Part shown: positions 1 to 64,000 of the stretch, piece after piece
How positions within the stretch are numbered: the first letter of the stretch is position 1
How the letters are laid out: each line of letters starts with the position of its first letter
Source: an uncultured Rhodospirillaceae bacterium
Lineage (GTDB): Bacteria > Pseudomonadota > Alphaproteobacteria > GCA-2731375
Assembly: GCA_964631725.1 (NCBI GenBank)
Contig: CAZVYX010000007.1
Location: forward strand, 23,613 to 87,612
DNA: 64,000 nt
Direction of reading: 5' to 3'
Program-made: the position numbers and the translations under genes
Notes under the pieces: model-generated
The model's database searches: none
What the model was told of the DNA's origin: nothing
The model's input: the letters and a program-made list of their open reading frames with translations, nothing else

Positions 1-1658
1 TGATTGGCGGTGCCGTGTTGGTGCCGTTTCTCAAGGGCAATCTACGCTCGGCCTACACGCTTGTCCTGCCGCTGTTGGGAATTCTGCAATTGATCATGCT
101 GGAGCCGGGCTCATTCGGCGCCATGGCGGCTTTCGGTTTCGAACAGACCCATGTACGCGTTGATAAACTGAGCCTCTTGTTCGGCTATATTTTTTATATC
201 GCGGCGGTCATGGGCGTCATTTTCGCCTGGCACAACGATGACCCTTGGGAGAAGGCCACGGCCCTGATCTATGTCGGGGCGGCCATCGGCGCGACTTTCG
301 CCGGTGACCTGATTACCTTGTTCTTCTATTGGGAACTGGCCGCGATCGCCGCGGTCTTTATTATTTGGGCCGCGCGAACGGACCGGTCCTTCAGCGCGGG
401 CCTGCGCTGCCTTTTGGTCTACATGGTGTCCGGGGTGCTACTGCTGTCGGGGGCGGCCCTGCAGGCCAACGCGACCGGATCCGTGGCATTCGACCATATC
501 GGCCTCGAAAGTCCCGGCGGCCTTCTCATCCTGCTGGCCTTTGGCATCAAATGCGCCTTCCCATTCCTGCATAATTGGCTACAGGACGGCTATCCAGAGG
601 CTTCATACACGGGCACGGTTTTCCTCAGCGCCTTTACCACGAAGCTGGCGGTTTACGCCCTGGCGCGGGGTTTCGCCGGTACCGAGATCTTGATTTGGAT
701 CGGCGTGACCATGACCGCCTTTCCAATTTTCTACGCCGTCATCGAGAATGATCTGCGCCGGGTTTTGGCCTACAGCCTGAATAATCAGTTGGGTTTCATG
801 GTGACGGGGATCGGTATCGGCAGCGCCCTGGCCATCAACGGCGCGGTCAGTCATGCCTTCGCTCATATCATCTACAAAGCCCTTCTGTTCATGACCATGG
901 GCGCGGTGCTTTACCGCACGGGCACCGTCAAGGGCTCGGAATTGGGTGGACTGTACAAGACCATGCCCTGGACAACCGGCTTCTGCATCATCGGCGGCGC
1001 CTCCATCTCCGCGTTTCCGCTGTTCAGCGGCTTTGTCACGAAATCCATGGTGCTGACCGCCGTGGCCAACGAAGGCTATGTGATTCCGTTTTTGATCCTT
1101 TTGTTCGCCTCCGCCGGCGTCTTCCATCATTCAGGCATCAAGATTCCATTTTTTGCTTTTTTCGCCCATGATTCCGGCAAGCGGCCCAAGGAAGCGCCCT
1201 TCAACATGCTATTGGCCATGGGCATCGCGGCCTTCCTATGCATTGCGATCGGTGTCTATCCGCAGCCTCTGTATGCGTTGTTGCCCTTCCCCGTGGATTA
1301 TGTCCCCTACACGACGACGCATGTGATCACGATGCTGCAGTTGCTGGTATTTTCGGGGTTGGCCTTCGCCACCCTGCAGCGAACCGGCCTGTACCCGCCG
1401 GAATTGCGCTCAACGGTGCTCGATTTCGACTTTAGCTATCGTTGGCTTGCACCCCGCATCGTCGGTTGGTGCATGTCTTTGGGCGGTCGCATATGGTCGG
1501 CGGCGACGGACGCCGTCCTGCAGTTGCTAAGCGGTCTGATTGCCCGGATTTTCCGCACCCACGGCCCCCACGGCATCCTGGCCCGAACCTGGCCTACGGG
1601 CAGCATGGTCCTATGGGCCGCCGCCTTGCTGGCCCTGTCATTGGTGTTTTACTACTAG
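1..1658 (+). CDS. Proton-conducting membrane subunit, Mrp/Mnh antiporter subunit D / NuoN-NuoM family (5' end probably upstream of window)
   Basis: The 547-aa ORF (15..1658, GTG) stays open in the same frame to the window edge. It is a polytopic hydrophobic protein with ND2/ND4/MnhD-type core segments (..FFYWELAAIA.., ..AYSLNNQLGFMV.., ..HAFAHIIYKALLFMTMGAV..). Confidence 0.75.
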   Translation, partial: IGGAVLVPFLKGNLRSAYTLVLPLLGILQLIMLEPGSFGAMAAFGFEQTHVRVDKLSLLFGYIFYIAAVMGVIFAWHNDDPWEKATALIYVGAAIGATFAGDLITLFFYWELAAIAAVFIIWAARTDRSFSAGLRCLLVYMVSGVLLLSGAALQANATGSVAFDHIGLESPGGLLILLAFGIKCAFPFLHNWLQDGYPEASYTGTVFLSAFTTKLAVYALARGFAGTEILIWIGVTMTAFPIFYAVIENDLRRVLAYSLNNQLGFMVTGIGIGSALAINGAVSHAFAHIIYKALLFMTMGAVLYRTGTVKGSELGGLYKTMPWTTGFCIIGGASISAFPLFSGFVTKSMVLTAVANEGYVIPFLILLFASAGVFHHSGIKIPFFAFFAHDSGKRPKEAPFNMLLAMGIAAFLCIAIGVYPQPLYALLPFPVDYVPYTTTHVITMLQLLVFSGLAFATLQRTGLYPPELRSTVLDFDFSYRWLAPRIVGWCMSLGGRIWSAATDAVLQLLSGLIARIFRTHGPHGILARTWPTGSMVLWAAALLALSLVFYY

Positions 1659-1787
1659 CAGCCGTTTCTCATGCGAGCGCTAAAAACGTCATCTAGAGGA
1701 CGAATTTTTTTGTTGGCGCCCCCAAAACCCATTTGGAATGTGCTAGCTTGGACAAAACCGCATAATTAGTCAGAAGGGCCATCCGCC

Positions 1788-2855
1788 ATGTCGAAAATGG
1801 AACCGGGCGTCGTATACGGCGCGAAATATGAAGAACTGCTGCAGAGTTGCAAGGACGGCGGATATGCGTTGCCGGCGGTCAATGTGGTGGGCAGCAATTC
1901 CATCAATGCGGTGATGGAAGCGGCCGCGAAAAACGAATCCGATATCATCATCCAGCTTTCCAACGGCGGCGCGCAGTTCATGGCCGGTCAGGGCATGGCG
2001 GATTCCGATGCGGCGAAGGTCGTGGGCGCCGTCGCGGCGGCCAATCATGTGCATCTGCTGGCCCGGCACTACGGTATCTGCGTGGTGCTGCATACCGATC
2101 ACGCCAACCGGAAACTACTGCCCTGGATCGACGGTCTGGTCGCGGCAGGCAGCGAATACTACGAAAAGCATGGCCGTCCGCTTTATTCCTCGCACATGCT
2201 GGATCTGTCCGAAGAACCGCTGGAAGATAACATCACCACCTGCGCCGAATATCTGAAGCAGATCGTGCCCCTGGAAATGAGCCTGGAAATCGAGCTGGGC
2301 GTGACGGGGGGCGAGGAAGACGGCGTCGGCTCGGACGAGGATATCACCGACAACGCCAAGCTCTATACCCAACCCGATGACGTCCTACAGGCCTATGACC
2401 TGCTCTCCCCGATCGGCCATTTCTCCATCGCCGCGTCGTTCGGTAACGTCCACGGCGTCTACAAACCGGGCAACGTGCAGCTACGGCCGGAAATTCTGAA
2501 GAGCAGCCAGGAACTGGTGGCCAAGACCCACGGCACCGGCGCCAATCCCCTGGATCTGGTGTTCCACGGCGGCTCGGGCTCGGAAAAGGCGAAGATCGAG
2601 GAAGCCATCAGCTACGGCGTCATCAAGATGAACATCGACACCGACACCCAGTTCGCCTTCGCCACCGCCGTCGGCGCCTATGTGGAGGAAACGCCCCGGG
2701 CCTTTTCCTATCAGATCGATCCCGACGACGATAAACCCTACAAGAGCGTCTACGATCCCAGGAAATGGCTGCGCAAGGGCGAGCTTAGCATGGTGGACCG
2801 CCTGAATGAGGCCTGCGCCGATCTGCATTCCGCCGGCAAGACCCTGGTGAAATAG
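1788..2855 (+). CDS. fbaA: Fructose-bisphosphate aldolase, class II (FbaA type)
   Basis: 355 aa. The N-terminus ..YALPAVNVVGSNSINAVMEAAA..IIQLSNGGAQF.. parallels E. coli FbaA (..FALPAVNCVGTDSINAVLETAA..VQFSNGGASF..). Length also fits. Confidence 0.9.
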   Translation: MSKMEPGVVYGAKYEELLQSCKDGGYALPAVNVVGSNSINAVMEAAAKNESDIIIQLSNGGAQFMAGQGMADSDAAKVVGAVAAANHVHLLARHYGICVVLHTDHANRKLLPWIDGLVAAGSEYYEKHGRPLYSSHMLDLSEEPLEDNITTCAEYLKQIVPLEMSLEIELGVTGGEEDGVGSDEDITDNAKLYTQPDDVLQAYDLLSPIGHFSIAASFGNVHGVYKPGNVQLRPEILKSSQELVAKTHGTGANPLDLVFHGGSGSEKAKIEEAISYGVIKMNIDTDTQFAFATAVGAYVEETPRAFSYQIDPDDDKPYKSVYDPRKWLRKGELSMVDRLNEACADLHSAGKTLVK

Positions 2856-2860
2856 CGCGG

Positions 2861-2878
2861 AGGCCCGGCCTCGGGCCT
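2861..2878. terminator. Hairpin between convergent fbaA and MBL genes (AGGCCCG-gcct-CGGGCCT)
   Basis: 7-bp perfect inverted repeat read directly. It lies in the 21-bp gap and overlaps the stop of the minus-strand gene. Confidence 0.4.
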
Positions 2879-3692
2879 ATTCAGCGGCGGCGTTAACGCC
2901 CGCCGCCGCATCGGGCAACAGCGAAATCACCGTGGTTTCGTTTAGGTCCTCGCCGTACCAGGCGCGGATCGCCGCCTCGCGGTCGCCCAGATAGCGCGGC
3001 CCGCCGTTTTCCTGAACCATGGGCAGGTCATGGCCCGGCACCAGAATATTACCCTGGCGTCGCGACCAGAAAGTCCAGATGGCTTCGATCGAGGCGCGGG
3101 TGACGGCGGCATCGTAAGTCATGTCGGCGGCGCGGGAGAGCAGTTCGGCCCGGTTCTTGCAGGCGTCGCCGGTGAAGACCAAGTCGCGCTCGCCTGTGTC
3201 CAGCACGAACACCAGGCTGCCCGGCGTATGGCCCGGCGCCATATGGGCGGTAATGCCGGGGAATACCTCCTCGCCCGCCCCGGCCCTGTGCAAGGTGGGC
3301 CATTGCGCCAGTTCCCGGACATAGAGCTCCGGCACCACGGTCTCGCCCCAGGGCTGCTCCAGTGACCAATCCAGCTCCTCGCCGCCGATGACAATATTGG
3401 CGTGGCTGAACAGGGTCCAGTTGATCGAATGATCATAGTGCGAATGGGTCAGCAGAACGTCCGTTACGTCGCCGGGCTTCAGGCCCCGCTGGGCCAGCTG
3501 TTCCTGCAACAGGTTCCGCTGCCCGAACGACCCCACATCGATCAGCGCTATCCGGTCCCCGTGGCGGATCAGGGCGATGGTGGAAAAACCGAGGGAGCCA
3601 TGACAGACCGACTTGCCGGGAAAGCCATGCACGATGATGTCGATTTCATAACCGCCAATGCGAAACTGCTTGCCGTCGCTGTCTATATTCAT
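2877..3692 (-). CDS. MBL-fold metallo-hydrolase
   Basis: Motif ..LLTHSHYDHS.. (HxHxDH). The ORF opens with TTG at 3704, so the ATG at 3692 (MNIDSD..) was chosen as start. Confidence 0.8.
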   Translation of the reverse strand: MNIDSDGKQFRIGGYEIDIIVHGFPGKSVCHGSLGFSTIALIRHGDRIALIDVGSFGQRNLLQEQLAQRGLKPGDVTDVLLTHSHYDHSINWTLFSHANIVIGGEELDWSLEQPWGETVVPELYVRELAQWPTLHRAGAGEEVFPGITAHMAPGHTPGSLVFVLDTGERDLVFTGDACKNRAELLSRAADMTYDAAVTRASIEAIWTFWSRRQGNILVPGHDLPMVQENGGPRYLGDREAAIRAWYGEDLNETTVISLLPDAAAGVNAAAE

Positions 3693-3728
3693 GGGCTTTC
3701 TCAAATTACGATGTCGTCCGTTTCCCGA

Positions 3729-4793
3729 TCATGCCGACCGCCGATCTTCCATGGCACGATATTGCGGCCCGGCCCGTTCGCGCCCGGCCTGTGGATCTAT
3801 GCCGCCGCGGCCGCCGGCGTTCTCGTAGATTTGCAGCTCCTCGACTTCCGGCGGCGCATCCCAAAGGTCCAGCCACAGGCGCATCAGGTGCCGCTGCTGC
3901 TCCGCGCCATCGCCATCGACGAATTTCGTTCGCGCATGCAGGACCTTGCGGTTGTTCATCAGCATCATATCGCCACTCTCCAAGGTGAAGCGAATGCTTT
4001 GTTCACGGGCGCAGGCATCGAAACAATCCAGCGCGGCGACCTCTTCAGCACTGAGGGGCTCGCCCCTTTCGGTGGCGGCATTCTGCAGGATTTCACGCAC
4101 ATAGAAGACGGAGGTATTGCCCCCCATTTCGGAAAATACCGGAACCCTATGGGGTGTGACCGGTTCGGCATCCCGGGCTTCCTCGCCCCGGCGGTGATAA
4201 TGGAACCCGCGATAGAGAATAGGCAGATATTCGGGATGGGTGGCGGCAATTTGGTTGTGGATGGCGAGCGCGCTGACAACGACGGAGACCCCGCCCGATG
4301 CCGCCGGGCGGTAACACAACAGGCAGGCCAACTGGCCCAGGTCCGTATGCAGGCGCAGCTCGCGGGCGGAAGTATAGCCGCGCGCCTCCTCCTCTTCGCC
4401 CGGCTTGGTCAGATCGCGCACATGGCCCAGCACATCGCCCAAGGCGCTTTGCGAAAGGGCGGCGCCAAAATGCGTGCCGATGCCCCAATACATCATCGCG
4501 ATGTCATCGGCATCGTAGCGGTCAGCCGGCAAACCGCGCAGCACCACGATGCCGCGCCCGTCGATCAATTCCCGCAGGACATCGGCCAGATCGCCATCCA
4601 ATTCCGGATGGCGGAAATCTTCGCGGCCAATGTCGGCCAGGGCCAACCCACGGCGCCTAACCTCCCGCAACCGCTCTTCCAGCGCCGCGACTTGCCCTGG
4701 ACCGAAAGACCGGGCGAGGCTGTCCAAGCCGTCCAGATCAGCACCGTTCCAGGCTCGTGGATAGGAAAACCGCCGTTCTGCGACTTGTGTCAT
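3729..4793 (-). CDS. TauD/TfdA-family Fe(II)/2-oxoglutarate dioxygenase
   Basis: ..ELRLHTDLG.. HxD motif and overall TauD-like layout. The ORF extends to 4928, but ATG at 4793 (MTQVAERR..) or 4805 is the more plausible start. Confidence 0.65.
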   Translation of the reverse strand: MTQVAERRFSYPRAWNGADLDGLDSLARSFGPGQVAALEERLREVRRRGLALADIGREDFRHPELDGDLADVLRELIDGRGIVVLRGLPADRYDADDIAMMYWGIGTHFGAALSQSALGDVLGHVRDLTKPGEEEEARGYTSARELRLHTDLGQLACLLCYRPAASGGVSVVVSALAIHNQIAATHPEYLPILYRGFHYHRRGEEARDAEPVTPHRVPVFSEMGGNTSVFYVREILQNAATERGEPLSAEEVAALDCFDACAREQSIRFTLESGDMMLMNNRKVLHARTKFVDGDGAEQQRHLMRLWLDLWDAPPEVEELQIYENAGGRGGIDPQAGRERAGPQYRAMEDRRSA

Positions 4794-5038
4794 GATGTCC
4801 CCCATGCCCAATTTGCCCGGCTGGAACAAGGTTCCGCCGCAACGCGCATAGTCTAGCAGACCGAATGCCCAATCCCGCAACCCCGTGCATGGACATTGCC
4901 GCCTTGTGGAAGTGCATGGCGGAAACATTCCGCCATTTAGAATTCCGGTCCCGGTGCGTTAGTATGTCTGCAAAGGCACGAAATCAGGTGGCGGCGCGAA
5001 CAGGCGGGACGTGTCTTTCCCGGAGCAAAGGAACATCC

Positions 5039-5848
5039 ATGAGCGAATATACCGAGACCTTCCGCGGCGACGTCGCTACCTGGGAGGTCGATGCCACGGA
5101 GCATTTCACCGTCGCCTATTACTACGAGAAGTTCGAGGCGGCGACGTGGCGTTTCCTGCGCCAGGCCGGCGTTGACCCTTCAGCGGCACGCGCGACCGAG
5201 GCGCTGACCCACTACAAGGCCGAACTGCGCAACCGCGACATCTACAAAATCGATACCGCCCTGATCAGCGGCGGCGAGACCCCAACGATTGCCCATAAGC
5301 TCTTCAATGCCGAGACGGGAGAGCTTTGCACGACCATGCAGCAGGCCCTGACGGGCGTTTCCCTATCGGGTCCGGAAGTGGCATGGGATGGCGATCCGCG
5401 CGAGGATCGGCCGATACCAGGCGAGGATGCCGGCTGGGTGCCGTCCCTGCGCAATATAGCCCGCCCGAACGAGGCCGACTGGGCCGGCAATCTGTCGCTG
5501 TCGGGCTACGTGCATCGGTTTTCCACCGCCAACGCCTTCATCATGGCCGCCTTTGGCATGACGCCGGAATACATGACAAAAACCAGGGTCGGACTTTCGA
5601 CGTTCGAGTTCCAGATGATGTTTCACAGCCAGGCCAGGCCCGGCGATATGATCGATATTGAAAGCTGCGTTGCGCACCTTGGCGGCTCTTCCATGCGGCT
5701 TTGCCACCATATGCGCGATGCCGAAACCGGTGCCGAGATCGCCAGCCTGAGCCAGTTCGGCGTGCAGCTTGACCTTGAGGCACGGCGGCCATCGCGCATC
5801 GCCGACGACGTGCGGGCGCGCGCCGAGGCGCTGCAAGGCGCAAGCTGA
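5039..5848 (+). CDS. Thioesterase-like protein, tandem hotdog (4HBT-like) repeats
   Basis: Two repeats of ..W.VD..EHFTVAYY.. / ..LSTFEFQMMFH..GD.. type. ATG at 5039 follows GGAGCAAAGG. The upstream part of the ORF is Arg/Cys-rich and looks non-coding. Confidence 0.55.
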   Translation: MSEYTETFRGDVATWEVDATEHFTVAYYYEKFEAATWRFLRQAGVDPSAARATEALTHYKAELRNRDIYKIDTALISGGETPTIAHKLFNAETGELCTTMQQALTGVSLSGPEVAWDGDPREDRPIPGEDAGWVPSLRNIARPNEADWAGNLSLSGYVHRFSTANAFIMAAFGMTPEYMTKTRVGLSTFEFQMMFHSQARPGDMIDIESCVAHLGGSSMRLCHHMRDAETGAEIASLSQFGVQLDLEARRPSRIADDVRARAEALQGAS

Positions 5849-5861
5849 GCGGCGCGAGGTC

Positions 5862-6911
5862 ATGGCGATGTCAAGATTGGTGGTAATCGGGGCCGGCCTT
5901 ATTGGCCGCGAACATTGCGCCCTGATAGGTCAACATCCGGGCGCCGATCTGGTCGGCCTGGCGGATGTGACAGCGGAGGCCAAGACCTACGCCGACGGCA
6001 TTGGCGTCCCCTGCTTCGCCGACTATCAACAGATGCTCGACGAAACCGAGCCCGACGGCGCGATCGTCGCCGTCCCGAACCGGCTGCACCTCCCCGCCGG
6101 ACTGGCCTGTCTGTCCCGGGGCATCGCCTGCCTGGTCGAAAAACCCATAGCCGATACGGTGGAGCTCGCCCGCAAGCTGGTGGCGGCGAGCGAGACGGCG
6201 AATGTTCCCATCCTGGTCGGACATCACCGCCGCCACAGTCCCGACATCCGCGAGGCAAAGCGGTTGATTGAAGCGGGCGCCTTGGGCGACCTTGTCACGG
6301 TCAACGGCATGTGGCTGGCCGACAAGCCCGACGATTACTTCGATGCCGCGTGGCGCCGGGAGTCCGGCGGCGGGCCGATCCTTATCAATCTCATTCACGA
6401 AATCGACTGCCTGCGTTTCATGGTCGGCGAAATCGAAAGTGTCCGCGCCTTCACCTCCAACGCCGTGCGCGGCTTCGAGGTCGAGGACACGGCGAGCATT
6501 TCGCTGCGCTTCGAAAATGGCGTACTCGGCACCTTCCTGATGAGCGATGCGGTGGCCTCGCCCTACACCTGGGAAGTGACCTCCGGACAGGCCCTGTACT
6601 TCCCGCACCAGCCGGGCGATTGCTACTTCTTCGGCGGCCGCCAAGCCTCCCTGGCCGTGCCCGGCATGAACATCTGGCGCCATGACGATGAGGGCAAGAA
6701 TTGGCAGGACCCGTTATTGCGGGAACAGATTGCCCTCGATGGCTCGCAGACCTACCGAAACCAGTTGGATCATTTCCTGGCCGTGGTAGCCCGTAACGCC
6801 GCCCCCGTCGTCACCGCCCACGACGGCATGGTAACCCTGGCCGCAACCTTGGCCGTCGCGACGGCGGCCCGGGAAGATCGAACCGTCACGGTCCGGGAGA
6901 TGCTTGTTTGA
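5862..6911 (+). CDS. Gfo/Idh/MocA-family NAD(P)-dependent oxidoreductase
   Basis: N-terminal Rossmann ..RLVVIGAGLIGREH.., then ..CLVEKPIA.. and ..GHHRRH.. motifs. ATG 5862 confirmed in sequence. Confidence 0.85.
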   Translation: MAMSRLVVIGAGLIGREHCALIGQHPGADLVGLADVTAEAKTYADGIGVPCFADYQQMLDETEPDGAIVAVPNRLHLPAGLACLSRGIACLVEKPIADTVELARKLVAASETANVPILVGHHRRHSPDIREAKRLIEAGALGDLVTVNGMWLADKPDDYFDAAWRRESGGGPILINLIHEIDCLRFMVGEIESVRAFTSNAVRGFEVEDTASISLRFENGVLGTFLMSDAVASPYTWEVTSGQALYFPHQPGDCYFFGGRQASLAVPGMNIWRHDDEGKNWQDPLLREQIALDGSQTYRNQLDHFLAVVARNAAPVVTAHDGMVTLAATLAVATAAREDRTVTVREMLV

Positions 6912-6951
6912 TATGTTCTGCCAAAAATTCTGAGCGAAGGAAAACCAGACG

Positions 6952-7434
6952 ATGACCGAATGTCCCTGTGGTTCCGCGAAATCACTTGATGCCTGCTGCG
7001 GCCCCTATATTGACGGCGCGCCGGCGCCCACCGCCGAGGCCACCATGCGCTCGCGCTATACGGCGCATGTATTGGGCAACGCCGACTATCTCGTCGCCAC
7101 GCTCTCGAAAGATCAACGCGCCGACCATGACCGGGAAAAGGCGGAGCAGTCATTTGCCGATACCAAATGGCTGGGTCTGGAAATACGCAAGACCAGCAAG
7201 GGCGGCGAAGGGGACGAGACCGGCGAGGTCGAATTCGTTGCCCGCTACCGAAGCGGCATGCAACAGACCGCGCATCACGAATTGTCGTTCTTTAGCCGCG
7301 AGGATGGCCGCTGGGTCTTCTCGGGCTGCGAAATGAACCCGAGGGCGCCGACGGTCACGGTCACGAAGGTTGGGCGCAACGAACCATGTCCCTGTGGATC
7401 GGGCAAAAAATACAAGAAATGCTGTGCCGCATGA
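6952..7434 (+). CDS. ychJ: YchJ-family protein (UPF0225) with SEC-C metal-binding motifs
   Basis: N-terminal ..CPCGS.. and C-terminal ..[16 protein letters not shown].. SEC-C motifs. 160 aa. Confidence 0.8.
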
Positions 7435-7528
7435 TTGCAAACGGCTGTATCGGGTTGATGTCGGGGCTGACTGCCGCTATTTACTCGCCCAGGGAAACAT
7501 AGACGCAAATTTATAGAGGAACAGACCA

Positions 7529-7810
7529 ATGGCCCAAGCCACCGCGAGACATATCCTGGTTGATAGCGAAGCGTTTTGCCAAGAGCTCAAGAGCAAGATC
7601 GCCGACGGCGGAGATTTCGCCGAACTGGCCCGTGAGCATTCGTCCTGCCCCTCGGGCGCCAGCGGTGGCGACCTTGGTTCCTTCGGTCCCGGCCAGATGG
7701 TCGCGGAATTCGACCAGGTGGTGTTCTCAGCCGACGTCAACGAAGTACAGGGCCCGGTGAAAACCCAGTTCGGCTATCACCTGCTCGAGGTTACCAGCCG
7801 CACCGACTGA
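7529..7810 (+). CDS. ppiC: Parvulin-type peptidyl-prolyl cis-trans isomerase C
   Basis: 93 aa. ..ARHILV.. ..HS.CPS...GGDLG.F..GQMV.EFD..VF.. ..T.FGYHL.. match the PpiC pattern. Confidence 0.85.
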
Positions 7811-7848
7811 TCGGCCCACGCCGGTCTGGCGACCCTGTACGACCACGA

Positions 7849-8256
7849 TCACGTCCGCGGCAGGTTATGGCCCCGGCCATCCATGGCCCGGGCCAGGCCG
7901 TCAACTATGGTTGCCCGTGTGGACCCGGCGGTGAAGATGTGCCTCACGCCCAGATCGTTCAGTTCCGCCGCCATTTCCGGCGTGATGACACCGCCGACGA
8001 CCAGGGGGATATCCAGGCCGCTGTCCCGCATCACATCCAAAATGCGTTGCGATAGATAGACCGGCTCACCGCCGAGATAGCTGACACCGACCGCGTCGGC
8101 GCCTTCTTCGCCAGCGATCTGGGCCAGGCTTTCCGGAGTGTTGTAGAGCCCGGCGTAGACCACTTCGTGGCCGGCCTCTTCCAGCCAATGCGCCACGACT
8201 GTGATGCCGTTGTCATGAGCGTCGGTGCCCACCTTGGCCAAGACAATGCGCGCCAT
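7849..8256 (-). CDS. Cobalamin-binding small subunit of a split acyl-CoA-mutase-like enzyme (paralog A)
   Basis: ..AKVGTDAHDNGITVV.. carries the DxHxxG B12 motif; ..VVGGVI.. follows. ATG at 8256 has GGGAGGGAG upstream, 14 nt after the large-subunit stop. Confidence 0.85.
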   Translation of the reverse strand: MARIVLAKVGTDAHDNGITVVAHWLEEAGHEVVYAGLYNTPESLAQIAGEEGADAVGVSYLGGEPVYLSQRILDVMRDSGLDIPLVVGGVITPEMAAELNDLGVRHIFTAGSTRATIVDGLARAMDGRGHNLPRT

Positions 8257-8270
8257 ATCGTTCTCCCTCC

Positions 8271-9911
8271 CTACTCCGCCGCGCCGCGCTGATAGCTTGG
8301 CGGGGTATAGGCGATCGCTTCGCGGAAACAGTCGCACAACTCGCCCAGGGTGGCGCCGGCCTCGACCGCATCGATGATCGCCGGCATCAGATTTTCCGTG
8401 CCCGCCGCGACCTGGCGCACGGTTTCCATCGCCTTGCCCACGGTCCCATTATCGCGCCGGGCGCGGTAGTCGCGGATATAGGCGATGCGCCCCTCGATCA
8501 TCTCCCGTCCCATGCGGAAAAAGCGCAGATCGGGCGGCGCCTCGTCTTCGTCACGGAAGGCGTTGACCCCGACCGAGACATGATCACCGCTTTCCATGGC
8601 CGCCATGTTCTCGATGCGGGAGCGGTTCAACTGTTCTTCGATCCAGCCCTGTTTGAACAGTTCGATGTAGCCGCCCCGGCTGCGCATATCGTCCATCAAC
8701 GCGGTGATCCGACCCTCCAGTTGATCGGTCATCTGCTCGACGAAGTAGGAGCCTCCCAGGGGATCGACGGTCTTCACCACGTTGGCCTCGTAGGCCAGGA
8801 TCTGCTGCGTGCGCAGGGACAGGGTATGGCTCTCCTCCGTCGGCAGGGCGAAAGGCTCGTCATAGGACGTGGTATGGATCGACTGCGTGCCCGCCAGCAC
8901 CGCCGCCAGGGTCTGCACGGTGGAGCGGGCGATATTGTTCAGGGGCTGTTGCGCCGTCAGAGGCAGGGCGGAGGTTTGTATCGCGGCACGAAACCACATG
9001 GAACGTTCATTCTGGGCGCCGTAACGCTCGCACAGCAACTTGGCCCAGATCCGCCGCATGGCCCGCAGTTTCGCCACCTCCTCGAACAGATCGATATGGG
9101 CGGCGCAGAAAAAGGCAATCCGGGGCGCGAAACTGTCCACATCCAGGCCCCGCGCCATCAACCGCTCGATATATTCCGATGCCAGAAGCAACGAAAACGC
9201 CGCTTCCTCAATGGCATTCACGCCGCATTCCCTGATGTTATAGGCGTTCAGGTTGACGACATTCCATTTCGGCATTTGCCGGGCGCAATATTCCATGACG
9301 TCAAGGCCGACGCGCAGGGAAAAATCGATCGGAAAGAAATGCGTATTCGCCTGATATGTCGGCCCCACCAACTGCGTCATGGCGCAATTCATGATGGTGC
9401 CGAGCAGGTTGGATGGATCCAGGCCGCGCTGCCGCGCCACCAATAAATACATCGCCACGATCACCGCCGAGGCCGGCGGTTGCGCGATCAAGGTGGAACT
9501 GACCTTGTCCTGGGGGATGCCCTCGAACAAGGCGGCCATGTCCTCCAACGTGGCGATGGAGGTACCTTGCAGGCCCACGTCCCCCTCGCCCAGGGGATGG
9601 TCGGGGTCGATGCCCAGCTTGGTTGCCACGTCGAAATCCACGTTCAAACCGGTCTGTCCCTGACGCAGCAGGTAGAGCAGACGTTCGTTGGAATCCGCCG
9701 GCGTGCCGAAACCGGATTGCTGGCGCCGGGTCCACAGGCGTTTGCGGTACATCTCGTCATGGATGCCGCGAGTGAAGGGATAGGCGCCGGGTTTTTCCAC
9801 CCCGGCCATATCCGCGCCATAGTCGGCCTGCAACTCAAGGCCCGACAGGCTGCGGAAATGTGCCGGCCGCTCCCCATCCAAATAGGCATTGAAGATCTTT
9901 TCATCGCTCAT
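8271..9911 (-). CDS. Methylmalonyl-CoA-mutase-family large (TIM-barrel) subunit, divergent paralog A
   Basis: 546 aa. ..PGAYPFTRGIH..MY..RLWT.RQ.SGF.., ..GLNVDFDV.., ..MPKWN.., ..APRIAFF.., ..AKLRA.R.WAKL.., ..TAQQPLNNI.R.. are colinear with MCM. The start ATG overlaps the TetR stop (ATGA). Confidence 0.85.
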   Translation of the reverse strand: MSDEKIFNAYLDGERPAHFRSLSGLELQADYGADMAGVEKPGAYPFTRGIHDEMYRKRLWTRRQQSGFGTPADSNERLLYLLRQGQTGLNVDFDVATKLGIDPDHPLGEGDVGLQGTSIATLEDMAALFEGIPQDKVSSTLIAQPPASAVIVAMYLLVARQRGLDPSNLLGTIMNCAMTQLVGPTYQANTHFFPIDFSLRVGLDVMEYCARQMPKWNVVNLNAYNIRECGVNAIEEAAFSLLLASEYIERLMARGLDVDSFAPRIAFFCAAHIDLFEEVAKLRAMRRIWAKLLCERYGAQNERSMWFRAAIQTSALPLTAQQPLNNIARSTVQTLAAVLAGTQSIHTTSYDEPFALPTEESHTLSLRTQQILAYEANVVKTVDPLGGSYFVEQMTDQLEGRITALMDDMRSRGGYIELFKQGWIEEQLNRSRIENMAAMESGDHVSVGVNAFRDEDEAPPDLRFFRMGREMIEGRIAYIRDYRARRDNGTVGKAMETVRQVAAGTENLMPAIIDAVEAGATLGELCDCFREAIAYTPPSYQRGAAE

Positions 9912-10567
9912 GCTGGCTTCCTCGCGGTCGGGTTGAAGGTATTGATTGATGCGGCCGGGGGCGCGCCCGTACCAAGACCTGTCAGGAATAACTGTTCAAT
10001 ATTCTTGGCGATCTCGTCAGCGCCCTGTCTGCCGCCCGGATCGTACCAGGCGTGCAGCCCGTTGAGCATCGAGAGCAGCAGAAAGGCCGCCACGGTCGGC
10101 TCCATGGGCGCCAGACCGCCCGATGTCTGGCCGTCGGCAATGATGTCGCGGATCAGGTCCAGGTAGTCCCGCTCCAGCGTCTGAATCCGCCGCCTCTGAA
10201 CCGGCGGCAGGTGCCCCATTTCATGCACCAGGACTTTCAAGCGGTCGGGATGGCGGTGGAAGAACCCGACATGCACCCGCACCACGGCGCCCAGGCGTGA
10301 CAGCGCCGCCCCGGCGTCGATTTCGGCATCAATATCGGTATCCACCGCCGCGATCGCCGGCCTGACTTCCGCCAATATGGCGTCGATTGAGCCGGAGCAG
10401 ATATGAAACAGCAGATCTTCCTTTTCCCGGATGTGATAATACAGCCCCGCCTTGGAAAAGCCCGCACCCGCCGCCACCTCGCGGATCGAAGTCGCGGCAA
10501 AGCCCTGGCGGGAAAACAATCCCGCCGCCACATCCAACAGAGCCTCCCATCGCGTTGCCCGGGCCAT
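9908..10567 (-). CDS. TetR/AcrR-family transcriptional regulator
   Basis: N-terminal HTH ..LFSRQGFAATSIREVAAGAGFSKAGLYYHI.. 219 aa. Confidence 0.85.
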   Translation of the reverse strand: MARATRWEALLDVAAGLFSRQGFAATSIREVAAGAGFSKAGLYYHIREKEDLLFHICSGSIDAILAEVRPAIAAVDTDIDAEIDAGAALSRLGAVVRVHVGFFHRHPDRLKVLVHEMGHLPPVQRRRIQTLERDYLDLIRDIIADGQTSGGLAPMEPTVAAFLLLSMLNGLHAWYDPGGRQGADEIAKNIEQLFLTGLGTGAPPAASINTFNPTARKPA

Positions 10568-10790
10568 ATGATGCCTTGTTTCTAAAACTTAAGCGACCGA
10601 TCGGTAAAGTTTGGAGAAAAATGGCCGCCCTGTCAAGCGGACCGCACCGCGAGAGGTTATCGGGTCAAATATGGGAATGGAGAGAAGCAAGATGCGGCGG
10701 CCGTCATTGTGTCGGCCGCCGCTCGTGGTGAAGGGGGTGGTTTTGGAAGTGGTGTTGGGTTTGTTTCCGGGATCGGCCCGAAAAAATCTG

Positions 10791-11111
10791 TCAGGCGGCG
10801 GGCCGGCCGCTGGCGGGCTTTAGATCTTCCCAGGATTGACCGGTCGCGACAACGCAGGATCCACCTTCGGGCATCGTATAAATCATTGTCCAACTGCCGC
10901 TTTTCGAGGCCAGGACCTCAATCAAGGTACCATTGCTGGACAGGCCCAGGGAAACCGGACGTTCGGCGTAATCCTTGCCCAATTTGGTGAGTATCTTGTC
11001 CCGCTCGCCACAAGGGACCTCTTGCGCCTGGGCAATGTTTGGCGCCGAAGCGGCGATGGCCACGAAGGCGATGCCAGCGGCCGCGGCGGTCAAATAGCGA
11101 AACATGGTCAA
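10791..11111 (-). CDS. Small secreted protein of unknown function
   Basis: Signal peptide ..AAAAGIAFVAIAASAPNIAQA-QE.., two Cys, 106 aa. No recognisable domain. Confidence 0.5.
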   Translation of the reverse strand: MTMFRYLTAAAAGIAFVAIAASAPNIAQAQEVPCGERDKILTKLGKDYAERPVSLGLSSNGTLIEVLASKSGSWTMIYTMPEGGSCVVATGQSWEDLKPASGRPAA

Positions 11112-11179
11112 CTCCTTTCAGCAAACAACCAAACGCCTCGTGGCGTCCGGAAAACTGGGAGCGGGTTTCTGCTGGGGGG

Positions 11180-11560
11180 CTAAGCCTATCTGAACCACAT
11201 ACATGACTGGCGAAATTCAGATCTGATTACACGGTACTCTTGGCTAGAAAACCCGCTCCCGATAACTCGGGCCCAATACTGAACGGCGATTCGGACCCAA
11301 TACGCCTACAACTCACGCACACACAAAACAATTACTTCAAAACATACTCAATACCCACACTACATTTACTTGCGCATTATCCGCTGAAAATGAATAACAA
11401 ATGGTTAACGGCGCAGAAAATTTCATTAACACGCAATTGTAGAAGATGAAAAACGAGTAATGTTCGACTTCTATACGTTTGTTACAATATTATAATTCTT
11501 TGTGATGTGCATAAATCGAAAATTTAATGCTTGGTTCACGAAAGTTTGGCGGAAACTCTG
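11180..11560. other. AT-rich non-coding island
   Basis: By eye this is the most AT-rich stretch in the window (for example ttacaatattataattctttgtgatgtgcataaatcgaaaatttaatg). It has no convincing ORF on either strand. Confidence 0.5.
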
Positions 11561-11799
11561 ATTTTCTCCTGGCCTGTCGCGAGACCGCGTAAATTTTGCA
11601 ACATTACCAAACCAATCGGTATATCGCGCATTTGGTGTATCAGATGGCGCGGTCCGAAACGTTTCCGCCGGTACGGATTGGTTGGGTTGGGAAAATTATT
11701 GCCAAATCGGGCTACCAAGGACGCTGCCGCATCGACCCACCGGCAATTCCCTTGCTACAATGACCCAACTTCAAAGATGAAATGGGGAGGTATTGAGTT

Positions 11800-12912
11800 A
11801 TGGAAGTACGGGCAGCCGTGGCGCACAAGGCTGGCGCGCCGCTGAGTATCGAGACGGTACAATTGGAAGGTCCCCGCGCAGGGGAATGCCTGGTCGAGAT
11901 CAAGGCCAGTGGCGTCTGCCATACCGATGCCTTTACCCTATCGGGCGATGATCCCGAAGGTATCTTTCCCGCTATCCTGGGCCATGAAGGCGCCGGCGTG
12001 GTCGTCGAGGTCGGTGCCGGCGTCACTTCGTTGGCGCCCGGCGATCATGTCATCCCGCTTTATACTCCGGAATGCCGCCAGTGCAGCTTTTGCACCTCCG
12101 GCAAAACCAATCTATGCGGCGCGATCCGGGAAACCCAGGGCCAGGGGCTGATGCCCGACGGCACCTCCCGCTTCTCGTTGGGCGGAGATCAGGTGTTCCA
12201 TTACATGGGCACCTCCACATTCGCGCAATATTCGGTGATACCGGAGATTGCCCTGGCCAAGATCCGCAACGATGCGCCTTTTGACAAGGTCTGTTACATC
12301 GGCTGTGGCGTGACCACGGGGATCGGCGCCGTGATCAACACCGCCAAGGTCGAGGCCGGCGCCAATGTCGTGGTCTTCGGTCTGGGCGGAATTGGCCTGA
12401 ACGTCCTGCAGGGCGCCCGCATGGTCGGCGCCAACATGATCATCGGCGTCGACACAAATCCGTCCAAACGCGCCCTGGCGGAAAAATTCGGCATGACGCA
12501 TTTTGTCAATCCGAACGATGTCGGCGGTGATCTGGTTGCGCACCTGGTGGAGCTAACCGGCGGCGGGGCCGACTATTCCTTTGAATGCATCGGCAGTGTG
12601 GAGGTGATGCGCCAGGCGTTGGAATGCTGTCACAAAGGCTGGGGCGAAAGCATCATTATCGGCGTCGCCGGCGCCGGCCAGGAAATCAACACCCGGCCCT
12701 TCCAACTTGTGACCGGCCGGGTCTGGCGCGGCACCGCGTTCGGCGGCGCCAAGGGCCGCACGGAGGTGCCGCAAATCGTCGATTGGTACATGGATGGGAA
12801 GATCAACATCGATGACCTGATCACCCACACCATGCCGCTGGAACAGATCAACGATGCCTTCGATTTGATGCACGAAGGAAAGTCGATCCGCAGCGTCGTG
12901 ACCTTCGATTAG
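11800..12912 (+). CDS. adhC: S-(hydroxymethyl)glutathione dehydrogenase / class III alcohol dehydrogenase
   Basis: ..[52 protein letters not shown].. is typical of class III ADH. 370 aa. GGGGAGG lies upstream of the ATG. Confidence 0.9.
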
Positions 12913-12927
12913 GCCCCAGGACCTGTA

Positions 12928-14268
12928 ATGATCGACAAGGCGCTGTTTCATCCCGACTACAAAGCCATGCCGTTTTGGTGGGAGGCGGCGCGGCCCGGCA
13001 CCGACTATTCGACCGAGCCGCCGGCCACGACGGAAATTCTGATCGTCGGCAGCGGCTATTCCGGCCTGTCGGCGGCGTTGGAGCTGGCGCGCGGCGGCCG
13101 GGAGGTCACGGTCTGTGACGCCCTGGCGTTCGGCGAAGGCGCCTCCACCCTTTCGGGGGGCGGTGTCAGCGCCGGGATCAATCTGGGCAAGGGCATTTCC
13201 GGTACGCCGGGACAAAATGCCCGCGGCGAAGATCACAAGACATTGGTGCGCAGCCTGTTGCGTGAAAGCATGGCCGCCTATGAGTTCGTCGGCGAATTGG
13301 TGGCGCGGGAAAAGATCGACTGCCACTTCGAACGGCGCGGCCGCTTCGTCGGCGCCTATTCGAAAGCGCACTATCCCGATCTGGTCAAGAAAGCGGAATT
13401 CCTCAACGAATTCCTGCAAATGGACGCCAGGGCGGTGCCTTATGAAGAACAAAGATCGGAGATTGGCAGCGACTTTTATCACGGCGGTATGACCATCAAC
13501 CGGGCCGGCAAGCTGCATCCATCGCTGTTTCACAAGGGGCTGCTGGATGCCTGCCACCGCGCCGGCGTGACCCTGTGCGCCCATGCCAAGGTGAACGCCA
13601 TCGATGGTTCGGTCGGCCGTTTCACCGTGAAGACGGCCAAGGGAGAGAGCCGGGCGGAACAGGTCATCATCGCCACCAATGGCTATACCGGTGCCCTGAC
13701 GCCGAAACTGCGCAAGCGGCTGGTGCCGATTTCAAGCCAGATCATCGTCACCGAGGAACTGCCCGAGGATCTGGCGCTGGAGCTGATCCCGAACGGCCGG
13801 ACGATTTCGGAGACCCCGCGCGTAACCTCCTATTACCGGCTGTTGCCCGGCGACCGGCGGGTGATGTATGGCGGCCGCGCCCGCTTTCAGGATGTGCCGG
13901 CGGAGGTCAGCGCGACTTTGCTGCATGGCATGATGACGGACCGCTGGCCGCAACTAAAGGACACCCGCATTACCCATTCCTGGTCCGGCTTCGTCGCCAT
14001 GACAACGGATGCCCTGCCCCACATGGGTGTGGAAGACGGCATGCATTACTGTGCCGGGTGCAACGGCAGCGGCGTTGCCATGATGACCTACCTGGGCAAT
14101 CAGGTGGCCCGGCGCATCCTGCAGGACGGCCGGTCCGACAGCGCCTATGACGGCCTTGAATTTCCCACCGTCCCGGTCCCGTTCTATCAAGGCAACCCAT
14201 GGTTCCTGCCCATCGTCGGGCAGTACTACCGCTATCTGGACCGAAAGGAACGCCGGGCGGCGGGGTGA
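12928..14268 (+). CDS. FAD-dependent oxidoreductase (DAO family, PuuB/DadA-like)
   Basis: ..ILIVGSGYSGLSAALELAR.. dinucleotide fold. 446 aa. Confidence 0.8.
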   Translation: MIDKALFHPDYKAMPFWWEAARPGTDYSTEPPATTEILIVGSGYSGLSAALELARGGREVTVCDALAFGEGASTLSGGGVSAGINLGKGISGTPGQNARGEDHKTLVRSLLRESMAAYEFVGELVAREKIDCHFERRGRFVGAYSKAHYPDLVKKAEFLNEFLQMDARAVPYEEQRSEIGSDFYHGGMTINRAGKLHPSLFHKGLLDACHRAGVTLCAHAKVNAIDGSVGRFTVKTAKGESRAEQVIIATNGYTGALTPKLRKRLVPISSQIIVTEELPEDLALELIPNGRTISETPRVTSYYRLLPGDRRVMYGGRARFQDVPAEVSATLLHGMMTDRWPQLKDTRITHSWSGFVAMTTDALPHMGVEDGMHYCAGCNGSGVAMMTYLGNQVARRILQDGRSDSAYDGLEFPTVPVPFYQGNPWFLPIVGQYYRYLDRKERRAAG

Positions 14269-14278
14269 ATATCCCGCA

Positions 14279-15253
14279 TCAGAACCAGTTCGCCTTGTCG
14301 ACCAGGTTGGCGAGCGGTTGGCCGGCGTCGAAGCGGTGGCAATTGTCGATGAAGACCTGCCAGCGCCGCTCGTCGATATAAGGACCCGCCGCCGCGACAT
14401 GAGGCGTAATCAGCATACCCGGTGCATCCCAAAGGGGATGGCGAGGCGGCAGCGGCTCGGTCTCGAAGACGTCCAACGCGGCAGCGGCGATGACACCACC
14501 ACGCAAAGCCTGGTCGAGATCATCCAAGCGCACCGTGGCACCGCGCCCGATGTTGATGAAGAAGGCGCTCGGCTTCATCAGGGCAAACATCGCCGCATCG
14601 AAGAACCCTTGCGTCGCCGGCGTCTCAGGGACCGTCAAAACGACCGCATCGGCTTGAGGGAGCAGTGTGGTAAGGGCATCCGGGCCATGCAGTTCGGAAA
14701 GGCCGGGCGGCGGCGCGTCCCGCCGTGCATCGACGCCGATCACCGTGATACCGAAGCTGGTCGCAAGTCTGGCCGTCTCCGCGCCGATGCCGCCGACGCC
14801 AACGATCAGCAAGGTCATCTCCGGCAGGTAAACGGTTGCAATACCTTTCTGCCATCGTTTCTCACGCTGTTGCGCCCAGTAGCCCGGCAAGCCCCTTGCA
14901 AACGCCAGCAGATAGGCCATCACCTGGGCCGAGATGTGATCATTGTAGATCCCGCGCACGTTGGTGACCATGACATCGCTGTCGACCAAGGCCTGGTGAT
15001 AAAAGCTTGGGTCGGGCCCGGCACGGGGCGAGGCGAGCCAGCGCAGGTTGGTTGCCTTTGCGAAAAGTGCAGGCGGCAGATAGCCGAAGGCAGCATCGAC
15101 GTCGACAATGCTATCCTCGGCCTCGGCCGGCGAAGCGGCGATGAAGAGTTCGATGTCCGGCATCTCGGTCGCCAGGCGGCTCGGCCATTCGGCGGCCGCG
15201 GTCAGGCTCTCGGGAATTGCGGGATCGCTTAGCAACAGCAGTTTGAAACCCAT
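14279..15253 (-). CDS. D-isomer-specific 2-hydroxyacid dehydrogenase family protein
   Basis: ..LLIVGVGGIGAETARLA..FG..V.GVD.. NAD fold and ..TPHVA.. near the C-terminus. ATG at 15253 follows GGAAAAGAGGAG. Confidence 0.8.
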   Translation of the reverse strand: MGFKLLLLSDPAIPESLTAAAEWPSRLATEMPDIELFIAASPAEAEDSIVDVDAAFGYLPPALFAKATNLRWLASPRAGPDPSFYHQALVDSDVMVTNVRGIYNDHISAQVMAYLLAFARGLPGYWAQQREKRWQKGIATVYLPEMTLLIVGVGGIGAETARLATSFGITVIGVDARRDAPPPGLSELHGPDALTTLLPQADAVVLTVPETPATQGFFDAAMFALMKPSAFFINIGRGATVRLDDLDQALRGGVIAAAALDVFETEPLPPRHPLWDAPGMLITPHVAAAGPYIDERRWQVFIDNCHRFDAGQPLANLVDKANWF

Positions 15254-15449
15254 ATTCTCCTCTTTTCCTTCCGATGCCGGTTGCAGACGCAAATTGGCGG
15301 ACCGGTCTGATTTGCCTGGTCCGCCTCGCGCGAAGGTATTTGCCCGGTTTGGCCGTCCGGCGGCGGCGAATTGAAGCTAGCAGAGTAGATCGACGCGATC
15401 GGGCGAGGCAAGGCAGGTTCATGGCGTGGGGCGATCGCCCGAAACCAAG

Positions 15450-16394
15450 TTAGCCCCGCACGGCGGCGAGGAAATCGTCGACGATTTTGTCCAGGTCGTG
15501 GGTCGGCTGCCAGCCCCATTCTTCCCGTGCCTTGGTATCATCCAAGGGCCGGATCATGTCGTCCAATGCCGCCTGAATGGCCGGGTTGGGATCGAAATCG
15601 ATCTCGGCGCCGGGCACCTTGGCGCGCACGGCATCGGCCAACTCACCGGCACTGGGGGTTGGTTTCACGCCATCAACCACATAGTTGATGGTGCGGATGC
15701 CATCGATCGGCGCCTGGGCCAGGCGGATGGTCGCCGCCGCGGCCTCGGTCACATACATGATCGGCATCGCCGTATCTGGGCGTACCCAGATGGTGAACGG
15801 TTTGCCCTGGGCCGCATGTTCGATCACCCACGAGGTATATTGCACGGCGCCGGGCGTCGTCACCCCCGGTCCGATCACGGAAGGATAGCGTATGCCGCGA
15901 AAATCCAGGCCGTGCTTGCGTTTGTAGAACAGCCCCATGTGTTCGCCGAAGGTCTTGGTGGCGCCATAGAAAAACACCGGCCGCTGGATTGTCAGATCAT
16001 CAATGGGTCCGTCCGGCATGTCGGTGCCATAGGTGCCGATGGAGGAGGAAAAGATGACCTGCCCGACATCGAACAGGCGGGCCGCCTCCAGGACATAGAA
16101 CGTTCCCATGGCGTTGGTCTGAATGGCGGCGGCCGGGTCGGCGTCCGAGGGTACCGACAGCATGGCGCCCAGATGATAGATCACCCGCGGCCGCGACGCC
16201 TTCACAACGTCGAGAACATGGCTGAAATTACCAACATCGCCGGCCACCGCTGTTACCCGGTCCGTCAGATCGCCCAGGCGTCCGGGCGATGGGTTGCGGC
16301 TGAAAATCGTGATCTCGGTCTCGCCCTCGGCCAGCAGTTGCCGCGCCACCGCCAGACCGACGAAGCCGGCGCCGCCGGTAATCAAGACACTCAT
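15450..16394 (-). CDS. NAD-dependent epimerase/dehydratase (extended SDR)
   Basis: N-terminal ..VLITGGAGFVGLAVA.. and ..YGATK.. (YxxxK). Confidence 0.8.
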   Translation of the reverse strand: MSVLITGGAGFVGLAVARQLLAEGETEITIFSRNPSPGRLGDLTDRVTAVAGDVGNFSHVLDVVKASRPRVIYHLGAMLSVPSDADPAAAIQTNAMGTFYVLEAARLFDVGQVIFSSSIGTYGTDMPDGPIDDLTIQRPVFFYGATKTFGEHMGLFYKRKHGLDFRGIRYPSVIGPGVTTPGAVQYTSWVIEHAAQGKPFTIWVRPDTAMPIMYVTEAAAATIRLAQAPIDGIRTINYVVDGVKPTPSAGELADAVRAKVPGAEIDFDPNPAIQAALDDMIRPLDDTKAREEWGWQPTHDLDKIVDDFLAAVRG

Positions 16395-16429
16395 GATAAC
16401 CTCCCGTGGAGCAGATCGCCGCCCGTTCG

Positions 16430-17071
16430 CTATTTCTTCGCCCGCACCTTGGCCAAATTCCTAACGCTCTTGACGTTTTCGATACCCTTCACGACCGCCG
16501 TCGCCTTGCGCTTTTCCTTCGCCGAGAGGGCCCGGCCAAACAGGAATACATGGCCATTGACGGAGCGATAGCGGAAGTTCGTGACGCTGACCCCGGCGGC
16601 GTCAAGCAACAGGGCGTTGATCTTGGTCTCGATCACCGTGTCATCGACGAAGTTCTCCACCGCGCCCTTGTCCTTGTCCAAGGGCTTGATCACGAGAATC
16701 TGGTTGTAAAGCTTCTTCACGCCCTTAATGCCGCGAACCAGCTTGCCCGCCTTGGCCTTGGTTTCCGGGTTATCCACGGCCCCGGTCAGCATGACATCCT
16801 GCTCGTACACATCGGCGCCGATGGAGATGACATCGTTGGTCATCTTCTCCACGACCTCGGCAACAATGGTGGTCTTGAGTTTCAGGTCGGCGGCAATATC
16901 TTCGGCGCTGCGGTCTTCCACCGCCGCCTCGACCACGCCCTTAAGCGCGGTGATCGGGTTTAGATTAACCGCTCCGGCCGGCCCGGCCGCCAGCGCCAAT
17001 AGCACCAACAGCGGGGGCAACCCCAGCGCCCTGGCAATCTGGCGCCCACGGAACCACTTGTTCTGCTTCAT
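16430..17071 (-). CDS. BON-domain (OsmY-like) periplasmic protein
   Basis: Signal peptide plus two BON-like repeats (..V.V..G.V.L.G.V......KA......I.GVK.V.N.I.V..). Confidence 0.7.
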   Translation of the reverse strand: MKQNKWFRGRQIARALGLPPLLVLLALAAGPAGAVNLNPITALKGVVEAAVEDRSAEDIAADLKLKTTIVAEVVEKMTNDVISIGADVYEQDVMLTGAVDNPETKAKAGKLVRGIKGVKKLYNQILVIKPLDKDKGAVENFVDDTVIETKINALLLDAAGVSVTNFRYRSVNGHVFLFGRALSAKEKRKATAVVKGIENVKSVRNLAKVRAKK

Positions 17072-17469
17072 CTACAATCCTCACTCTTCCTAGTCAGACG
17101 TCATCCGCAATGACATAGGGCCCGCGGCCGCAAAACACAAATCCAAAGGCAAACGGCGGCCCCGCAAAACGGAGCCGCCGTCCGTCGACCGCAACGATGT
17201 GGGCATAATTCCACCGGCCCGGTTGCAACAAACCGGTGAACCAGCCCCGGGACGAAGTGAGAGTGAACCGTCCCGGATCAGTCGTTGGGCCAAGATTCCT
17301 TACCCCCAAACCCACCGAGGATATCAATCAGCGGCCTGCATTCTTGCACCGGAGTGACGGCATGCATATCTTAACGAAACCGTCATGCCCGGCACGACAA
17401 CCGCCGGCCATCCAGCCACTTTCCAAATTCGGCATACCGCAGGCAAAATCAAACGGCGGCCAATTTTAC

Positions 17470-17485
17470 CAAACGTTAACGTTTG
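17470..17485. promoter_or_regulatory. 16-bp perfect palindrome CAAACGTTAACGTTTG
   Basis: Read directly. It sits 50 nt upstream of a candidate small ORF, inside an 800-bp region without annotated genes. Confidence 0.3.
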
Positions 17486-17535
17486 CCGGCTAATCTTTAC
17501 GTCTTGTTAGGAGAAGCAGACGGAGTTTCCTGATC

Positions 17536-17697
17536 ATGACCTATATGCCCACAAGCCCGCTGGAAATGGCGGACCGGATCAGTCCCCGGCAATCGGAAGA
17601 ACGGATGCCCTACTATATCGCTGTTCCGATTTGGGTTTCGCTTGCGGTTGTGGCGTGGAGCCCATTGATCGTGATCGCCCGCTCCGTGATGACCTAG
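17536..17697 (+). CDS. Candidate small membrane protein (53 aa)
   Basis: My own translation is MTYMPTSPLEMADRISPRQSEERMPYYIAVPIWVSLAVVAWSPLIVIARSVMT*. It has one hydrophobic helix and AGGAGA/GGAG upstream. It is below the ORF-track size cutoff. Confidence 0.3.
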   Translation: MTYMPTSPLEMADRISPRQSEERMPYYIAVPIWVSLAVVAWSPLIVIARSVMT

Positions 17698-17897
17698 CGG
17701 CGGTATCGCAATTCCGTTTTTCCAAGAATCCAAGACGCATCAAAATCTACAACACTGACGCGCCTGCCGTGCGCCGTCCGCGCAACCCCGATGTTGCTCC
17801 GGACACGCGGCCCTTCATAAAAAATAACTTCGTTGTCGTGGGTTAGCCTTCGCGCCAACGCCAGCCCGCAAAACGTTATCTCAACCGGCCGGCAGTA

Positions 17898-18314
17898 TTA
17901 TGCGCTGCGTTTCCGGTTGGCGTTCTTCGCCTTCGGCGGCTGATAGGCCATGGCCGCGTGATAGTCGCAGTAGGGCTGCCCGGCGTTGCTTTTGGCGCCA
18001 CAGAAGTGGAAATCCACATCACCCGGATCACCGATCGGCCAGCGGCAGGTGGATGCCGTCAATGAAAAGATCGTCGCGCCCTCATCTACCGGGGGTTGCA
18101 GCTGCAGTACTTTTTCGGCCTGTTCTTTTTGCCGCTGCTGACGGGTTACCGAGGATTTCGAAGGTTTCGAAAGGCCAAGCCGGTTGGCCTTGCCGATCAC
18201 CGCGTTTCGGGTAATTCCCTCACCCAGGCGTTCGGCAATTTGCCGGGCGGAATGCCCCTCCTGCCAAAGCTGCGACAATAACCCGACCCGTTCCTCGGTC
18301 CAATCAACGGCCAT
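17898..18314 (-). CDS. gcrA: GcrA cell-cycle regulator
   Basis: ..WTEERV..L..LW.EG.SA.QIA..LG.GITRNAVIGK..RLGL.. and C-terminal ..C.WP.GDP....F.FCG.....PYC..H.. are GcrA hallmarks. ATG at 18314. Confidence 0.9.
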   Translation of the reverse strand: MAVDWTEERVGLLSQLWQEGHSARQIAERLGEGITRNAVIGKANRLGLSKPSKSSVTRQQRQKEQAEKVLQLQPPVDEGATIFSLTASTCRWPIGDPGDVDFHFCGAKSNAGQPYCDYHAAMAYQPPKAKNANRKRSA

Positions 18315-18427
18315 ATCTTGCCCCCACAGCAAAAATTAATTGTTGTTGTTGTGAGCTGGATTGTAGCCGCGCTTGGCGGTCAAAACAATATATAATGTAG
18401 GAACAAAATAGGAACTATACCAAATCC

Positions 18428-18460
18428 TGTGGATAACCTTGTGGCTCATCTTGTGGAGAT
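18428..18460 (-). promoter_or_regulatory. Three DnaA-box-like 9-mers phased at 12 bp upstream of gcrA
   Basis: The minus strand reads ATCTCCACA-aga-TGAGCCACA-agg-TTATCCACA. The last 9-mer is a perfect E. coli-consensus DnaA box. The array lies 114-146 nt upstream of the gcrA ATG. Confidence 0.5.
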
Positions 18461-18480
18461 CCTGGGTAAAAGTCGTCGGC

Positions 18481-19434
18481 TCAGGTGTTTTGCGCAAGGA
18501 AATTCAACACTCTATCCAAATGCCATGGACGATCGCCCACCGCATGGAAGCCGACATGGCCGCCACGGCGGGAAAGCACCGGAAATAGCCTAGGATTGTC
18601 GGCCCAGGGATAGTCCAGATAAGGGCCAACGGGTACGATAGGATCATCGCGGGCATGCAGCAAGAGGGTTGGCACCTGGATTCTCGCCAGAAAACCAAGC
18701 GCCTGGCAACTCTCCCAATAGTCGTAAACGTCCCGGTAACCATTTCGCGGCGCCACGAAATTGTCGTCCAGTTCCATAAAGTTTCTGGCGGCAGTGACCG
18801 CCTCCCGCTCGGCCCGGCTCAGGGCGGCGCCGGGCGCCAAACATTCCCGGCAAAAATCGCGCAATAGTTTGCGGTTATAGAGGGCATTTCGGGGCCGGAG
18901 CATATTGGCCGAAGTGATCGCCAGGTCAATCGGCGCCGAGACCGTCGCCACGGCCCGAACGGGCAATTCGCCGCCAAATTCGGCGGCGAATTTCAGGCTC
19001 ATGTTGCCGGCCAATGAAAAGCCGACGACGATCACGCCTTGTGCGGTCATCTTCGATGGCAAAGCCAGGATCGCATCGCGCAGGTCGGCGGAGCGGCCGG
19101 CATGGGACTGCAAACCGCAGGTCGGCCGCGAGGGGCCGGCCCCCCGCAAATTCAGGCGCAAGGTGCCATAGCCATGGGCCAGGAAGAATCCCGTCGCCAT
19201 GATGATGTAGCTGCTGTCCTCGCATCCGGCCAGACCGTGGATCAGGATCACCAACGGCTTATCCGCATCGGCTCCGGCATTGTACAAGGCCCACAGCCGG
19301 TCGCCGCTGCCGTCCGGCATATGGAGCAGCAACCGTTCGCCGGGAATTGGCCGGGGCGCCCGAACAACCGCGATTAGGGAATTGCGCAGAGTTTGCAAAT
19401 CGCCGCCCCACCAAGGCGGACGGGCGCGAAACAC
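18481..19434 (-). CDS. Alpha/beta hydrolase (YheT/ABHD1,3-like)
   Basis: ..F.ARPPWWGGDLQTL.. N-terminus, ..LIHGL.G.. and GFSLAGN nucleophile elbow. The ORF reaches 19566 but overlaps the upstream gene; in-frame GTG at 19434 is 8 nt past that stop. Confidence 0.75.
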   Translation of the reverse strand: MFRARPPWWGGDLQTLRNSLIAVVRAPRPIPGERLLLHMPDGSGDRLWALYNAGADADKPLVILIHGLAGCEDSSYIIMATGFFLAHGYGTLRLNLRGAGPSRPTCGLQSHAGRSADLRDAILALPSKMTAQGVIVVGFSLAGNMSLKFAAEFGGELPVRAVATVSAPIDLAITSANMLRPRNALYNRKLLRDFCRECLAPGAALSRAEREAVTAARNFMELDDNFVAPRNGYRDVYDYWESCQALGFLARIQVPTLLLHARDDPIVPVGPYLDYPWADNPRLFPVLSRRGGHVGFHAVGDRPWHLDRVLNFLAQNT

Positions 19435-19441
19435 ATCGCCT

Positions 19442-20695
19442 TTAGAACCGTTCCGCACGAAACGGCGCAGGGTCGATTTCCGAGGTCCGGTCCTGCACCA
19501 GATCGGCAATGATGCTGCCCGTGACAGCGCCCAGGGACAAGCCCAAATGGCCATGACCGAAGGCATAGAAAACCCTGTCGAAGCGGCTTGAACGGCTGAT
19601 CACCGGCAGGGAGTCGGGCATCGAGGGCCGATGGCCCATCCAGGGCTCGGCGCCGCTGTCTTGCAGATCCGGAAACAGCCGCTTGGCGTGGGTTAGCAAT
19701 GCTTCGGCACGGGCATAATTCGGCAACGCCTCGGTGCCGCCGAATTCCACCGTGCCGGCCAGGCGCAGGCCATCATCCATGGGCGTGACGCCAAAGCCCA
19801 GAGAACTGATCAGCATGGGCACCCGCACTTCCACATTCGGTTGCGGCAGCATCATATGATAGCCCCGCTCCGTATCGAGCGGCACATTGTTGCCCAAGTC
19901 CTTGGCTAGTGGTTTGGAAAAGGCCCCCGCCGCGATCAGCAGATTCTCGACCTCGACATTGCCATGATCGGTGTGGACATGGGTCGGGCCATCGGCACCG
20001 ATGGCGAAACCCTTGGCCTTGGCGCGGATAAAACGGCCGCCATCCGCCTCGATCCGCGCCGCCAGCAATTGTGACAGGGCGAGCGGCGAGGTGGCATGGC
20101 CCGACTCCGTGGAGAGCGCACCGCCCGCAATCTCCGGCCCGATGGCGGGCAACAGTTGCCGGATCTCGTCAGGCCCCAACATTTCCAGGTTCACACCCCG
20201 GCGGCGGCGGGCCTCGTTGTCAGGCGCGGCAGCGGCCACATCCTCCCGGTTCGGGTAAAGGTATAGACATCCCTGGCGGCGGATCGGCACCTGATCGGAA
20301 GGCACGTCATCCAACAAGGCGGTGTAATGCTCCAGACCCGGCATGGTGATGGAAGACAGGGCCAATGAGATTTCTTCCACCCGCCGGGGCGTGGTATTGG
20401 CGATGAAACGCAGCAGCCACGGGGTCAGCCGCGGCAGATAGCCGGGGCGGATAGTCAGCGGCCCCAAGGGGTCCATCAACCAGCCCGGGACCTTCTTCCA
20501 AACACCGGGCTTGCCCTCGGGCATGACGGCGGAGGTGGAAAATATGCCGGCGTTGCCGTACGAGGTGCCCATGCCCGGATCAACATGGTCGATCACCGTG
20601 ATCGTGCAGCCGCGCCGTTGCAGCGTTCGGGCACAACAAAGACCGACAACGCCGGCGCCAATTACCGTGACATCACGTTGCTGCTGATCGGTCAT
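19442..20695 (-). CDS. FAD-dependent oxidoreductase (D-amino-acid dehydrogenase-like)
   Basis: ..VTVIGAGVVGLCCARTLQRRG..V.D.. and DAO-family length (417 aa). Confidence 0.8.
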   Translation of the reverse strand: MTDQQQRDVTVIGAGVVGLCCARTLQRRGCTITVIDHVDPGMGTSYGNAGIFSTSAVMPEGKPGVWKKVPGWLMDPLGPLTIRPGYLPRLTPWLLRFIANTTPRRVEEISLALSSITMPGLEHYTALLDDVPSDQVPIRRQGCLYLYPNREDVAAAAPDNEARRRRGVNLEMLGPDEIRQLLPAIGPEIAGGALSTESGHATSPLALSQLLAARIEADGGRFIRAKAKGFAIGADGPTHVHTDHGNVEVENLLIAAGAFSKPLAKDLGNNVPLDTERGYHMMLPQPNVEVRVPMLISSLGFGVTPMDDGLRLAGTVEFGGTEALPNYARAEALLTHAKRLFPDLQDSGAEPWMGHRPSMPDSLPVISRSSRFDRVFYAFGHGHLGLSLGAVTGSIIADLVQDRTSEIDPAPFRAERF

Positions 20696-20704
20696 ACTGG
20701 TGGC

Positions 20705-21055
20705 CTAGTTGGTGGAGGTGGACGTACTGGTGGTGGTCGAGGTCGAAACCGATGTCGCGGTCGTCGTCGCGGCACTGCTGCCCGAATCGACCGAGCCATC
20801 GCCCCGGACCCGCAACTGGAATGTCACGGCCTTTTGCGCCGCCGACAGCGCCGCCGCCATGCCAGCCAGCCCGGCAGCACCCTTGACCATCCGTCCGGGC
20901 GTGCCATCCCACTGTTTTTGATACGCTTCCTGCAGGGCCTGAAGCGACTTCATCGCCTCACCGACGCCGGTTTGCCCATTGTTCTGGCTCTGCGCCATGG
21001 CGGGGGCATGGGCCATGACAGTCAGGCAAATCGCGATGCAAACCGTCCGCTTCAT
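20705..21055 (-). CDS. Small secreted protein with Thr/Ser-rich C-terminal tail
   Basis: Signal peptide MKRTVCIAICLTVMAHAPAMA. The tail is ..SSAATTTATSVSTSTTTSTSTSTN. The ATG overlaps the rhodanese stop (ATGA). Confidence 0.45.
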   Translation of the reverse strand: MKRTVCIAICLTVMAHAPAMAQSQNNGQTGVGEAMKSLQALQEAYQKQWDGTPGRMVKGAAGLAGMAAALSAAQKAVTFQLRVRGDGSVDSGSSAATTTATSVSTSTTTSTSTSTN

Positions 21056-22653
21056 GTAAACAGCCGAAAACGGTGATCGCCGTCGCGTTCGATATCGTGC
21101 AGCAAGTCCACCTCCCAAGTTAGATAGGCGCGCATGCGGTCTTCCACCCCGCCGGCATGATCATAGGGCTTCAACCAGGTGTCGTCACGTTCATCGGCCA
21201 TGCGCTCCAGCCCTTGCTCCAGATCATGTCCCGCCGCGCTCCAGGCTTCCGTGCCGCCGGCCAGAACAGCTACCGGCATGGCCGTCAGCAGAGACGCCTC
21301 CGGCGCCGCCAGGCGGGCCAGAATGGCGTCAGGCGCGGTCAGCACCAATAGCTTGGCATTGGTGACCTTCCGCCCAAGCTTGGGCAAGCTTTCGGCCAGC
21401 CGGGCCCGCACGGCCCACCAGGCGCCGGGCACATGGCCCTTGTCATGTTCCCGGCTGGGCGCCAAGTCGATTACCAGGACATCATCGGCGGCGATCCGGG
21501 CGGCAAGCTCTTCCGCCGAGATCTCGTTCTCGGCCGCCTGTCCAATGCCCTCGGGGTCCTGTCCCGGCGCTTCCGTCGTCATCTCGAAACCATCCAGGCC
21601 GCTCTCCAGAACAGCCACATCCCAACCCATCTGCACCAGCCACGAGGCGGTCATGGTGGCCCGCACGCCGTTGTCGTCAACCAAAACAACGCGGGCGCCC
21701 AGGGTGCCGACCCATTGATCAATGCCCTGCACCAATTGCCCGCCCGGCGCATTCGCCACGCCGACGGGATGGCCCGCGGCATATTCCGCCGGATCGCGCA
21801 CATCGAGGATATACAGGCTTCTTTGTTCCGACTCCGCCTGCCAACTTGCAAGGGTCGCACGGTCGATAGGCGGCACCTCGAAACGCTGGCCGGCGGCTTC
21901 GGCACATGCCTGGGCCTTGGTCTGGGCGGCGGCCGAGGGCCGGGGCGCCATGCGGCTCTGTCCCCGCTCCAACTGATAGCCGGCCAGATGCCAGCCCATG
22001 GTGCCGTTCTCCAGGGCCACCACTGGGTTTGGTATGCCGGCGTTAATCAGGGACTGCGCGCCGATGATGCTGCGGGTTCGTCCGGCACAGTTGACCACCA
22101 CGGTGGTCGTGGGATCGGGGGCCAGATCATGCACCCGGCAGGCCAGTTCGGCGCCGGGGCAATCGATCCCGTCGGGAATATTCATCACCTGGTATTCATC
22201 CATGGGACGGCTGTCCAGGATCACCAGATCTCCGCCTCCTTCGCGCATGGCCTGCAATTCCTCGGCCGCTATATGGGGCGTGCCATAGTGATGTTCCACA
22301 TATTCGCCAAACGCCTTACATGGCACATGGACACCGGAAAACAGCACATAACCGGCGGCCTCCCAGGCCGCGATGCCGCCTTCCAGGCAGGCGAGATCGC
22401 TGTAGCCCATATCCGCCAACTTAGCCGCCGCGCGTTCGGCAAAGCCGCCGCCGGCGTCAACCAGAACCATCCGGGTACCAAAACGCGGCACCAACGATCC
22501 CACCAGCAACTCCAAGCTGCTGAGCGGCATCGGCACGGTGTAAAACAAATGCGATTGTGAATGGGCGCCCTCCTCGCGCACATCCATCAAGGCCAGTTCG
22601 CCGCCATCCGACAGCATGGCCTTTAGCTCGACCGCGGTCACATAATTCGTCAT
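21052..22653 (-). CDS. Multi-domain rhodanese-like sulfurtransferase (about four rhodanese repeats)
   Basis: Repeated ..DVR...E...GH..GA.. modules. Only the second has an active-site loop with Cys (..VVNCAGRTRS..); the others carry D or G at that position. Confidence 0.8.
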   Translation of the reverse strand: MTNYVTAVELKAMLSDGGELALMDVREEGAHSQSHLFYTVPMPLSSLELLVGSLVPRFGTRMVLVDAGGGFAERAAAKLADMGYSDLACLEGGIAAWEAAGYVLFSGVHVPCKAFGEYVEHHYGTPHIAAEELQAMREGGGDLVILDSRPMDEYQVMNIPDGIDCPGAELACRVHDLAPDPTTTVVVNCAGRTRSIIGAQSLINAGIPNPVVALENGTMGWHLAGYQLERGQSRMAPRPSAAAQTKAQACAEAAGQRFEVPPIDRATLASWQAESEQRSLYILDVRDPAEYAAGHPVGVANAPGGQLVQGIDQWVGTLGARVVLVDDNGVRATMTASWLVQMGWDVAVLESGLDGFEMTTEAPGQDPEGIGQAAENEISAEELAARIAADDVLVIDLAPSREHDKGHVPGAWWAVRARLAESLPKLGRKVTNAKLLVLTAPDAILARLAAPEASLLTAMPVAVLAGGTEAWSAAGHDLEQGLERMADERDDTWLKPYDHAGGVEDRMRAYLTWEVDLLHDIERDGDHRFRLFT

Positions 22654-22669
22654 GCCCCATCACTCCCCA

Positions 22670-25600
22670 TTATTCTGCAGGCTGCACACTCTCTTCCACA
22701 TTAGCGCCCCGTCCCCGCTCCACCACGGCCGAGACCAGGCTCAACAGCGGCGGAATAATCAACAAGGTCAAGACCGCCGACAGCGACAGTCCGCCCAGCA
22801 CCACCGAGCCCAGGCCCCGATACAACTCCGAACCGGCGCCAGGAAACAGCACCAACGGCAGCATGCCGAAAACCGACGTCAAGGTGGACATGAAAATCGG
22901 CCGGATCCGGTTGCGCACCGCCTCGACAATGGCCGCATCCGCATGCATGCCTTCATTACGCACCAGGAACAATGTCTGATGCACCACAAGAATGGCATTA
23001 TTGACCACGATGCCGATCAAAATGACAAAACCCAGCATGGTCAGCATATCCAGCGGCTGAAAACTGAATAGATTTAGCAACGCCAGGCCCAACACGCCGC
23101 CCGCCGTCGCCAGGGGCACCGAAAACAGAATGATCAGGGGATAGAGGAAACTTTCGAACAACACCGCCATCACCAGATAGACAATGACCACCGCCACCGC
23201 CAGATCGACCACCAGATGATCCCAGGCGGCGGTCAACTTATCCGCCGTGCCCGAAAGGCGCATCTTGACCATGGGCGGCAGACCCTCGCCGCGCAATTTT
23301 TTGATGACCTGGTCCTGCAAAATGTCCATCGCCGCTTCCAATGGCAGGTTGGGCCTGGGATGAACCTCCAGCGTGACCGTACGCTCCCGATCCACATGGC
23401 GGATTTCCGTCGGACCGGCGGTGATCGAGATATCGGCTAACGCTGCGACCTGCAAAATGGCGCCGGTGCGGGTTACGATGGGCAAATTGCCGATGCCCTG
23501 TGTTTCCGCGATCTGGCCATCGGGCCCGACCAGCATCAAGTCGATGCGGCGGCCATCCACCGTCACTTCCGCCACCCGCAAGCCGTCATTGAAGGCATCG
23601 ACGGTCATGCCCAGCTCCCGCGCGGTGACGCCATTGTCGGCCAGCCGGACCGGATTGGGCAGCAGGCGGATTTCCGGCGCGCCCAACTCCAGGCCCGGCT
23701 TCGGCTGGGTATAGTTGCCCTGGCGCCGCGGCAACGACTTGGAGATCAAACGGTCGGCCCGGCGTGCAACCTCCAGAATAACGTCAAGGTCGGGACCGGA
23801 AACATCAAGACTGATGCTCCGCGCACCGCCGACGGTTCGGCCAAAAATGGATCTCTTGGATATACGGCCGCGGGTTCCGGGCTCCTTGAAAATCGGTGCA
23901 TTCAGCACCGGTATCAATTCGCCGACCCGGCTCGGGTCCATCGCGGATGCGGCAACAATGGTCGCGGCGCGAAAGGATACGAAAAAGAAATTGTTGATCT
24001 TAGGCGGCTCGCCAGCCTTTTCTTCCGGCCCGGTCTCCGAGGCCCACAGGGGCTTTACGGTCTTCTCCAACTCCTTGGCGATCGCCGTTGTCGTGCTTAA
24101 ATTGTATCCGGGCGGCGGCACGATCCAGCCGAGTATCAAATTGCGGTTGCCGGTCGGCAGATAGTCCAGCTTCGGCAGGAACGAAATGGTGACAATAGCG
24201 CCAGCACTGCAAAGCAGCGCCACCACCGTAATGGCCAACTTGCGGCTCTTGACAACCCGGTGGGTAAAACCCATGACACCGGCGCTGAACGCCGTAGCGA
24301 AGCCATCCAGCAGGGGCAGACGCATGGGCGCTTCCAGGCTTTTCATACCCTCGCCCAACAGCCGTCGCGACAGCGCCGGTACCACCGTCACCGAAACCAC
24401 CAGTGACAACAGAACCGAAACCGAAATGGCAACCGCGATGTCGCGGAATAACTGCCCGACCTCCAGCTTCATCACCAAAAGCGGCAGGAAAACCAGCACC
24501 GTTGTCAGGGCCGAAACGAGAATGGCGCCCCAAACCTGCTGTGCGCCCAGGTAGGCCGCAGTCTTCGGATCGGCGCCGGTCTGGCGGTGACGGTAGATGT
24601 TCTCCAACACCACGATGGCGGCATCGACCACCATGCCGACGGCAAAGGCGATACCGGCCAGCGATATGACATTTAACGAACGTCCCAGCATGGCCATGGC
24701 GACGAAGGCGCCGACCACCGAGACCGGAATAGCCAATGAGACCACCAAGGTCGCCCGGCCCGATCGCAGGAACAGCAACAGGATCACAGCGGCCAGGACG
24801 CCGCCCAGGACAATATTGTTCTGCACCAGATCGATCGCTGAATTGATATAGATCGTCTCGTCGTAGACCTGCTTGATGGAGAGGCCGACGCTTGGCAGCG
24901 TCACTTCGGACAGCTCGCGTATCGCCTCATGCACGCCGTTCATGACTTCGATGACATTGGCGCCGGCGTCGCGTATGGCGTTGGTGGCAAGCGAAGGCAC
25001 GCCCAGGCGGCGAATATAGGCGGTGGGCGATTTGTGGGAAAATTCGACCGAGGCAATATCACCAATGGTGACGCGCCCGATTTGGCCGGTGGCGCCGCTT
25101 CCCTCTGAACGCACCAGAACCGCGGCCACTTGCTCAGGAGTCGTGAACTCACCTTCCGTGCGCACCACGTAGCGGCGCTTGCCCTCGTCCACCTTGCCGC
25201 CGGAAACGGAAGCATTGGCCGTTCGCAACGCCTCCACCACGTGCGGGACGGTCAACTTGTAGCGGGCCAGCTTTTCAGGGTCGACAACGACCCGCAACTC
25301 CCGTTCGCCGCCGCCATAAAGATTAACGCGGGAGATTCCGGGCACCCGCTCCAGCCTCTCGCGCACCAGGTCGTCGACCTGATCGCCGTAGGTGTGTACC
25401 GGTGCATCGCCCTCCGTCGACGTCGGATTGATAATGAACCATGCGATGGGATTGTCGTCGGTGCTTGAGGTCGCGATGGTCGGCTCATTTGCTTCGTCCG
25501 GATAGCCGGTGACCCGGTCCAGCCGGTTCGCCACCAGCAAAAGTGCGCGGTCCATGTTCTGATGGATACTGAATTCCAGGCTGATACTGGCGCGGCCATC

Positions 25601-25855
25601 CTGCGCCTGACTGACGACCTTTGTCACACCAGGCAGACCCTTGAGGGCCTCTTCCTGGCGATTGATAATCTCCCGTTCGATCTCCGCCGGCGCGGCGCCG
25701 GGCCAGGTGGTTTGGATGTTCAAGACCGGCTGCCGCACATCCGGAATCAATTGAATGGGGATCGTCTGCAAGGCCAACAGTCCGAACAGCAAGATCATCA
25801 AAACCGCCGCGATCACGGCGATGGGCCGATCGATGGATAAGCGGATTAGGTTCAT
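22670..25855 (-). CDS. RND efflux transporter permease (AcrB/HAE1-like)
   Basis: 1061 aa with 12-TM RND architecture. N-terminus is MNLIRLSIDRPIAVIAAVLMILLFG.., with ..VVDAAIVVLENI.. and ..IGIVVNNAILVV.. motifs. Confidence 0.92.
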   Translation of the reverse strand: MNLIRLSIDRPIAVIAAVLMILLFGLLALQTIPIQLIPDVRQPVLNIQTTWPGAAPAEIEREIINRQEEALKGLPGVTKVVSQAQDGRASISLEFSIHQNMDRALLLVANRLDRVTGYPDEANEPTIATSSTDDNPIAWFIINPTSTEGDAPVHTYGDQVDDLVRERLERVPGISRVNLYGGGERELRVVVDPEKLARYKLTVPHVVEALRTANASVSGGKVDEGKRRYVVRTEGEFTTPEQVAAVLVRSEGSGATGQIGRVTIGDIASVEFSHKSPTAYIRRLGVPSLATNAIRDAGANVIEVMNGVHEAIRELSEVTLPSVGLSIKQVYDETIYINSAIDLVQNNIVLGGVLAAVILLLFLRSGRATLVVSLAIPVSVVGAFVAMAMLGRSLNVISLAGIAFAVGMVVDAAIVVLENIYRHRQTGADPKTAAYLGAQQVWGAILVSALTTVLVFLPLLVMKLEVGQLFRDIAVAISVSVLLSLVVSVTVVPALSRRLLGEGMKSLEAPMRLPLLDGFATAFSAGVMGFTHRVVKSRKLAITVVALLCSAGAIVTISFLPKLDYLPTGNRNLILGWIVPPPGYNLSTTTAIAKELEKTVKPLWASETGPEEKAGEPPKINNFFFVSFRAATIVAASAMDPSRVGELIPVLNAPIFKEPGTRGRISKRSIFGRTVGGARSISLDVSGPDLDVILEVARRADRLISKSLPRRQGNYTQPKPGLELGAPEIRLLPNPVRLADNGVTARELGMTVDAFNDGLRVAEVTVDGRRIDLMLVGPDGQIAETQGIGNLPIVTRTGAILQVAALADISITAGPTEIRHVDRERTVTLEVHPRPNLPLEAAMDILQDQVIKKLRGEGLPPMVKMRLSGTADKLTAAWDHLVVDLAVAVVIVYLVMAVLFESFLYPLIILFSVPLATAGGVLGLALLNLFSFQPLDMLTMLGFVILIGIVVNNAILVVHQTLFLVRNEGMHADAAIVEAVRNRIRPIFMSTLTSVFGMLPLVLFPGAGSELYRGLGSVVLGGLSLSAVLTLLIIPPLLSLVSAVVERGRGANVEESVQPAE

Positions 25856-25883
25856 GGCCCGTCCCCTGCTGACCTAGCGGCGA

Positions 25884-27056
25884 TCAAAACCGCACGGGCT
25901 GGCCGGGAAACAGCCGCTCGTTGCCACGTATGACCACCACATCACCCACTTTCAAGCCGTCCCGCACCGTGAAGCGTCCCCCCACCGCATCGCCGATGGC
26001 AATGTTGCGCGGTTGCGCCGCGCCATCCACCACCACGAAGACAATATCATTGCCCCGGCGTTTCAGGATCGCATCCTTGTGCACGGAAACAACCTGTCCC
26101 GACGAGATGGGGATGGCCACCGAAACGCTCTGATTGCCGGCCAGATGACCGCGCAGGGCGGCCATGTCGGCGGAAAAGCGCACCACCCTGGTCCGGGTCA
26201 GCGGGTTTTCCTGGGGCACCACGGCGCGAACCTTGGCGGCGACGGTCAGGCCGTTGATGCGAACCGAGATTTTCGTTCCCGGCGACAAAGCGGGTATGCG
26301 GCTGGCCGGCACATCCGCTTCGACCTCCAACGCGCCGTCGTCGATCATGGTGACAACCCCCTGCCCTATATTGACATAGGCGCCCACGTCCGTATGGCGC
26401 CGGGTCACGACACCGGGAAACGGCGCGCGGACCGTAGTGTAGGAGAGGTTGATACGGGCCAGTTGGGCATCGGCCTCGACTTCCTGCAGCCGGGCCGAAG
26501 CTTCGGCGACCTGACTGCGCAGCATCACGACCTGTTGCCGCATATCTTCAAACTTGGCGGCCCGGTAGGCGGCTGACTTATTTTCCCGCAATCTTTCCAG
26601 GCGGCGCATTTCCTGGTTTTTCATCACCATTTCCGCTTCCCGCGCCGCCAGCATCGCCTTGCGCGAGGTTACTTCGGCGACCCGCCGCTTATGCACCCAA
26701 TGCAAACGGTCCCGCACCAGCACCGCCAGCACATCGCCCTTTTTTACCCGGTCACCGACCGCGGCGCGCATGGTAGCCACCGGCCCGGCGACACGGGCCG
26801 CGACGACGCCGGAGCGCCGGGCCACCAACCTGCCGATAACGGGAATGGTCTGCGAGACCGCCTCCGCGCGCACCTTGTCGATACTGACGAGGGCCGCATT
26901 GGCGGCTTTCCTGGCCGGCTTCTTTTGCGCCTGGCCCGGGCCGGCATGGAACAACAGCGCGGATGCCAGAACCACGGTGGACAAAATGCCCGCAATGGGC
27001 CGGCGATAATGAAAAACTTGAGGCAAATTCATGAATTCAGCGATCACTTCAGACAA
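25884..27056 (-). CDS. RND efflux periplasmic adaptor (membrane fusion protein)
   Basis: Signal/anchor, coiled-coil hairpin region, ..Y..V.APF.GVV.. motif and beta-barrel C-terminus. An alternative ATG lies at 27032. Confidence 0.85.
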   Translation of the reverse strand: MSEVIAEFMNLPQVFHYRRPIAGILSTVVLASALLFHAGPGQAQKKPARKAANAALVSIDKVRAEAVSQTIPVIGRLVARRSGVVAARVAGPVATMRAAVGDRVKKGDVLAVLVRDRLHWVHKRRVAEVTSRKAMLAAREAEMVMKNQEMRRLERLRENKSAAYRAAKFEDMRQQVVMLRSQVAEASARLQEVEADAQLARINLSYTTVRAPFPGVVTRRHTDVGAYVNIGQGVVTMIDDGALEVEADVPASRIPALSPGTKISVRINGLTVAAKVRAVVPQENPLTRTRVVRFSADMAALRGHLAGNQSVSVAIPISSGQVVSVHKDAILKRRGNDIVFVVVDGAAQPRNIAIGDAVGGRFTVRDGLKVGDVVVIRGNERLFPGQPVRF

Positions 27057-27197
27057 GAGCCAGACCGCAAGGTGGCACCGTGAAGCGGCCTATTCAAGCC
27101 ATCTTATACCACGGGCCAAGGGGAATATTGCCATGAATTGAGGGGGTGTTTTCGGCGCCGGATCATATGGCCCGCCGCGCGGCCGGGCCGGATCCGC

Positions 27198-29039
27198 CTA
27201 TTGGATGCGCGTCGCGGGGAAATGCACCGTCGCCTTGGTACCAACATCAAGCTGAGATGTCAGGATCAAGGCACCGCCGTGCAATTCCGCCAGGGCCGTC
27301 GTAATCGCCAGGCCCAGTCCCAGACCACCATGCTGGCGGCTCGGACTGTCACTTGTTTGCGAAAATGACAGTCGCGCCCGTTCCAACTCGGCTTCACTCA
27401 TGCCGATGCCGCTATCCTGGACCGAGAGATCCAGACCATGGCCGTTGTTGAATTCCACGCCGATCTCGATTTCGCCGCCCGTCGGGGTAAAACTGATCGC
27501 ATTGGTCAGCAGGTTCAACAGCATTTGTTTGATCTTGGATTGATCGCCAATCAGATCGGGCAGGCCGTCGGGCAGGCTCGCCACCATGACAAGGCCCTTG
27601 GTCGCGGCCTTTTCAGCGATCATGGCAACGGAGGCCTCGATACAATTTTCCAGATCCACCGCGCCCTCGGCCAACTTCAATTCGCCGGTTTCGATCTGTG
27701 ACATATCCAGAATATCATTGATGACATCCAGCAGATCACGGCCCGACTGGTTGATCGATTGGAGAAAACTTCTTCGATCTTCGCCCGACAACTGACTGCC
27801 TTCTCCGTCGTCCAGAAGGTCGGAAAAACCGATGATCGCATTGAGCGGCGTGCGCAGTTCATGGCTGACGTTGGCCAGGAAGTGCGACTTGGCGCGGTTG
27901 GCGACTTCGGCTGCTTCCCGCGCCCGGATCATTTCGACTTCCTCCAGTTTCCGCGCCGTAATATCAGCCACCGAGCCGGCGATACGGTAGGCATGACCGG
28001 AGGAATCGCGCAACGCAAGGGCCCGATCGGAAATCCAACGCAACTCGCCGTTGGCGTGGCATACCCTGTACTGCAGGTCGAATATCCGGCTATCACCGTC
28101 CAGATGCTCCTGCCAGCCCAAATGATAGCTTTCCTGATCCTCGGGATGGATCGCCGCCACCCAGTCTTCCCGCTGAAAACCAATGGGATCGCCTTGCGAA
28201 CCGATAATCGACAGCACCCGGGGTGCAACATAGAAACGGCCGGTGCGCAGATCCATATCCCAGAGGCCCTCGTTCGAGGCAAGGGAAACCAAGGCATAAC
28301 GCTCCTGAGCATCGCGTAACTGCTCCTCCTTGATCTTCAGATCGCTGATGTCTCTGATCAGGGTCACCGTTCCGCCGTCGTCGCAATGGTAATCGACGAT
28401 TTCATATTCACATCCGTCGATCTTGCGCCGCTCGCTGATGTCGCCGATCCAATGGTTCTGCTTGCGCTTTTCAAGCCAGGAGGACGCGGCCGAAACGGGA
28501 ACATATGCCGCGTTGAGTTCGGCGTTTGCCACATTGTCGAAATGCGCGCCGGCCACCAAATGGTCATTGATGCGGGTAAAGACATCGCGATAGATCTGAT
28601 TGCACAGAACCAGACGGTCATCCTGGTCCCACAGCGCCACACCTTGGGGAATGCGCTCGACCATGGCATGTAGCAGCGTGGTGCCGGTCGTCCCGGCCGA
28701 TCCGATCGCCGGCTGCATCATTCGCAGCACGGCACGGCGCATAACCAAGGCGCAGGTCAAGGAAACCAGGAAACCCGATACGCCAAACAGAAACAACCAT
28801 ATTGGCGGCATGGTCCAGTGCACCAAGGTCCGCGCGATCACCGGTCCCAGCGCGGTCACGCCGCCGATTAGGACAAAAACCAGCAATGCCAAGATGGACG
28901 CAACAGCCGAGGCGCGATCCGACGCCGTCAAGTCGCTGATCGCGTCATTACCTTCACCGTCTTCCGGCAGCAAGACATGGCCAACTTCGGTGCCAGGCTG
29001 GCCCCTACCTTGGTCATTCTGTACAGCTACGCTGCCCAT
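27198..29039 (-). CDS. PAS-domain sensor histidine kinase (no receiver domain, no adjacent response regulator)
   Basis: Two TM segments, PAS repeats, H-box ..[20 protein letters not shown].., N-box ..[10 protein letters not shown].. and G-boxes ..D.GIGM.. ..GGLGLGLAI.. Confidence 0.85.
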
Positions 29040-29227
29040 GTGAACGCATCCTCGTCACTCGAACCGCCGCTCGAGCCCTGACTTATTCGACAGACGTGCC
29101 GCCGAGCCAGAGCAAACCCCGAATTCGCAATGGAATTAGTGACAAAATAATACAAACAAACTGCTAACAGACCTTAACAGCACGTCATAACCAACTGACG
29201 GCATTATATTTGTGTTAGGATTATTGA

Positions 29228-29920
29228 ATGTGTGGACGCTATAGCCTGACCACCCCGGAAGAGGCCATGCGGCAGCTGTTTGATCTGCCCGCGGCGATGC
29301 TCGGCGCCTGGGCCCAACCGCGCTACAACATCGCACCCAGCCAAATCGCGCCCGTGCTGCGGCGCACGGCAAAGGGCGCGGCGCCCGAATTGGTTGGCAT
29401 GACCTGGGGTCTGATCCCAAGCTGGAGTCGCGACCGGACCGGCGGGCAGATCAATGCGCGCAGCGAAACGGCGGCGGAAAAACCCAGCTTTCGCGATGCC
29501 TATCGCCACCGCCGCTGCCTGGTCCCAACCGACGGCTTTTATGAATGGCAGAAGATTGCCGGCGGCAAGCAACCTTATTGGATCAGCCGGGCGGACGGCG
29601 CGCCCTTTGTCTTTGCCGGCTTGTGGGAAAGCTGGTCCGACGGCCAATCGGCGGAAATCGTAAGTTTCACCATCCTGACCACGGAAGCATCCGAGGCGCT
29701 ACGCCCCATTCATCATCGCATGCCGGTGATAGTTGGAGCTCAGGATTTCAATCTCTGGCTCGACCCCGGCGAAACACCATCGACGGAGTTGTTCGCGCCG
29801 GAACAGGCGCCGCAATTGCAGGCCCGCCCGGTTTCTCGGCGGGTCAACAGTCCCCGCAACGACGATCCGGCCTGTCTCGAAACGGCGCGGATAGAGCCGG
29901 CCCAGGGCAATCTATTCTAG
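29228..29920 (+). CDS. SOS-response-associated peptidase (SRAP/YedK family, abasic-site processing)
   Basis: N-terminal MCGRY.., ..YNIAP.., ..INARSET.. and ..P..GFYEW.. motifs. Confidence 0.85.
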   Translation: MCGRYSLTTPEEAMRQLFDLPAAMLGAWAQPRYNIAPSQIAPVLRRTAKGAAPELVGMTWGLIPSWSRDRTGGQINARSETAAEKPSFRDAYRHRRCLVPTDGFYEWQKIAGGKQPYWISRADGAPFVFAGLWESWSDGQSAEIVSFTILTTEASEALRPIHHRMPVIVGAQDFNLWLDPGETPSTELFAPEQAPQLQARPVSRRVNSPRNDDPACLETARIEPAQGNLF

Positions 29921-29983
29921 CGCATGCCGGGTTTAATCGAACCCACACCCATGCGCTAAAACCTTTGGAATAGCGCGACTTAT

Positions 29984-30003
29984 CCGCATTCAATTGAATG
30001 CGG
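29984..30003. terminator. Bidirectional hairpin CCGCATTC-aatt-GAATGCGG between convergent genes
   Basis: 20-bp perfect palindrome read directly, 64 nt after the SRAP stop and 7 nt before the MFS stop. Confidence 0.55.
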
Positions 30004-30009
30004 GTTGTT

Positions 30010-31170
30010 CTAGCTGATGCCCTGGCGCCGTTCGATAACACCCAGCCAAACCGCCAGGCCAACGCCTATGACGCTACACACGGCCATCAGCCAGTAACTG
30101 CCGGCCCAGCCACCGAAACCGGCGATCATAAAGGCCATCGCGGGCGGCCCGGTCAGGCTGCCGATGTTGGCGCCCTGCACGACAATGCCGTTAACGGTAC
30201 CGACCATGGCGAGGCTGGGCGCATGCGCCGCCGTCCCGGCCAGGACCGCCGCCGGCAGCAATCCGCCAAACAGGTTGAAGGCGAAGGCCAAGGGCAGTTT
30301 CCAGGCTACCGGAACATCGGGCGTAAAGATGCCAGCCCCGCAAAGCAACATAACGACAAATGCCACCAGCAGCAGCCACCAGCGCCGCGCCCCAAGATGC
30401 AGCAGCCAACTCGCCGCCAGATTACCTGCCGCATTGCCCGCGACCACGATCGCCGTCGCCACGCCGGCCTGGGCCGGCGTATGGGCCAAAACCTCGATTA
30501 GATAAGTCGGCAACCAGGACGCAACGGCGAAAAACTGCAGCGCATAAAGCGCGAAACAGAGGCTCATCAACACCGGCCCGGGACGCCAGACCGCCTGGCC
30601 CAAGGTGCGCCATGGCAGCGCCGCCGCCGCCATGGGCACCTGCGGCCAGCGCTGCGGTCCGGTGATCCAGGCAACGGCCAGCAGGCACAGCAGCGCCAAT
30701 GACGCCGCCGCCACCCAAACGCCCTGCCAGCCGAACTCGGCCGCGATTGGCGGCGCGCCCAGGATCGCCAAGGCCATGCCAATAGGCATGAAACTGCCCC
30801 AGGCGCCCATGGCCAAATTGCGTTGCGATAAGGTGGTCGCGACGGCAATAAGGCGCGGCGCCGTCACCACACAGGACAGGAAGGCGACGCTTTCGATTAC
30901 CCGGCAGGACAGCAGCCAGACCGGACCCGGCGCCAACGCACCGGCGTAGCCCGCCAAGGCCATGCCGCCCAGGCCGGCCATCAAAACCCGCCGCGCACCC
31001 ATTTTGTCCGCCATGGCGCCGCCCATGACACCGAACAGGGCGCCGGTCAGATTGAACAGCGAGGCAAGCCAGCCGGCCGCGATCAACGACAGGCCCAATT
31101 CCGCCTGCAACGAGGTGATAAGAGGCGGCACCTTTCCGACCTGCACCGCCGCCACGATGCCGGCAGTCAT
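30010..31170 (-). CDS. MFS transporter
   Basis: 386 aa, about 12 hydrophobic helices, ..GG.MADK.G.RR.. loop motif between TM2 and TM3. Confidence 0.8.
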   Translation of the reverse strand: MTAGIVAAVQVGKVPPLITSLQAELGLSLIAAGWLASLFNLTGALFGVMGGAMADKMGARRVLMAGLGGMALAGYAGALAPGPVWLLSCRVIESVAFLSCVVTAPRLIAVATTLSQRNLAMGAWGSFMPIGMALAILGAPPIAAEFGWQGVWVAAASLALLCLLAVAWITGPQRWPQVPMAAAALPWRTLGQAVWRPGPVLMSLCFALYALQFFAVASWLPTYLIEVLAHTPAQAGVATAIVVAGNAAGNLAASWLLHLGARRWWLLLVAFVVMLLCGAGIFTPDVPVAWKLPLAFAFNLFGGLLPAAVLAGTAAHAPSLAMVGTVNGIVVQGANIGSLTGPPAMAFMIAGFGGWAGSYWLMAVCSVIGVGLAVWLGVIERRQGIS

Positions 31171-31238
31171 CGCGATTATGACGACGCCCCAGCGGCTTCG
31201 CCCAGGCGATACAGCCTCGCCCTGGCCCGTGCCGGAGA

Positions 31239-32702
31239 TTAGACCACCTTGCCCGGGTTCATGATGTTCGAGGGATCCAGGGCTTCCTTCACTGTCCGCA
31301 TCAGGTCGACCTCAACGTCGGATTTATAGCGTTTAGCCTCGTCCCGGCGCAGCCGGCCCAGGCCATGCTCGGCGGAGATGGAACCATTCAGCTCCGTTAT
31401 CAGATCATGCACGATGCGGTTGATGGCGCCATATTCCGCCGCGAAATCCGCGCCGGCCTTTTCACCGTCGCCGGTGACGGGCTGTACTGGGTTGTAGTGC
31501 ATATTGCCGTCGCCCACGTGGCCGAAGGCAACACAGCGAACCCCGGGATACGCAGCCTCCAGCAACTGGTCCGCCCGTTCGAGAAATTCGGCAATCCTTG
31601 ATATGGGCACGGAAACATCATGCTTGACCGACTGGCCCTCATGATTTTGCGCCTCGGGGATCGACTCGCGGATTTTCCATAGCGCCTCGCCCTGGGCCCG
31701 GTTGGCCGCCAATACCGCGTCCAGGACCTCTCCCGCCGCCAAGCCATCGCCCAGCAGCGCCTCGACCGGCTCGCGCAGGCTGTCCGGCGCGCCCTGGCCG
31801 GACACCTCCATCAGCACATACCAGGGATGCACCTCGGCAAAGGGATCGCTCATGCCGGGAACATGCTGCAAAACAAAATCAATGGGCCGGCGCTGGATCA
31901 GTTCGAAGGCCGTCACTTGTTCACCGACGCATTCCGTGGCCCGGCTCAACAAGGCCAGGGACGCCTTCGGATCCGGCACCGCCACCAGGGCCGTCTGAAC
32001 TTCGGTAGGCTTTGGAAATAGCTTCAGGACCGCCGCGGTGATCATGCCCAGGGTACCTTCGGCACCGATGAACAACTGTTTCAGATCATAGCCTGTATTG
32101 TCCTTGCGCAAGCCGCGCAGCCCGTCCCAAATCCGCCCATCAGGCAGAACCACTTCCAGGCCCAGCACCATGTTCCGCGCGTTGCCATAGCGCAATACTT
32201 GGGTACCGCCGGCGTTGGTCGACAGATTGCCGCCAATCTGACAGGAACCTTCCGCCGCCAGGGACAGCGGGAACAGACGGTCGGCGTCCGAGGCCGCGGC
32301 CTGCAGATCGGCCAGGATGCAGCCCGCCTCCACCGTCATGGTGTTGTTCAATACGTCGATCTCCCGCACCTTGTTCATGCGCGAGGTGGAAATAATAATC
32401 TCGGTGCCGTCGGCGTGGGGCTGCGAGCCGCCGGTCAGGCCCGTATTGCCCCCTTGCGGTACGATCGGCGTGCCGCTGTCGGCGCAGATCGACACCACGG
32501 CGGCGACTTCGTCCACATTGGCCGGCTTCACCACCATGGGCACCCAGCCGTGCCAATTGTCACGCCAGGATTGGCAATGGGGCTCAATTTCCGATGGCTC
32601 CATGGTGAAGCCCTTGGGGCCCACGGCCGCCTTGATGCGCTCCAGCACCGCCTCGTCCACGGCATTCGGCCGCGCGCCCTTTATTTCACTATTCGCTTGC
32701 AT
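31239..32702 (-). CDS. FAD-linked oxidase (GlcD / D-lactate or D-2-hydroxyacid dehydrogenase-like)
   Basis: ..P.VVV.P....EV...V......G..IVPQGGNTGL.GG.. FAD-binding PCMH domain and C-terminal ..G.ISAEHG.G.. motif. Confidence 0.85.
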   Translation of the reverse strand: MQANSEIKGARPNAVDEAVLERIKAAVGPKGFTMEPSEIEPHCQSWRDNWHGWVPMVVKPANVDEVAAVVSICADSGTPIVPQGGNTGLTGGSQPHADGTEIIISTSRMNKVREIDVLNNTMTVEAGCILADLQAAASDADRLFPLSLAAEGSCQIGGNLSTNAGGTQVLRYGNARNMVLGLEVVLPDGRIWDGLRGLRKDNTGYDLKQLFIGAEGTLGMITAAVLKLFPKPTEVQTALVAVPDPKASLALLSRATECVGEQVTAFELIQRRPIDFVLQHVPGMSDPFAEVHPWYVLMEVSGQGAPDSLREPVEALLGDGLAAGEVLDAVLAANRAQGEALWKIRESIPEAQNHEGQSVKHDVSVPISRIAEFLERADQLLEAAYPGVRCVAFGHVGDGNMHYNPVQPVTGDGEKAGADFAAEYGAINRIVHDLITELNGSISAEHGLGRLRRDEAKRYKSDVEVDLMRTVKEALDPSNIMNPGKVV

Positions 32703-32753
32703 AAGATTGATGTAACGCCTTTTTCACCACGCAACAAGCTCCCGCCGGCACGA

Positions 32754-33713
32754 CTATGCCGGCGATGGGGGGCGCGGCGCGGCGGCGCGGCGCAAACGGT
32801 CATTGATGGCCCGGCCCAAACCTTCCTCGGGAATGGGCGCCACGGCGATGGCCGCGCCTGGCCCTTGGTCCAGCAGCCGCAGTTCGGCGAACAGCCTGGC
32901 CGCCGCCTCGATCAGGTCGCCCTTGGGGCTCAAATTATGCCCTTCAGTGAAGTCCGGGCCAAAGCCGAGGAGGACCTCGCCCGGCCCGGCCGCCGCCGCG
33001 TTCAGGCGCAACGCCTTGCCCGGTGCATAATGACTGGCCAACTGACCGGGGGCGCTGGGACTATCGGCGTTGTCCGATCCCGCCGCCACCTCGCCGACCG
33101 CCGCCTCCAGCCGTTCCTTGGAAATTCCGCCGGGCCGCAACAGCACCGGCCGTCCGGATTGAAACCCGACAACGGTGCTTTCCAGACCGATTTCACACGG
33201 ACCGCCATCCAGGATCAACGCCACCCTGTCACCCAATTCCTGGTTCACATGTTCCGCCGTGGTCGGACTGATACGGCCCGAGCGGTTGGCGGAAGGCGCG
33301 GCGATGGGGCGCTTCACCGCCGCCAGCAAGGCATGCGCGTCGGGATGGCTGGGCACCCGCAAGGCAACACTGTCCAGTCCGGCGGAGGCGATAAGGGCGA
33401 TGGCGCAATCGGGCCGCCGTGGCAGGACCAGCGTCAGCGCACCGGGCCAGAAGGCATCCGCCAGGGCCCACGCCGTATCATTCCACAGGGCGAAATCCCC
33501 GACCGCGCCGACATCCGCCAGATGCGCGATGAGCGGGTTAAAGGCAGGCCGCTGCTTGGCCGCGAAGATCGCCGCCACCGCCGCGCCGTTGGTCGCGTCG
33601 GCCCCCAGGCCATAGACGGTTTCGGTGGGAAAGGCCACCAGTTCGCCCTGACGCAACAACGCCGCCGCCCTGGCCCGGTCTTCCGCCCTGTCAGCGCGGC
33701 CAATGGGCGCCAT
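32754..33713 (-). CDS. L-threonylcarbamoyladenylate synthase (Sua5/YwlC long form)
   Basis: ..G.LVAFPTETVYGLGADA.., ..K.RP..NPLI.H.., ..ALRVP.HP.. and ..PI.APSAN.SG..SPT.. motifs, plus a Sua5 C-terminal domain. Confidence 0.85.
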   Translation of the reverse strand: MAPIGRADRAEDRARAAALLRQGELVAFPTETVYGLGADATNGAAVAAIFAAKQRPAFNPLIAHLADVGAVGDFALWNDTAWALADAFWPGALTLVLPRRPDCAIALIASAGLDSVALRVPSHPDAHALLAAVKRPIAAPSANRSGRISPTTAEHVNQELGDRVALILDGGPCEIGLESTVVGFQSGRPVLLRPGGISKERLEAAVGEVAAGSDNADSPSAPGQLASHYAPGKALRLNAAAAGPGEVLLGFGPDFTEGHNLSPKGDLIEAAARLFAELRLLDQGPGAAIAVAPIPEEGLGRAINDRLRRAAAPRPPSPA

Positions 33714-33722
33714 GACGTCCGC

Positions 33723-34565
33723 TCACGGCTCCATATCGACGGTGGTCAGATGGTGCAGCACCGCCTCGGCCGTCAATTTTCCATGGCCGTCAACACAGCG
33801 ATACATGCGGCGTTCGGGATCGCTGAACAGAGACAATTCGTCGTCCCAGAAAACCGGCCGCAAAAACCGCGTCTCCAGATCCATTTCCCACGGCATTGCC
33901 CGCGCCACGATGGCGCCGTGCATGGCGGTCAGTTGCATCGGGCCCTGGGCCAGGGGCGTTCGATAACCCCGCGAGGCGGCAAATTCCGGATCGAAATGGA
34001 TTTGATTGCCGGCCTCCTCGGAATATCCCATGACCTTTTCCGGACTCAATTTCAAACTGCCCACGGCCGCCATGCCAGCGCGCGGATCTTCCGCCCCGCC
34101 GGCTGGTTTTTTTCCCGGCATTTTCGCGCCGGGCGCCGGCACCTCGTCAAAGGGCAAAAGATGCTCCGTCATCATGCGCAAGGGCACGGTTTGATTGGCC
34201 CGGCGAAATGCGATGTGGCAATTCAGATAGCGGCCCCGTGGTCCCTCGCCGTAGGGTCCAACTTCCGCTTCGACAGACAATATCTCGCCAAGGGCAACGC
34301 GGCCGGTCTGAAACAGGCGCTGGCGGACCAGGATGCGGCCGTCATTGGGCAGGCCGGCCTTGGCGATGGCGCGGAAGACATCCTGGGCAAATATCGAAAT
34401 ATCGGCGGTGCCGGCAAAGACTGCGCCGTTGATGTCCGTCGTCTGGTGATAGCGGTCCTGCCGGGCCTGGTCCACGAGGGCGGAAAAGACCGGAAAACGG
34501 GTTCCCACCGGGGCCGCGTCATAGGCGTTCAAGGCGCCGGATAGAGGTTTTGCCTGATCGTTCAT
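33723..34565 (-). CDS. MaoC-like (double hotdog) dehydratase-family protein
   Basis: C-terminal half carries ..NQIHFDPEFAASRGYRTPLAQG.. (hydratase 2 motif). The N-terminal half is a degenerate hotdog. Confidence 0.6.
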   Translation of the reverse strand: MNDQAKPLSGALNAYDAAPVGTRFPVFSALVDQARQDRYHQTTDINGAVFAGTADISIFAQDVFRAIAKAGLPNDGRILVRQRLFQTGRVALGEILSVEAEVGPYGEGPRGRYLNCHIAFRRANQTVPLRMMTEHLLPFDEVPAPGAKMPGKKPAGGAEDPRAGMAAVGSLKLSPEKVMGYSEEAGNQIHFDPEFAASRGYRTPLAQGPMQLTAMHGAIVARAMPWEMDLETRFLRPVFWDDELSLFSDPERRMYRCVDGHGKLTAEAVLHHLTTVDMEP

Positions 34566-34683
34566 TTGGGCTTTCTTTTGCCGGCCGCGGAACTGGAAAA
34601 TCTTGCCGTTGCCTTTCCGGGGAGAGATAGCATATTACGCAGCGGACAGGTGAAATTCCAACAATCGATTAGGTTTCGAGATC

Positions 34684-36483
<1,800 letters not shown>

Positions 36484-36707
36484 CGGCGGCGAAATAATCG
36501 ATTCGATTGGATAATCTCTCGAACGCGACATTATTGCCCGAACATAAACCGTTATTTTTCATATAGTTACAACGACTACTTGTAGCTCAGATTCTGAACT
36601 CTACAATATTTAGGCAGGGTGAAGGTGAGCAAGTAACCGTAGACGTTTAGCCTGAAAGTCTAGGCAAGGACCGCTCACCTCGGAACGGCTCAAGCAAGAG
36701 GGGCAAG

Positions 36708-37382
36708 ATGCGGAACCTTCTTTCGCGGGTGCAGGTCAACATTGGGCGGCAATTGCTGTTGAATGACTTGGTCGCCACGATCGAGACTGATTTCGAGGAA
36801 TATGGTCAGGTCGTCGACTCCGCGCCGGCTTGGCATGATAAGCGGGTCGCGCCGACCGACCCGGATCACAACACACTTGGGCCGAAGAATGCCTATTGGG
36901 TCGCCATCCGGGACGAGGCGGGCGAAGTCATGACCTGCTCGGCCCAACGGATCTGGCCGAAATCCCGCTTGGTGGACCTGATCAATTCCGGACGTTTCCT
37001 GTACGACGGCACCAAGGATGAGGGCCAGGACAGCCTGCATTTGTTTACCGAAGGGCTTGGCCATATTCAGGGCAACATCGCCTATTGCGGCGGCGGCTGG
37101 GTTCACCCCAAGGTCAGGGGCAAGGCCATGGCGACCATGGCGATCATGCTGGCACAGGCCAAGATGCTGCAGGATTTCGATGTCGACTATTGCTTTTCAA
37201 TGGTCCGGCCGGACTTTATTGAGAAGGGCATGGCACTTCGTACCTATCGCTACTACCACATGGATTTTGGCGCCACCCTGTGGCGGGCGGAGATGGGCGA
37301 GCGGATCGATTTCTGGGTCCTGCACAACAGCCGGGCGGATCTGATGCGTGAAATGACCCTATGGGTCAATGCTTCCGACTAG
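36708..37382 (+). CDS. Hypothetical protein with a possible GNAT-like acyl-CoA-binding motif
   Basis: 224 aa. ..AYCGGGWVHPKVRGKAMATMAIMLA.. resembles GNAT motif A (V.P..RG.G/A). No other motif recognised. GC looks lower than in the neighbours. Confidence 0.45.
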   Translation: MRNLLSRVQVNIGRQLLLNDLVATIETDFEEYGQVVDSAPAWHDKRVAPTDPDHNTLGPKNAYWVAIRDEAGEVMTCSAQRIWPKSRLVDLINSGRFLYDGTKDEGQDSLHLFTEGLGHIQGNIAYCGGGWVHPKVRGKAMATMAIMLAQAKMLQDFDVDYCFSMVRPDFIEKGMALRTYRYYHMDFGATLWRAEMGERIDFWVLHNSRADLMREMTLWVNASD

Positions 37383-37472
37383 GGCAGCCGCGAGGTTAGA
37401 GCAATTTTTAGTTAGTCAGAGTCGCTTTCGCGACTTAGGTAATTGGTTCAATTGCTCATTTCTTAAGAGTCC

Positions 37473-37497
37473 GGGCATGTTTAGAAGAAACATGCCC
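37473..37497. terminator. Bidirectional hairpin GGGCATGTTT-agaag-AAACATGCCC
   Basis: 10-bp perfect stem between convergent genes. It overlaps the stop of the minus-strand gene. Confidence 0.6.
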
Positions 37498-37973
37498 TAG
37501 GAGCGTTCGATCTCGGCTGACAGGGTGACAAGGCGGTCGATGTTGTCTGCTTTATTGACCGTTGGGAATATGATCCGGTCATAGCTGATTTCAACGCCGT
37601 CGAAGCTACCGACAATATGGTGGGCCAACGGCTCCCGCGCGGCGATGGCTTCGCTGAAGCAGGTGATTATTACCTGGGTCACATCCTTGTCCGGTATCTC
37701 GTGCATGCGGCGGGCGACGAAGTTGCGGTCGTCGTAGACATGGAAGTCGCCGCCGAAGAAGGCGAACACATAGTTCATCGGATCGTCCGCATCGGTGGCC
37801 ACCACGGACGAGCGCCCATTGAGGATTTCCGGCGCGCCGACCAACGGCCCGAAGCCAAGCTCCTCTCGTCGGTAAAGTCCCCCCCGACCACAAAGTTGGT
37901 ACCAACGCTCCAGCGCGGTTCCCAACAGCGGATCTCGGATCTTTTCCAACCCTATGTGTTCTACTCTGACCAT
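37497..37973 (-). CDS. PAS_5 (DUF1457)-like small protein
   Basis: 158 aa. ..L...W..L......R.E......G.P.IL...S.V.....D..NYVF.FFGG.. resembles my memory of alphaproteobacterial PAS_5 proteins. Not verified. Confidence 0.45.
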   Translation of the reverse strand: MVRVEHIGLEKIRDPLLGTALERWYQLCGRGGLYRREELGFGPLVGAPEILNGRSSVVATDADDPMNYVFAFFGGDFHVYDDRNFVARRMHEIPDKDVTQVIITCFSEAIAAREPLAHHIVGSFDGVEISYDRIIFPTVNKADNIDRLVTLSAEIERS

Positions 37974-38084
37974 AATTCGCGTTACCCTAGTTTACGAAAA
38001 AGTTAACTGCAAGAGTTTGATTTCGTTAACAATTTAATTTCCCGGCTCCTTTCTTTCCAAAGCCTGCCCCTTTGCCGGAGAAAT

Positions 38085-38117
38085 TGACCCACAGGCTTAC
38101 CCACAGAGATACTCACA
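38085..38117 (+). promoter_or_regulatory. Three DnaA-box-like 9-mers phased at 12 bp
   Basis: TGACCCACA-ggc-TTACCCACA-gag-ATACTCACA on the plus strand, in the divergent region between the PAS_5-like and MBL genes. 18 of 23 positions match the gcrA-upstream array. Confidence 0.35.
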
Positions 38118-38221
38118 ATACGAGAATCGCGCGAAATTCGACGAACAACAGCCGTGCGCCGGCGCCGCGCCATGAGGCCGGCCGGCGCCATCACCTCGGC
38201 CGCGCCGCAACACCCTTGCAT

Positions 38222-38237
38222 TTGACGTTTACGTCAA
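38222..38237. promoter_or_regulatory. Inverted repeat TTGACGT-tt-ACGTCAA upstream of the MBL-dgo operon
   Basis: 7-bp arms read directly, about 100 nt upstream of the ATG at 38340. TTGACG could also serve as a -35 element. Confidence 0.3.
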
Positions 38238-38339
38238 CGTTAAGTTAGCATAGTGATAGTACACTCCATGTCATTGGTAGCTACATAATGGGGGCGGCGG
38301 TGGTCCGCCGGCAGGCAGTCCCTATACGAAAGGCATTTT

Positions 38340-39398
38340 ATGGTCGCCGAAAACGAAGTCGAATACCCTTACGAAGATGCGGCCGAGCTGGGCCAGCCAC
38401 TGGAAGTGGCCCCCGGTGTTTTCTGGCTGCGAATGCCATTGGAATTGACCGGCCTGGATCACATCAATCTATGGTTGCTGCGCGATGGCGCGGGTTGGAG
38501 CATCGTCGACACCGGCATGAAGTCGGACCGAATTCACGAATTATTGGAAGGCGTTTTTGAAAATTTTCTCGATGGTTTGCCCATCACCAGGGTTTTCTGC
38601 ACCCACTTCCACCCCGATCATATTGGCCAGGCGGGCTGGTTGACCCGGCGCTGGAAGTGCGATTTGTGGATGACCCATCGCGAATGGTTGCAGGGCCGCG
38701 TCGCCGAACTGGACCATCACGACAAGATGCCAGATTGGCAATTGCAGTTTTTCCGCCACCTTGGCCTGTCGAAGTCGGCCCTGGGCGCAATGGCCGAAAC
38801 CCGGTACGACCATTTTCAGCAATCGGTGACAGCACTTCCGCCGCAAGTATATTCCGTGCGCGCGGGCCAGGAAATCCGCATCGGTGACGATGACTGGCAG
38901 GTCATCGTCGGGCGGGGCCATTCGCCGGAACATATGTGCCTGTTCAATCACAAAACCCGGGTGCTGATCTCCGGTGATCAGATCCTGCCCAGGATCACGC
39001 CGCATATTGGCCTGCATGCCTCGGAACCGGCGGCCAATCCCCTGCAGCTGTACCTGGATACGCTGGCCAATTTTGACCATCTGCCGGCCGATACCCTGGT
39101 CCTGCCGGCCCATGGCCTGCCGTTTTATCGGCTGCATCCGCGTCTGGCCTTTTTGCGCGAACATCATGCGCAACGATTGTCGACGCTGGAGGAATTCTGT
39201 GTCGAGCCAACCCGTGTTCTATCGACCCTGAAGGTGATGTTTCAACGGGAACTGAACCCGTTCGAGGCGCTGCTGGGCATGAGCGAGGCGCTAGCCCATC
39301 TGCACTGTCTGATGGGACAGGGCCGCATCGTCCGGGAAACCTCCGACGATGGGGTCTGGCTATATAAAGCCAGCGGCCGGCGGGCGGATGCCGCCTGA
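38340..39398 (+). CDS. MBL-fold metallo-hydrolase
   Basis: ..VFCTHFHPDHIG.. (HxHxDH) and downstream ..GHSPEH.. 352 aa. Confidence 0.8.
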   Translation: MVAENEVEYPYEDAAELGQPLEVAPGVFWLRMPLELTGLDHINLWLLRDGAGWSIVDTGMKSDRIHELLEGVFENFLDGLPITRVFCTHFHPDHIGQAGWLTRRWKCDLWMTHREWLQGRVAELDHHDKMPDWQLQFFRHLGLSKSALGAMAETRYDHFQQSVTALPPQVYSVRAGQEIRIGDDDWQVIVGRGHSPEHMCLFNHKTRVLISGDQILPRITPHIGLHASEPAANPLQLYLDTLANFDHLPADTLVLPAHGLPFYRLHPRLAFLREHHAQRLSTLEEFCVEPTRVLSTLKVMFQRELNPFEALLGMSEALAHLHCLMGQGRIVRETSDDGVWLYKASGRRADAA

Positions 39399-40299
39399 GG
39401 CGGCGCTCCTGGGGCTGGACTGGGGCACAACCAGTCTGCGCGGCTATCTGATCGGCGCGGATGGCGCTGTGCTGGCGGAAAGATCAGCCGAGGCCGGCAT
39501 CCTGCAAATCCAAAACGGCGCCTTCGCCGGGGCACTAAACGATCTGGCCGGCGATTGGCTGACCGGCAACCCCACCCTGCCCATCATCGCCTCGGGCATG
39601 ATCGGATCGCGCCAGGGCTGGGTGGAAGTGCCTTACGTGGACCTTCCGGCAAGCACCGCCAGGTTGACCCTTTATGTCCATGACGGCTTCGAACGGCCGA
39701 TCCATTTCGTCCCCGGCCTGACCAGGCGCGACGGCGGCGGCGTACCGGACGTAATCCGCGGCGAGGAAACGCAAATTATCGGCGCCGGCGGGGAGGTCTT
39801 GCAAGATGGCCTTTACCTGTTGCCGGGCAGTCACAGCAAATGGGCCGAGGTGAAGGACGGAAGCATCATCTGGTTCGCCACCTTCATGACCGGCGAACTG
39901 TTCGCGGCCCTGAAGGACCACACGATCCTGGGCCGGATGATGGCGGGAGATGCGGAAAACGAGGCCGCTTTCCGGCGCGGCGTTGAATACAGCCGAGGCG
40001 CCGGCGGCACGCTGCAACGGCTGTTCAGCGCCCGCACATTGGCGCTGTTCGGCGAACTGCCGGAAACCGGCGTGGCGGCCTATCTTTCGGGCCTGCTGAT
40101 CGGGGCGGAAATTGCCGAAGCCCGGGCCCTGGTGCAATATCCCGACAGCATGATCATGATCATCGGCAGCGCGGATCTATCGCGGCGCTATCAGACCGCC
40201 CTGTCCATATGCGCCTGGCCGGCGGACTTGGCGCCCGCCGGCGCCGCGGCGCGCGGCCATTGGCGCATTGCAGCCGCCGCCGGGCTTATATCGCGATGA
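39388..40299 (+). CDS. dgoK: 2-dehydro-3-deoxygalactonokinase
   Basis: ..LGLDWGTT.LR.., ..IRGEETQIIG.., ..PG.HSKW.., ..MTGELF.. and ..LSGLLIGAE.. parallel E. coli DgoK. ATG at 39388 overlaps the upstream gene by 11 nt. Confidence 0.8.
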   Translation: MPPEAALLGLDWGTTSLRGYLIGADGAVLAERSAEAGILQIQNGAFAGALNDLAGDWLTGNPTLPIIASGMIGSRQGWVEVPYVDLPASTARLTLYVHDGFERPIHFVPGLTRRDGGGVPDVIRGEETQIIGAGGEVLQDGLYLLPGSHSKWAEVKDGSIIWFATFMTGELFAALKDHTILGRMMAGDAENEAAFRRGVEYSRGAGGTLQRLFSARTLALFGELPETGVAAYLSGLLIGAEIAEARALVQYPDSMIMIIGSADLSRRYQTALSICAWPADLAPAGAAARGHWRIAAAAGLISR

Positions 40300-40925
40300 C
40301 AACCTTGGCAAACCATCTGGCGGAACTGCCGCTGATCGCCATTCTTCGCGGTATCCGGCCAGACGAGGCAGTGGATATCGGAGAGGTACTGTTCGCCGCC
40401 GGATTTCGCATTATCGAAGTGCCGTTGAATTCGCCGGAGCCGCTGCAGAGCATCGCCCATCTGGCATCAGCCCTTGGCGACCGGGCACTAATCGGCGCCG
40501 GCACGGTGCTCAATCCCCAGGCCGTCGATGATGTCGCCGCCGCCAACGGCCGACTGATCGTCATGCCCCATGGTGACCCATCGGTCATTGCCCGGGCCAA
40601 GACCCAGGGCCTGTACTGCCTGCCCGGCGTTGCCACCCCTACGGAGGCCTTTGCGGCGCTCGCCGCGGGCGCCGACGGTTTGAAAATGTTTCCCGGTGAA
40701 AGCCTGCCGCCCAGCGTGGTCAAGGCCTGGCGCGCGGTGCTGCCGGCCGGGCTTGGCCTGTTTCCCGTGGGCGGCATTTCGGCGGACAAGATGGCCGCAT
40801 ATTGCGCCGCCGGCGCCAGCGGTTTTGGCCTGGGATCGGCCCTTTACAAACCCGGTATGAGCGCCGGCGAAGTTAGCGACAATGCCGAAGCGTTCGTCGC
40901 CGCGTGGCGGCAGATCGGATCATGA
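40296..40925 (+). CDS. dgoA: 2-dehydro-3-deoxy-6-phosphogalactonate aldolase
   Basis: ..LPLIAILRGI.PDEA........AGF..IE.PLNSP....SI.. ..ALIGAGTVL.. ..FP.GG.. parallel E. coli DgoA. ATGA overlap with the dgoK stop. Confidence 0.8.
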   Translation: MTTLANHLAELPLIAILRGIRPDEAVDIGEVLFAAGFRIIEVPLNSPEPLQSIAHLASALGDRALIGAGTVLNPQAVDDVAAANGRLIVMPHGDPSVIARAKTQGLYCLPGVATPTEAFAALAAGADGLKMFPGESLPPSVVKAWRAVLPAGLGLFPVGGISADKMAAYCAAGASGFGLGSALYKPGMSAGEVSDNAEAFVAAWRQIGS

Positions 40926-41455
40926 AGACTACTCTGGAAACCGAGCGGTTGATCCTGCGCCCCTTCACCATGACCGACCTGGATGATCTGATCCCGATCT
41001 ATGGCGATGGGGAGGTGATGGCAATCCGTAAGCTTGGCGTGCAGACAGCGGAACAGACAGCGGCGGAGCTGTCCGGCATCGTCGATCATTGGCGGCAACA
41101 CGGTTTCGGCCTTTGGGCCGTGATCGACCGCCAGGATGATACGTTGTTGGGGGAATGCGGCCTGCGCTACCGCGATCCGGTCCTGGCCGGGGACAGTGAG
41201 ATCGAGATATCCTACGGCCTGGCGAAAAGCGCCTGGGGCCGGGGCCTGGCGACCGAGGCCAGCCTGGCCGCCATGTCCTTCGGCTTCCATGTTGCCGGCC
41301 TGACCCGGATTGTCGCGGTCGCCAAGGCCTCCAACCACGCCTCGCACCGGGTGATGGAAAAACTTGGCATGCATCCGGCGGAGACCTGGGAACGTGACGG
41401 CCTTGGCCGGGTCAAGTACACTATCGGCGCGGAAGAATTCACAACAAACCAGTAG
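40922..41455 (+). CDS. GNAT-family N-acetyltransferase (RimJ/RimL-like)
   Basis: ..LETERLILRPFT..D.. N-terminus and ..WG.G.ATEA.. motif A. ATGA overlap with the dgoA stop. Confidence 0.8.
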   Translation: MKTTLETERLILRPFTMTDLDDLIPIYGDGEVMAIRKLGVQTAEQTAAELSGIVDHWRQHGFGLWAVIDRQDDTLLGECGLRYRDPVLAGDSEIEISYGLAKSAWGRGLATEASLAAMSFGFHVAGLTRIVAVAKASNHASHRVMEKLGMHPAETWERDGLGRVKYTIGAEEFTTNQ

Positions 41456-41472
41456 TCGAGGAATACCAGCCC

Positions 41473-42081
41473 ATGAAACTCTACGACCTGCCCCCCTCCC
41501 CCAACGCCCGCAGGGTAAGGATTTTCATTGCCGAAAAAGGGCTGGAAATACCTTCCGTCGCCGTCGACATGGCCAAGGGGGAGAACAAGCAGCCGGATTA
41601 TCTGGCGAAAAACTCCCTGGGCAAGATGCCTGTTTTGGAGCTGGATGACGGCACCTGCATCGCCGAATCCGGCGCCATCTGCCGGTATCTCGAAGAAATT
41701 CATCCCGAACCGGCCTTGATGGGCACGACGCCGGTGGAGCGGGCCCAGGTCGAGATGTGGAACCGGCGCATGGAACTGGAAATCCTGCTGCCGCTGATCA
41801 ATGTCTTCGGCCATACCCACGAAATGTGGAAGGGCGTGCATACGCAAATCGCCGAATGGGGCGAGGTTTGCCGGGAAAATGCCCTGAACAGGCTGGCCTG
41901 GCTGGACGGCGAGATCGCGGGCCGGGATTACATCGTCAATGATAGCTATTCCGTCGCGGATATTACGTTGCAGTGCGGCCTGGTTCTGGGCAAGGCGGTG
42001 GGCGTCCGCGTGCCGGAGGAATTGAGCAACGTCAACGCCTGGTTCGACCGCGTCGCGGCGCGGCCTACCGCGCGGGCATAA
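41473..42081 (+). CDS. Glutathione S-transferase
   Basis: ..MKLYD...SPN.RRVRIF.AEKG.. thioredoxin-like N-domain, ..GK.PVLELDDG..I.ES.AI.RYLE.. 202 aa. Confidence 0.85.
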   Translation: MKLYDLPPSPNARRVRIFIAEKGLEIPSVAVDMAKGENKQPDYLAKNSLGKMPVLELDDGTCIAESGAICRYLEEIHPEPALMGTTPVERAQVEMWNRRMELEILLPLINVFGHTHEMWKGVHTQIAEWGEVCRENALNRLAWLDGEIAGRDYIVNDSYSVADITLQCGLVLGKAVGVRVPEELSNVNAWFDRVAARPTARA

Positions 42082-42121
42082 AGGCGCCTATAATACCGTC
42101 GCCTAATTAAGGAGACCCATC

Positions 42122-43063
42122 ATGTCTAAACCTCTGCTGAGCGGCTCGTTCGTGGCCTTGATCACGCCGATGAACCAGGATTATTCCATTGATTACGGTG
42201 GTTTTCGCACGCTGATCGAGTTCCAGCGGGAGAATGGCTCATCCGGCGTACTGATCATGGGCTCCAGCGGCGAGGTCTCCATGCTGACGACCGAGGAGCG
42301 CTACGCCATCGTCCGCGAGACCATGCAGCAGAAACAGCCGGGTATGGAAATGTGGTACGGCTGCACCGGTCCGACCACCGAGGCGACCATTGCCTATGTC
42401 AAGCAGGCCGCCGCCGAAGGCGCCGATGGCGCCATGGTCGCGGCGCCGGCCTACATCTGCGCCTCGAACGACGATATCGTCGACTATTTCCTGGAAGTGG
42501 CCGACGCCTCGACCATTCCCCTGGGCGTCTACAACAACCCGCCACGGGTGAAGACCGACCTGTCGGCCGAGGAAGTGCTGCGCATCGCGGCGCATCCGAA
42601 CGTTCAGTTGCTGAAGGAGTCCACGGGACGGGTCGCGCAAGCGGCGCAAATCGCCCGCGCCCGCCCGGAAATGAGCCTGATGTGCTGTTGCTCCCCAAAT
42701 CTTGGCCTGATCGTGCCGACCATGAGCCTGGGCGGCCACGGCACCGCCAATATGACCGGCAACATCATCCCGCGCGAGATGGCGGTGATTTCCAAGCGCT
42801 GGGAGAATTACGAGGATGCGGAGAATTTCCAGGCCGCCTACCTGCGCAACCTGCCCATGCTGCATTACGCTTATTCCGCCATCAACCCGGTGCCGATGAA
42901 GTCCCTGATGGCCGCCATGGGCATGCCGGCCGGCCCCCTGCGCAAGCCGCAAAAGCACCTCACCGGCGCGGCCCTGCAACGGGGCCTGGATGCGGTGGCG
43001 GAGTTGGGCCTGATCGACACCTATGGCTATGCGCCGATCACCAGCTTGGCGGCGGCTGAATAA
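42122..43063 (+). CDS. DapA/N-acetylneuraminate-lyase-family class I (Schiff-base) aldolase-like enzyme
   Basis: ..ALITPM.., ..GSSGE.., ..VYNNPPR.. and ..LLKESTG.. (catalytic Lys position). AAGGAG RBS. Confidence 0.8.
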   Translation: MSKPLLSGSFVALITPMNQDYSIDYGGFRTLIEFQRENGSSGVLIMGSSGEVSMLTTEERYAIVRETMQQKQPGMEMWYGCTGPTTEATIAYVKQAAAEGADGAMVAAPAYICASNDDIVDYFLEVADASTIPLGVYNNPPRVKTDLSAEEVLRIAAHPNVQLLKESTGRVAQAAQIARARPEMSLMCCCSPNLGLIVPTMSLGGHGTANMTGNIIPREMAVISKRWENYEDAENFQAAYLRNLPMLHYAYSAINPVPMKSLMAAMGMPAGPLRKPQKHLTGAALQRGLDAVAELGLIDTYGYAPITSLAAAE

Positions 43064-43072
43064 GAACAGGCC

Positions 43073-44683
43073 ATGGAGGACGGGCAGGCCAAGTCGGCCT
43101 CGGGCATCCCGCTAAAGGCCTATTATCGGCGCGCGGATGTCGAATCCGAGCAACTGGAGGCGCCGGGCCAGGCCGACTTCACCCGGGGCATATTCGCCGA
43201 GGGCTACCGGCGCCAGGCCTGGATGGAAAGTCTGGCCTGCGGCTACGGCCTGCCGGAGGAAACCAACGAACGCATCCGCTATCTGAAAAGCGTCGGGCAG
43301 GCCGGTTACGCCGGGCGGATGTCGATCAATCTGGTGTTCGACCGGCCAACTTTTTGTGGCCTGGACAGCGATCATCCCATGGCCCGCAACGAAGTCGGCA
43401 ACGTCGGCGTCGCCATCGATTGCCTTGACGACATGGCGCGCCTGTTCGATGGCTTCGATTTAGCGCAGTTGAACGCCGGTTTCATCGCCGATCGGTCGGG
43501 GCCGTTCCTGATGGCGATGTATATCGCCCTGGCCGACAAATGGGGCGTTGCCCGGGAGCAACTGCGCGGCATCGTCTGCAACAACCCGTTGACCGATTTC
43601 TTCTGCTCCAAGACGCCGATGTTCCCGCCCGGCGATAGCCTGCGCCTAATGATCGACTGCGTCGCGTTCTGCAACGCCGAAACGCCCCGCTTCAACACGA
43701 TCCGTATCAATGGCTACAACACCCGTGAACTTGGCAGCTCGTCGCTGCAGGAAGTCGGTTTCAATCTGGCCATCGCCAGGGCCATTATCAGCGCCGCCGC
43801 TGAACGGGGCCTGGAGTTGGACAAATTCGTCGCCGGCATCAATTTTCAGTTTTCCCAAGGTAGGGACTTCTTCGAGGATATTTGCAAAATTCGCGCCGCC
43901 AGACGCATGTGGAGCCGCATGCTGGAGGAGGAATTCGCCATCGCGGACGAGGCCGCCCGGCGGATGAAGATCCACATGCAGACCGCCGGCTCCTCCCTGA
44001 CGGCGCAGGAGCCCTTGAACAACATCGCCCGCATTGGCCTCCAGGTCCTCTCGGGCGCCCTGGCCGGCAGCCAGAGCATGCATATCGCCTCCTACGACGA
44101 AGCCCTGGGCATCCCCACGGAAGAGGCGGTGCGCACCGCCATCAAGACCTCGAAAATTGTCATGCATGAAACCGGCATAGACAAGGTCGCCGATCCCCTG
44201 GGCGGCTCCTACTATGTCGAGGCCTTGACCGACGAGTTGGAGCGCCGTATCGGCGCTGTCATGGCGGAAGTGGAGGCCGAAGGTGGCGTCATCGCGGCCC
44301 TGGAAAGCGGCTATTTCGAACAGCAAATCGCCAACACCGCGTATCTGGCACAAAGCGAGATCGAGCGCGGCGAACGCGTCGTGGTCGGCGTCAACGCCTA
44401 CCGCGAAGACGGCGATGTCGGCATCAACGAGATTTTCCGGCCCAACCCGGAGGCCGCGAAAACCGCCGTCGCGCGCATCAAGGCGCTAAAGACGACGCGT
44501 GACGCCGCCGCCGCCACGGCCGCCATCGACGCCATCAAGGCCGCCGCCACGATGGGCGAGGCGATGATGCCGCGCTATGTGGAAGCCGCCAAAGCCAACG
44601 TTACGCTGGGCGAAATGATCAACGCCGTCGAGGCGGTAACGGGGCAGTTCAGCCATGCCGCCATCACCGCGAATATCAGTTAG
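43073..44683 (+). CDS. Methylmalonyl-CoA-mutase-family large subunit, highly divergent paralog B
   Basis: 536 aa. ..FTRGI.., ..DSDHP....EVG.VGVAID...DM.., ..TPRFN.., ..KIRAARRMW.., ..SLTAQEPLNNIARI.., ..DPLGGSYYVE.LT.. are colinear with MCM. Starts 9 nt after the DapA-like stop. Confidence 0.8.
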   Translation: MEDGQAKSASGIPLKAYYRRADVESEQLEAPGQADFTRGIFAEGYRRQAWMESLACGYGLPEETNERIRYLKSVGQAGYAGRMSINLVFDRPTFCGLDSDHPMARNEVGNVGVAIDCLDDMARLFDGFDLAQLNAGFIADRSGPFLMAMYIALADKWGVAREQLRGIVCNNPLTDFFCSKTPMFPPGDSLRLMIDCVAFCNAETPRFNTIRINGYNTRELGSSSLQEVGFNLAIARAIISAAAERGLELDKFVAGINFQFSQGRDFFEDICKIRAARRMWSRMLEEEFAIADEAARRMKIHMQTAGSSLTAQEPLNNIARIGLQVLSGALAGSQSMHIASYDEALGIPTEEAVRTAIKTSKIVMHETGIDKVADPLGGSYYVEALTDELERRIGAVMAEVEAEGGVIAALESGYFEQQIANTAYLAQSEIERGERVVVGVNAYREDGDVGINEIFRPNPEAAKTAVARIKALKTTRDAAAATAAIDAIKAAATMGEAMMPRYVEAAKANVTLGEMINAVEAVTGQFSHAAITANIS

Positions 44684-44695
44684 AGACGTGCCGGC

Positions 44696-45100
44696 ATGAA
44701 CGACCCAGCGATCCGGGTACTGCTGGCCAAGCCAGGCCTGGACAGTCATGAAAGCGGCATCAAGATGATCGCGGCGGGCCTGCGTGACGCCGGCATGGAA
44801 GTCATTTACCTAGGCGTCTTCCAAACCTCCGACAGCATCGTTAGCACTGCCCTGGAGGAGGATGTGGACGTGATCGGCCTGAGCTATCTCTCGGGCGGCC
44901 ACCAGGGCCTGACGGCGGAGCTTATGGCAGCCCTGAAGGACGCGGGCCTGGCCCACGTCAGCGTCATTTGCGGCGGCATCATTCCCGATGACGATCACGC
45001 CGCCCTGAAAGAGATCGGCGTCAAGGGCATCTACGGACCCGGCACGCCGATGGCCGAGGTGGCAGCGGAAATCATGGGCATTGCACGGGGCACAGGGTAA
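44696..45100 (+). CDS. Cobalamin-binding small subunit (paralog B)
   Basis: ..RVLLAKPGLDSHESGIKM.. (DxHxxG), ..DV..IGLS.LSG.H.. and ..GGIIP.. 134 aa, 12 nt after the large subunit. Confidence 0.85.
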   Translation: MNDPAIRVLLAKPGLDSHESGIKMIAAGLRDAGMEVIYLGVFQTSDSIVSTALEEDVDVIGLSYLSGGHQGLTAELMAALKDAGLAHVSVICGGIIPDDDHAALKEIGVKGIYGPGTPMAEVAAEIMGIARGTG

Positions 45101-45106
45101 GCGAGA

Positions 45107-46255
45107 CTACCACAATTGATCGGAGGCGATGGCGGCGCCCTCGACCATGGCGGCCAGCTTGGCCCAGGCAATGTCGGGATCAACCGCCGGGCGCGAGGCG
45201 AAAGTGGCGAAACCGCAGTCGGAGCCGGCGATCACCCGCTCCCGCCCGACCTTGGACGCGTAGCGGCGGATCCGTTGTGCCACCAGTTTCGGATGCTCGA
45301 TGAAATTCGAGGTGGAATCGATCACGCCCGGTATGACGACCTTGCCGTCGGGCAAGGGATGTTGGTCAAAAACCTCCCATTCGTGCTCATGGCGCGGATT
45401 GGCGCCTTCCAGAGAGATGGCGTGGGGCCGGGCGCCATAGACCAGATCCAGGATATCGGCCACGTCGATGTCATGATGGTGGGGGCCTTGATAATTGCCC
45501 CAGCAAAGATGGATGCGCATCGATTCGGGCGGGATATTGGCGGTCGCGGCATTCAGAACTTCGATATGGCGGGCCGCGACCTTGCGGAATTCGGCAACGG
45601 ATTTCTTGCGGTGCACCAGGTGCCGGCCCATGGCCAAGTCCGGGCAATCAAGCTGCAGTGTGGCGCCGGAGGCAACGATCGCCTCGTACTCGTCCTTCAG
45701 AATGCCCGCCAGGGCGTCCAAATAGGCGTCGTCATCAGGATAATATTGGTTCTGCAGGAATACCGAGACCACGCCAGGGGACGAGGCGGTAAGGAAACCT
45801 TCCGTGGGGCGGTGTTTCTTTACCGCCGCCGCGAAATTGGCCAGGTCCTTTTGCAGCGGCCCATCATCGCGCACCGAGAGGGGGCCGTCGCAGGCCGGTC
45901 CCTGCAGGCTGCGTTCCGTCCCCCCCTGCTCCACCAGACGCCGTGCATAGGGCAAGAAATCGAGCAAATCAGCGGCAGCGCGGTTTTCCGTCGCCGTGCC
46001 GCCAAAGCCATCAAGCCGGTCTTTCAGATAGGTGGCATAGCTGATTTTGCTCATCTCCCCATCGCTGACCAGATCGATGCCGGTGGCGACCTGGCGGGCG
46101 ACAATGTTGTCAACCGATGTCGCGACACATTGATCAAAGTCAGCGCTGTCATAGGGTTCGCCCTGATCCTTCAGGTCCAGCATGACGATCAGGTCATCGG
46201 GACGCGGCAAGCTGCCCACATGGGTTGTCAGAATACGGTCGATGGAAGTCTTCAT
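45107..46255 (-). CDS. Cobalamin-independent methionine synthase II (MetE C-terminal domain-like) family protein
   Basis: ..ILTTHVGSLPRP.. N-terminus, ..H.CWGN...PH.. and ..GSDCGF.. motifs typical of the COG0620 family. Confidence 0.75.
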   Translation of the reverse strand: MKTSIDRILTTHVGSLPRPDDLIVMLDLKDQGEPYDSADFDQCVATSVDNIVARQVATGIDLVSDGEMSKISYATYLKDRLDGFGGTATENRAAADLLDFLPYARRLVEQGGTERSLQGPACDGPLSVRDDGPLQKDLANFAAAVKKHRPTEGFLTASSPGVVSVFLQNQYYPDDDAYLDALAGILKDEYEAIVASGATLQLDCPDLAMGRHLVHRKKSVAEFRKVAARHIEVLNAATANIPPESMRIHLCWGNYQGPHHHDIDVADILDLVYGARPHAISLEGANPRHEHEWEVFDQHPLPDGKVVIPGVIDSTSNFIEHPKLVAQRIRRYASKVGRERVIAGSDCGFATFASRPAVDPDIAWAKLAAMVEGAAIASDQLW

Positions 46256-46568
46256 GATCGCGCCGCCCCTTGCCTGGTATGCCTAGTCCGGGAAACCCGC
46301 GGCACAGGATCGCATGGCGCGCTGGCAATCGCCAGACCCCGCGCCAGCGCCAGGAATTGAATTTTGCAGAAAAATAAAGGTTTCAATTGCCATTACCTTC
46401 AATCCCTCGGTAGACTATGGGTAATAAGAAGAAAGACAGTATCGTACGCGTGTCGGAGTATAGGGTGAAAAAGGGGGGTAGACATAATGGTCCTGAAAGG
46501 ATCCTGCCAGCCGATCAGCCGAACTTTGACACATATTCCGAGTGGCTCGCAAAGGGAGGCCTTATCTA

Positions 46569-48197
46569 ATGTCTAAGCTTAAAATCCGTAATTCATTCGG
46601 CCAGCAGACCAGGCGTGAATTTCTCGCCACGTCGTCGGCCAGCGTGGCGGCGGCAGCTGGCGCCGCGGCAACGGCCAGCATGCCGGGCGCGGCATTGGCG
46701 GCGAAGAAAAAGGGCGGCACACTGCGGTTTTCGACCCGCTCGGACTCCCGTGGTCTGGATCCGCAACGCAACATCGTCTACTACGTCTCGCATCCGTTGG
46801 CGGCGACCTCGGGCGGCCTGCTCGACATCGACGAAAACATGGACATCGTTCCGGCCATTGGCGAGGAATGGACGATATCCGATGACATGAAGACCTATAC
46901 CTTCAAGATCCGCAAGGGCGTGACCTTTCACAATGGCGCCGACGTTGATGCGCCGGCGATCAAGTGGAACTTTGACCGGGTCCGGGATCCGAAGACCAGC
47001 CACTCCTTCCATCGCAGCTTTTTCAAGTTGGTGAAAGAGGTCACCGCCGTTGACAAATATACCCTGCGAATTGATCTGGAACTGCCAAGCGCCGTCTTCC
47101 TGGCCAGCGTGACCTACTATCCGGTCAATCTGATCGCGCCCAACAGCGTTGATCAGGTGGACACGCATCCGATCGGCTGCGGACCCTTTAAATTCGTCAG
47201 TTGGAAACGTTTCGCGAAAACCGAAATGGTCCGGTTCGAGAATTTCTGGCAAACCGATGCCGCCGGCAATTCGCTGCCCTATCTCGACGCGATCGAGGGT
47301 TATCCGAAGAAAGAGGACAAGGTTCGCCTGACCGCCCTGCGCACGGGCGAAGTCGATTTGATCGAGAACATGTCCTATGCGGATGCCGCCAACTTCAAGA
47401 AAACCCAGACGGCCAATTACAATACCTGGGATATCCCGCAGGTCGGTTGCGGTTATCTTGCGGTGCAATCCAAGAAGGGTCCATTCGCCATGGACGCGGC
47501 GGACGGCAAACTGATGCGCCAGGCCTTGTCCCATGCGATTGATAAGGAAGCTATCCACCAAGCCATCTTTAACGGCTTGAGTGAAAGCCTGAACGGCTTC
47601 TATGGCACGTCGAGCTCCTGGCACATGCCAGACATCAAGAATGTCAAGGAATACGATCCGGAGAAGTCAAAGGCCATTCTGCGTAAACTGAATGCCATGA
47701 ATACGCCCGTCGCGGTTGTTGCCCGGCAGGCCTATTCATACATGCACCAGACCGGAGAGATCGTTTACTCCATGTTGGAGGAAGCGGGCTTCAAGGTGAC
47801 CAACGAAGTCTTCGACAATCCGGTGCTGCGCAAGAAGTACAAAAAGTCCGACTACGGCGTCGATTCGACGGCGAACAGCTACCGCTTCGAGCCTGATCAA
47901 TGGTATTCCGTCAACGTTCTCTCGTCCGGACCTTCAACCAAGCTGCGGACCGGTTACAAGAACGAAGCGGCTGACAAGTTGATCATCGCGGCACGGGCCA
48001 CGAAAGACAAGCAAGTGCGGATGGAGATGTATACGGACGTCGAAAGCATGGTCAATGAGGATTGCGCATTGATTTATACCCACGGCATTCCGTTGACATC
48101 CGCCGCGACCAAGAAGTTGAAGGATTACAAGCCTGCGTTTGCCGGTCCGTTCAACATCTCCAACGGCGGCGTGCGTGTCGCTTATATGGACGGTTAA
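46569..48197 (+). CDS. ABC transporter substrate-binding protein, family 5 (peptide/nickel/opine type), copy 1
   Basis: Tat-like signal ..TRREFLATSSASVAAAAGAAATASMPGAALA and a DppA/OppA-like body. ATG at 46569 follows AAGGGAGG. Confidence 0.85.
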   Translation: MSKLKIRNSFGQQTRREFLATSSASVAAAAGAAATASMPGAALAAKKKGGTLRFSTRSDSRGLDPQRNIVYYVSHPLAATSGGLLDIDENMDIVPAIGEEWTISDDMKTYTFKIRKGVTFHNGADVDAPAIKWNFDRVRDPKTSHSFHRSFFKLVKEVTAVDKYTLRIDLELPSAVFLASVTYYPVNLIAPNSVDQVDTHPIGCGPFKFVSWKRFAKTEMVRFENFWQTDAAGNSLPYLDAIEGYPKKEDKVRLTALRTGEVDLIENMSYADAANFKKTQTANYNTWDIPQVGCGYLAVQSKKGPFAMDAADGKLMRQALSHAIDKEAIHQAIFNGLSESLNGFYGTSSSWHMPDIKNVKEYDPEKSKAILRKLNAMNTPVAVVARQAYSYMHQTGEIVYSMLEEAGFKVTNEVFDNPVLRKKYKKSDYGVDSTANSYRFEPDQWYSVNVLSSGPSTKLRTGYKNEAADKLIIAARATKDKQVRMEMYTDVESMVNEDCALIYTHGIPLTSAATKKLKDYKPAFAGPFNISNGGVRVAYMDG

Positions 48198-48227
48198 CCG
48201 CGTATCTAGAAGAGGCGCATTCGTTGT

Positions 48228-48261
48228 CCGGCGACGCTTTCCCAACCGAAGGCGTCGCCGG
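48228..48261 (+). terminator. Intercistronic hairpin CCGGCGACGC-N14-GCGTCGCCGG after the binding-protein gene
   Basis: 10-bp perfect stem in the 87-nt gap between the binding-protein and permease genes. Possibly an attenuator or mRNA stabiliser. Confidence 0.4.
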
Positions 48262-48284
48262 CGCGCCGGGCCGGAGCTTGTAGC

Positions 48285-49235
48285 ATGCTCATTTATGCAA
48301 TCAATCGCATATTGCAGATTATTCCCGTGATTTTCATCCTTTCGGTCCTGGTATTCGGTTTCGTCCATGCCCTGCCCGGCGATGTCATCGATACCCTGAC
48401 CGCCACGGACGGCGAAGAGGATCCGGAAGTCCGGGCCGCCTTGGAAGAGGAATTTGGTCTCAACAAGCCGATTTACGTGCAGTATTTCATTTGGGTTGGC
48501 TCCGCCCTGCAAGGTGATTTCGGCAAATCGCTGGTGACCCGTCGGCCGGTCAATATTGAACTGATCGAACGAATTCCCGCCACCGTATATTTGGCACTTG
48601 TCGGTATTGGGTTATCGATATTGATCGCCGTGCCCCTGGGAACGCTGGCGGCGGTCAGACGCAACACCCTGACGGATTACTCGGCACAAATATCCTCGCT
48701 GGCCGGCATATCGATCCCGGAATTCTGGTTCGCAATTCTATGTATTCTGCTGTTTGCACTTCACCTGGGCTGGTTGCCCTCGTCCGGCTATGCGCCGTTA
48801 TTTAGTGAACCCGGCAAGAGCGTTTTTTATCTGATCCTGCCGGCCCTTGCCGTGGGCTTCCGCCAAGCCGCCTTCACCACTCGGCTGACGCGGTCCTCAA
48901 TGCTGGACGAAATCAGCAAGGATTATGTCGATACCGCACGTTCCTTGGGTCTTTCCGAACGCAAAGTGATTTACAAATACACCCTGCGCAACGCCATGAT
49001 CCCGACCATCACCATTTCCGGCCTGCAGTTGGCCGGCCTGCTGGGCGGCACGGTGGTGTTGGAGACGATCTTTTCCTGGCCAGGCATCGGTTTGGCCATC
49101 TATTCAGCCATCCAGCTACGTGATTTCCCGGTCATCCAGGCCGGCGTCCTGGTGTTGGGCATCATGGTGGTGATCATCAATCTGCTGGTCGATTTATTGT
49201 ACCGCGTGCTGAACCCACGCGTTGGTATGGGTTAG
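48285..49235 (+). CDS. ABC transporter permease (DppB/OppB-like)
   Basis: ..RILQ.IPV.F.LSVLVF...H.LPGD.. N-terminus and EAA-loop region ..Y..TARS.GLSE..V.. Confidence 0.9.
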   Translation: MLIYAINRILQIIPVIFILSVLVFGFVHALPGDVIDTLTATDGEEDPEVRAALEEEFGLNKPIYVQYFIWVGSALQGDFGKSLVTRRPVNIELIERIPATVYLALVGIGLSILIAVPLGTLAAVRRNTLTDYSAQISSLAGISIPEFWFAILCILLFALHLGWLPSSGYAPLFSEPGKSVFYLILPALAVGFRQAAFTTRLTRSSMLDEISKDYVDTARSLGLSERKVIYKYTLRNAMIPTITISGLQLAGLLGGTVVLETIFSWPGIGLAIYSAIQLRDFPVIQAGVLVLGIMVVIINLLVDLLYRVLNPRVGMG

Positions 49236-49246
49236 GGGACGCCGCA

Positions 49247-50197
49247 ATGTCTGATCAACAACTACAATCGCGTCAACGGGTCGACACGATCAGTCCCGAC
49301 GATACGCCCCTAGCGATCCGCGTGCGCCGGATACGAACCGTCTCCAGGAACGCCTTTGACGAGCTTCTGAAAAGCAGGACCGCGACCATCGGCGCGATCA
49401 TGATGATCATGCTGATTGCCACCTGTATTCTGACGCCCGTGCTTGCCACGCACTCGCCGACCAAGCCCAATTACCGCATCCGTCTGCAACCTGCCAGCGC
49501 GGAACATTACTTTGGCACCGACAAGTTCGGGCGTGACATCTACTCCCGTGTTCTGTGGGGCGGACAGCGCATCGTCCTTATCTCGATTGCCGCGGTTGTC
49601 TTGGGCTTGGCACTGGGTATTCCGCTTGGCGTTTTTGCCGGATTCTTTGGCGGCCGCTTCGATTCCATTTCCATGCGCTTCGTCGACGGCCTCATAGCCT
49701 TTCCGGGACTCTTATTGTATTTGCTGATCATAACGGTGGCGCGGGAATGGAAACTTGAAGGCTTCTGGAACGATTTGATTCTTGTCTTCGCGCTTGGCTT
49801 AAACACCATGCCGGAAATCGCACGCTTGACCCGAGGCACATCAATGGTCGAGGCGCGAAAGGAATATGTCGAAGCCGCGCACGTTGTCGGCGAAAACAGT
49901 ATGTATATCGCGCTGCGCGAAATATTGCCCAATATCGTCTCGCCCTTGATCGTCAATGCCACCGTGCGCCTGGGCTATATCATTCTGATTATTGCCGCGC
50001 TGTCGTTCCTCGGTCTTGGCACGCCGCCGCCGACGCCGGATTGGGGCAGTGACCTCAACGTCGCCCGGGAACACATGGAGAGCCACCCGATGCTGGCGGT
50101 TTATCCGGGCCTGGCGATCTGCTATTCCGTGCTCGCCTTTAACCTGTTTGGCGATGGCCTGCGCGATATTCTCGACCCGCGCATTTCGGATCGCTAA
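49247..50197 (+). CDS. ABC transporter permease (DppC/OppC-like)
   Basis: ..HYFGTD..GRD..SRV..G.. and ..EYVEAA...G.. EAA-loop motifs. Confidence 0.9.
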   Translation: MSDQQLQSRQRVDTISPDDTPLAIRVRRIRTVSRNAFDELLKSRTATIGAIMMIMLIATCILTPVLATHSPTKPNYRIRLQPASAEHYFGTDKFGRDIYSRVLWGGQRIVLISIAAVVLGLALGIPLGVFAGFFGGRFDSISMRFVDGLIAFPGLLLYLLIITVAREWKLEGFWNDLILVFALGLNTMPEIARLTRGTSMVEARKEYVEAAHVVGENSMYIALREILPNIVSPLIVNATVRLGYIILIIAALSFLGLGTPPPTPDWGSDLNVAREHMESHPMLAVYPGLAICYSVLAFNLFGDGLRDILDPRISDR

Positions 50198-50320
50198 CCC
50201 ACCCGCCAAGTCGATGCCGGCAGGCACCTGATAACAGGCGCCCGGAGGCGCTTGCCCATGTGCGGGCGGCTCAAATCGCGCGTAACGAAAATCGTACCCG
50301 GCTGAGTATCAAGATCTGAG

Positions 50321-50364
50321 CCTCAAGAGCTGTGTCTTAAGGGCAGCGTCTCAAGCGCAATGTC

Positions 50365-50368
<4 letters not shown>
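50321..50368. repeat. Two imperfect tandem copies of about 22 bp (CTCAAGmGC-N3-GTCTTA)
   Basis: cctcaagagctgtgtcttaag / cgtctcaagcgcaatgtcttag read directly. The second copy overlaps the stop of the ATPase gene. Confidence 0.3.
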
Positions 50369-51342
<974 letters not shown>

Positions 51343-51398
51343 GAGCTTCTCTGCCTTGGTACGCTTCGATTTTTCCAGAACATCACTGATGGTGGGCG

Positions 51399-52379
51399 CT
51401 AAACGGTTGGTTGTTCATGCAAATGGCATGCGGCGAAATGGCCCGGCGACAGTTCCTTGAACTGAGGAATACGTTCCCTGCAAATATCCATGGTATGGGT
51501 GCAGCGCGGATTGAATTTACACCCCGTCGGCGGATCCATCATGTTGCAGACCGTGCCATCGATCGGCGTAAGGAATTTTTCCTGCACATCCAGCCGCGGG
51601 ATCGAGCGCAACAGCCCCACCGTATAGGGATGTTGGGGATTGGCGAAAATCTCGTCCTTGGTGCCGATTTCCACCAGATGCGAAGCATACATCACGCCAA
51701 TCTTGTCACAGGCATGGGCGACAACGCCCAAATTATGGGTGATGAACAGCAATGACATATCAAAGCGTTCGATCATCGACGAGATCAGTTCCAGGATCAC
51801 CGCCTGAATGGTGACGTCCAGCGCGGTGGTCGGCTCGTCCGCGATCAGAAACGTGGGATCGCAGCTCAACGCCATCGCCAGCATGACGCGTTGGCGCATG
51901 CCGCCTGAAAACTCATGCACATAGTTGTCGATACGGGAACTGGGCGATGGGATACCGACCAATTGCAGCATTTCCGCCGTGCGCTCCCGCGCCTCGGCCT
52001 TGCTCAAGCCCAAATTGGTGCGCAGGGCATCGCCGATTTGGCTGCCCACCGTGAACACCGGGTTCAAGGCGTTCATGGGCTCCTGAAAGACCATGGCAAT
52101 ATTCTGGCCGCGGATCTCTCGGATATCCTTGTCCGACATCTCGTAGAGGTCGCGGCCCTGGAAGCGCACCGTACCGCTGGCAATTTCACCAGGCGGCGAT
52201 GGTATCAGACGCATAATCGCCCGCGCGGTTACGGATTTGCCCGAGCCGCTCTCACCCACCAGGCCAAAGGTCTCGCCCTTGCCTACCTCAAATGAAATCT
52301 GGTCAATCGCACGCAGCACGCCACGCTTCAAATTGAACTGAACACTTAGATTATCGATCTCAAGAACGGGCTGTGCCAT
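51399..52379 (-). CDS. ABC transporter ATP-binding protein (DppD/OppD-like)
   Basis: Walker A ..GESGSGKS.., signature ..FSGGMRQR.. and Walker B ..[11 protein letters not shown].. Confidence 0.9.
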
Positions 52380-52450
52380 GCAAGCGCCCTTCCCCCCCGG
52401 TACTAGCCATTACGCCCTGGAAGGTTCCCAGTTCAGGCCATGGCTGTCAA

Positions 52451-52542
52451 TGGTATAAGCGCCGGTAACGGCCATATACCAAACAAATTTTGCCCTTTTT
52501 CACAATAACTTGCTGTGGGTTAAGTCTTTCAGGTATATACCT
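52451..52542. promoter_or_regulatory. GGTATA/TATACC inverted repeats in the divergent ABC promoter region
   Basis: TGGTATA-N17-TATACCA (52451..52481) and the perfect 12-bp palindrome AGGTATATACCT (52531..52542). The core GTATATAC fits the GTnTAnAC pattern of HutC-type GntR operators. Confidence 0.3.
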
Positions 52543-52569
52543 TCGCAACGCGGGGGTAAGACGGATCAA

Positions 52570-54195
52570 ATGTCCGAACCAGATAACGAACCAACCCTGA
52601 ATCAAAGCCGGCGCGGCGTCCTTAAATCCACGGCGGCGGCGCTGGGAATAGCGGCCACGGCCGGTCTGCCGCGATGGGCTGGCGCGAACCCGAAACGCGG
52701 CGGCGTATTGCGTTTCGCCACCCGCTCGGAGGCGCGCGGCACCGATCCACACAAGAATTTGATCTACAACGTCTCGCAACCGCTGGCGGCGATGTCCCAA
52801 GGACTGTTGGATATTGCACCCGACCTGTCGCCCGCGCCGGGAATCGCCAGCGAATGGGATATCTCGGACGATTTGCAAACCTATACCTTCAAGCTGCGCC
52901 AGAGTGTGACGTTCCACAATGGCGCGGATGTCGATGCGGCGGCGGTGAAATGGAATTTTGAACGGATCATGGAGCCGAAAACCGGCCACCCGCTTGCCCG
53001 TTCGAGCCTGGAAAACATCAAGGAGATCAAGGTCCTCGACAAGCATACCCTGCGCTGCGTGTTGGAGCAGCCCAGCGCGGTCTTCCTTTCGAATGTGACG
53101 TATTATCCCTGCAATCTGATCGCCCCGAACAGCGTCGAACAAGCCGCCACCCACCCCATCGGCTGCGGCCCCTTTAAGTTCAAATCCTGGAAATCCTGGA
53201 ATCGGACGGAACTGGTGCGGTTTGAAAATTATTTCGAGACCGATGCCAATGGCGCGGCCTTGCCGTACCTGGATAGCGTCGTCGGGCTTCCAAAAAAGCA
53301 GGACCGGGCCCGCCTGGATGCGCTAACAAGCGGCGAGACGGATTTGATCGACCATTTGGGCTATGCCGACGCCGGCCGGTTTCGCCGCGAATTTGGCAAC
53401 AAATTTCAAACCTGGAATGTGCCCCAAGTGGGCACCGCCTGGATCGGCTTCAATCTCAAGACCGGCCCCTTCTCGTATCAAAACTCAGAAGGCCACGCCC
53501 TACGCACGGCGGCGGCCCATGCCATCGACCGCGAAGCCATACACCAATCGGTCTTCTACGGCCTGGGCAATTCCACGCACGGGTTCTACGGCCCGGACAG
53601 CCCCTGGCATATGCCTGATGTAACACCGGGGCCGGAGTTCAATCCGGATAAGGCGCGCTTCCTGCTGCGGCGCCATAATCTGCAGAACACACCGATCGCC
53701 TTGGTTTCGCGGCAGGATTTCGCCTACATGCATCAGGCCGGCGAACTGATCCATGCCATGTGGGCCGAGGTCGGCTTCAAGGTTACGCACGATATCCTCC
53801 CGAACCGGGTGTTGCGTGAGAAATACCGCCTTGGGTCCACCGAAGCCGGTGTCTACGATGCCGATTCCACCGCTTCCGCCTACCGCGCCGATCCCGATAG
53901 CTGGTTCTATCGTTCGTTATTGTCTTCGTCGCCGTCAACAAAACTGCGCCTGGGCTACAACAGCGAACAGGTGGATACGCTGATCCGGGAGGCCCGCATA
54001 ACCAGGGACCGGAACAAACGGCTGCACCTTTATACCGAGGCGGAAAATCTCATCAACGAAGAGCTGCCCCTGATCTACACCCACACCGTGCCCCTACTGC
54101 AGGGCGGCGTGAAAAATCTCGCCGGCTACGCGCCAGCATTCGCCGGCCCCTTCAGCACCGTCGGCTCAGGTATCCGGACAGCGCATTTTGTCTAG
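52570..54195 (+). CDS. ABC transporter substrate-binding protein, family 5, copy 2
   Basis: Tat-like signal ..SRRGVLKSTAAALGIAATAGLPRWAGA. The body is colinear with copy 1 (for example ..THPIGCGPFKF.SWK....E.VRFEN..). Confidence 0.85.
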   Translation: MSEPDNEPTLNQSRRGVLKSTAAALGIAATAGLPRWAGANPKRGGVLRFATRSEARGTDPHKNLIYNVSQPLAAMSQGLLDIAPDLSPAPGIASEWDISDDLQTYTFKLRQSVTFHNGADVDAAAVKWNFERIMEPKTGHPLARSSLENIKEIKVLDKHTLRCVLEQPSAVFLSNVTYYPCNLIAPNSVEQAATHPIGCGPFKFKSWKSWNRTELVRFENYFETDANGAALPYLDSVVGLPKKQDRARLDALTSGETDLIDHLGYADAGRFRREFGNKFQTWNVPQVGTAWIGFNLKTGPFSYQNSEGHALRTAAAHAIDREAIHQSVFYGLGNSTHGFYGPDSPWHMPDVTPGPEFNPDKARFLLRRHNLQNTPIALVSRQDFAYMHQAGELIHAMWAEVGFKVTHDILPNRVLREKYRLGSTEAGVYDADSTASAYRADPDSWFYRSLLSSSPSTKLRLGYNSEQVDTLIREARITRDRNKRLHLYTEAENLINEELPLIYTHTVPLLQGGVKNLAGYAPAFAGPFSTVGSGIRTAHFV

Positions 54196-54956
54196 GTAAT
54201 ACGGAAGCGGGTACCGCAAATCATCACGGAATCGCCGTCCACGGCCAACGCCCGCGCATTCGCGGCGGCCAGAATGGCCGTCTTGTCGGCGGCCTTGAGA
54301 TCGACACCGCCAAGGCCTTCGCCGCGGCCATCGGTGACATCGACAAAGCGCAAGGTGGCATTGTCCAGGACGATTTCGGCGGCACCCGAAGCGCCCGTGG
54401 TCACGGGCACGTCGAGAATTTCGCCCCAGCGCGCCGCCAGGGCGCCCGGATCCGGGCTTTGCAGTTCCGCCCCGATCATGGCCGCCGTCCGCTCCACCCG
54501 CACGGCGTCGCGCCAATCCTTGCCAGCCGGGTGCCAGGGGCCGTCGGGGGCCTGATCGCCATCGGTCTGGTCATTTTCCAGCATGCAGCCGCCGGTATCG
54601 CGGGGATGCAACTGGATACCGGTGAAATCTCCATAGTTCAGGGCATTGGCAACGCGCACGCCCAACTCGCCGACGCGGGTGCGGCGCTCTTCCACGTTGT
54701 CGCACTGCAGAATGACCATGTAGCCGCAATCACCGCCCCGGCGTTCCAGATAGCGGCCGCCGGCGGTGTTCTCCTCAATCGGTGCCACCACTTCAAGGAA
54801 GTTCGTGCCCACGGGCAGCAAGGCATTTTCCAGACCGTATTTGCCCACGGCGGGGTCGTGAAAACAGGTCGCCAGACCCAAAACATCGGTCAACATATCC
54901 ACGGCCGGCGCCAATTCCTCGGCCACCAGACAGATTTGCCGCAATCGCAACATCAC
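54192..54956 (-). CDS. VOC (glyoxalase-like) family protein
   Basis: ..LRQICLVAE.L......L..VLGL.........V..YGLENALLPVG..FLEVV.P.. resembles a glyoxalase-like domain. The C-terminal half is unassigned. Confidence 0.65.
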   Translation of the reverse strand: MMLRLRQICLVAEELAPAVDMLTDVLGLATCFHDPAVGKYGLENALLPVGTNFLEVVAPIEENTAGGRYLERRGGDCGYMVILQCDNVEERRTRVGELGVRVANALNYGDFTGIQLHPRDTGGCMLENDQTDGDQAPDGPWHPAGKDWRDAVRVERTAAMIGAELQSPDPGALAARWGEILDVPVTTGASGAAEIVLDNATLRFVDVTDGRGEGLGGVDLKAADKTAILAAANARALAVDGDSVMICGTRFRIT

Positions 54957-54968
54957 ATTATCCTCCCT

Positions 54969-55943
54969 TCAAACCCCATCACCCAGCGACGTTTCTTGCA
55001 GTTGCCGCAATAGCAGCGTCGCCGCGGCATCCAGCCCAAGGTCCCCCCGTTGCACCTGGGCGCAAAGGTCATCCACATTGGCAGCGCCGACGTCGCGGAT
55101 CAATTGCCTGACACGCTGCGCCGTGGCATCGGCCAGCAGGCGGCGTACCCGTTGCAGGGCGCGGGCGGCCCGCTCCTCCGCCGTCACCGCCACGCCCTTG
55201 CGGGCCTCCACCGCATCCGCCAGGGCAACAATTCCCTCGCCCGTCGTGGCCGTGGTGGAGAGCACCGGCACTTCCGCCATCTCCGCCTCCCGCAGGGACA
55301 GCATGCTTTTCAATTGACTGACCGTACGCTCCGCCAGGGGGAGGTCGGCCTTGTTGACGACAAGAATATCGGCGATTTCCAGTATGCCGGCCTTGATCGC
55401 CTGAACGTCATCACCCAGGCCGGGAGCGCAAATGACCACGCGCACATCGGCGATTTCGGCAATCTCGACCTCCGACTGACCGGCGCCGACGGTTTCCACA
55501 ACGACAATGTCCCGGCCGGAGGCATCCATCACATCGATAACCCGCGCCGCCATCGGCGACAGCCCGCCCAGATGGCCCCGCGCGGCCAGGGAGCGGACAA
55601 ATACGCCGGGATCACGGGTGTGCTCGCTCATGCGAATGCGGTCGCCCAGAATGGCCCCGCCCGTAAGTGGTGAGGACGGGTCGACCGCGACGACCCCGAC
55701 GCTGTGTTCGCGCCGGCGCAACTCCACGATCAGGGCATTGACCAGGGTCGACTTACCGGCCCCCGGCGGACCGGTAAAGCCAACCACCAGGGCATGTCCC
55801 AAATGCGGCTGAATGCCGGCCAGCAGCTCCGCCGCCTGCGCGGTGTCATTTTCCACGGCGGTAATCGATTTCGCCAACGCGATGGCCTGCCCCGCTAGGA
55901 GACGTTGCAGCAGGCTATCCGGTTCCTTCGCTGCCGCCGCCAT
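54969..55943 (-). CDS. meaB: Methylmalonyl-CoA-mutase-associated G-protein chaperone MeaB/ArgK
   Basis: ..GFTGPPGAGKSTL.., ..VAVDPSSPLTGGAILGDRIRM.., ..VVETVGAGQSE.. and ..VVNKADL.. Confidence 0.9.
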   Translation of the reverse strand: MAAAAKEPDSLLQRLLAGQAIALAKSITAVENDTAQAAELLAGIQPHLGHALVVGFTGPPGAGKSTLVNALIVELRRREHSVGVVAVDPSSPLTGGAILGDRIRMSEHTRDPGVFVRSLAARGHLGGLSPMAARVIDVMDASGRDIVVVETVGAGQSEVEIAEIADVRVVICAPGLGDDVQAIKAGILEIADILVVNKADLPLAERTVSQLKSMLSLREAEMAEVPVLSTTATTGEGIVALADAVEARKGVAVTAEERAARALQRVRRLLADATAQRVRQLIRDVGAANVDDLCAQVQRGDLGLDAAATLLLRQLQETSLGDGV

Positions 55944-55945
55944 GA

Positions 55946-56353
55946 TCAGGCCGCCGCCCGGGCCGCACCGGCCAGGCGGGTAATTTCCTCGACAATCCGC
56001 TCCCGCGTGCTGCCCGGATGGAAAATGGCGGCGACACCGGCGGCCCGCATTCCATCAATATCCTGATCCGGTACGATACCGCCAAGCACGACCTGGACAT
56101 GTCCCAGATCGGCCTCCTTCAAGGCGGTCATTAAATCCGGCAGCAGCAAATGATCGGTGGCCAGGGACGAAACGCCGATGACATCCACGTCCTCCTGTGT
56201 CGCCAGGGCGACAACATCGGCGATTTCCTGCCAGGGGCCGGTGTAAACAACTTCCATCCCGGCATCGCGCAAATAGGCCGCGACAATCCGGCTGCCCCGG
56301 TCGTGGCCGTCGAAGCCAATCTTGGTGATAAGAACCCTGGCCGGCGCGGTCAT
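55946..56353 (-). CDS. Cobalamin-binding small subunit, canonical mutase type (paralog C, no adjacent large subunit)
   Basis: ..RVLITKIGFDGHDRGSRIVA..LRDAGMEVVYTG.. (DxHxxG), ..DVDVIGVSSL.. and ..GGIVP.. ATG at 56353. The stop is 2 nt before the meaB ATG. Confidence 0.85.
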   Translation of the reverse strand: MTAPARVLITKIGFDGHDRGSRIVAAYLRDAGMEVVYTGPWQEIADVVALATQEDVDVIGVSSLATDHLLLPDLMTALKEADLGHVQVVLGGIVPDQDIDGMRAAGVAAIFHPGSTRERIVEEITRLAGAARAAA

Positions 56354-56471
56354 GAAGTTCCGTCCCCGATCAGGGGCGCCAAAAAGACGTTTCCGATACT
56401 GCAATACATGGCAAATTTTCTAAGCAGCATGATCCGGCGAGTCAACAGGACAGTACGCCACGCCGGCGTCC

Positions 56472-56861
56472 TCAAACAATTCGCTTCCAATAGCTGTCCT
56501 TGCTGGCGATCAGGCCGTCACGGACAGTGTAGATGTCGACGCCACGGACGTCATAAGGGCTACCGTCCGCCACATAGGTCCCCGTGGCGCGGAAGGTGCC
56601 AATGATGTGGCCATCGGCATGGTGTACCGCCGTCTCGGAAAATCGGACATCGCGGACGATCTTGGCCCGCTCCGCCAAGGCCTGCTTAACCTCTTCGGCG
56701 CCATGGCGAATTCGGCCGTGGGGAGCGTCGGGACCTTGGGCCTCTACCCAGACGAAATCGTCGGTTACGCAGGCCAAAATGCCCTCCACATCGGCCCGGT
56801 TAAAGGCCTTGCCGAAGCGGCGCAAAAGATCCATCGCCGCATCTTCGGATTGGCTCATCAT
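56472..56861 (-). CDS. SnoaL-like / NTF2-family protein
   Basis: 129 aa. ..LLRRFGKAFN..D.EGILA.VTDDFVW.. and ..G.D.YTVRDGLIA.KDSYWK.. fit a SnoaL-like fold. Confidence 0.65.
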   Translation of the reverse strand: MMSQSEDAAMDLLRRFGKAFNRADVEGILACVTDDFVWVEAQGPDAPHGRIRHGAEEVKQALAERAKIVRDVRFSETAVHHADGHIIGTFRATGTYVADGSPYDVRGVDIYTVRDGLIASKDSYWKRIV

Positions 56862-56873
56862 TCAACTCCCATT

Positions 56874-57680
56874 TCAGTTCGGCCAAAGGCCGCGCTCGAT
56901 AAAAACGTCCTTCAGAACGCCGGTTTCATCACTCATGATACCATCGACGCCCAGATCCAAAAGACGTCTCATTTCCGCCGCGTCATTGATCGTCCAGACA
57001 TGTACTTTCAGGTTCCGCGCATGGGCCGCATCGATAAACCGCCCATCGACAACCGGCAGTCCATAATGGCGGAGCGGCACCTGTGCCGCCAGGGCCGTGA
57101 AGTCGGAAACAGGCAGACCGAGGCTGGCCAGACGCAGGCGCACAACTTCCCCAGGGCCCATGGAGGTGCAGAGCGAAGGCCCCAGCATGGACCGCAAGTG
57201 TTTCAGGCGCCGGCCGGAGAAACTGCCGACGCAGACCCGCGCCAGAACGTCGGGCCGGTTCAGCGCCTTTACCAAGGGCGCGACGGCGCCGTCGGCCTTG
57301 GGGTCGATATTGATCCGCAGATCCGGCCAGGTCATGAGTAATTCGTCGAACAGCGGGATCGGTTCCCGCCCGTGCACCCTGGCCTGGGCGACCTCGGCCC
57401 AATCGAGCCCGGCAATCAGGCCCTTGTGCCCCGTCACCCGGTCCAGGCGGTCATCGTGGAAAGCAACCAGAACGCCGTCGCGGGTGGCGTGAACATCGGT
57501 TTCGACATAGCCATAACCCAGGTCCACCGCATCCTGAAAAGCGGCCATGGTATTTTCCGGATAGTTGGCGGCGCTACCCCGATGGGCGATGGCCACGGGC
57601 CCGGAAGCATCCAGATAGGGGTGCCGGCTCACGAAGCCTCTATCTCCGCCCCGGTGCGATATCGATGCCGGGTGCTTCAA
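56874..57680 (-). CDS. Glycerophosphodiester phosphodiesterase (GDPD) family protein
   Basis: ..IAHRG....YPENT..AF..A...G....E.DV..T.DG.LV..HD..LDR.T.. The ORF opens with TTG at 57680; GTG at 57632 is an alternative start. Confidence 0.8.
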   Translation of the reverse strand: MKHPASISHRGGDRGFVSRHPYLDASGPVAIAHRGSAANYPENTMAAFQDAVDLGYGYVETDVHATRDGVLVAFHDDRLDRVTGHKGLIAGLDWAEVAQARVHGREPIPLFDELLMTWPDLRINIDPKADGAVAPLVKALNRPDVLARVCVGSFSGRRLKHLRSMLGPSLCTSMGPGEVVRLRLASLGLPVSDFTALAAQVPLRHYGLPVVDGRFIDAAHARNLKVHVWTINDAAEMRRLLDLGVDGIMSDETGVLKDVFIERGLWPN

Positions 57681-57760
57681 ACAAACTCATGCGGATGACC
57701 TCCCTTCGGAGGCACAATATACCCGGCGGTTGGCAACAAATCAGCCGTAAACTAGATATC

Positions 57761-59125
57761 TCAGGCAACCGCCGCGCTGGCCGCCTCCTCCCGCTCGACG
57801 CGAAGGCGGCGCATTTCATCGGCCACCAGAGTGGGCATGGCACAGAGTTCGCAGTCGTTGGGCAGGGCCGCCGGCTCGAATGAATCAACACCGTACTTCA
57901 GACGCATCTTGGCGATCTCGCGCACATTTTCCACGAACCATTCGCCACGCGGTGGCCGCTCGCCGGCATAGGCGGTGCCTTCGACCGGGCTCCAGACCAG
58001 GGGGATCGGCGCGATACCCCGTTCGCACAGCCATTCGATGCCCTCGAAGAAGCTTTCGTGGGATTCCCGGAAACAGCCCGTGACCAGATGCGTGCTGACC
58101 TTGCCCGGCCCATAGACCTCGGCCGCGATTTCCAGCGCCTTCAGCCAATGATCCCGGCCCTGCTGTTCCGCCTTGCCCGGGCAATGCTTCTCGAACAGTT
58201 GTTCATTCCAGACTTCCAGATTATAGGCGACGGAATAGAAGCCCTGTTCCTTGTGCACCGCGATGGTATCCAGGTCCTCGGGTGCAGTGCGGATCACGTT
58301 GACGGGAATTTCATGCCGGCCCAGGGCTTCCTGCATGGCCCTGACGACGTTCAGGATCATGTCGCCCTCGCGGTCGTTGACCGTGCCGTCGCGCTTCACC
58401 GTGCGCTTCAGGAAACCGCCGGTAAGCAGAATATGGCGCACGCAGCCTTCCTCAAACGCGGCGCGGGCGGTGGCGACGATTTGATCATAGCTGCGCTTGT
58501 TGAGCTGCAGATCGTCCTTGGTCCAGCCCATGTTCGGCACGATGTTGCAAAAATCACAGCCCTTATCGTTGGCCCAGTACATACAAAACGGCGAATAGTT
58601 CAGGACCATGCAGTCCTGGCCCCGCTTTGGCGCGACGCGGCGCATGATGATGCCGGGAGAAGCCTCCATGCTGTAGTAGTTGGGCCGCGGGATATGACGC
58701 GCCTCCATGACGAACTTGCCGTCCCGTTTCAGCATCAACTGGCCATCTTCCACGGTACACAGCCAGCGCGATTGCTTGTCCTCGCGCACCTGTATGGTGG
58801 TGTCCATGGGCAGCACCAGTTCCTCGGGCAGATAGTATTCGTGCTCGCCGTGGTTCCAATCGAACAGCCAGCGGGATTGCTCACGGTAGATTTCATTGAC
58901 GCCTTCCAGGGCGGAGGGGTCGAATTGCACGCCGTCGGCCAACAGGCTGCCCTTGACCCAAATTTCCTGCTCCAGACCCTTCGCGGTGGGCGCCAGGCCG
59001 GGCTTGATGAAGGGCGCGTTCTGCCGCTGCGCGCCATGGATTTCGTCGTACCAGGTATTGTATTTGTCGTTGATATCGGCGAACGGATCCGCATCGGCGG
59101 CGGTGCTTCTGGCGATCATGTTCAT
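57761..59125 (-). CDS. Radical-SAM-like protein with non-canonical C-x8-C-x2-C motif and long N-terminal extension
   Basis: ..SPFCMYWANDKGCDFCNIV.. (nt 58547-58585) with ..HILLTGGF.. 43 residues later. ATG at 59125 has GGAGGAG 7 nt upstream, 19 nt after the GntR stop. The longer ORF (to 59299) overlaps GntR and is Arg-rich. Confidence 0.6.
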   Translation of the reverse strand: MNMIARSTAADADPFADINDKYNTWYDEIHGAQRQNAPFIKPGLAPTAKGLEQEIWVKGSLLADGVQFDPSALEGVNEIYREQSRWLFDWNHGEHEYYLPEELVLPMDTTIQVREDKQSRWLCTVEDGQLMLKRDGKFVMEARHIPRPNYYSMEASPGIIMRRVAPKRGQDCMVLNYSPFCMYWANDKGCDFCNIVPNMGWTKDDLQLNKRSYDQIVATARAAFEEGCVRHILLTGGFLKRTVKRDGTVNDREGDMILNVVRAMQEALGRHEIPVNVIRTAPEDLDTIAVHKEQGFYSVAYNLEVWNEQLFEKHCPGKAEQQGRDHWLKALEIAAEVYGPGKVSTHLVTGCFRESHESFFEGIEWLCERGIAPIPLVWSPVEGTAYAGERPPRGEWFVENVREIAKMRLKYGVDSFEPAALPNDCELCAMPTLVADEMRRLRVEREEAASAAVA

Positions 59126-59144
59126 AACATTTCTCCTCCCAAAA

Positions 59145-59897
59145 TCAGCTTTCGTCCCGCAGCGGAATCGAAGCCTGATAGCTGTAGCGGTCCCCCCGCA
59201 GGTATAGGTGCGATACCGCGACCGGCCTGCCATCGTCCGCGGTATAGACGTTCTCGACCATGAACATCGGCGCCCCGAATTCGACCTCAAGCAGTTCATT
59301 CAGGTCGCGGTCGGCGGTGGTTGCGACAACCCGTTGGTCCATGCGGGCCAGGGTGAAGGCGCAATCCTTGCGCATGACATCGACGAAACTGCGTACGCCG
59401 GACATGGTCTCATCGGCGATGAAACCAAAATCCTCAACCCTGCCAAAGTTGACGTGCAGCGATATGGTCTCGCCCTGCAGGCGGCGGATGCGCCGCATGG
59501 TCCACAGTTCGGCCTGGGCCCGGCAACTAAAAATTTCCGCCACCGCCGACGGCGCGGGCGCCGCGCCGATGCTCAGCACTTCCTGCTCAATCTCCCGGTC
59601 CTCACCGCTGGCCGTATCCAGCCATTCGGCAAAATTGCCCGACAGCTTGACCTCAATGCCCGCCGGATCGGGCCGCTTCGTCACGATGGTGCCGATGCCG
59701 CGCCGGCCCTGGACCAGGCCATCGGCCGCCAGCAGATCGATCGCCTTGCGTATGGTGATGTTGGAAACGGAAAATATCTGCTCCAGCACCACCGCCGCCG
59801 GCAGGGTCTCACCGGTGCTGTATTCACCGCTGGAAATACGACGGCGCAGGGTGTTGGCGACCTGCCGGTATTGCGGAATGGCTCCTGCGACACTCAC
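59145..59897 (-). CDS. GntR-family transcriptional regulator (HutC subfamily, UTRA effector domain)
   Basis: Winged HTH ..YRQVANTLRRRI.SGEY..G..LP....L.....VS..T.RKA...L...GL...R.G.GT.V.. with a UTRA-sized C-domain. GTG start has GGAGGA upstream. Confidence 0.85.
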   Translation of the reverse strand: MSVAGAIPQYRQVANTLRRRISSGEYSTGETLPAAVVLEQIFSVSNITIRKAIDLLAADGLVQGRRGIGTIVTKRPDPAGIEVKLSGNFAEWLDTASGEDREIEQEVLSIGAAPAPSAVAEIFSCRAQAELWTMRRIRRLQGETISLHVNFGRVEDFGFIADETMSGVRSFVDVMRKDCAFTLARMDQRVVATTADRDLNELLEVEFGAPMFMVENVYTADDGRPVAVSHLYLRGDRYSYQASIPLRDES

Positions 59898-59921
59898 GGT
59901 TAGTTCCTCCTCGACCAGACC

Positions 59922-61298
59922 TTATTCAAGGTCGATCATTTTGCCGGGGTTCATGATGTTTTCCGGGTCAAGAGCACGCTTGATCTGCCGCATGACTTCC
60001 ACCGCATCGCCCAGTTCCTCGACCAGGAAGTCCTTCTTGCCCAGGCCGATGCCGTGTTCGCCGGTACAGGTGCCATCCATGGCCAGGGCGCGGCGGATCA
60101 TGCGGGCGTTCAGGTCTTCCGCCTCCGCGACCTCGGCCTCGCTGTTGGGATCGATCACATAGATCAGATGAAAATTACCGTCGCCCACATGGCCCAGCAT
60201 GGGCGCCGGGAAGGAACAGCCTTCTAGCTCCTTCTGGGTCTCGACAATGCATTCGGACAGGCGGGAGAGCGGTACGCAAACATCGGTGCCCCAAAGCTCG
60301 GCGCCCTGCCGCATCGCCTTGACCGCCGGGGCGGCGTCATGACGGGCCTGCCAAAGGGCATCCCGTTTCTCCTGCTGGGTTTCCCAATTGAATTCGCCGC
60401 CGCCGAATTCCGCGACGATGGCCGAGGTCACTTCGATCTGCTCCTCGACGGACTTTGGACCGCCGTTGAATTCCATGAACAACGTCGGCTGTACGGGATA
60501 GTCAAAGCCGGAATAGTCATTGATCGCCTGTAACTGCACTTCATCGACCAGCTCAACGCGCGCTATGGGCACGCCCGCCTGTATGGTGCTGACCACGCTA
60601 TCGACGGCATCCTTGACGGAGGGGAAATTCACCACCGCCGCCGCGATGCTTTCGGGTATGGCATGCAATTGCACCGTGATCTCGGTCATCACGCCCAGGA
60701 TGCCCTCGGAGCCTACGAACAGGCGGGTCAGATCCAATCCGGCGGACGACTTCTTGGCCCGCTGGGCCGTGTTGATAACGCGGCCGTCCGGCAGGACGAC
60801 TTTGATGGCGATGACGTTGTCCTTCATGGTGCCATAGCGCACGGCATTGGTGCCGGAAGCCCGGGTCCCCGTCATGCCGCCGATGGTGGCGTCCGCGCCG
60901 GGATCCACCGGAAAAAACAAACCCGTGTCGCGAATATGCTCATTCAGTTGTTTTCGCGTCACGCCGGCCTGCACCGTGCAACTGAAATCCTCCGGATAAA
61001 CCGAGAGAATCCGGTTCATCTGTCCCATGTCCATGCAGACGCCGCCCCGCACCGCCTGAATGTGCCCCTCAACCGAAGTGCCAACGCCAAAGGGGATCAG
61101 CGGTGTCTTCGAACCCGCACAGATCTTGACGATTTCAACGACTTCCTCGGTGCTGTGGGGAAACACCACCGCATCGGGCGGCTGGGCGCCGTGCCAGAAT
61201 TCGTCCCGGCCATGCTGTTCCCGCACCGCCTCTGCCGTGCTCAGCCGCTCCGCCAAAAGATCGCCGATTGCATCGGTTACCGAAGCCGAAATTGACAT
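59922..61298 (-). CDS. FAD-linked oxidase (GlcD / D-lactate dehydrogenase-like), second copy
   Basis: ..VVFP.STEEVV.IVK.C.....P.IPFG.GTS.EG.. and C-terminal ..GT.TGEHG.G.GK... ATG at 61298 follows GGGAGAGGG. Confidence 0.85.
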   Translation of the reverse strand: MSISASVTDAIGDLLAERLSTAEAVREQHGRDEFWHGAQPPDAVVFPHSTEEVVEIVKICAGSKTPLIPFGVGTSVEGHIQAVRGGVCMDMGQMNRILSVYPEDFSCTVQAGVTRKQLNEHIRDTGLFFPVDPGADATIGGMTGTRASGTNAVRYGTMKDNVIAIKVVLPDGRVINTAQRAKKSSAGLDLTRLFVGSEGILGVMTEITVQLHAIPESIAAAVVNFPSVKDAVDSVVSTIQAGVPIARVELVDEVQLQAINDYSGFDYPVQPTLFMEFNGGPKSVEEQIEVTSAIVAEFGGGEFNWETQQEKRDALWQARHDAAPAVKAMRQGAELWGTDVCVPLSRLSECIVETQKELEGCSFPAPMLGHVGDGNFHLIYVIDPNSEAEVAEAEDLNARMIRRALAMDGTCTGEHGIGLGKKDFLVEELGDAVEVMRQIKRALDPENIMNPGKMIDLE

Positions 61299-61337
61299 CA
61301 CCCTCTCCCGTTTCAGTCCAGGCGGGACCGACCTATA

Positions 61338-61355
61338 TCGTATATATGTATACGA
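61338..61355. promoter_or_regulatory. Inverted repeat TCGTATA-tatg-TATACGA in a divergent promoter region
   Basis: 7-bp arms inside an AT-rich patch (ctatatcgtatatatgtatacgaatataataat), between the GlcD-like/GntR array and the enoyl-CoA hydratase operon. Confidence 0.35.
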
Positions 61356-61474
61356 ATATAATAATCCGGTCAACGTTTCGGTAGTTGCCGGCACGGAGGC
61401 ATGGACGCCGCCATGGTTTTGCTGGCACAGTGCCAAAAATCGAAAGCTGGAATTTTGTCAGATGGAGAGCCCAC

Positions 61475-62266
61475 GTGAGCTACGAAACAATCGAATTTGA
61501 GATGCGCGGCGCCGTCGCCTGGGTGACCTTGAACCGGCCCAAGTCGTTCAATGCCCTTGACCTGACCATGGCCAAGGAACTGTGTGATCTGAGCATCCGC
61601 CTGGGCGGGGACAAATCGGTGCGCTGCGTGGTCATGACGGGCAAGGGCGATGCCGCTTATTGCGCCGGCGGCGATGTTCCCAGTTTTGCCGCCGATGTTG
61701 AAAACCTGCCCACCTTGCTGAAGGAAATGACCACCTATCTGCACATGGCGATCTCGCGCTTCGCCTGGATGCGGGCGCCCATGATCGCCGCCGTCAATGG
61801 CGTCGCCGCGGGCGCCGGCCTCAGCATGGTTGCCTGTACCGATCTGGCGATCGCGGTCGAGGGCGCCAGCTTCACTTCCGCCTATACCAAGATCGGACTG
61901 TCGCCGGACGGCAGTTCCACCTACTACCTGCCGCGCATAATCGGCACCCGCCGGGCGGCCGAGCTTTACATGACCAACCGCGTGCTGAGCGCCCAGGAGG
62001 CGCTGGATTGGGGCCTGATCAACAGAATCGTGCCGGCGGATGAGCTTACGGCGGAAACCGAGAAACTGGCCAATCAATTGGCCGACAGCGCCACCGAAGC
62101 CATGGGCGCGGTCAAGGAAATGCTCTTGATGTCGACCACCGACAGCCTGGAATCCCAGATGGAGCGCGAGACCCGCAATATTGCCCGTCTGGGCGGCACG
62201 GCGGATGGCCGGGAGGGCGTCGACGCCTTCGTCAACAAGCGCCAACCGAATTTTGCCGGCGAATAG
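61475..62266 (+). CDS. Enoyl-CoA hydratase/isomerase (crotonase) family protein
   Basis: ..VAWVTLNRP...NAL.., ..V.TG.G..A.CAGGD.. and ..P.IAAVNG.AAGAG... In-frame GTG at 61475 follows GGAGAG. The longer ORF start at 61385 is unlikely. Confidence 0.85.
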
Positions 62267-62286
62267 AGACGAAAGGACAGCAGGCC

Positions 62287-63171
62287 ATGATTTCCACCGA
62301 TCCCCGCTACGAACGAAAATTCGCCACCGTCAACGGCAAGCGCATGGCCTATGTGGACGAGGGCGAGGGCGACCCCATCGTCTTTCAGCACGGCAATCCC
62401 ACCTCGTCCTACCTGTGGCGCAACATCATGCCCCATTGCGAGGGATTGGGCCGCCTGATCGCCTGCGATCTGATCGGCATGGGCGACAGCGAGAAGCTGG
62501 AGAACTCCGGACCCGACCGCTACACCTATACCGAACAGCGGGAATACCTTTACGCCCTGTGGCAACAGATCGGCGTTACGGACAATGTCGTTTTCGTGAT
62601 CCATGACTGGGGCTCAGCCCTGGGCTTCGACTGGGCCAATCAGAACCGGGACAAGGTGCAGGGGATCGCCTACATGGAAGCGGTAGTCAAAGAGTTGAGC
62701 TGGAGCGATTTCCCGGAATTTGGCCGTACCGTGTTTCAGGGCTTTCGCTCGGACGCGGGTGAAAACATGGTTCTGGACAAGAATATCTTCGTCGAGCGGG
62801 TTTTGCCTGGCGCCGTCATTCGCGACATGACCGAGGAGGAGATGGCCCATTACCGCAAACCCTATCTGGAGCCTGGCGAGGACCGCCGGCCCACCCTGAC
62901 CTGGCCACGGATGATTCCGATCGAGGGCGAGCCTCCGGACGTATGCCAGGCCGCTACTGACTACGGCTCCTGGTTGTCGCAATGCGATCTGCCGAAATTG
63001 TTCATAAATGCCGAACCTGGCTCCATCCTGGTCGGACCACAGCGGGAATTCTGCCGTAGCTGGCCGAACCAGACTGAAGTCACCGTCAAGGGCATTCATT
63101 TCGTGCAGGAGGACAGCCCGGACGAAATCGGCCAGGCGGTTGCCGAATTCGTCAAAGGTATTCGAGGATAA
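62287..63171 (+). CDS. Haloalkane dehalogenase (HLD-II type alpha/beta hydrolase)
   Basis: ..[30 protein letters not shown].., nucleophile ..[11 protein letters not shown].., ..YMEAVV.. (Glu) and ..[14 protein letters not shown].. (His). Confidence 0.85.
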
Positions 63172-63190
63172 GGCAAAATTGGAGGGCACG

Positions 63191-63559
63191 ATGCCAATTA
63201 TCAATATCGACGACGTCGAGAAACAACCGTTTCCGGGCGGCGCCACCTATCAGACCATCGTCGGCGATGACGAGGGCTCGACCCCGATCCGCCTGGGCCT
63301 GCAGATCTCGGAGCCGGGCTATTCCACCGGCACCCACTCCCATCCCTACATGGAAGTGATCACCGTGGTTGAAGGCACGGGCGAAGCCTGGGTGGAGGGG
63401 CAGGACGGCATGGTGGCGGTTGAAGCCGGCATGACCCTGGTGCTGCCGCCGGGCGTCAGGCACGGTTTCCGCAACAACGGGACCGGGTTATTGAAAACCT
63501 ACGGCGTGCACGCTTCGCCCGACCGCATCGTCGATTTTCATCCCGAGGATGACGCCTGA
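63191..63559 (+). CDS. Cupin-domain protein
   Basis: ..GTHSHPYMEVITVVEGTGEAWVEG.. and ..PPGV.HGF.N.. cupin motifs. ATG at 63191 follows GGAGGG. Confidence 0.75.
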   Translation: MPIINIDDVEKQPFPGGATYQTIVGDDEGSTPIRLGLQISEPGYSTGTHSHPYMEVITVVEGTGEAWVEGQDGMVAVEAGMTLVLPPGVRHGFRNNGTGLLKTYGVHASPDRIVDFHPEDDA

Positions 63560-64000
63560 GCGGAACGGGTCCCAGACCGCGATTCAGCCAGCAGGCAAAG
63601 AATTTCAAACATCATGGTGGCGCCGACCAGGGCGGTGTTGCCGCTTGGGTCAAAGGGCGGCGAAACCTCCACCACATCGCCGCCAATCAGGTTCATGCCC
63701 GATAGTCCGCGCAGCATGATCTGCGCTTCCAAGGTGGAAAACCCGCCCACCTCCGGCGTGCCCGTGCCCGGCGCATAGACCGGGTCCAGGCCATCAACGT
63801 CAAAGCTGACATAGGCCGGGCCCGCGCCGATCACCCGCCGCGCCTCGGCGATCACGCCTTCAACGCCAAGTTCGTAAAACTCCTCGATATAGATCACCCG
63901 CATGCCCTGGTCGTGGCTGAACGACCAAATATCAGGATCGCTCATGGAGCCACGTATGCCGATTTGAATGCAGCGCTCGGGCTCCAGCAAGCCTTCCTCG
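63538..64000 (-). CDS. Agmatinase/arginase (ureohydrolase) family protein, C-terminal part (5' end outside window)
   Basis: ..YVSFDVDGLDP..APGTGTPE.GG.......... ..GGDVVEVSPP.D..G.TA.. The reading frame is open to the window edge. It overlaps the cupin gene end by 22 nt. Confidence 0.8.
   Translation of the reverse strand, partial: EEGLLEPERCIQIGIRGSMSDPDIWSFSHDQGMRVIYIEEFYELGVEGVIAEARRVIGAGPAYVSFDVDGLDPVYAPGTGTPEVGGFSTLEAQIMLRGLSGMNLIGGDVVEVSPPFDPSGNTALVGATMMFEILCLLAESRSGTRSAQASSSG

Follow-up and report, generated by a model that had tools for sequence, protein, structure and literature searches.

The window analysed here, a stretch of 64,000 nucleotides from an uncultured Rhodospirillaceae bacterium, carries a two-gene cassette that we predict to encode a functional AdoCbl-dependent acyl-CoA mutase of a rare clade, probably with a new acyl specificity and acquired as a unit, a reading that we consider likely as a whole.

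Gene organization

Three open reading frames follow each other on the forward strand, in the arrangement and with the spacers that the sequence-only reading had described. A DapA/NAL-family class I (Schiff-base) aldolase-like gene (42122..43063; 313 aa; PF00701 (DHDPS), 1e-44) is separated by 9 nt from the gene for the large, substrate-binding TIM-barrel subunit of a split AdoCbl-dependent mutase (43073..44683; 536 aa; PF01642, 5.5e-161), and a further 12 nt lead to the gene for the small cobalamin-binding subunit (44696..45100; 134 aa; PF02310, 3.7e-23, and TIGR00640). Comparison with syntenic relatives by blastn delimits the mutase cassette to 2,040 bp of this strand (43064..45103), comprising both mutase genes with the 9-nt, the 12-nt and a short 3' spacer. 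Scanning the complete window against Rfam yielded zero matches to a cobalamin riboswitch or any other RNA family, and a promoter and terminator scan returned no signal exceeding the shuffled expectation. GC and GC3 of the cassette equal those of its flanks, so that composition offers no independent sign of transfer.

Integrity of the mutase subunits

Judged from its sequence, the mutase pair is an intact MCM-family enzyme under selection and not a decayed one. Residues 8-524 of the large subunit match positions 2-512 of the 512-position PF01642 profile (5.5e-161), i.e. the full-length TIM-barrel domain, and the protein passes the cut-off of TIGR00641 (478.1, cut-off 303.8) while falling below those of the equivalog models for MCM (NF006944; 409.9, cut-off 876) and IcmF (NF045497; 214.8, cut-off 1500). 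It is 37.7% identical to HcmA (4r3u) and 32.6% to human MCM, and its AF2 model (pLDDT 92.7) shows a closed-barrel fold with a TM score of 0.95 and an rmsd of 1.5 Å against 4r3u_A. The cofactor and adenosyl-contact motifs Y215, E219, HxQT, QSxH, DEA and DPLGGS are kept, and Y215, E219, H301, Q303, T304, Q334, S335, H337, D342, E343, A344 and D374-G378 are invariant throughout the clade. Measured against the 92%-identical orthologue in the nearest relative, L008, dN/dS of the large subunit is 0.096 over a dS of 0.44. The small subunit, with a dN/dS of 0.17 against L008, passes TIGR00640 (141.5, cut-off 57.45), carries the DxHxxG motif as DSHESG (44741-44758) together with SYLSGG and GGIIP, and has its best solved relative in HcmB (4r3u_C, 1.1e-30).

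Altered active-site residues and an insertion

The motifs were anchored by HMMER alignments to HcmA (4r3u) and human MCM and by a MAFFT alignment of 122 sequences, with the invariant Gly, Tyr, Glu and FPP as fixed points. In ESLACGY (43226..43246, forward strand like the motifs that follow; canonical RQYAGF), Arg87 is replaced by Ser53, Gln88 by Leu54 and Tyr89 by Ala55. The stretch GIVCNNPLTDFFCSKTP (43568..43618; canonical GT[IV]QNDILKE[FY]..[RQ]..) has Ile for Thr195, Cys or Thr for Gln197, Asn for Asp199 and Ser179 for Arg207, the Gln197 position being Cys169 of the window protein in the HMMER and MAFFT alignments. In INGYNTRELG (43706..43735; canonical ISGYH..EAG), Asn216 takes the place of His244 while the equivalents of Tyr243 and Glu247 are kept as Y215 and E219. 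The losses of Tyr89, Arg207 and His244, read by eye in the sequence-only reading, thus stand in both alignments, neither of which restored the canonical residues, and so does the loss of QND (Gln197 to Cys169, Asp199 to Asn). The accompanying statement that characterised mutases retain His244 holds for the sequences compared, namely 58/58 canonical-type homologues, HcmA and human MCM.

An insertion ahead of the INLVFD strand had also been claimed, and it is present, at a length of six residues (AGYAGR, residues 77-82; 43301..43318) and not five. In the alignments and the model it precedes barrel strand beta2 (SINLVFD), forming a short helix ahead of strand 83-89 with a pLDDT of about 88-91. 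It is common to an entire superclade of insertion-bearing mutases, and within the window protein's own clade G81 and R82 do not vary, nor do the unusual residues A55, S53, N86, V88, D140, R141, N170, N171, S179, K180 and N216. Among 150 columns that are at least 93% invariant in canonical mutases, 99 are kept and 51 altered in this clade, and the barrel-lining positions are remodelled. The positions that we take to form the CoA channel in the P. shermanii MCM structures (Met78, Thr85, Arg87, Ser114, Ser164, Thr166, Thr195, Gln197 and Ser285) are all among the 51 altered columns, so that the argument for CoA binding comes from context.

Placement in the mutase family

In a neighbour-joining tree without bootstrap support and with MCM-, ICM- and HCM-type references, 62/62 insertion-bearing sequences are monophyletic and lie apart from YRH, FQH, HcmA and human MUT. 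By this sequence comparison the insertion-bearing superclade forms the sister group of the sampled MCM-, ICM- and HCM-type enzymes, and within it the window protein belongs to a rare, uncharacterised branch that we call the ASN clade (Ala55/Ser179/Asn216). Placement inside a characterised clade, named beforehand as an outcome that would count against the proposal, came out negative for MCM, ICM and HCM, the classes represented in the tree.

The ASN clade comprises about 28 clusters at 90% identity among 5.8 billion proteins, has members in about 8 of 185,579 species genomes and forms one 50%-identity representative (968 bits; the next scores 616) among 4,193 family representatives at E<=1e-30. 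Its members are 58-72% pairwise identical to the query. A tblastn search of 72,556 plasmids gave no plasmid-borne relative above 42% identity. Many further non-canonical lineages were seen in the mutase family. A full-text literature search, outside whose scope the family's main structural and bioinformatic papers lie, turned up neither an A/S/N-type or insertion-bearing mutase nor a DapA-mutase pairing. Jost et al. (2015, JBC) reportedly predicted new acyl-CoA mutase classes, and the ASN clade may already figure among those predictions.

HcmAB of Aquincola tertiaricarbonis (4r3u) is the best match in sequence and fold for both subunits (HcmA 3.1e-110, 37.7%; HcmB 1.1e-30), and it is likewise split, the large subunit measuring about 540-560 aa and the small B12 subunit about 135 aa. 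HcmA and the window protein also share a Lys after the position equivalent to Arg207. However, where HcmA has Ile90, Gln208, Asp117 and His, the window protein has Ala55, Ser179, Val88 and Asn216; it adds the six-residue insertion before beta2, differs in strands beta3, beta5 and beta6 and, unlike HcmA, lies outside the FQH/IQH group in the tree. MCM (P. shermanii MutB, 1req; human MMUT, 2xij) has in common with it the Pfam and TIGR domains, the fold (TM 0.94) and the cofactor-contact motifs, and MeaB chaperone genes accompany members of the ASN clade as they do MCM. Identity to MCM is only 30-33%, MCM is fused to its B12 domain whereas the window mutase is split, and the Tyr89/Arg207/His244 triad is replaced by Ala55/Ser179/Asn216. 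With about 42-44% identity, split ICM-type homologues (Phe/Gln/His) rank among the closest canonical relatives but differ in the same three residues (Ala/Ser/Asn), and IcmF is farther away (170 bits, TM 0.87, rmsd 5.9 Å). MatB/MatQ and ActD, the hexylmalonyl-CoA mutases of matlystatin and actinonin warhead biosynthesis, are split and HCM-subclass-like with many distant relatives, and their bulkier, non-classical substrate shows that the substrate range of the family exceeds the textbook set (PMC5719088). Their genes lie in actinomycete biosynthetic clusters that also encode a crotonyl-CoA carboxylase/reductase and an epimerase, whereas the ASN clade is without such neighbours, a distinction drawn from their description.

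Genomic context and origin of the cassette

The DapA-like gene keeps the Schiff-base lysine (LLKESTG, K165) and VYNNPPR (Y137/R142) noted earlier, and the Tyr107 equivalent too. Its product has the DapA catalytic set (Lys161, Tyr133, Arg138, Tyr107, Thr44) but with Ser/Ser for Thr44/45, is about 33% identical to solved DHDPS structures and scores 167.9 against the dapA equivalog TIGR00674, below its cut-off of 206.15; by sequence we assign it to the DapA/NAL family and no further. Its gene has a dN/dS of 0.057.

The coupling of aldolase and mutase, which the sequence-only reading took to be meaningful, did not hold up. In blastn, positions 42122-43063 of the window correspond to 7001-7942 of the relative L079 and positions 45104-46256 to 7943-9095, a pattern repeated by L084 and L085. 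Three syntenic relatives (L079, L084/L085 and L082/L083) lack the cassette, and in them a DapA-like gene, its product 87-91% identical to that of the window, abuts the downstream gene; only L008 shares the cassette. It is a clean 2,040-bp indel that contains just the two mutase genes and separates the stop codon of the DapA-like gene from that of a convergent MetE-like gene. The linkage is not conserved elsewhere either, as a DapA-like gene is missing from all of the ten other clade loci, and the DapA-like family, with over 120 clusters at >=66% identity, occurs mostly without a mutase nearby. The database contains no 73-89%-identical mutase, although it does include relatives whose DapA-like genes are 81-91% identical. 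The best reading is that the window/L008 lineage gained the cassette recently next to a pre-existing DapA-like gene; deletion from the three relatives is less parsimonious but possible. As the cassette landed beside the aldolase-like gene recently, the pairing is uninformative on function, and the DapA-like enzyme is, as far as these comparisons go, a pre-existing neighbour outside the mutase's pathway and not a conserved partner. The cassette would probably be transcribed by read-through from the DapA-like transcription unit (operon capture).

Acyl-CoA-forming or -processing enzymes, often with MeaB, stand in 9/10 informative independent clade neighbourhoods. The neighbours include acyl-CoA ligases and CoA-transferases, acyl-CoA dehydrogenases, enoyl-CoA hydratases, thiolases, NMO-like flavoenzymes and MeaB, in contexts such as PhyH + AMP-ligase + ACAD + 3HCDH; TetR + MeaB + ECH + NMO + ACAD + AtuA + AMP-ligase/ABC; CoA-transferase + second mutase; NMO + HGD-D + ACAD + thiolase-like; NMO + MeaB; and ACAD + AMP-ligase/ABC. 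MeaB + thiolase + AMP-ligase are found at a locus of a sister clade. Neither ccr nor an epimerase or EMC-pathway gene occurs in any clade neighbourhood, and the window itself has neither a CoA ligase nor a transferase next to the cassette. MeaB adjoins the mutase in L003/L011, L007, L010 and L087; in the window, a MeaB-type G-protein chaperone gene (54969..55943, reverse strand; PF03308, 3.5e-84) lies 10 kb downstream of the cassette in a block (54954-56879) likewise absent from L079. Being 55-63% identical to the MeaB genes beside mutases in other loci, its product is a candidate helper of the cassette mutase and/or of paralog A. Paralog A itself was rejected as a partner mutase of the clade loci, since the fetched loci hold no orthologue of it (best match 42%).

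Proposed function and alternatives

The specificity residues and the branch match none of MCM (Y/R/H), ICM (F/Q/H) and HCM (I/Q/H), which makes a substrate different from those of these three likely; to that extent the earlier proposal of a substrate outside the known ones stands. From the sequence evidence, the enzyme most likely acts on an acyl-CoA with an acyl part other than methylmalonyl, isobutyryl or 2-hydroxyisobutyryl. In the pocket, Arg207, the carboxylate clamp of MCM, has become Ser, the Tyr89 wedge Ala and the general acid His244 Asn, and the lining consists of Asn, Ser, Thr and Cys; as a guess from this make-up, the acyl group may be uncharged and possibly polar or bulkier branched. 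By analogy within the family, the small subunit would bind AdoCbl base-off/His-on through DSHESG, substrate entry into the large-subunit barrel would trigger Co-C homolysis, the 5'-deoxyadenosyl radical would take a hydrogen from the substrate, and the thioester carbonyl would undergo a 1,2-shift before the hydrogen is given back. The further suggestion that the substrate may not be a simple acyl-CoA agrees with the 51/150 altered columns but not with the acyl-CoA enzymes in 9/10 neighbourhoods, and is weakly supported at best.

That the mutase rearranges a 2-oxo or other free acid made or cleaved by the DapA-like aldolase, with migration of an oxo-carboxyl and not of a thioester carbonyl, strikes us as very improbable. 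The two genes do lie 9 nt apart on one strand without a promoter or terminator signal between them, DapA-like and mutase genes are both under purifying selection, the positions lining the barrel and the CoA channel have changed heavily, and the window has no CoA-activating enzyme next to the pair. However, the DapA-like gene occupies the syntenic site without a mutase in L079, L084/L085 and L082/L083, the pairing is confined to the window and its closest relative L008, the genomic contexts of DapA-like homologues at 71-85% identity are unrelated, and the ten other clade loci lack the gene while nearly all have acyl-CoA enzymes, often with MeaB. We give as little credence to a CoA-free mutase for a free 2-oxo or hydroxy acid or a carrier-protein thioester, recruited behind the DapA-like gene into a new aldolase-mutase route. 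That idea leans on the rebuilt barrel channel and the new insertion on the CoA-entry side.

Membership of a known class, be it ethylmalonyl-CoA, pivalyl/isovaleryl-CoA, (R)-specific hydroxyisobutyryl-CoA or hexylmalonyl-CoA mutase (MatB/ActD), appears unlikely, if less so. A small residue at the Tyr89 position favours bulkier acyl groups such as pivalyl, the direct comparison covered MCM-, ICM- and HCM-type sequences, and the split, HCM-subclass-like MatB/ActD have many distant relatives (PMC5719088). Against this stand a best solved relative at only 37.7% identity, the much greater distance of IcmF (170 bits, TM 0.87), which also acts on pivalyl-CoA, the lack of ccr, epimerase and EMC-pathway genes in every clade neighbourhood, and the A/S/N signature and insertion as marks of an own deep branch; the lost Arg207 clamp would also speak against alkylmalonyl substrates. 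A decaying or non-catalytic paralogue, which lost Tyr89, Arg207 and His244 under relaxed constraint after duplication or transfer, is the least credible of these readings. It would account for the replacement of three residues important in MCM catalysis and for a cassette without dedicated pathway genes beside it in the window genome, but a dN/dS of about 0.10 (0.096 over a dS of 0.44) and the invariance of the odd residues across a clade 58-72% identical to the query indicate that the gene is not decayed, as do the conserved Y215, E219, HxQT, QSxH, DEA, DPLGGS and DxHxxG and the confident closed-barrel model. Decay had been named at the outset as a possible undoing of the proposal, and purifying selection, clade-wide invariance and the kept cofactor motifs all came out against it.

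Implications

For annotation, the locus is a caution, as the 9-nt spacing arose by insertion of the cassette and is no sign of a common function. With its specificity triad replaced and both His244 and the Tyr89 wedge lost, the predicted acyl-CoA mutase bears on how Co-C homolysis and 1,2-shift catalysis proceed without those residues. To our knowledge, few acyl-CoA mutase specificities have been characterised (methylmalonyl, isobutyryl, pivalyl, ethylmalonyl, 2-hydroxyisobutyryl and hexylmalonyl), and every new one so far opened a pathway or an engineering route to branched or quaternary carbon skeletons. The recurring neighbours of the clade, namely an NMO-like flavoenzyme, MeaB, AtuA, a CoA ligase-ABC importer fusion and second non-canonical mutases, together sketch a so far undescribed catabolic pathway. 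With somewhat better than even chances, the whole insertion-bearing superclade represents a second, unexplored radiation of acyl-CoA mutases, in which each subclade would act on a new branched-acid substrate in company with NMO-like reductases, AtuA and further non-canonical mutases.

Results and Discussion

Paralog B is encoded as a split mutase by an MCM-family large-subunit gene (43073-44683) and a B12-binding small-subunit gene (44696-45100), lying between a DapA-like gene (42122-43063) and an intact, convergent MetE-like gene (45107-46255), which ends at 45107. The three open reading frames previously read from the sequence alone, with spacers of 9 nt ahead of the large and 12 nt ahead of the small subunit, were recovered exactly. 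Both paralog B proteins belong to the generic acyl-CoA mutase N- and C-terminal domain families (Pfam, NCBIfam) and score far under the MCM and IcmF equivalog cut-offs; the small subunit carries the motifs DSHESG, SYLSGG and GGIIP and has HcmB as its best solved relative. The DapA-like protein retains the Schiff-base lysine as well as the catalytic Tyr, Arg and Tyr, scores below the dapA cut-off and shares about 33% identity with solved DHDPS structures.

Active-site residues were mapped by HMMER alignments to HcmA (4r3u) and human MCM and by a MAFFT alignment of 122 sequences, anchored on the invariant Gly, Tyr and Glu and on FPP. Both approaches place Ser53 at Arg87, Ala55 at Tyr89, Cys169 at Gln197, Ser179 at Arg207 and Asn216 at His244 (MCM numbering), so that the replacements of Tyr89, Arg207 and His244 originally aligned by eye hold and the canonical residues are not restored. 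The insertion proposed ahead of strand β2 is likewise present, although it comprises six residues (AGYAGR) and not five. An AlphaFold model of the large subunit built from 75 input sequences was confident (pLDDT 92.7, pTM 0.92) and superposes on HcmA with a TM score of 0.95 and an rmsd of 1.5 Å. Of 150 columns with ≥93% invariance across 58 canonical mutases, the clade of paralog B keeps 99, while the 51 changed columns cluster in barrel strands β1 and β3-β6 and thereby remodel pocket and channel.

Decay of the gene had been considered as an alternative origin of such deviations. Compared with the 92% identical orthologue of its closest relative (L008), the large subunit has a dN/dS of 0.096 and the small subunit one of 0.17, at a dS of about 0.45, and the unusual residues are invariant in the 27 nearest homologue clusters (58-72% identity); paralog B is under selection and not a decayed gene. 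In a neighbour-joining tree, all 62 insertion-bearing sequences group together, apart from MCM-type (Y/R/H) and ICM-type (F/Q/H) mutases, HcmA and human MUT, so paralog B is placed outside all four. This group includes subclades with the triads ASS, AAN, IGD, VSN and VDN. The closest known enzyme is HcmAB (37.7% identity to HcmA); identity to human MCM is 32.6%, and paralog B lacks the defining residues of MCM, ICM and HCM alike. We file it as a probably new specificity clade within the acyl-CoA mutase family, relative to MCM, ICM and HCM. The clade with Ala/Ser/Asn at the three positions (ASN clade) was found in about 8 of 185,579 species genomes and amounts to one representative at 50% identity among 4,193 family representatives (E≤1e-30); it has a cultured carrier in a Ferrovibrio sp., with a TetR gene beside the mutase. 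Lineages of non-canonical type are, in general, not rare. Of the 150 representatives nearest the profile, 46 carry Y/R/H, six F/Q/H and one I/Q/H, about 90 show another or an incompletely aligned triad, and Asn occupies the His244 position in 23.

The tight coupling to an aldolase-like enzyme, initially regarded as unusual, reflects genes that came to lie side by side only recently. Proteins of the DapA-like family are common (>120 clusters at 66-91% identity), and the order MBL, DgoK, KDPG aldolase, GNAT, with or without GST, then DapA-like is shared with three relatives whose DapA-like proteins are 87% (L079), 90% (L084/L085) and 91% (L082/L083) identical. None of these three has the mutase, and the next gene follows immediately on the DapA-like stop codon. 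By blastn, 42122-43063 and 45104-46256 are contiguous in L079 and L084, which makes 43064-45103 a clean 2,040-bp indel holding exactly two genes, both mutase subunits. As the database contains no mutase at 72% to 90% identity to paralog B, the relatives that lack the cassette do not have this gene at another site. The cassette is shared with L008 only (DapA-like 95% identical), where the region preceding the DapA-like gene differs again, and one gain event explains the pattern parsimoniously. DapA-like homologues at greater distance (85% and 71% identity) lie in unrelated contexts; with the exception of L008, none of the 78 mutase loci examined contains a DapA-like gene, and the gene tables of two further clade loci, L086 and L087, list no DHDPS-family gene. 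The proposed coupling to the aldolase is not supported.

Further differences surround the cassette. Upstream of the DapA-like gene, sequence is also variable (window 41420-42121, L079 6851-7000, L008 1-1434): a GST gene (41473-42081) occurs in L082 and L084 as well, is absent in L079 and gives way to a TPR protein in L008. Downstream, L082/L083 carry a luciferase-like gene in place of the MetE-like gene, which in L008 (4419-5638) is split into two ORFs of 306 and 100 aa whose tblastn HSPs join at about 5340, owing to a frameshift or else to faulty assembly. As listed, the ORFs for MBL, DgoK and KDPG aldolase (38340-40925) overlap by 50 and 91 nt, and the aldolase is called with 209 aa in L079 versus 238 aa in the window, so the true starts probably lie 3' of the earliest possible start codon.

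Two other B12-related regions were found in the window. Paralog A (7849-10567, minus strand) is another split mutase of non-canonical type and shares only 36% identity with paralog B; its small subunit lies at 7849-8259, its large subunit at 8271-9911 and a TetR gene at 9908-10567. Its motifs RRQQSGFG, GTIMNCAMTQLVGPTYQANTHFFP (with a 4-residue insertion) and LNAYNIRECG put Gln/Ala/Asn at the Tyr89/Arg207/His244 positions. Paralog A does not have the 6-residue insertion, stands alone on its own branch and has no orthologue in any locus examined. A minus-strand operon (54969-56861) encodes a SnoaL-like protein (56472-56861), a third B12-binding small subunit of 152 aa (55946-56404) and MeaB (54969-55943), the latter 10 kb from paralog B, with no large subunit within it. 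In L064-L066 a large subunit lies between the homologous small subunit (70-74% identity) and MeaB (62-64%), so the corresponding gene of the window operon is missing or encoded elsewhere. The block 54954-56879 is absent as a whole from L079, as is 57634-61459, which encodes a protein of 512 aa that weakly matches radical SAM (57761-59299, minus strand) and an FAD-linked oxidase (59922-61436, minus strand). Along with the two B12-related indels (43064-45103 and 54954-56879), the latter block makes the region a mosaic of accessory insertions when compared with the related loci.

The sequence-only reading had also considered that the substrate may not be a simple acyl-CoA, which the neighbourhoods of clade relatives, carrying acyl-CoA enzymes, do not support. 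One context combines PhyH, two AMP-ligases, ACAD and 3-hydroxyacyl-CoA dehydrogenase; a second type has TetR, MeaB, ECH, an NMO-like flavoenzyme, ACAD, a hydrolase, AtuA and an AMP-ligase with ABC importer. Others hold a CoA-transferase and a second mutase; NMO, two HGD-D proteins, ACAD, thiolase-like/DUF35 and a second mutase; NMO and MeaB; or ACAD, an AMP-ligase with ABC importer and a further mutase, and a sister-subclade locus contains MeaB, thiolase and AMP-ligase. These genes point to the breakdown of an organic acid in CoA-ester form and argue against a non-CoA substrate. An NMO-family (PF03060) flavoenzyme accompanies the clade in five independent contexts (L003/L004/L011, L007, L087, L010 and L006/L012), and three contexts have AtuA, TetR and an ABC importer with fused-type AMP-ligase; these genes represent the best leads to the pathway of the clade. 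Second MCM-family mutases adjoin clade or sister-clade mutases in L012 (6578-8383), L016 (10231-11970), L006 (1-1433), L086 (13891-end, partial) and L015 (3508-5190). Those of L012, L016, L006 and L015 are themselves non-canonical by signature (for example RRELCGYGS...DGYNIRENG and PRGYCGFGT...GSYEYRENG), and the pairing suggests pathways in which B12-dependent rearrangement takes place more than once.

Judged by its family, paralog B would start catalysis by Co-C homolysis of AdoCbl and hydrogen abstraction, followed by 1,2-migration of the thioester carbonyl, with hydrogen return closing the cycle. The roles of Tyr89, Arg207 and His244 in MCM are established, and our comparison matches include the MCM mutant structures Y89F (5req) and H244A (1e1c). 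Given these roles, the residues of paralog B suggest that it lacks the carboxylate clamp and has a larger, polar pocket (Ala, Asn, Ser, Thr, Cys), in which Asn216 could hydrogen-bond the carbonyl and would be unable to protonate it. The earlier proposal of a substrate other than the known ones is supported, and we would tentatively guess at an uncharged, polar or bulkier branched acyl-CoA.

Conclusion

Paralog B is a genuine candidate for catalysing a new B12 mutase reaction, though one among many uncharacterised lineages, and the link to the aldolase, its most striking feature, is explained away.

Follow-up and report, generated by a model that had tools for sequence, protein, structure and literature searches.

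The closest described counterpart of the locus considered here lies on plasmid pXAUT01 of Xanthobacter autotrophicus Py2, in an operon that encodes a TetR regulator (Xaut_5045), a small subunit (Xaut_5044), a large subunit (Xaut_5043) and a MeaB-like protein (Xaut_5042). We take Xaut_5043/5044 to be the pivalyl-CoA mutase (PCM; isovaleryl-CoA/pivalyl-CoA) of this strain, an assignment reportedly made by Kitanishi, Cracan and Banerjee in J Biol Chem in 2015. Mutase subunits can also be encoded at unlinked sites, IcmA/IcmB of Streptomyces cinnamonensis being one case. Another is the methylmalonyl-CoA mutase of Metallosphaera sedula, whose large (Msed_0638) and small (Msed_2055) subunits are unlinked (Han et al. 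2012, tabulated in PMC7078158). On the side of the chaperone, there is a structure of M. extorquens MeaB with the Cbl domain of MCM (PDB 8DPB), and MeaB also binds this domain in isolation, which raises the GTPase activity of the chaperone 25-fold (PMC9974510).

Here, we describe a B12-binding small subunit (S3) and a MeaB-type chaperone encoded side by side in a 64-kb window (that is, the whole stretch of DNA analysed). The locus is an ordinary case of operon erosion. What looks like a puzzle, a B12 subunit and its chaperone without an enzyme, becomes a documented history in which the catalytic genes were lost and the rest was shed piecemeal, lineage by lineage.

The S3-MeaB pair and its surroundings

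By profile and motifs, S3 is the B12-binding small subunit of an acyl-CoA mutase. Profile searches give 82 bits against PF02310 (cutoff 32.1) and 119.4 bits against TIGR00640 (cutoff 57.45). The open reading frame carries the DxHxxG and GGIVP motifs that the preliminary description of this DNA had reported, the former as GFDGHDRGSRIV, together with SSL. The base-off/His-on positions (D15-G-H17-D-R-G20, S62-S-L64 and G91-G92) are invariant across the small-subunit alignment, and S3 is predicted to bind adenosylcobalamin. The impression that S3 is the most classical small subunit of the window did not survive: TIGR00640 ranks S2 (141.5 bits) above S3, with S1 at 92.3.

The next gene, read earlier as a MeaB/ArgK GTPase on its motifs, encodes a bona fide MeaB. 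It reaches 303.6 bits against TIGR00750 (cutoff 240.75) and 282 bits against PF03308, and has the P-loop (GPPGAGKST), switch I (DPSSPLTGGAILGDRIRM), switch II (VETVGAGQSE) and NKxD (NKAD) motifs of the family. Since the S3 stop (55946-55948) lies, as first noted, 2 nt from the MeaB ATG (55943), translational coupling of the two genes is likely. A contact between their products is predicted. A tblastn search of the whole 64-kb window found no second MeaB, and none stands beside either of the mutases in the window.

Table 1. Features of the window discussed in the text (positions in the window)
Feature	Position	Strand	Size or parts	Assignment
Divergent split mutase A	7849..9911	-	large 8271-9911, small S1 7849-8259	PF01642, 555 bits
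Divergent split mutase B	43073..45100	+	large 43073-44683, small S2 44696-45100	PF01642, 537 bits
VOC/Glyoxalase_3-like protein, last gene of the unit	54192..54956	-	254 aa	
MeaB-type G3E GTPase chaperone	54969..55943	-	324 aa	TIGR00750, PF03308
S3, PCM-type cobalamin-binding small subunit	55946..56353	-	135 aa	PF02310, TIGR00640
Promoter-like island in the SnoaL-S3 gap	56398..56445	-		conservation
SnoaL_2	56472-56861	-		Pfam
GDPD	56874-57632/57680	-		Pfam
Variant radical SAM protein	57761-59125	-		NF045502, 312 bits
GntR/UTRA regulator	59145-59897	-		
FAD-linked oxidase	59922-61298	-		

Pfam and NCBIfam bear out the same-strand neighbours listed previously, namely SnoaL, GDPD and a radical SAM protein upstream and a VOC protein downstream. 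Against Glyoxalase_3 the VOC protein scores 22 bits, below cutoff; the methylmalonyl-CoA epimerase model TIGR03081 picks up its N-terminal half with E 1.8e-9, which falls far short of the cutoff of that model. Its gene is the anchor of the locus and persists in every clade variant. Distant VOC homologs have no mutase or MeaB neighbours, and the five that were checked adjoin ECH or alpha/beta-hydrolase genes. GDPD and SnoaL_2 are the clade-conserved upstream neighbours and occur in complete and in reduced forms of the locus alike; no connection of either with B12 chemistry was found.

Between SnoaL and S3 there is a gap of 118 nt (56354-56471) with a promoter-like island, in which TTGACT (56445-56440) and TAGAAA (56422-56417) stand 17 nt apart and a conserved ATTTGCCATGTATTGCAGT block comes next. 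Among the window and loci L007 and L009, at dS 0.5-1.0, the island is the sole conserved block of an indel-rich spacer, and on the strength of this conservation it is a putative promoter. A strict consensus promoter scanner returned no match in the gap, the sixth base of the -10 hexamer being A.

That no mutase barrel (the catalytic large subunit) adjoins the pair was seen correctly from the start. The closest PF01642 gene begins at a distance of 10.3 kb and, like the other large subunit of the window, has a small subunit of its own, as had also been observed. These two, the large subunits of mutases A and B, are the only barrels in the window, and tblastn found no remnant of a further one there.

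Relation to pivalyl-CoA mutase operons

Over the full lengths of the proteins, identity is 67% between S3 and Xaut_5044 and 58% between MeaB and Xaut_5042. A closer match is the operon of a sister MAG (L011/L012), with the order TetR-small138-large563-large574-MeaB-VOC, to which S3, MeaB and the VOC protein that follows MeaB are 75%, 76% and 75% identical. Its large574 is 67.8% identical to Xaut_5043. At the positions of Tyr89/Arg207 of MCM, Leu/Asn is found in Xaut_5043, in both large subunits of L011 and in L013, L097 and L170. The Leu/Asn pocket of the L011 large subunits and the likeness of S3 to Xaut_5044 together point to a PCM-type origin.

The MeaB tree, (L011,((L016,L017),(window,(L007,L009)))) with supports of 99/92 and 100/96, places the window MeaB as sister to that of L011 (99/92), inside a group dominated by MeaBs of PCM operons. 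In addition, S3 retains 62 of the 62 family-conserved columns, meaning those at least 90% conserved among 42 small subunits from intact operons. Identity, tree and conserved columns agree on orthology of the pair to Xaut_5044 and Xaut_5042; the window itself has no large subunit with Leu/Asn in the same operon. A small-large-MeaB arrangement with a PCM-type large subunit occurs in 43 of the 80 genome loci of the closest MeaB relatives. By sequence comparison, S3 and MeaB thus appear as the remnant of a PCM-type operon without its catalytic gene, an origin that the preliminary description had not recognised, and we regard the origin of the pair and the loss of the barrel from the locus as demonstrated.

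The ancestral operon would have comprised TetR, the small subunit, one or two large subunits and MeaB, then VOC. The locus would then have lost TetR and its large-subunit gene(s) in the ancestor of this clade of marine alphaproteobacteria, so that only 2 nt now separate the stop of the small subunit from the start of MeaB. We also considered flanks common to L011 and the window clade and rejected them, the upstream ECH genes being only 29% identical.

Later losses, selection and a species-specific insertion

How far the triplet of B12 domain, MeaB and VOC is conserved across genomes, a point raised in the preliminary description, has a divided answer. The triplet is kept in L007-L010, L102 and L107, where S3 and MeaB remain adjacent and the barrel is absent, and it is eroded in sister lineages. 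The loci of relatives that share its flanks can be ranked by what has been deleted, from GDPD-SnoaL-S3-MeaB-VOC, through forms without S3 and forms without S3 and MeaB, to GDPD-VOC. MeaB stands without S3 in L016 and L017 (in L016 a palindromic repeat element occupies the place of S3), and MeaB is deleted in L099, L103, L105, L106 and L108. The deletions leave spacers of 15-36 nt before VOC, and in the VOC tree the reduced forms fall in both subclades. Later losses are a recurrent and demonstrated part of this history, in which sister lineages would have deleted S3 and then MeaB. Repeated loss of both genes in sister lineages implies that the pair is dispensable; its function is accessory. Alignment of DNA sequencing runs to the window recovered the same gene order from several samples, and also from a strain about 97% identical. 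The joints seen in those alignments were short-sided and of low likeness, and were not trusted as deletion variants. Nothing of the locus was present in the metatranscriptome runs of the same studies.

These clean deletions, the palindromic element in L016 and the disappearance of the cognate barrel genes from the locus would all suit a pair that is a functionless relic heading for deletion, its frames persisting owing to the short time elapsed or to transcription reading through to VOC. Yet the substitution pattern speaks against decay. Within the clade, at dS 0.4-1.0, S3 has a dN/dS of 0.07-0.13 and MeaB one of 0.08-0.11, no higher than in intact operons (0.05-0.29 for the small subunit and 0.07-0.45 for MeaB). 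Purifying selection on both genes is as strong as in intact operons. Moreover, all 14 clade variants of S3 are free of frameshifts and stops, and every conserved position of S3 is kept. We consider the relic reading very improbable.

The block upstream of GDPD (57761..61298, minus strand), with genes for the FAD-linked oxidase, the GntR regulator and the variant radical SAM protein, has a different history. It is found only in contigs with the exact S3 of the window (L001-L005) and in the strain about 97% identical, and it is absent between ECH and GDPD in L007-L010, L016, L017, L102, L103 and L106-L108. The block is an insertion specific to the species of the window. The idea that S3 and its chaperone work with the radical SAM protein, one of the options put forward earlier, could appeal to its position on the same strand about 1.4 kb from the pair. 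We rejected it, as the block is missing from all other clade members that retain S3-MeaB and keep the same flanks. The S3-MeaB pairing is also older than the block, judging from the MeaB tree, and GDPD, SnoaL and the gap with its promoter-like element separate the radical SAM gene from S3. A B12 domain fused to the radical SAM protein or consistently co-encoded with it would mark a B12-dependent enzyme of this kind, and the protein is missing from all other S3-MeaB loci. Among its homologs identity falls from 94% to 71% or less, the latter in unrelated phyla. In the two phyla examined, Aminicenantes and Gemmatimonadales, these homologs adjoin peptidase genes and no B12 or MeaB genes stand beside them. 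Such a partnership is barely conceivable.

A probable partner in trans and the known systems

That selection has preserved both S3 and MeaB makes it probable that they work for a catalytic subunit whose gene lies elsewhere. Purifying selection, the fully retained conserved positions and the pair's own promoter-like element make action in trans the most likely mode, and this had rightly been listed among the options for a pair with no adjacent catalytic subunit. Our best explanation, to which we give somewhat better than even chances, is that the pair represents the surviving ends of a PCM-type operon, still functional and serving a barrel located elsewhere in the genome; we infer both the existence and the identity of that partner. 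The S3-MeaB-VOC unit, with its own promoter-like element, would remain functional. S3 would bind adenosylcobalamin via the DxHxxG histidine, MeaB would dock on S3 and control both the loading of the cofactor and its removal when damaged, and the loaded S3 would complete the distant large subunit. There is precedent for work in trans in the PCM family, since in L011 one small subunit is present for two large paralogs, and in L015 a second large paralog lies 3 kb away without a small subunit of its own.

The search for the barrel gave a less simple picture. Variants of S3 in the clade occur on 17, 76 and 135 contigs. Among the 120 best database homologs of L011 large574 (at least 69% identity), none has a high contig count, each being on at most 12 contigs, and the three examined (P0131, P0139 and P0222) all sit in intact TetR-small-large-MeaB operons. 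Given this difference in contig counts, a close PCM-type barrel is not evident in the abundant clade. It could be that S3-bearing genomes have no PCM-type barrel, the pair having been re-used as a free-standing adenosylcobalamin carrier and gatekeeper for several divergent split mutases, or S3 having been taken on as small subunit by a non-cognate barrel. We hold this to be rather unlikely.

The expectation that small subunits and MeaB are normally encoded beside their mutase proved overstated. Of the loci of the closest MeaB relatives, 53 extend for 5 kb or more on each side; a barrel gene is absent from 17 of these, and 14 lack a nearby small and large subunit alike. Loci with MeaB alone, or with a small subunit and MeaB, and no mutase nearby are common among the relatives. 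Adjacency is a weak guide for the components of B12 mutases, with about one third of the closest MeaB relatives lacking a nearby barrel.

If trans-acting MeaBs are as common as those 14 loci suggest, the MeaB of the window might instead be a general G-protein chaperone for the other split mutases of the genome, with S3 as a spare or adaptor small subunit. Mutases A and B are possible trans clients, there being a single MeaB in the window and none beside either of them, and the survival of MeaB without S3 in L016 and L017 implies an S3-independent role. S1 and S2 also share E54 and D57 with S3, and S2 shares D30 as well; these acidic positions map only approximately to the MeaB-contact residues (PMC9974510), and the mapping does not separate the hypotheses. 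Against a general chaperone, A and B have their own small subunits, and their parts are only 31-47% identical to PCM-type ones. The large subunit of A is only 32-34% identical to PCM-type large subunits and that of B 34-35%; the pocket is Gln/Asn in A and Ala/Lys in B, both with Asn at the His244 position. Besides, MeaB itself is deleted in five relatives, and the strong purifying selection on S3 and its retention of every PCM-family-conserved position would be left unexplained. We judge this role unlikely.

A further reading would make S3 and MeaB a free-standing module that buffers adenosylcobalamin or relays it to several mutases, rather than a stoichiometric subunit and its chaperone. An isolated Cbl domain does form a complex with MeaB and activate it (PMC9974510), and the S3-MeaB pair, which is probably coupled in translation, has been conserved in the absence of a barrel. 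Several split mutases are present in the genome, and in Chloroflexota (L084, L085, L089 and L093) a small subunit is likewise paired with MeaB at loci where no barrel lies within 10 kb. A classical barrel partner, however, is the simpler explanation for S3 having kept every PCM-type small-subunit position, and ordinary mutases with unlinked subunits exist, such as that of M. sedula (PMC7078158). A free-standing module is very unlikely in our estimate.

Under the preferred reading, a surviving pair that serves a distant barrel, the point of interest is a stranded S3 without relaxed selection, which predicts a partner in trans. Compared with the Xanthobacter PCM operon, the window keeps the order of small subunit before MeaB, and the L011 large subunits share the Leu/Asn pocket of Xaut_5043, at 68% identity. 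In contrast to that operon, the unit in the window lacks TetR and a large subunit and sits behind GDPD and SnoaL genes, and its MeaB is followed by VOC where Xanthobacter has a PaaD-type thioesterase and a CoA ligase. The split mutase of M. sedula resembles the window in that the B12 subunit is encoded away from the barrel, and that enzyme is active. Its partner is known, whereas that of S3 is a predicted one, and in the window the separation arose through loss of the barrel from an operon. The Chloroflexota pairs likewise have the small subunit directly upstream of MeaB and no barrel within 10 kb, but they are only 40-50% identical and belong to another MeaB branch. Finally, the window MeaB is of the same family as the stand-alone MeaB/MMAA chaperones such as M. 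extorquens MeaB (TIGR00750 above cutoff, same G motifs), on the PCM-operon branch rather than the MCM-associated one, and recognition of an isolated B12 domain by MeaB (PDB 8DPB) matches the pair encoded here. Should no cognate barrel exist, the locus would provide a natural example of the minimal MeaB/Cbl-domain system, of which only laboratory constructs have been made so far.

Gene order around the S3–MeaB pair

The B12-binding small subunit S3 and the chaperone MeaB lie within a run of eight minus-strand genes spanning 61298 to 54192 of the window. Every motif that the preliminary description quoted for the two proteins is found in the sequence, and the pair indeed adjoins no mutase catalytic large subunit (barrel). 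The window's only barrels are A and B; S1 follows A as its small subunit, and S2 follows B. A tblastn search of the window with pivalyl-CoA mutase (PCM)-type barrels returned no further barrel and no pseudogene remnant. S3 is not, as had been thought, the window's most canonical small subunit: against TIGR00640, S2 scores 141.5 bits, S3 119.4 and S1 92.3. Contigs carrying the exact S3 show identical gene order across several marine metagenomes.

Features of the window, with the eight genes numbered in their minus-strand order
No.	Feature	Position	Strand	Remarks
1	FAD-linked oxidase		-	
2	GntR/UTRA regulator		-	
3	Variant radical SAM protein	57761-59125	-	NF045502, 312 bits; 454 aa from ATG at 59125
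4	GDPD		-	
5	SnoaL_2		-	followed by a 118-nt gap
	Spacer island	56445-56398		within the SnoaL–S3 gap
6	S3, B12-binding, 135 aa	55946-56353	-	passes PF02310 and TIGR00640
7	MeaB, 324 aa	54969-55943	-	2 nt past S3; TIGR00750 equivalog, 303.6 bits (cutoff 240.75)
8	VOC/Glyoxalase_3-like, 254 aa	54192-54956	-	12 nt past MeaB
	Barrel A	8271-9911	-	
	Barrel B	43073-44683	+	

One option raised earlier was that S3–MeaB partners the neighbouring radical SAM protein. The oxidase–GntR–radical SAM block is limited to the window's species and one ~97% identical strain, and is missing from the ECH–GDPD interval in all other loci of the clade (the window's close relatives with the same flanking genes). Homologs of the radical SAM protein drop from 94% to at most 71% identity, their sources being Aminicenantes, Gemmatimonadales, Acidobacteriota and Bacteroidales. 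Neither of the two neighbourhoods inspected (L172, L173) has a B12 or MeaB gene, and both contain peptidase genes. Given the block's restricted occurrence and these B12-free neighbourhoods, we reject this partner. The protein itself belongs to a sparse family scattered across unrelated phyla, with Cx8CxxC-like spacing (CMYWANDKGCDFC), and in the window it arrived jointly with the regulator and the oxidase. In Aminicenantes and Gemmatimonadales, its homologs adjoin M19/M55/S15 peptidase genes and an alanine-racemase-like gene.

Descent from a pivalyl-CoA-mutase-type operon

A more distant alphaproteobacterial MAG (L011/L012) encodes, in order, TetR, a small subunit (138 aa), two large subunits (563 and 574 aa), MeaB and VOC. 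Window S3, MeaB and VOC are 75%, 76% and 75% identical to their counterparts there; barrels A and B share only 32-35% identity with its large subunits. Relatives of S3 at 70-73% identity (L013-L015, L097, L098, L170) sit in TetR-small-large(-MeaB) operons, and 43 of the 80 genome loci of the closest MeaB relatives are likewise PCM-type operons. Among annotated proteins, the L011 barrel is best matched by Xaut_5043 (67.8% identity), encoded on plasmid pXAUT01 of Xanthobacter autotrophicus Py2 in an operon of Xaut_5045 (TetR), Xaut_5044 (B12 domain), Xaut_5043 (large subunit) and Xaut_5042 (MeaB-like). Xaut_5044 is 67% identical to S3 and Xaut_5042 58% to the window's MeaB. We take Xaut_5043/5044 to be the characterised pivalyl-CoA mutase, reportedly the work of Kitanishi, Cracan and Banerjee in J Biol Chem in 2015.

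A maximum-likelihood tree of 73 MeaBs gives (L011,((L016,L017),(window,(L007,L009)))), with starred support, nested in a larger group of mostly PCM-operon MeaBs. S3–MeaB is a functional remnant of a PCM-type operon.

Some PCM-type operons hold two barrel paralogs per small subunit: in tandem and 76% identical in L011 (10460-13920), and 3 kb apart and 84% identical in L015 (2980-4680 and 8446-10146), where the second adjoins a 4HBT thioesterase. L171 is one copy of an intact operon from a metagenome; its small-subunit gene is broken into 89-aa and 65-aa calls (5575-5984), probably by a frameshift or assembly error, because the gene is intact (141 aa) in the sister contig L170.

The specificity positions Tyr89 and Arg207 of methylmalonyl-CoA mutase (MCM) were placed by aligning Xaut_5043 with P. 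shermanii MCM, human MCM and HcmA. They are Leu/Asn in Xaut_5043, both L011 barrels, L013, L097 and L170, and Val/Leu in the L015 barrels, which hints at a different substrate for the latter. Barrel A has Gln/Asn and barrel B Ala/Lys; both have Asn at the catalytic-site His244 position. These residues place the window barrels far from all characterised mutases.

Losses around a resident VOC gene

Clade loci share alpha/beta-hydrolase and ECH genes on one side and SBP_bac_5 on the other, all on the minus strand, with four states between them. The neighbourhood conservation that had been proposed as a check holds in part: GDPD-SnoaL-S3-MeaB-VOC is kept in the window, L007-L010, L102 and L107, and is reduced to GDPD-SnoaL-MeaB-VOC with no trace of S3 in L016 and L017, to GDPD-SnoaL-VOC in L106 and L108, and to GDPD-VOC in L099, L103 and L105. 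In the VOC tree, the clade falls into two supported subclades: the MeaB-VOC forms are in the first, the full and most reduced forms in the second. Both contain MeaB, and S3 is found in one of them as well as in the outgroup L011. The reduced states therefore arose later, through several independent deletions. At the missing S3, the SnoaL–MeaB space of L016 (9738-9993) holds a ~250-nt nested-palindrome element, two perfect 20-nt hairpins within imperfect 70-nt outer inverted arms, that looks like a MITE/REP-type repeat.

Below ~70% identity, VOC homologs lack any neighbouring MeaB, small subunit or barrel, so VOC is the resident gene around which mutase parts were lost. The protein defines a family with wide marine occurrence, and its N-terminal half bears a weak likeness to methylmalonyl-CoA epimerase. 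Enoyl-CoA hydratase/isomerase (ECH) or alpha/beta-hydrolase genes adjoin five checked homologs (L110, L117, L124, L128, L130), suggesting an acyl-CoA-related role unconnected with B12.

Constraint and a probable partner in trans

Within the clade (window, L007, L009; dS 0.4-1.0), dN/dS is 0.07-0.13 for S3, 0.08-0.11 for MeaB and 0.06-0.15 for VOC. Compared with 13 pairs of intact PCM-type operons (small subunit 0.05-0.29, MeaB 0.07-0.45), constraint on S3 and MeaB is not relaxed. Moreover, S3 retains all 62 columns whose conservation reaches 90% or more across 42 intact-operon small subunits. The SnoaL–S3 spacer varies in length and sequence except for one island common to the window, L007 and L009 (TTGACT, 17 nt, TAGAAA, then ~20 more bases). 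A strict consensus promoter scan of the gap did not call it; its conservation in a variable spacer suggests a promoter of S3-MeaB-VOC's own.

That S3 is so fully conserved favours a classical barrel partner, and we hold it most likely, with moderate confidence, that the pair serves a barrel encoded elsewhere. Such service in trans is normal in the PCM family, given the single small subunit for two barrels in L011 and the second L015 barrel, 3 kb off without one. Of the 120 top-ranking L011 barrel homologs, none is as abundant across contigs as the S3 variants of the clade, which counts against a close PCM-type barrel in the clade. MeaB may also serve other split mutases, in line with the earlier suggestion that it acts on both window barrels; in L016 and L017 it is kept independently of S3. 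That no cognate barrel exists is unlikely; if so, S3–MeaB would form a stand-alone natural module of B12 carrier plus chaperone.

A nearby barrel is lacking in 17 of 53 well-flanked loci of MeaB relatives, three of them Chloroflexota small-MeaB pairs. In Chloroflexota L084, L085, L089 and L093, a small B12 subunit lies directly 5' of MeaB, with no barrel within 10 kb, an independent case of the window's two-gene layout. An isolated Cbl domain is bound by MeaB, whose GTPase is stimulated 25-fold (PMC9974510), and the unlinked subunits Msed_0638 and Msed_2055 form an active mutase (PMC7078158). The window's genes come from known families, and their arrangement has precedents.

Follow-up and report, generated by a model that had tools for sequence, protein, structure and literature searches.

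Most radical SAM families are without a known reaction. PylB provides a precedent for a SAM-radical skeleton mutase that acts on an amino acid, and QueE, an enzyme with an expanded cluster loop, is an active SAM cleaver. HcgA/HmdB, QueE, and ThiC, in which an altered or lengthened loop belongs to a SAM-cleaving [4Fe-4S] site, are alike in the alteration of this loop to the protein analyzed here. HcgA itself carries CX5CX2C, is an active SAM cleaver, and is BioB/HydE/PylB-like (PMC10100467). Non-canonical cysteine triads of this sort have been admitted to the radical SAM superfamily, and the RadicalSAM.org paper lists CX8CX2C for Megaclusters 4-6-1, -3, -5, and -6, with no function given there (PMC9477430). 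This perspective was the only relevant result of our literature search on CX8CX2C and variant radical SAM families; the remaining matches were plant DUF26 proteins, anamorsin, and NUBP1, and no paper describing a characterized member of the variant rSAM family was found.

The gene considered here, referred to as rSAM, is located in a stretch of 64,000 nucleotides that was analyzed as a whole (the window, to which all positions refer). The gene and the elements of its product are as follows.

57761..59125, minus strand: variant radical SAM gene, 454 aa (from the open reading frame and its translation)
59133..59139, minus strand: Shine-Dalgarno-like GGAGGAG, 7 nt 5' of the rSAM ATG (from the sequence)
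58616..59125, minus strand: N-terminal region, residues 1-170, two helices and a small beta-sheet unit, with many conserved Arg and Trp residues
58547..58585, minus strand: C181-x8-C190-x2-C193 loop with Phe192 before the last Cys, proposed ligands of a SAM-binding [4Fe-4S] cluster
58412..58435, minus strand: HILLTGGF, residues 231-238, at the end of strand beta2, counterpart of the GGE SAM-binding motif
58214..58222, minus strand: N302-L-E304, a SAM motif of the ribose type where beta4 ends (from alignments and comparison with BioB)
58172..58183, minus strand: C315-P-G-K318, a motif conserved family-wide (from conservation in alignment A3)

The reading frame extends from ATG 59125 to a stop ending at 57761. 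An alternative start, ATG 59299, would give a longer open reading frame running into the neighboring GntR/UTRA gene, which stops at 59145. The closest homolog (P0001, 94% identical) begins MNMIARS, the same as the product started from 59125. The start and 454-aa length given in the earlier note, with GGAGGAG 7 nt upstream, are thus borne out by the sequence and by the start of P0001. Its description of the motifs also held on re-reading the protein: residues 181-193 (nt 58585..58547) read CMYWANDKGCDFC, with an aromatic residue before the last cysteine, and CxxxCxxC is absent from the entire 454-aa protein. HILLTGGF was correctly placed as well, with G236 of LTGG 43 residues C-terminal to C193, and C181 has 180 residues ahead of it.

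Judging from the alignments, the Cx8CxxC motif is more than chance, since the three cysteines are invariant, the x8 spacing predominates, and the canonical spacing is absent among relatives. C181, C190, and C193 were observed to be invariant both in an alignment of 30 sequences reaching down to 26% identity (A1) and in one of 50 family representatives whose columns average 20% identity (A3). The x8 spacing is found in 71/75 homologs and CxxxCxxC in none of them; in the wider family, the best 149 representatives include 135 with x8, 7 with x9, and 0 with the canonical spacing. Phe or Tyr stands ahead of the last cysteine in 134 of the 135 x8 representatives (F192 here). The expanded cluster loop proposed earlier is accordingly one that is kept across homologs and family representatives.

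Conservation extends to the other motifs. In LTGG, G237 shows no variation across the 50 representatives, and T235 is near-invariant in A1; E304 does not vary in A1 and is near-invariant in A3, and G350 of VTG (beta5) is near-invariant as well. A set of motifs comprising F192, LTGG, NLE, and VTG is present, with counterparts of the GGE-like, ribose, and beta5 GxIxGxxE-like motifs, and we take these residues to be putative SAM contacts, as in other radical SAM enzymes. In the CPGK motif, A3 shows an invariant G317 flanked by near-invariant P316 and K318; C315 is conserved in 100% of orthologs and 86% of distant members. The ortholog group forms one cluster at 50% identity, with 60-71% identity across Aminicenantes, Acidobacteriota, Gemmatimonadales, Desulfobacterota, Syntrophomonadaceae, and Alphaproteobacteria, and within it four further cysteines are kept (C123, C172, C315, and C428).

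On profile and fold, rSAM is a genuine radical SAM enzyme and belongs to the "variant rSAM" family, which is already catalogued. The NCBIfam model NF045502 ("variant_rSAM") matches residues 52-407 with 312 bits against a cutoff of 125, spanning profile positions 2-354 of 357, and is matched by 50/50 sampled family representatives. The general profile PF04055 (Radical_SAM) just misses its gathering score, with 26.4 against 29.5 bits (E 9e-6, residues 189-360), and its matches on homologs were mostly graded weak or faint. An AF2 model of the protein (pLDDT 89.5, pTM 0.90) has a (beta/alpha)6 core, with six beta-alpha units between about residues 172 and 410, strands at 172-178, 231-236, 275-278, 298-300, 343-348, and 372-376 with a helix after each, and the Cys loop following beta1. 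When this model was compared with the PDB by Foldseek, all 31 significant matches (E <= 0.001) were radical SAM enzymes, those at E ~1e-6 being MgmA (the top match), MiaB, PylB (3t7v, E 2e-6), LipA/LIAS, RlmN, and MoaA; TM values of 0.3-0.57 against solved radical SAM enzymes indicate a modest structural similarity. The earlier note had proposed a divergent radical SAM family and named a partial TIM barrel as a test of the predicted structure. Divergence is borne out by the NF045502 score together with the predicted fold, and a barrel of that kind, matching radical SAM enzymes exclusively, was predicted. In the profile search, PF04055 stayed just below its gathering score and NF045502 was well above its cutoff. 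The refuting condition set in the note, a family already characterized with this motif, applies by half: NCBI maintains the variant_rSAM model and RadicalSAM.org lists the motif, and the family is catalogued, not new, with no characterized member found.

Placed beside the described systems, rSAM shows no family-level difference from NF045502, with which it is alike in the Cx8CxΦC loop (Φ, aromatic), LTGG, NLE, and CPGK; its ortholog group goes beyond the profile by about 50 less-conserved N-terminal residues and the four extra conserved cysteines. The likeness to Megacluster-4-6-x is by the CX8CX2C motif and BioB/HydE affinity only. A phmmer search of PDB sequences with the single rSAM protein gave no match at E <= 1, and a search with the family profile gave biotin synthase 8vdw (E 4.8e-6) and HydE. 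In this family-profile alignment, C190 and C193 align to the last two cysteines of the biotin synthase CxxxCxxC, and NLE aligns to SNIE of 8vdw. The JGI name "biotin synthase-related radical SAM" is in agreement with this placement. By profile, BioB and HydE are the closest relatives of solved structure, and by fold PylB, but these have canonical CX3CX2C, a full or near-full barrel, and no counterpart of the N-terminal 170 residues; identity is ~15%, the first cysteine of rSAM lies five residues further upstream, and we found no evidence tying rSAM to the substrates of BioB, HydE, or PylB. HcgA/HmdB differ in having x5 versus x8 and in an unrelated context and N-terminal region.

The secondary structure of residues 1-170 was taken from the full-length AF2 model. 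NF045502 takes in this region from residue 52, the ~50 residues ahead being less conserved, and from about residue 117 it is common to the MSMEG_0568 (Nit1C) radical SAM family; P100, P148, and G158 are near-invariant family-wide in A3. No relatives of the region were detected outside the family. When residues 1-168 were modeled alone with a 12-sequence alignment, pLDDT was 63.7, and Foldseek found no structural match for this isolated model (best E 0.42). Because the region folds poorly alone, in the models it seems to be a cap integral to the barrel and not an added independent domain, and we propose that it serves as a cap or a substrate-binding part. What had been described as a new N-terminal domain does lack relatives beyond the family, but it is part of the family model, is partly common to MSMEG_0568, and does not look independent.

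The genes around rSAM suggest a metabolic context for the enzyme. Those in the window are listed here.

59145..59897, minus strand: regulator of the GntR/UTRA (HutC-type) class, adjoining rSAM on the upstream side and 19 nt from its start (Pfam GntR and UTRA)
56874..57680, minus strand: glycerophosphodiester phosphodiesterase-family gene, next downstream (Pfam GDPD, 155.8 bits)
56472..56861, minus strand: SnoaL-like small protein (Pfam SnoaL_2)
55946..56404, minus strand: stand-alone B12-binding small subunit, acyl-CoA mutase C-terminal type (PF02310 81 bits, TIGR00640 118.8 bits)
54969..55943, minus strand: MeaB, G-protein chaperone of B12 mutases (PF03308 282 bits; TIGR00750 303.6 against a cutoff of 240.75)
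54192..54956, minus strand: VOC/glyoxalase-like protein, last gene of the same-strand run (weak Glyoxalase_3 match)
43073..44683, plus strand: acyl-CoA mutase large subunit, 13 kb from rSAM, context only (TIGR00641 478 bits)
44696..45100, plus strand: acyl-CoA mutase small subunit, 13 kb from rSAM, context only (TIGR00640 141 bits)

The GntR/UTRA-rSAM arrangement is also found in ortholog loci L004-L006, and the order of rSAM, stand-alone B12 subunit, and MeaB, which form one same-strand gene run in the window, is repeated in L004 and L005; the counterpart of the VOC/glyoxalase-like protein in L004 is called Glyoxalase_3. No mutase large subunit adjoins the B12 subunit at 55946..56404, which shares 47% identity with the other small subunit (44696..45100). 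The mutase at 43073..45100 has HcmA (4r3u) as its best PDB match; it was rejected as an ortholog of the mutase linked to rSAM elsewhere, as it is 35-37% identical to the mutases of L011, L088, and L090, compared with 76-78% for rSAM-linked mutases across lineages. Near rSAM in the window there is no IlvE or 2-oxoacid:ferredoxin oxidoreductase, and the only cupin is a distant one, 4 kb off and 27-29% identical. The neighbors in the window (GDPD, SnoaL, B12 subunit, MeaB, and VOC) thus depart from the common ortholog pattern. In scans of 53900..61700, no promoter-like site was found and terminator-like sites numbered 8 where 5.7 would be expected, which does not delimit an operon.

That pattern was drawn from about 20 independent rSAM ortholog loci. 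A GntR regulator adjoins rSAM in 7 and a small cupin lies directly downstream in 8; IlvE is nearby in 6 and a 2-oxoacid:ferredoxin oxidoreductase in 4-5, with rSAM and the cupin inserted between the oxidoreductase subunit genes in L091. HMG-CoA lyase occurs in 6, PanB in 4, and family III CoA-transferase in 4. Transporters are of the TRAP type in 5 loci and of the Liv ABC type in 4, and the best matches of the Liv binding protein are solved Leu/Ile/Val-binding proteins. The nearest solved relatives of the TRAP binding protein (~120-144 bits) are mostly binders of sugar acids or other hydroxy acids, including the pantoate-bound 4pak/4p9k; at this distance, naming the TRAP ligand from them was rejected. 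An acyl-CoA mutase, B12 subunit, or MeaB is present in 5 loci: in L090 the genes for the large and small mutase subunits and rSAM follow one another without interruption, and in L007, L011, and L088 only a GntR gene separates rSAM from mutase/B12/MeaB, L011 additionally having the oxidoreductase genes. The linked mutases are conserved as strongly as rSAM and show Val, Ile, and Gly at the specificity-setting positions of HCM, MCM, and ICM; a search on pivalyl-CoA mutase specificity residues gave nothing usable, and no publication combining radical SAM with isobutyryl-CoA mutase, BCAT, and cupin was found. No universal partner gene of rSAM emerged across the ~20 loci, seven of which contain solely peptidases, D-amino-acid-type enzymes, 2-hydroxyacid dehydrogenases, or unrelated genes. 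Taken as a whole, the gene neighbors point to the breakdown of branched-chain amino or keto acids.

The best explanation, and one that we consider reasonably probable, is that this variant rSAM enzyme performs a SAM-radical step on a branched-chain substrate. We infer cluster binding and SAM cleavage along the following lines. C181, C190, and C193, whose loop exceeds the canonical one by five residues, would ligate a [4Fe-4S] cluster, and SAM would bind to the fourth iron of this cluster, with LTGG (beta2), NLE (beta4), and VTG (beta5) holding the remainder of SAM. One-electron reduction would split SAM into a 5'-deoxyadenosyl radical, which may take a hydrogen atom from a small substrate that the (beta/alpha)6 barrel and the N-terminal cap, rich in Arg and Trp, would enclose between them. 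The class of this substrate is suggested by the gene neighborhoods, from which a branched-chain C5-C6 acid (amino, 2-oxo, or 2-hydroxy) or the corresponding CoA ester seems most likely. The route would be a GntR-controlled catabolism feeding IlvE, 2-oxoacid:ferredoxin oxidoreductase, B12 acyl-CoA mutase, and/or HMG-CoA lyase, and the step itself is probably a skeleton rearrangement or another step initiated by hydrogen abstraction, the reaction type being a guess. It could further be speculated, although we regard this as doubtful, that the reaction on the branched-chain acid or CoA ester is new to radical SAM chemistry and belongs to a module with an unrecognized B12 mutase subtype (Val/Ile/Gly). 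A skeleton rearrangement of the PylB or mutase kind would be one example of such a step; in the boldest version, rSAM would act directly with the stand-alone B12-binding subunit and MeaB of its operon.

Related to this is the proposal that rSAM works directly with cobalamin, which we find quite unlikely. It could take the form of a two-component system, in which rSAM is one half and a separately encoded, MeaB-loaded B12-binding subunit is the other, or of a re-adenosylation, in which the 5'-deoxyadenosyl group is returned in a SAM-dependent manner to the cob(II)alamin of the linked acyl-CoA mutase. The run of rSAM, lone B12 subunit, and MeaB without a mutase large subunit in the window and, alike, in L004 and L005, the contiguity in L090, the close linkage in L007, L011, and L088, and the shared conservation of the linked mutases are all compatible with it, and no adenosyltransferase was seen in the B12/mutase-linked clusters. 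A likeness of rSAM to class B (cobalamin-dependent) radical SAM enzymes lies in its genomic association with B12-binding proteins, and MgmA was the top Foldseek match. In class B enzymes, however, the B12 domain is fused, whereas PF02310 was not found in the rSAM polypeptide and the B12 proteins beside rSAM are separate mutase-type small subunits, which in L007, L011, L088, and L090 stand next to the large subunit as in ordinary mutases. About 15 of the 20 ortholog neighborhoods have no B12 gene within 10 kb, and a common pathway is the simpler account of the linkage. A role as a cofactor or metallocluster maturase like BioB, HydE, or HcgA, rather than as a catabolic enzyme, is unlikely in our view. 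It would fit the affinity to biotin synthase and HydE, a weak TIGR03957 (HmdB/HcgA) match of 13.7 bits that is below the cutoff of 320.9, the cysteines C123, C172, C315, and C428, which could hold an auxiliary cluster, and the distant paralogs (30-34% identical) that adjoin NifH/NifD/NifK-like genes in five MAGs. Those paralogs constitute a different subgroup, however, and the orthologs lie in GntR-regulated clusters with transporters and catabolic enzymes and with no client metalloenzyme beside them. An identity of the paralogs with MarB of methylthio-alkane reductase was also considered and rejected, since MarB, a homolog of NifB, carries the full set of NifB motifs.

Two further readings concern the chemistry and the identity of the protein. 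That rSAM binds an Fe-S cluster without SAM radical chemistry, for example, as a drifted redox or Lewis-acid enzyme, would accord with the subthreshold Pfam score, the non-canonical loop, and the modest TM values, but the aromatic residue before the last cysteine, G237, and E304 are under strong selection family-wide, and the expanded-loop enzymes HcgA and QueE do cleave SAM; we judge this reading very unlikely. Shared function with NitD (MSMEG_0568), the radical SAM protein encoded in the Nit1C cyanide/nitrile gene cluster, is hardly credible. The two are homologous from about residue 117 to 429, a span that takes in the barrel and some of the N-terminal beta unit, and TIGR04043 (MSMEG_0568) gives 104.1 bits over these residues and is also matched by 48/50 family representatives. 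That score is far under the cutoff of 303.7, however, and nitrilase, GNAT, and AIR-synthase-like neighbors are absent from the window and all ortholog loci, with the flavoprotein of Nit1C also missing from the window and the recurrent ortholog clusters. Identity with NitD of Nit1C was rejected on this score and on gene context. To our knowledge, no reaction has been assigned to NitD itself.

A SAM-radical step on a branched-chain substrate is the preferred account. The invariant Cx8CxxC loop poses a structural question, namely, how the SAM-binding iron is presented with five extra residues. The branched-chain clusters and the conserved B12 mutase linkage lead to a short, concrete list of candidate substrates, with which an anonymous database family becomes experimentally approachable. 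If the reaction is not new, rSAM would be one more "radical SAM protein"; if it is, a gap in anaerobic branched-chain carbon metabolism would be filled. Should the module with an unrecognized mutase subtype prove true, anaerobes would gain an alternative route for branched carbon skeletons.

The 454-aa product of the minus-strand gene at 59125..57761 (here rSAM) has the features that the earlier note described: CMYWANDKGCDFC occupies residues 181-193 (nt 58585..58547, minus strand) and supplies the triad C181-x8-C190-x2-C193, HILLTGGF spans residues 231-238, and CxxxCxxC is absent from the whole protein. Alignment of homologs, which had been suggested as a check, bears the motif out. The three cysteines do not vary in an alignment of 30 sequences that extends to 26% identity, nor among 50 family representatives with a mean column identity of only 20%. 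The x8 spacing occurs in 71 of 75 homologs. Of the 149 best representatives from the wider family, 135 have it, seven have x9, and none has the canonical spacing; F or Y precedes the last cysteine in 134 of the 135 x8 representatives. Because the triad is invariant down to 20 to 26% identity and x8 spacing dominates, the alignments indicate that the motif is under selection.

The same alignments show G237 (LTGG), E304, and G350 (VTG) to be invariant or near-invariant family-wide, and these are predicted to be the usual SAM contacts, a role that such positions have across the radical SAM superfamily. When the family profile is aligned with biotin synthase (8vdw), C190 and C193 match the last two cysteines of CPENCKFC and NLE (302-304) matches NIE. 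The first canonical cysteine falls opposite a non-Cys residue, and the first ligand therefore appears shifted five residues upstream in rSAM. Besides the triad, C123, C172, C315, and C428 are 98-100% conserved in the ortholog group (relatives 60-71% identical), with C315, in a CPGK motif, also 86% conserved among distant family members; these residues could be ligands of an auxiliary cluster or metal.

In profile searches, the NCBIfam model NF045502 ('variant_rSAM') scores 312 bits over residues 52-407 against a cutoff of 125, and Pfam Radical_SAM, at 26.4 bits, falls just under its threshold of 29.5. TIGR04043, the model for MSMEG_0568 (NitD), covers residues 117-429 with 104 bits, far below its cutoff of 303.7, and the HmdB/HcgA model is barely detectable. 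Among 50 sampled family representatives, NF045502 matches all 50 and TIGR04043 matches 48. When 1.84 billion cluster representatives were searched exhaustively with the profile, 679 relatives passed E <= 1e-30 and 1699 passed E <= 1e-10, with the entire ortholog group forming one 50% cluster (representative P0028). A single-sequence search of the PDB found no match to rSAM, and the family profile retrieved biotin synthase 8vdw (E 4.8e-6) and HydE. RadicalSAM.org places CX8CX2C in Megaclusters 4-6-1, -3, -5, and -6, within the biotin/thiazole-synthase-like Megacluster-4 (PMC9477430), which fits this BioB/HydE affinity and the JGI label 'biotin synthase-related'. The proposal thus described the right kind of protein, but the family had been catalogued before (NF045502; CX8CX2C clusters listed in PMC9477430) and its novelty shrinks to 'uncharacterised': our literature searches found no characterised member, and the family is consequently functionally blank.

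The expectation of a barrel fold was also borne out. The AlphaFold2 model, computed from the 30-sequence alignment, has high confidence (pLDDT 89.5, pTM 0.90) and runs from two N-terminal helices through a small beta unit at roughly residues 100-141 into six beta-alpha units, with the Cys loop after the first strand. All 31 Foldseek matches in the PDB at E <= 0.001 are radical SAM enzymes, including MgmA, MiaB, PylB, lipoyl synthase, RlmN, MoaA, BlsE, and HydG (best E ~1e-6). The N-terminal 170-180 residues had been regarded as a new domain. The region is not a gene-specific add-on, being covered by NF045502 from residue 52 and by TIGR04043 from residue 117, with P100, P148, and G158 near-invariant across the family. 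It is Arg- and Trp-rich and among the most conserved parts within the ortholog group (YREQSRWLFDWN, LPEELxLPMD, QVRENxDSRWLC, RHIPRPxYY). A model of the region in isolation has low confidence (pLDDT 63.7), and Foldseek with it found no structural relative; within the full-length model the region is confident. We conclude that it is probably an integral barrel cap, which plausibly binds substrate, and that lineage-specific sequence is confined to the first ~50 residues.

The start at ATG 59125 is preceded 7 nt upstream by GGAGGAG, and the 94% identical homolog P0001 begins MNMIARS, like this start. The mechanical ORF extends to ATG 59299, a stretch that overlaps the GntR/UTRA gene, whose stop is at 59145. 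Antisense to rSAM lies a 401-aa ORF (58058-59263, plus strand), and similar ORFs are numerous across the region, as is typical of DNA of 61% GC; third-position GC and homology favour the minus-strand gene.

Genes of the rSAM run and the mutase region in the window
59897..59145, minus strand, GntR/UTRA regulator, first gene of the same-strand run
59125..57761, minus strand, rSAM, same run
57680..56874, minus strand, GDPD-family gene, same run
56861..56472, minus strand, SnoaL-like gene, same run
56404..55946, minus strand, stand-alone B12-binding mutase small subunit, same run
55943..54969, minus strand, MeaB (G-protein chaperone of B12 mutases), same run
54956..54192, minus strand, VOC-like gene, same run
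46542-54195, peptide-type ABC transporter (two SBP_bac_5 binding proteins, two permeases, two ATPases)
45107-46255, minus strand, MetE-like protein, antisense, after the HCM-like mutase
44696..45100, plus strand, acyl-CoA mutase small subunit, 13 kb from rSAM
43073..44683, plus strand, acyl-CoA mutase large subunit, 13 kb from rSAM
42122-43063, plus strand, DapA-like aldolase, directly upstream of the HCM-like mutase

The order of genes within the rSAM run recurs on three contigs from an alphaproteobacterial relative (94% identical). The run holds an orphan B12 small subunit and MeaB with no large subunit, and the distant pair (43073-45100) is complete in large and small subunits without MeaB; the small subunits of the run and the pair share 47% identity. 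The transporter separates the mutase from the rSAM run, as also at locus L004. Upstream of the run lie a GlcD-like FAD oxidase, an enoyl-CoA hydratase, an alpha/beta hydrolase, and a cupin. The small cupin at 63193-63559 (plus strand, within ORF 63008-63559), 4 kb from rSAM on the opposite strand, shares only 27-29% identity with the cupin immediately 3' of rSAM in eight other lineages, and by this comparison may or may not be its functional counterpart.

Orthologs occur in Aminicenantes, Acidobacteriota, Gemmatimonadales, Desulfobacterota, Syntrophomonadaceae, and Latescibacterota. Clustering and Pfam/NCBIfam annotation of neighbouring ORFs at ~20 independent loci revealed two recurring layouts. 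The first reads GntR(FCD), rSAM, 110-aa cupin, PanB, HMG-CoA lyase, family III CoA-transferase, and TRAP DctPQM (L002/L012, L087; variants in L015, L016, L024). The second reads [acyl-CoA mutase large, small, MeaB], GntR, [2-oxoacid:ferredoxin oxidoreductase], rSAM, cupin, IlvE, and a Liv-type ABC transporter (L007, L010, L011, L018, L088, L091), whose binding protein has solved Leu/Ile/Val-binding proteins as its best matches. At L091 the oxidoreductase subunit genes flank rSAM and the cupin, and next come IlvE, the Liv genes, and a reductase of the ApbA/PanE family. In place of these partners, seven loci have peptidases, D-amino-acid-type enzymes, DAO, or 2-hydroxyacid dehydrogenases. What the loci have in common is chemistry at C2, or close to it, of branched-chain amino, oxo, and hydroxy acids and their CoA esters. 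The TRAP DctP of L012 (15094-16077) has as nearest solved relatives 4p47, 4pc9, 4pdh, 4n8y, and 4p9k/4pak (120-144 bits), whose ligands we take to be sugar acids or other hydroxy acids, with 4pak presumably (R)-pantoate-bound. Together with PanB and the ApbA/PanE-family gene this hints at pantoate-like substrates, at a similarity too low to conclude.

B12 mutase components lie within 10 kb of rSAM in 5 of the ~20 loci, far above the ~1% that a rough estimate would lead one to expect for a few such loci per genome; L090 has the large subunit, the small subunit, and rSAM one directly after another. The linked large subunits (L088 5829-7526, L090 7825-9552, L011 1014-2786) are 76-78% identical across lineages, with 2-hydroxyisobutyryl-CoA mutase HcmA (4r3u) as best PDB match. 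They align Val, Ile, and Gly opposite HcmA I90, HcmA D117, and MCM R207, which we take as the reference residues, and may on this basis be a subtype without assigned specificity.

More distant paralogs (30-34% identical), also with Cx8CxxC, adjoin NifH-, NifD-, and NifK-like genes in Clostridia and Methanoperedens MAGs (L034 12306-17059, with the paralog from ~17075; also L022, L026, L035, L046), and these loci also hold NMT1/THI5-type ABC binding proteins. Their identification as MarB was rejected, as MarB is NifB-like. In Methanoperedenaceae and Methanobacteriota MAGs, a canonical 466-aa B12-binding radical SAM protein directly follows a 36-38% identical paralog (L020 11799-13199; also L021, L022).

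The analysis establishes the family to which rSAM belongs, its fold, the conservation of ligands and SAM motifs, and the pattern of its gene neighbourhoods; rSAM is very probably a SAM-radical enzyme. C181, C190, and C193 would hold a [4Fe-4S] cluster whose fourth iron would bind SAM, and reductive cleavage would generate a 5'-deoxyadenosyl radical that would take an H atom from a small substrate of branched-chain type lying beneath the N-terminal cap. At a guess, the reaction could be a skeleton rearrangement (PylB- or CoA-mutase-like) or another step initiated by H abstraction. A role in branched-chain acid catabolism is a tentative proposal, and any one specific reaction would have only a small chance of being correct.

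A maturase like BioB, HydE, or HcgA could be envisaged from the BioB/HydE-type nearest relatives, the four extra conserved cysteines, and the nitrogenase-like genes beside distant paralogs, but is unlikely considering the catabolic context of the orthologs. Direct work with cobalamin, as part of a two-component B12-radical SAM system or in re-adenosylation of the mutase cofactor, would suit the orphan subunit beside MeaB and the L090 arrangement; however, a B12 neighbour is missing at most orthologs and rSAM itself has no B12 domain, making this quite improbable. An Fe-S protein without SAM chemistry is very unlikely given the conserved SAM motifs, and the function of NitD in the Nit1C cluster, the least credible reading, is excluded by the TIGR04043 score and gene context. 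What this analysis adds is the pattern of gene neighbourhoods and the association with a conserved mutase subtype that may lack an assigned specificity, which together provide testable substrate candidates.
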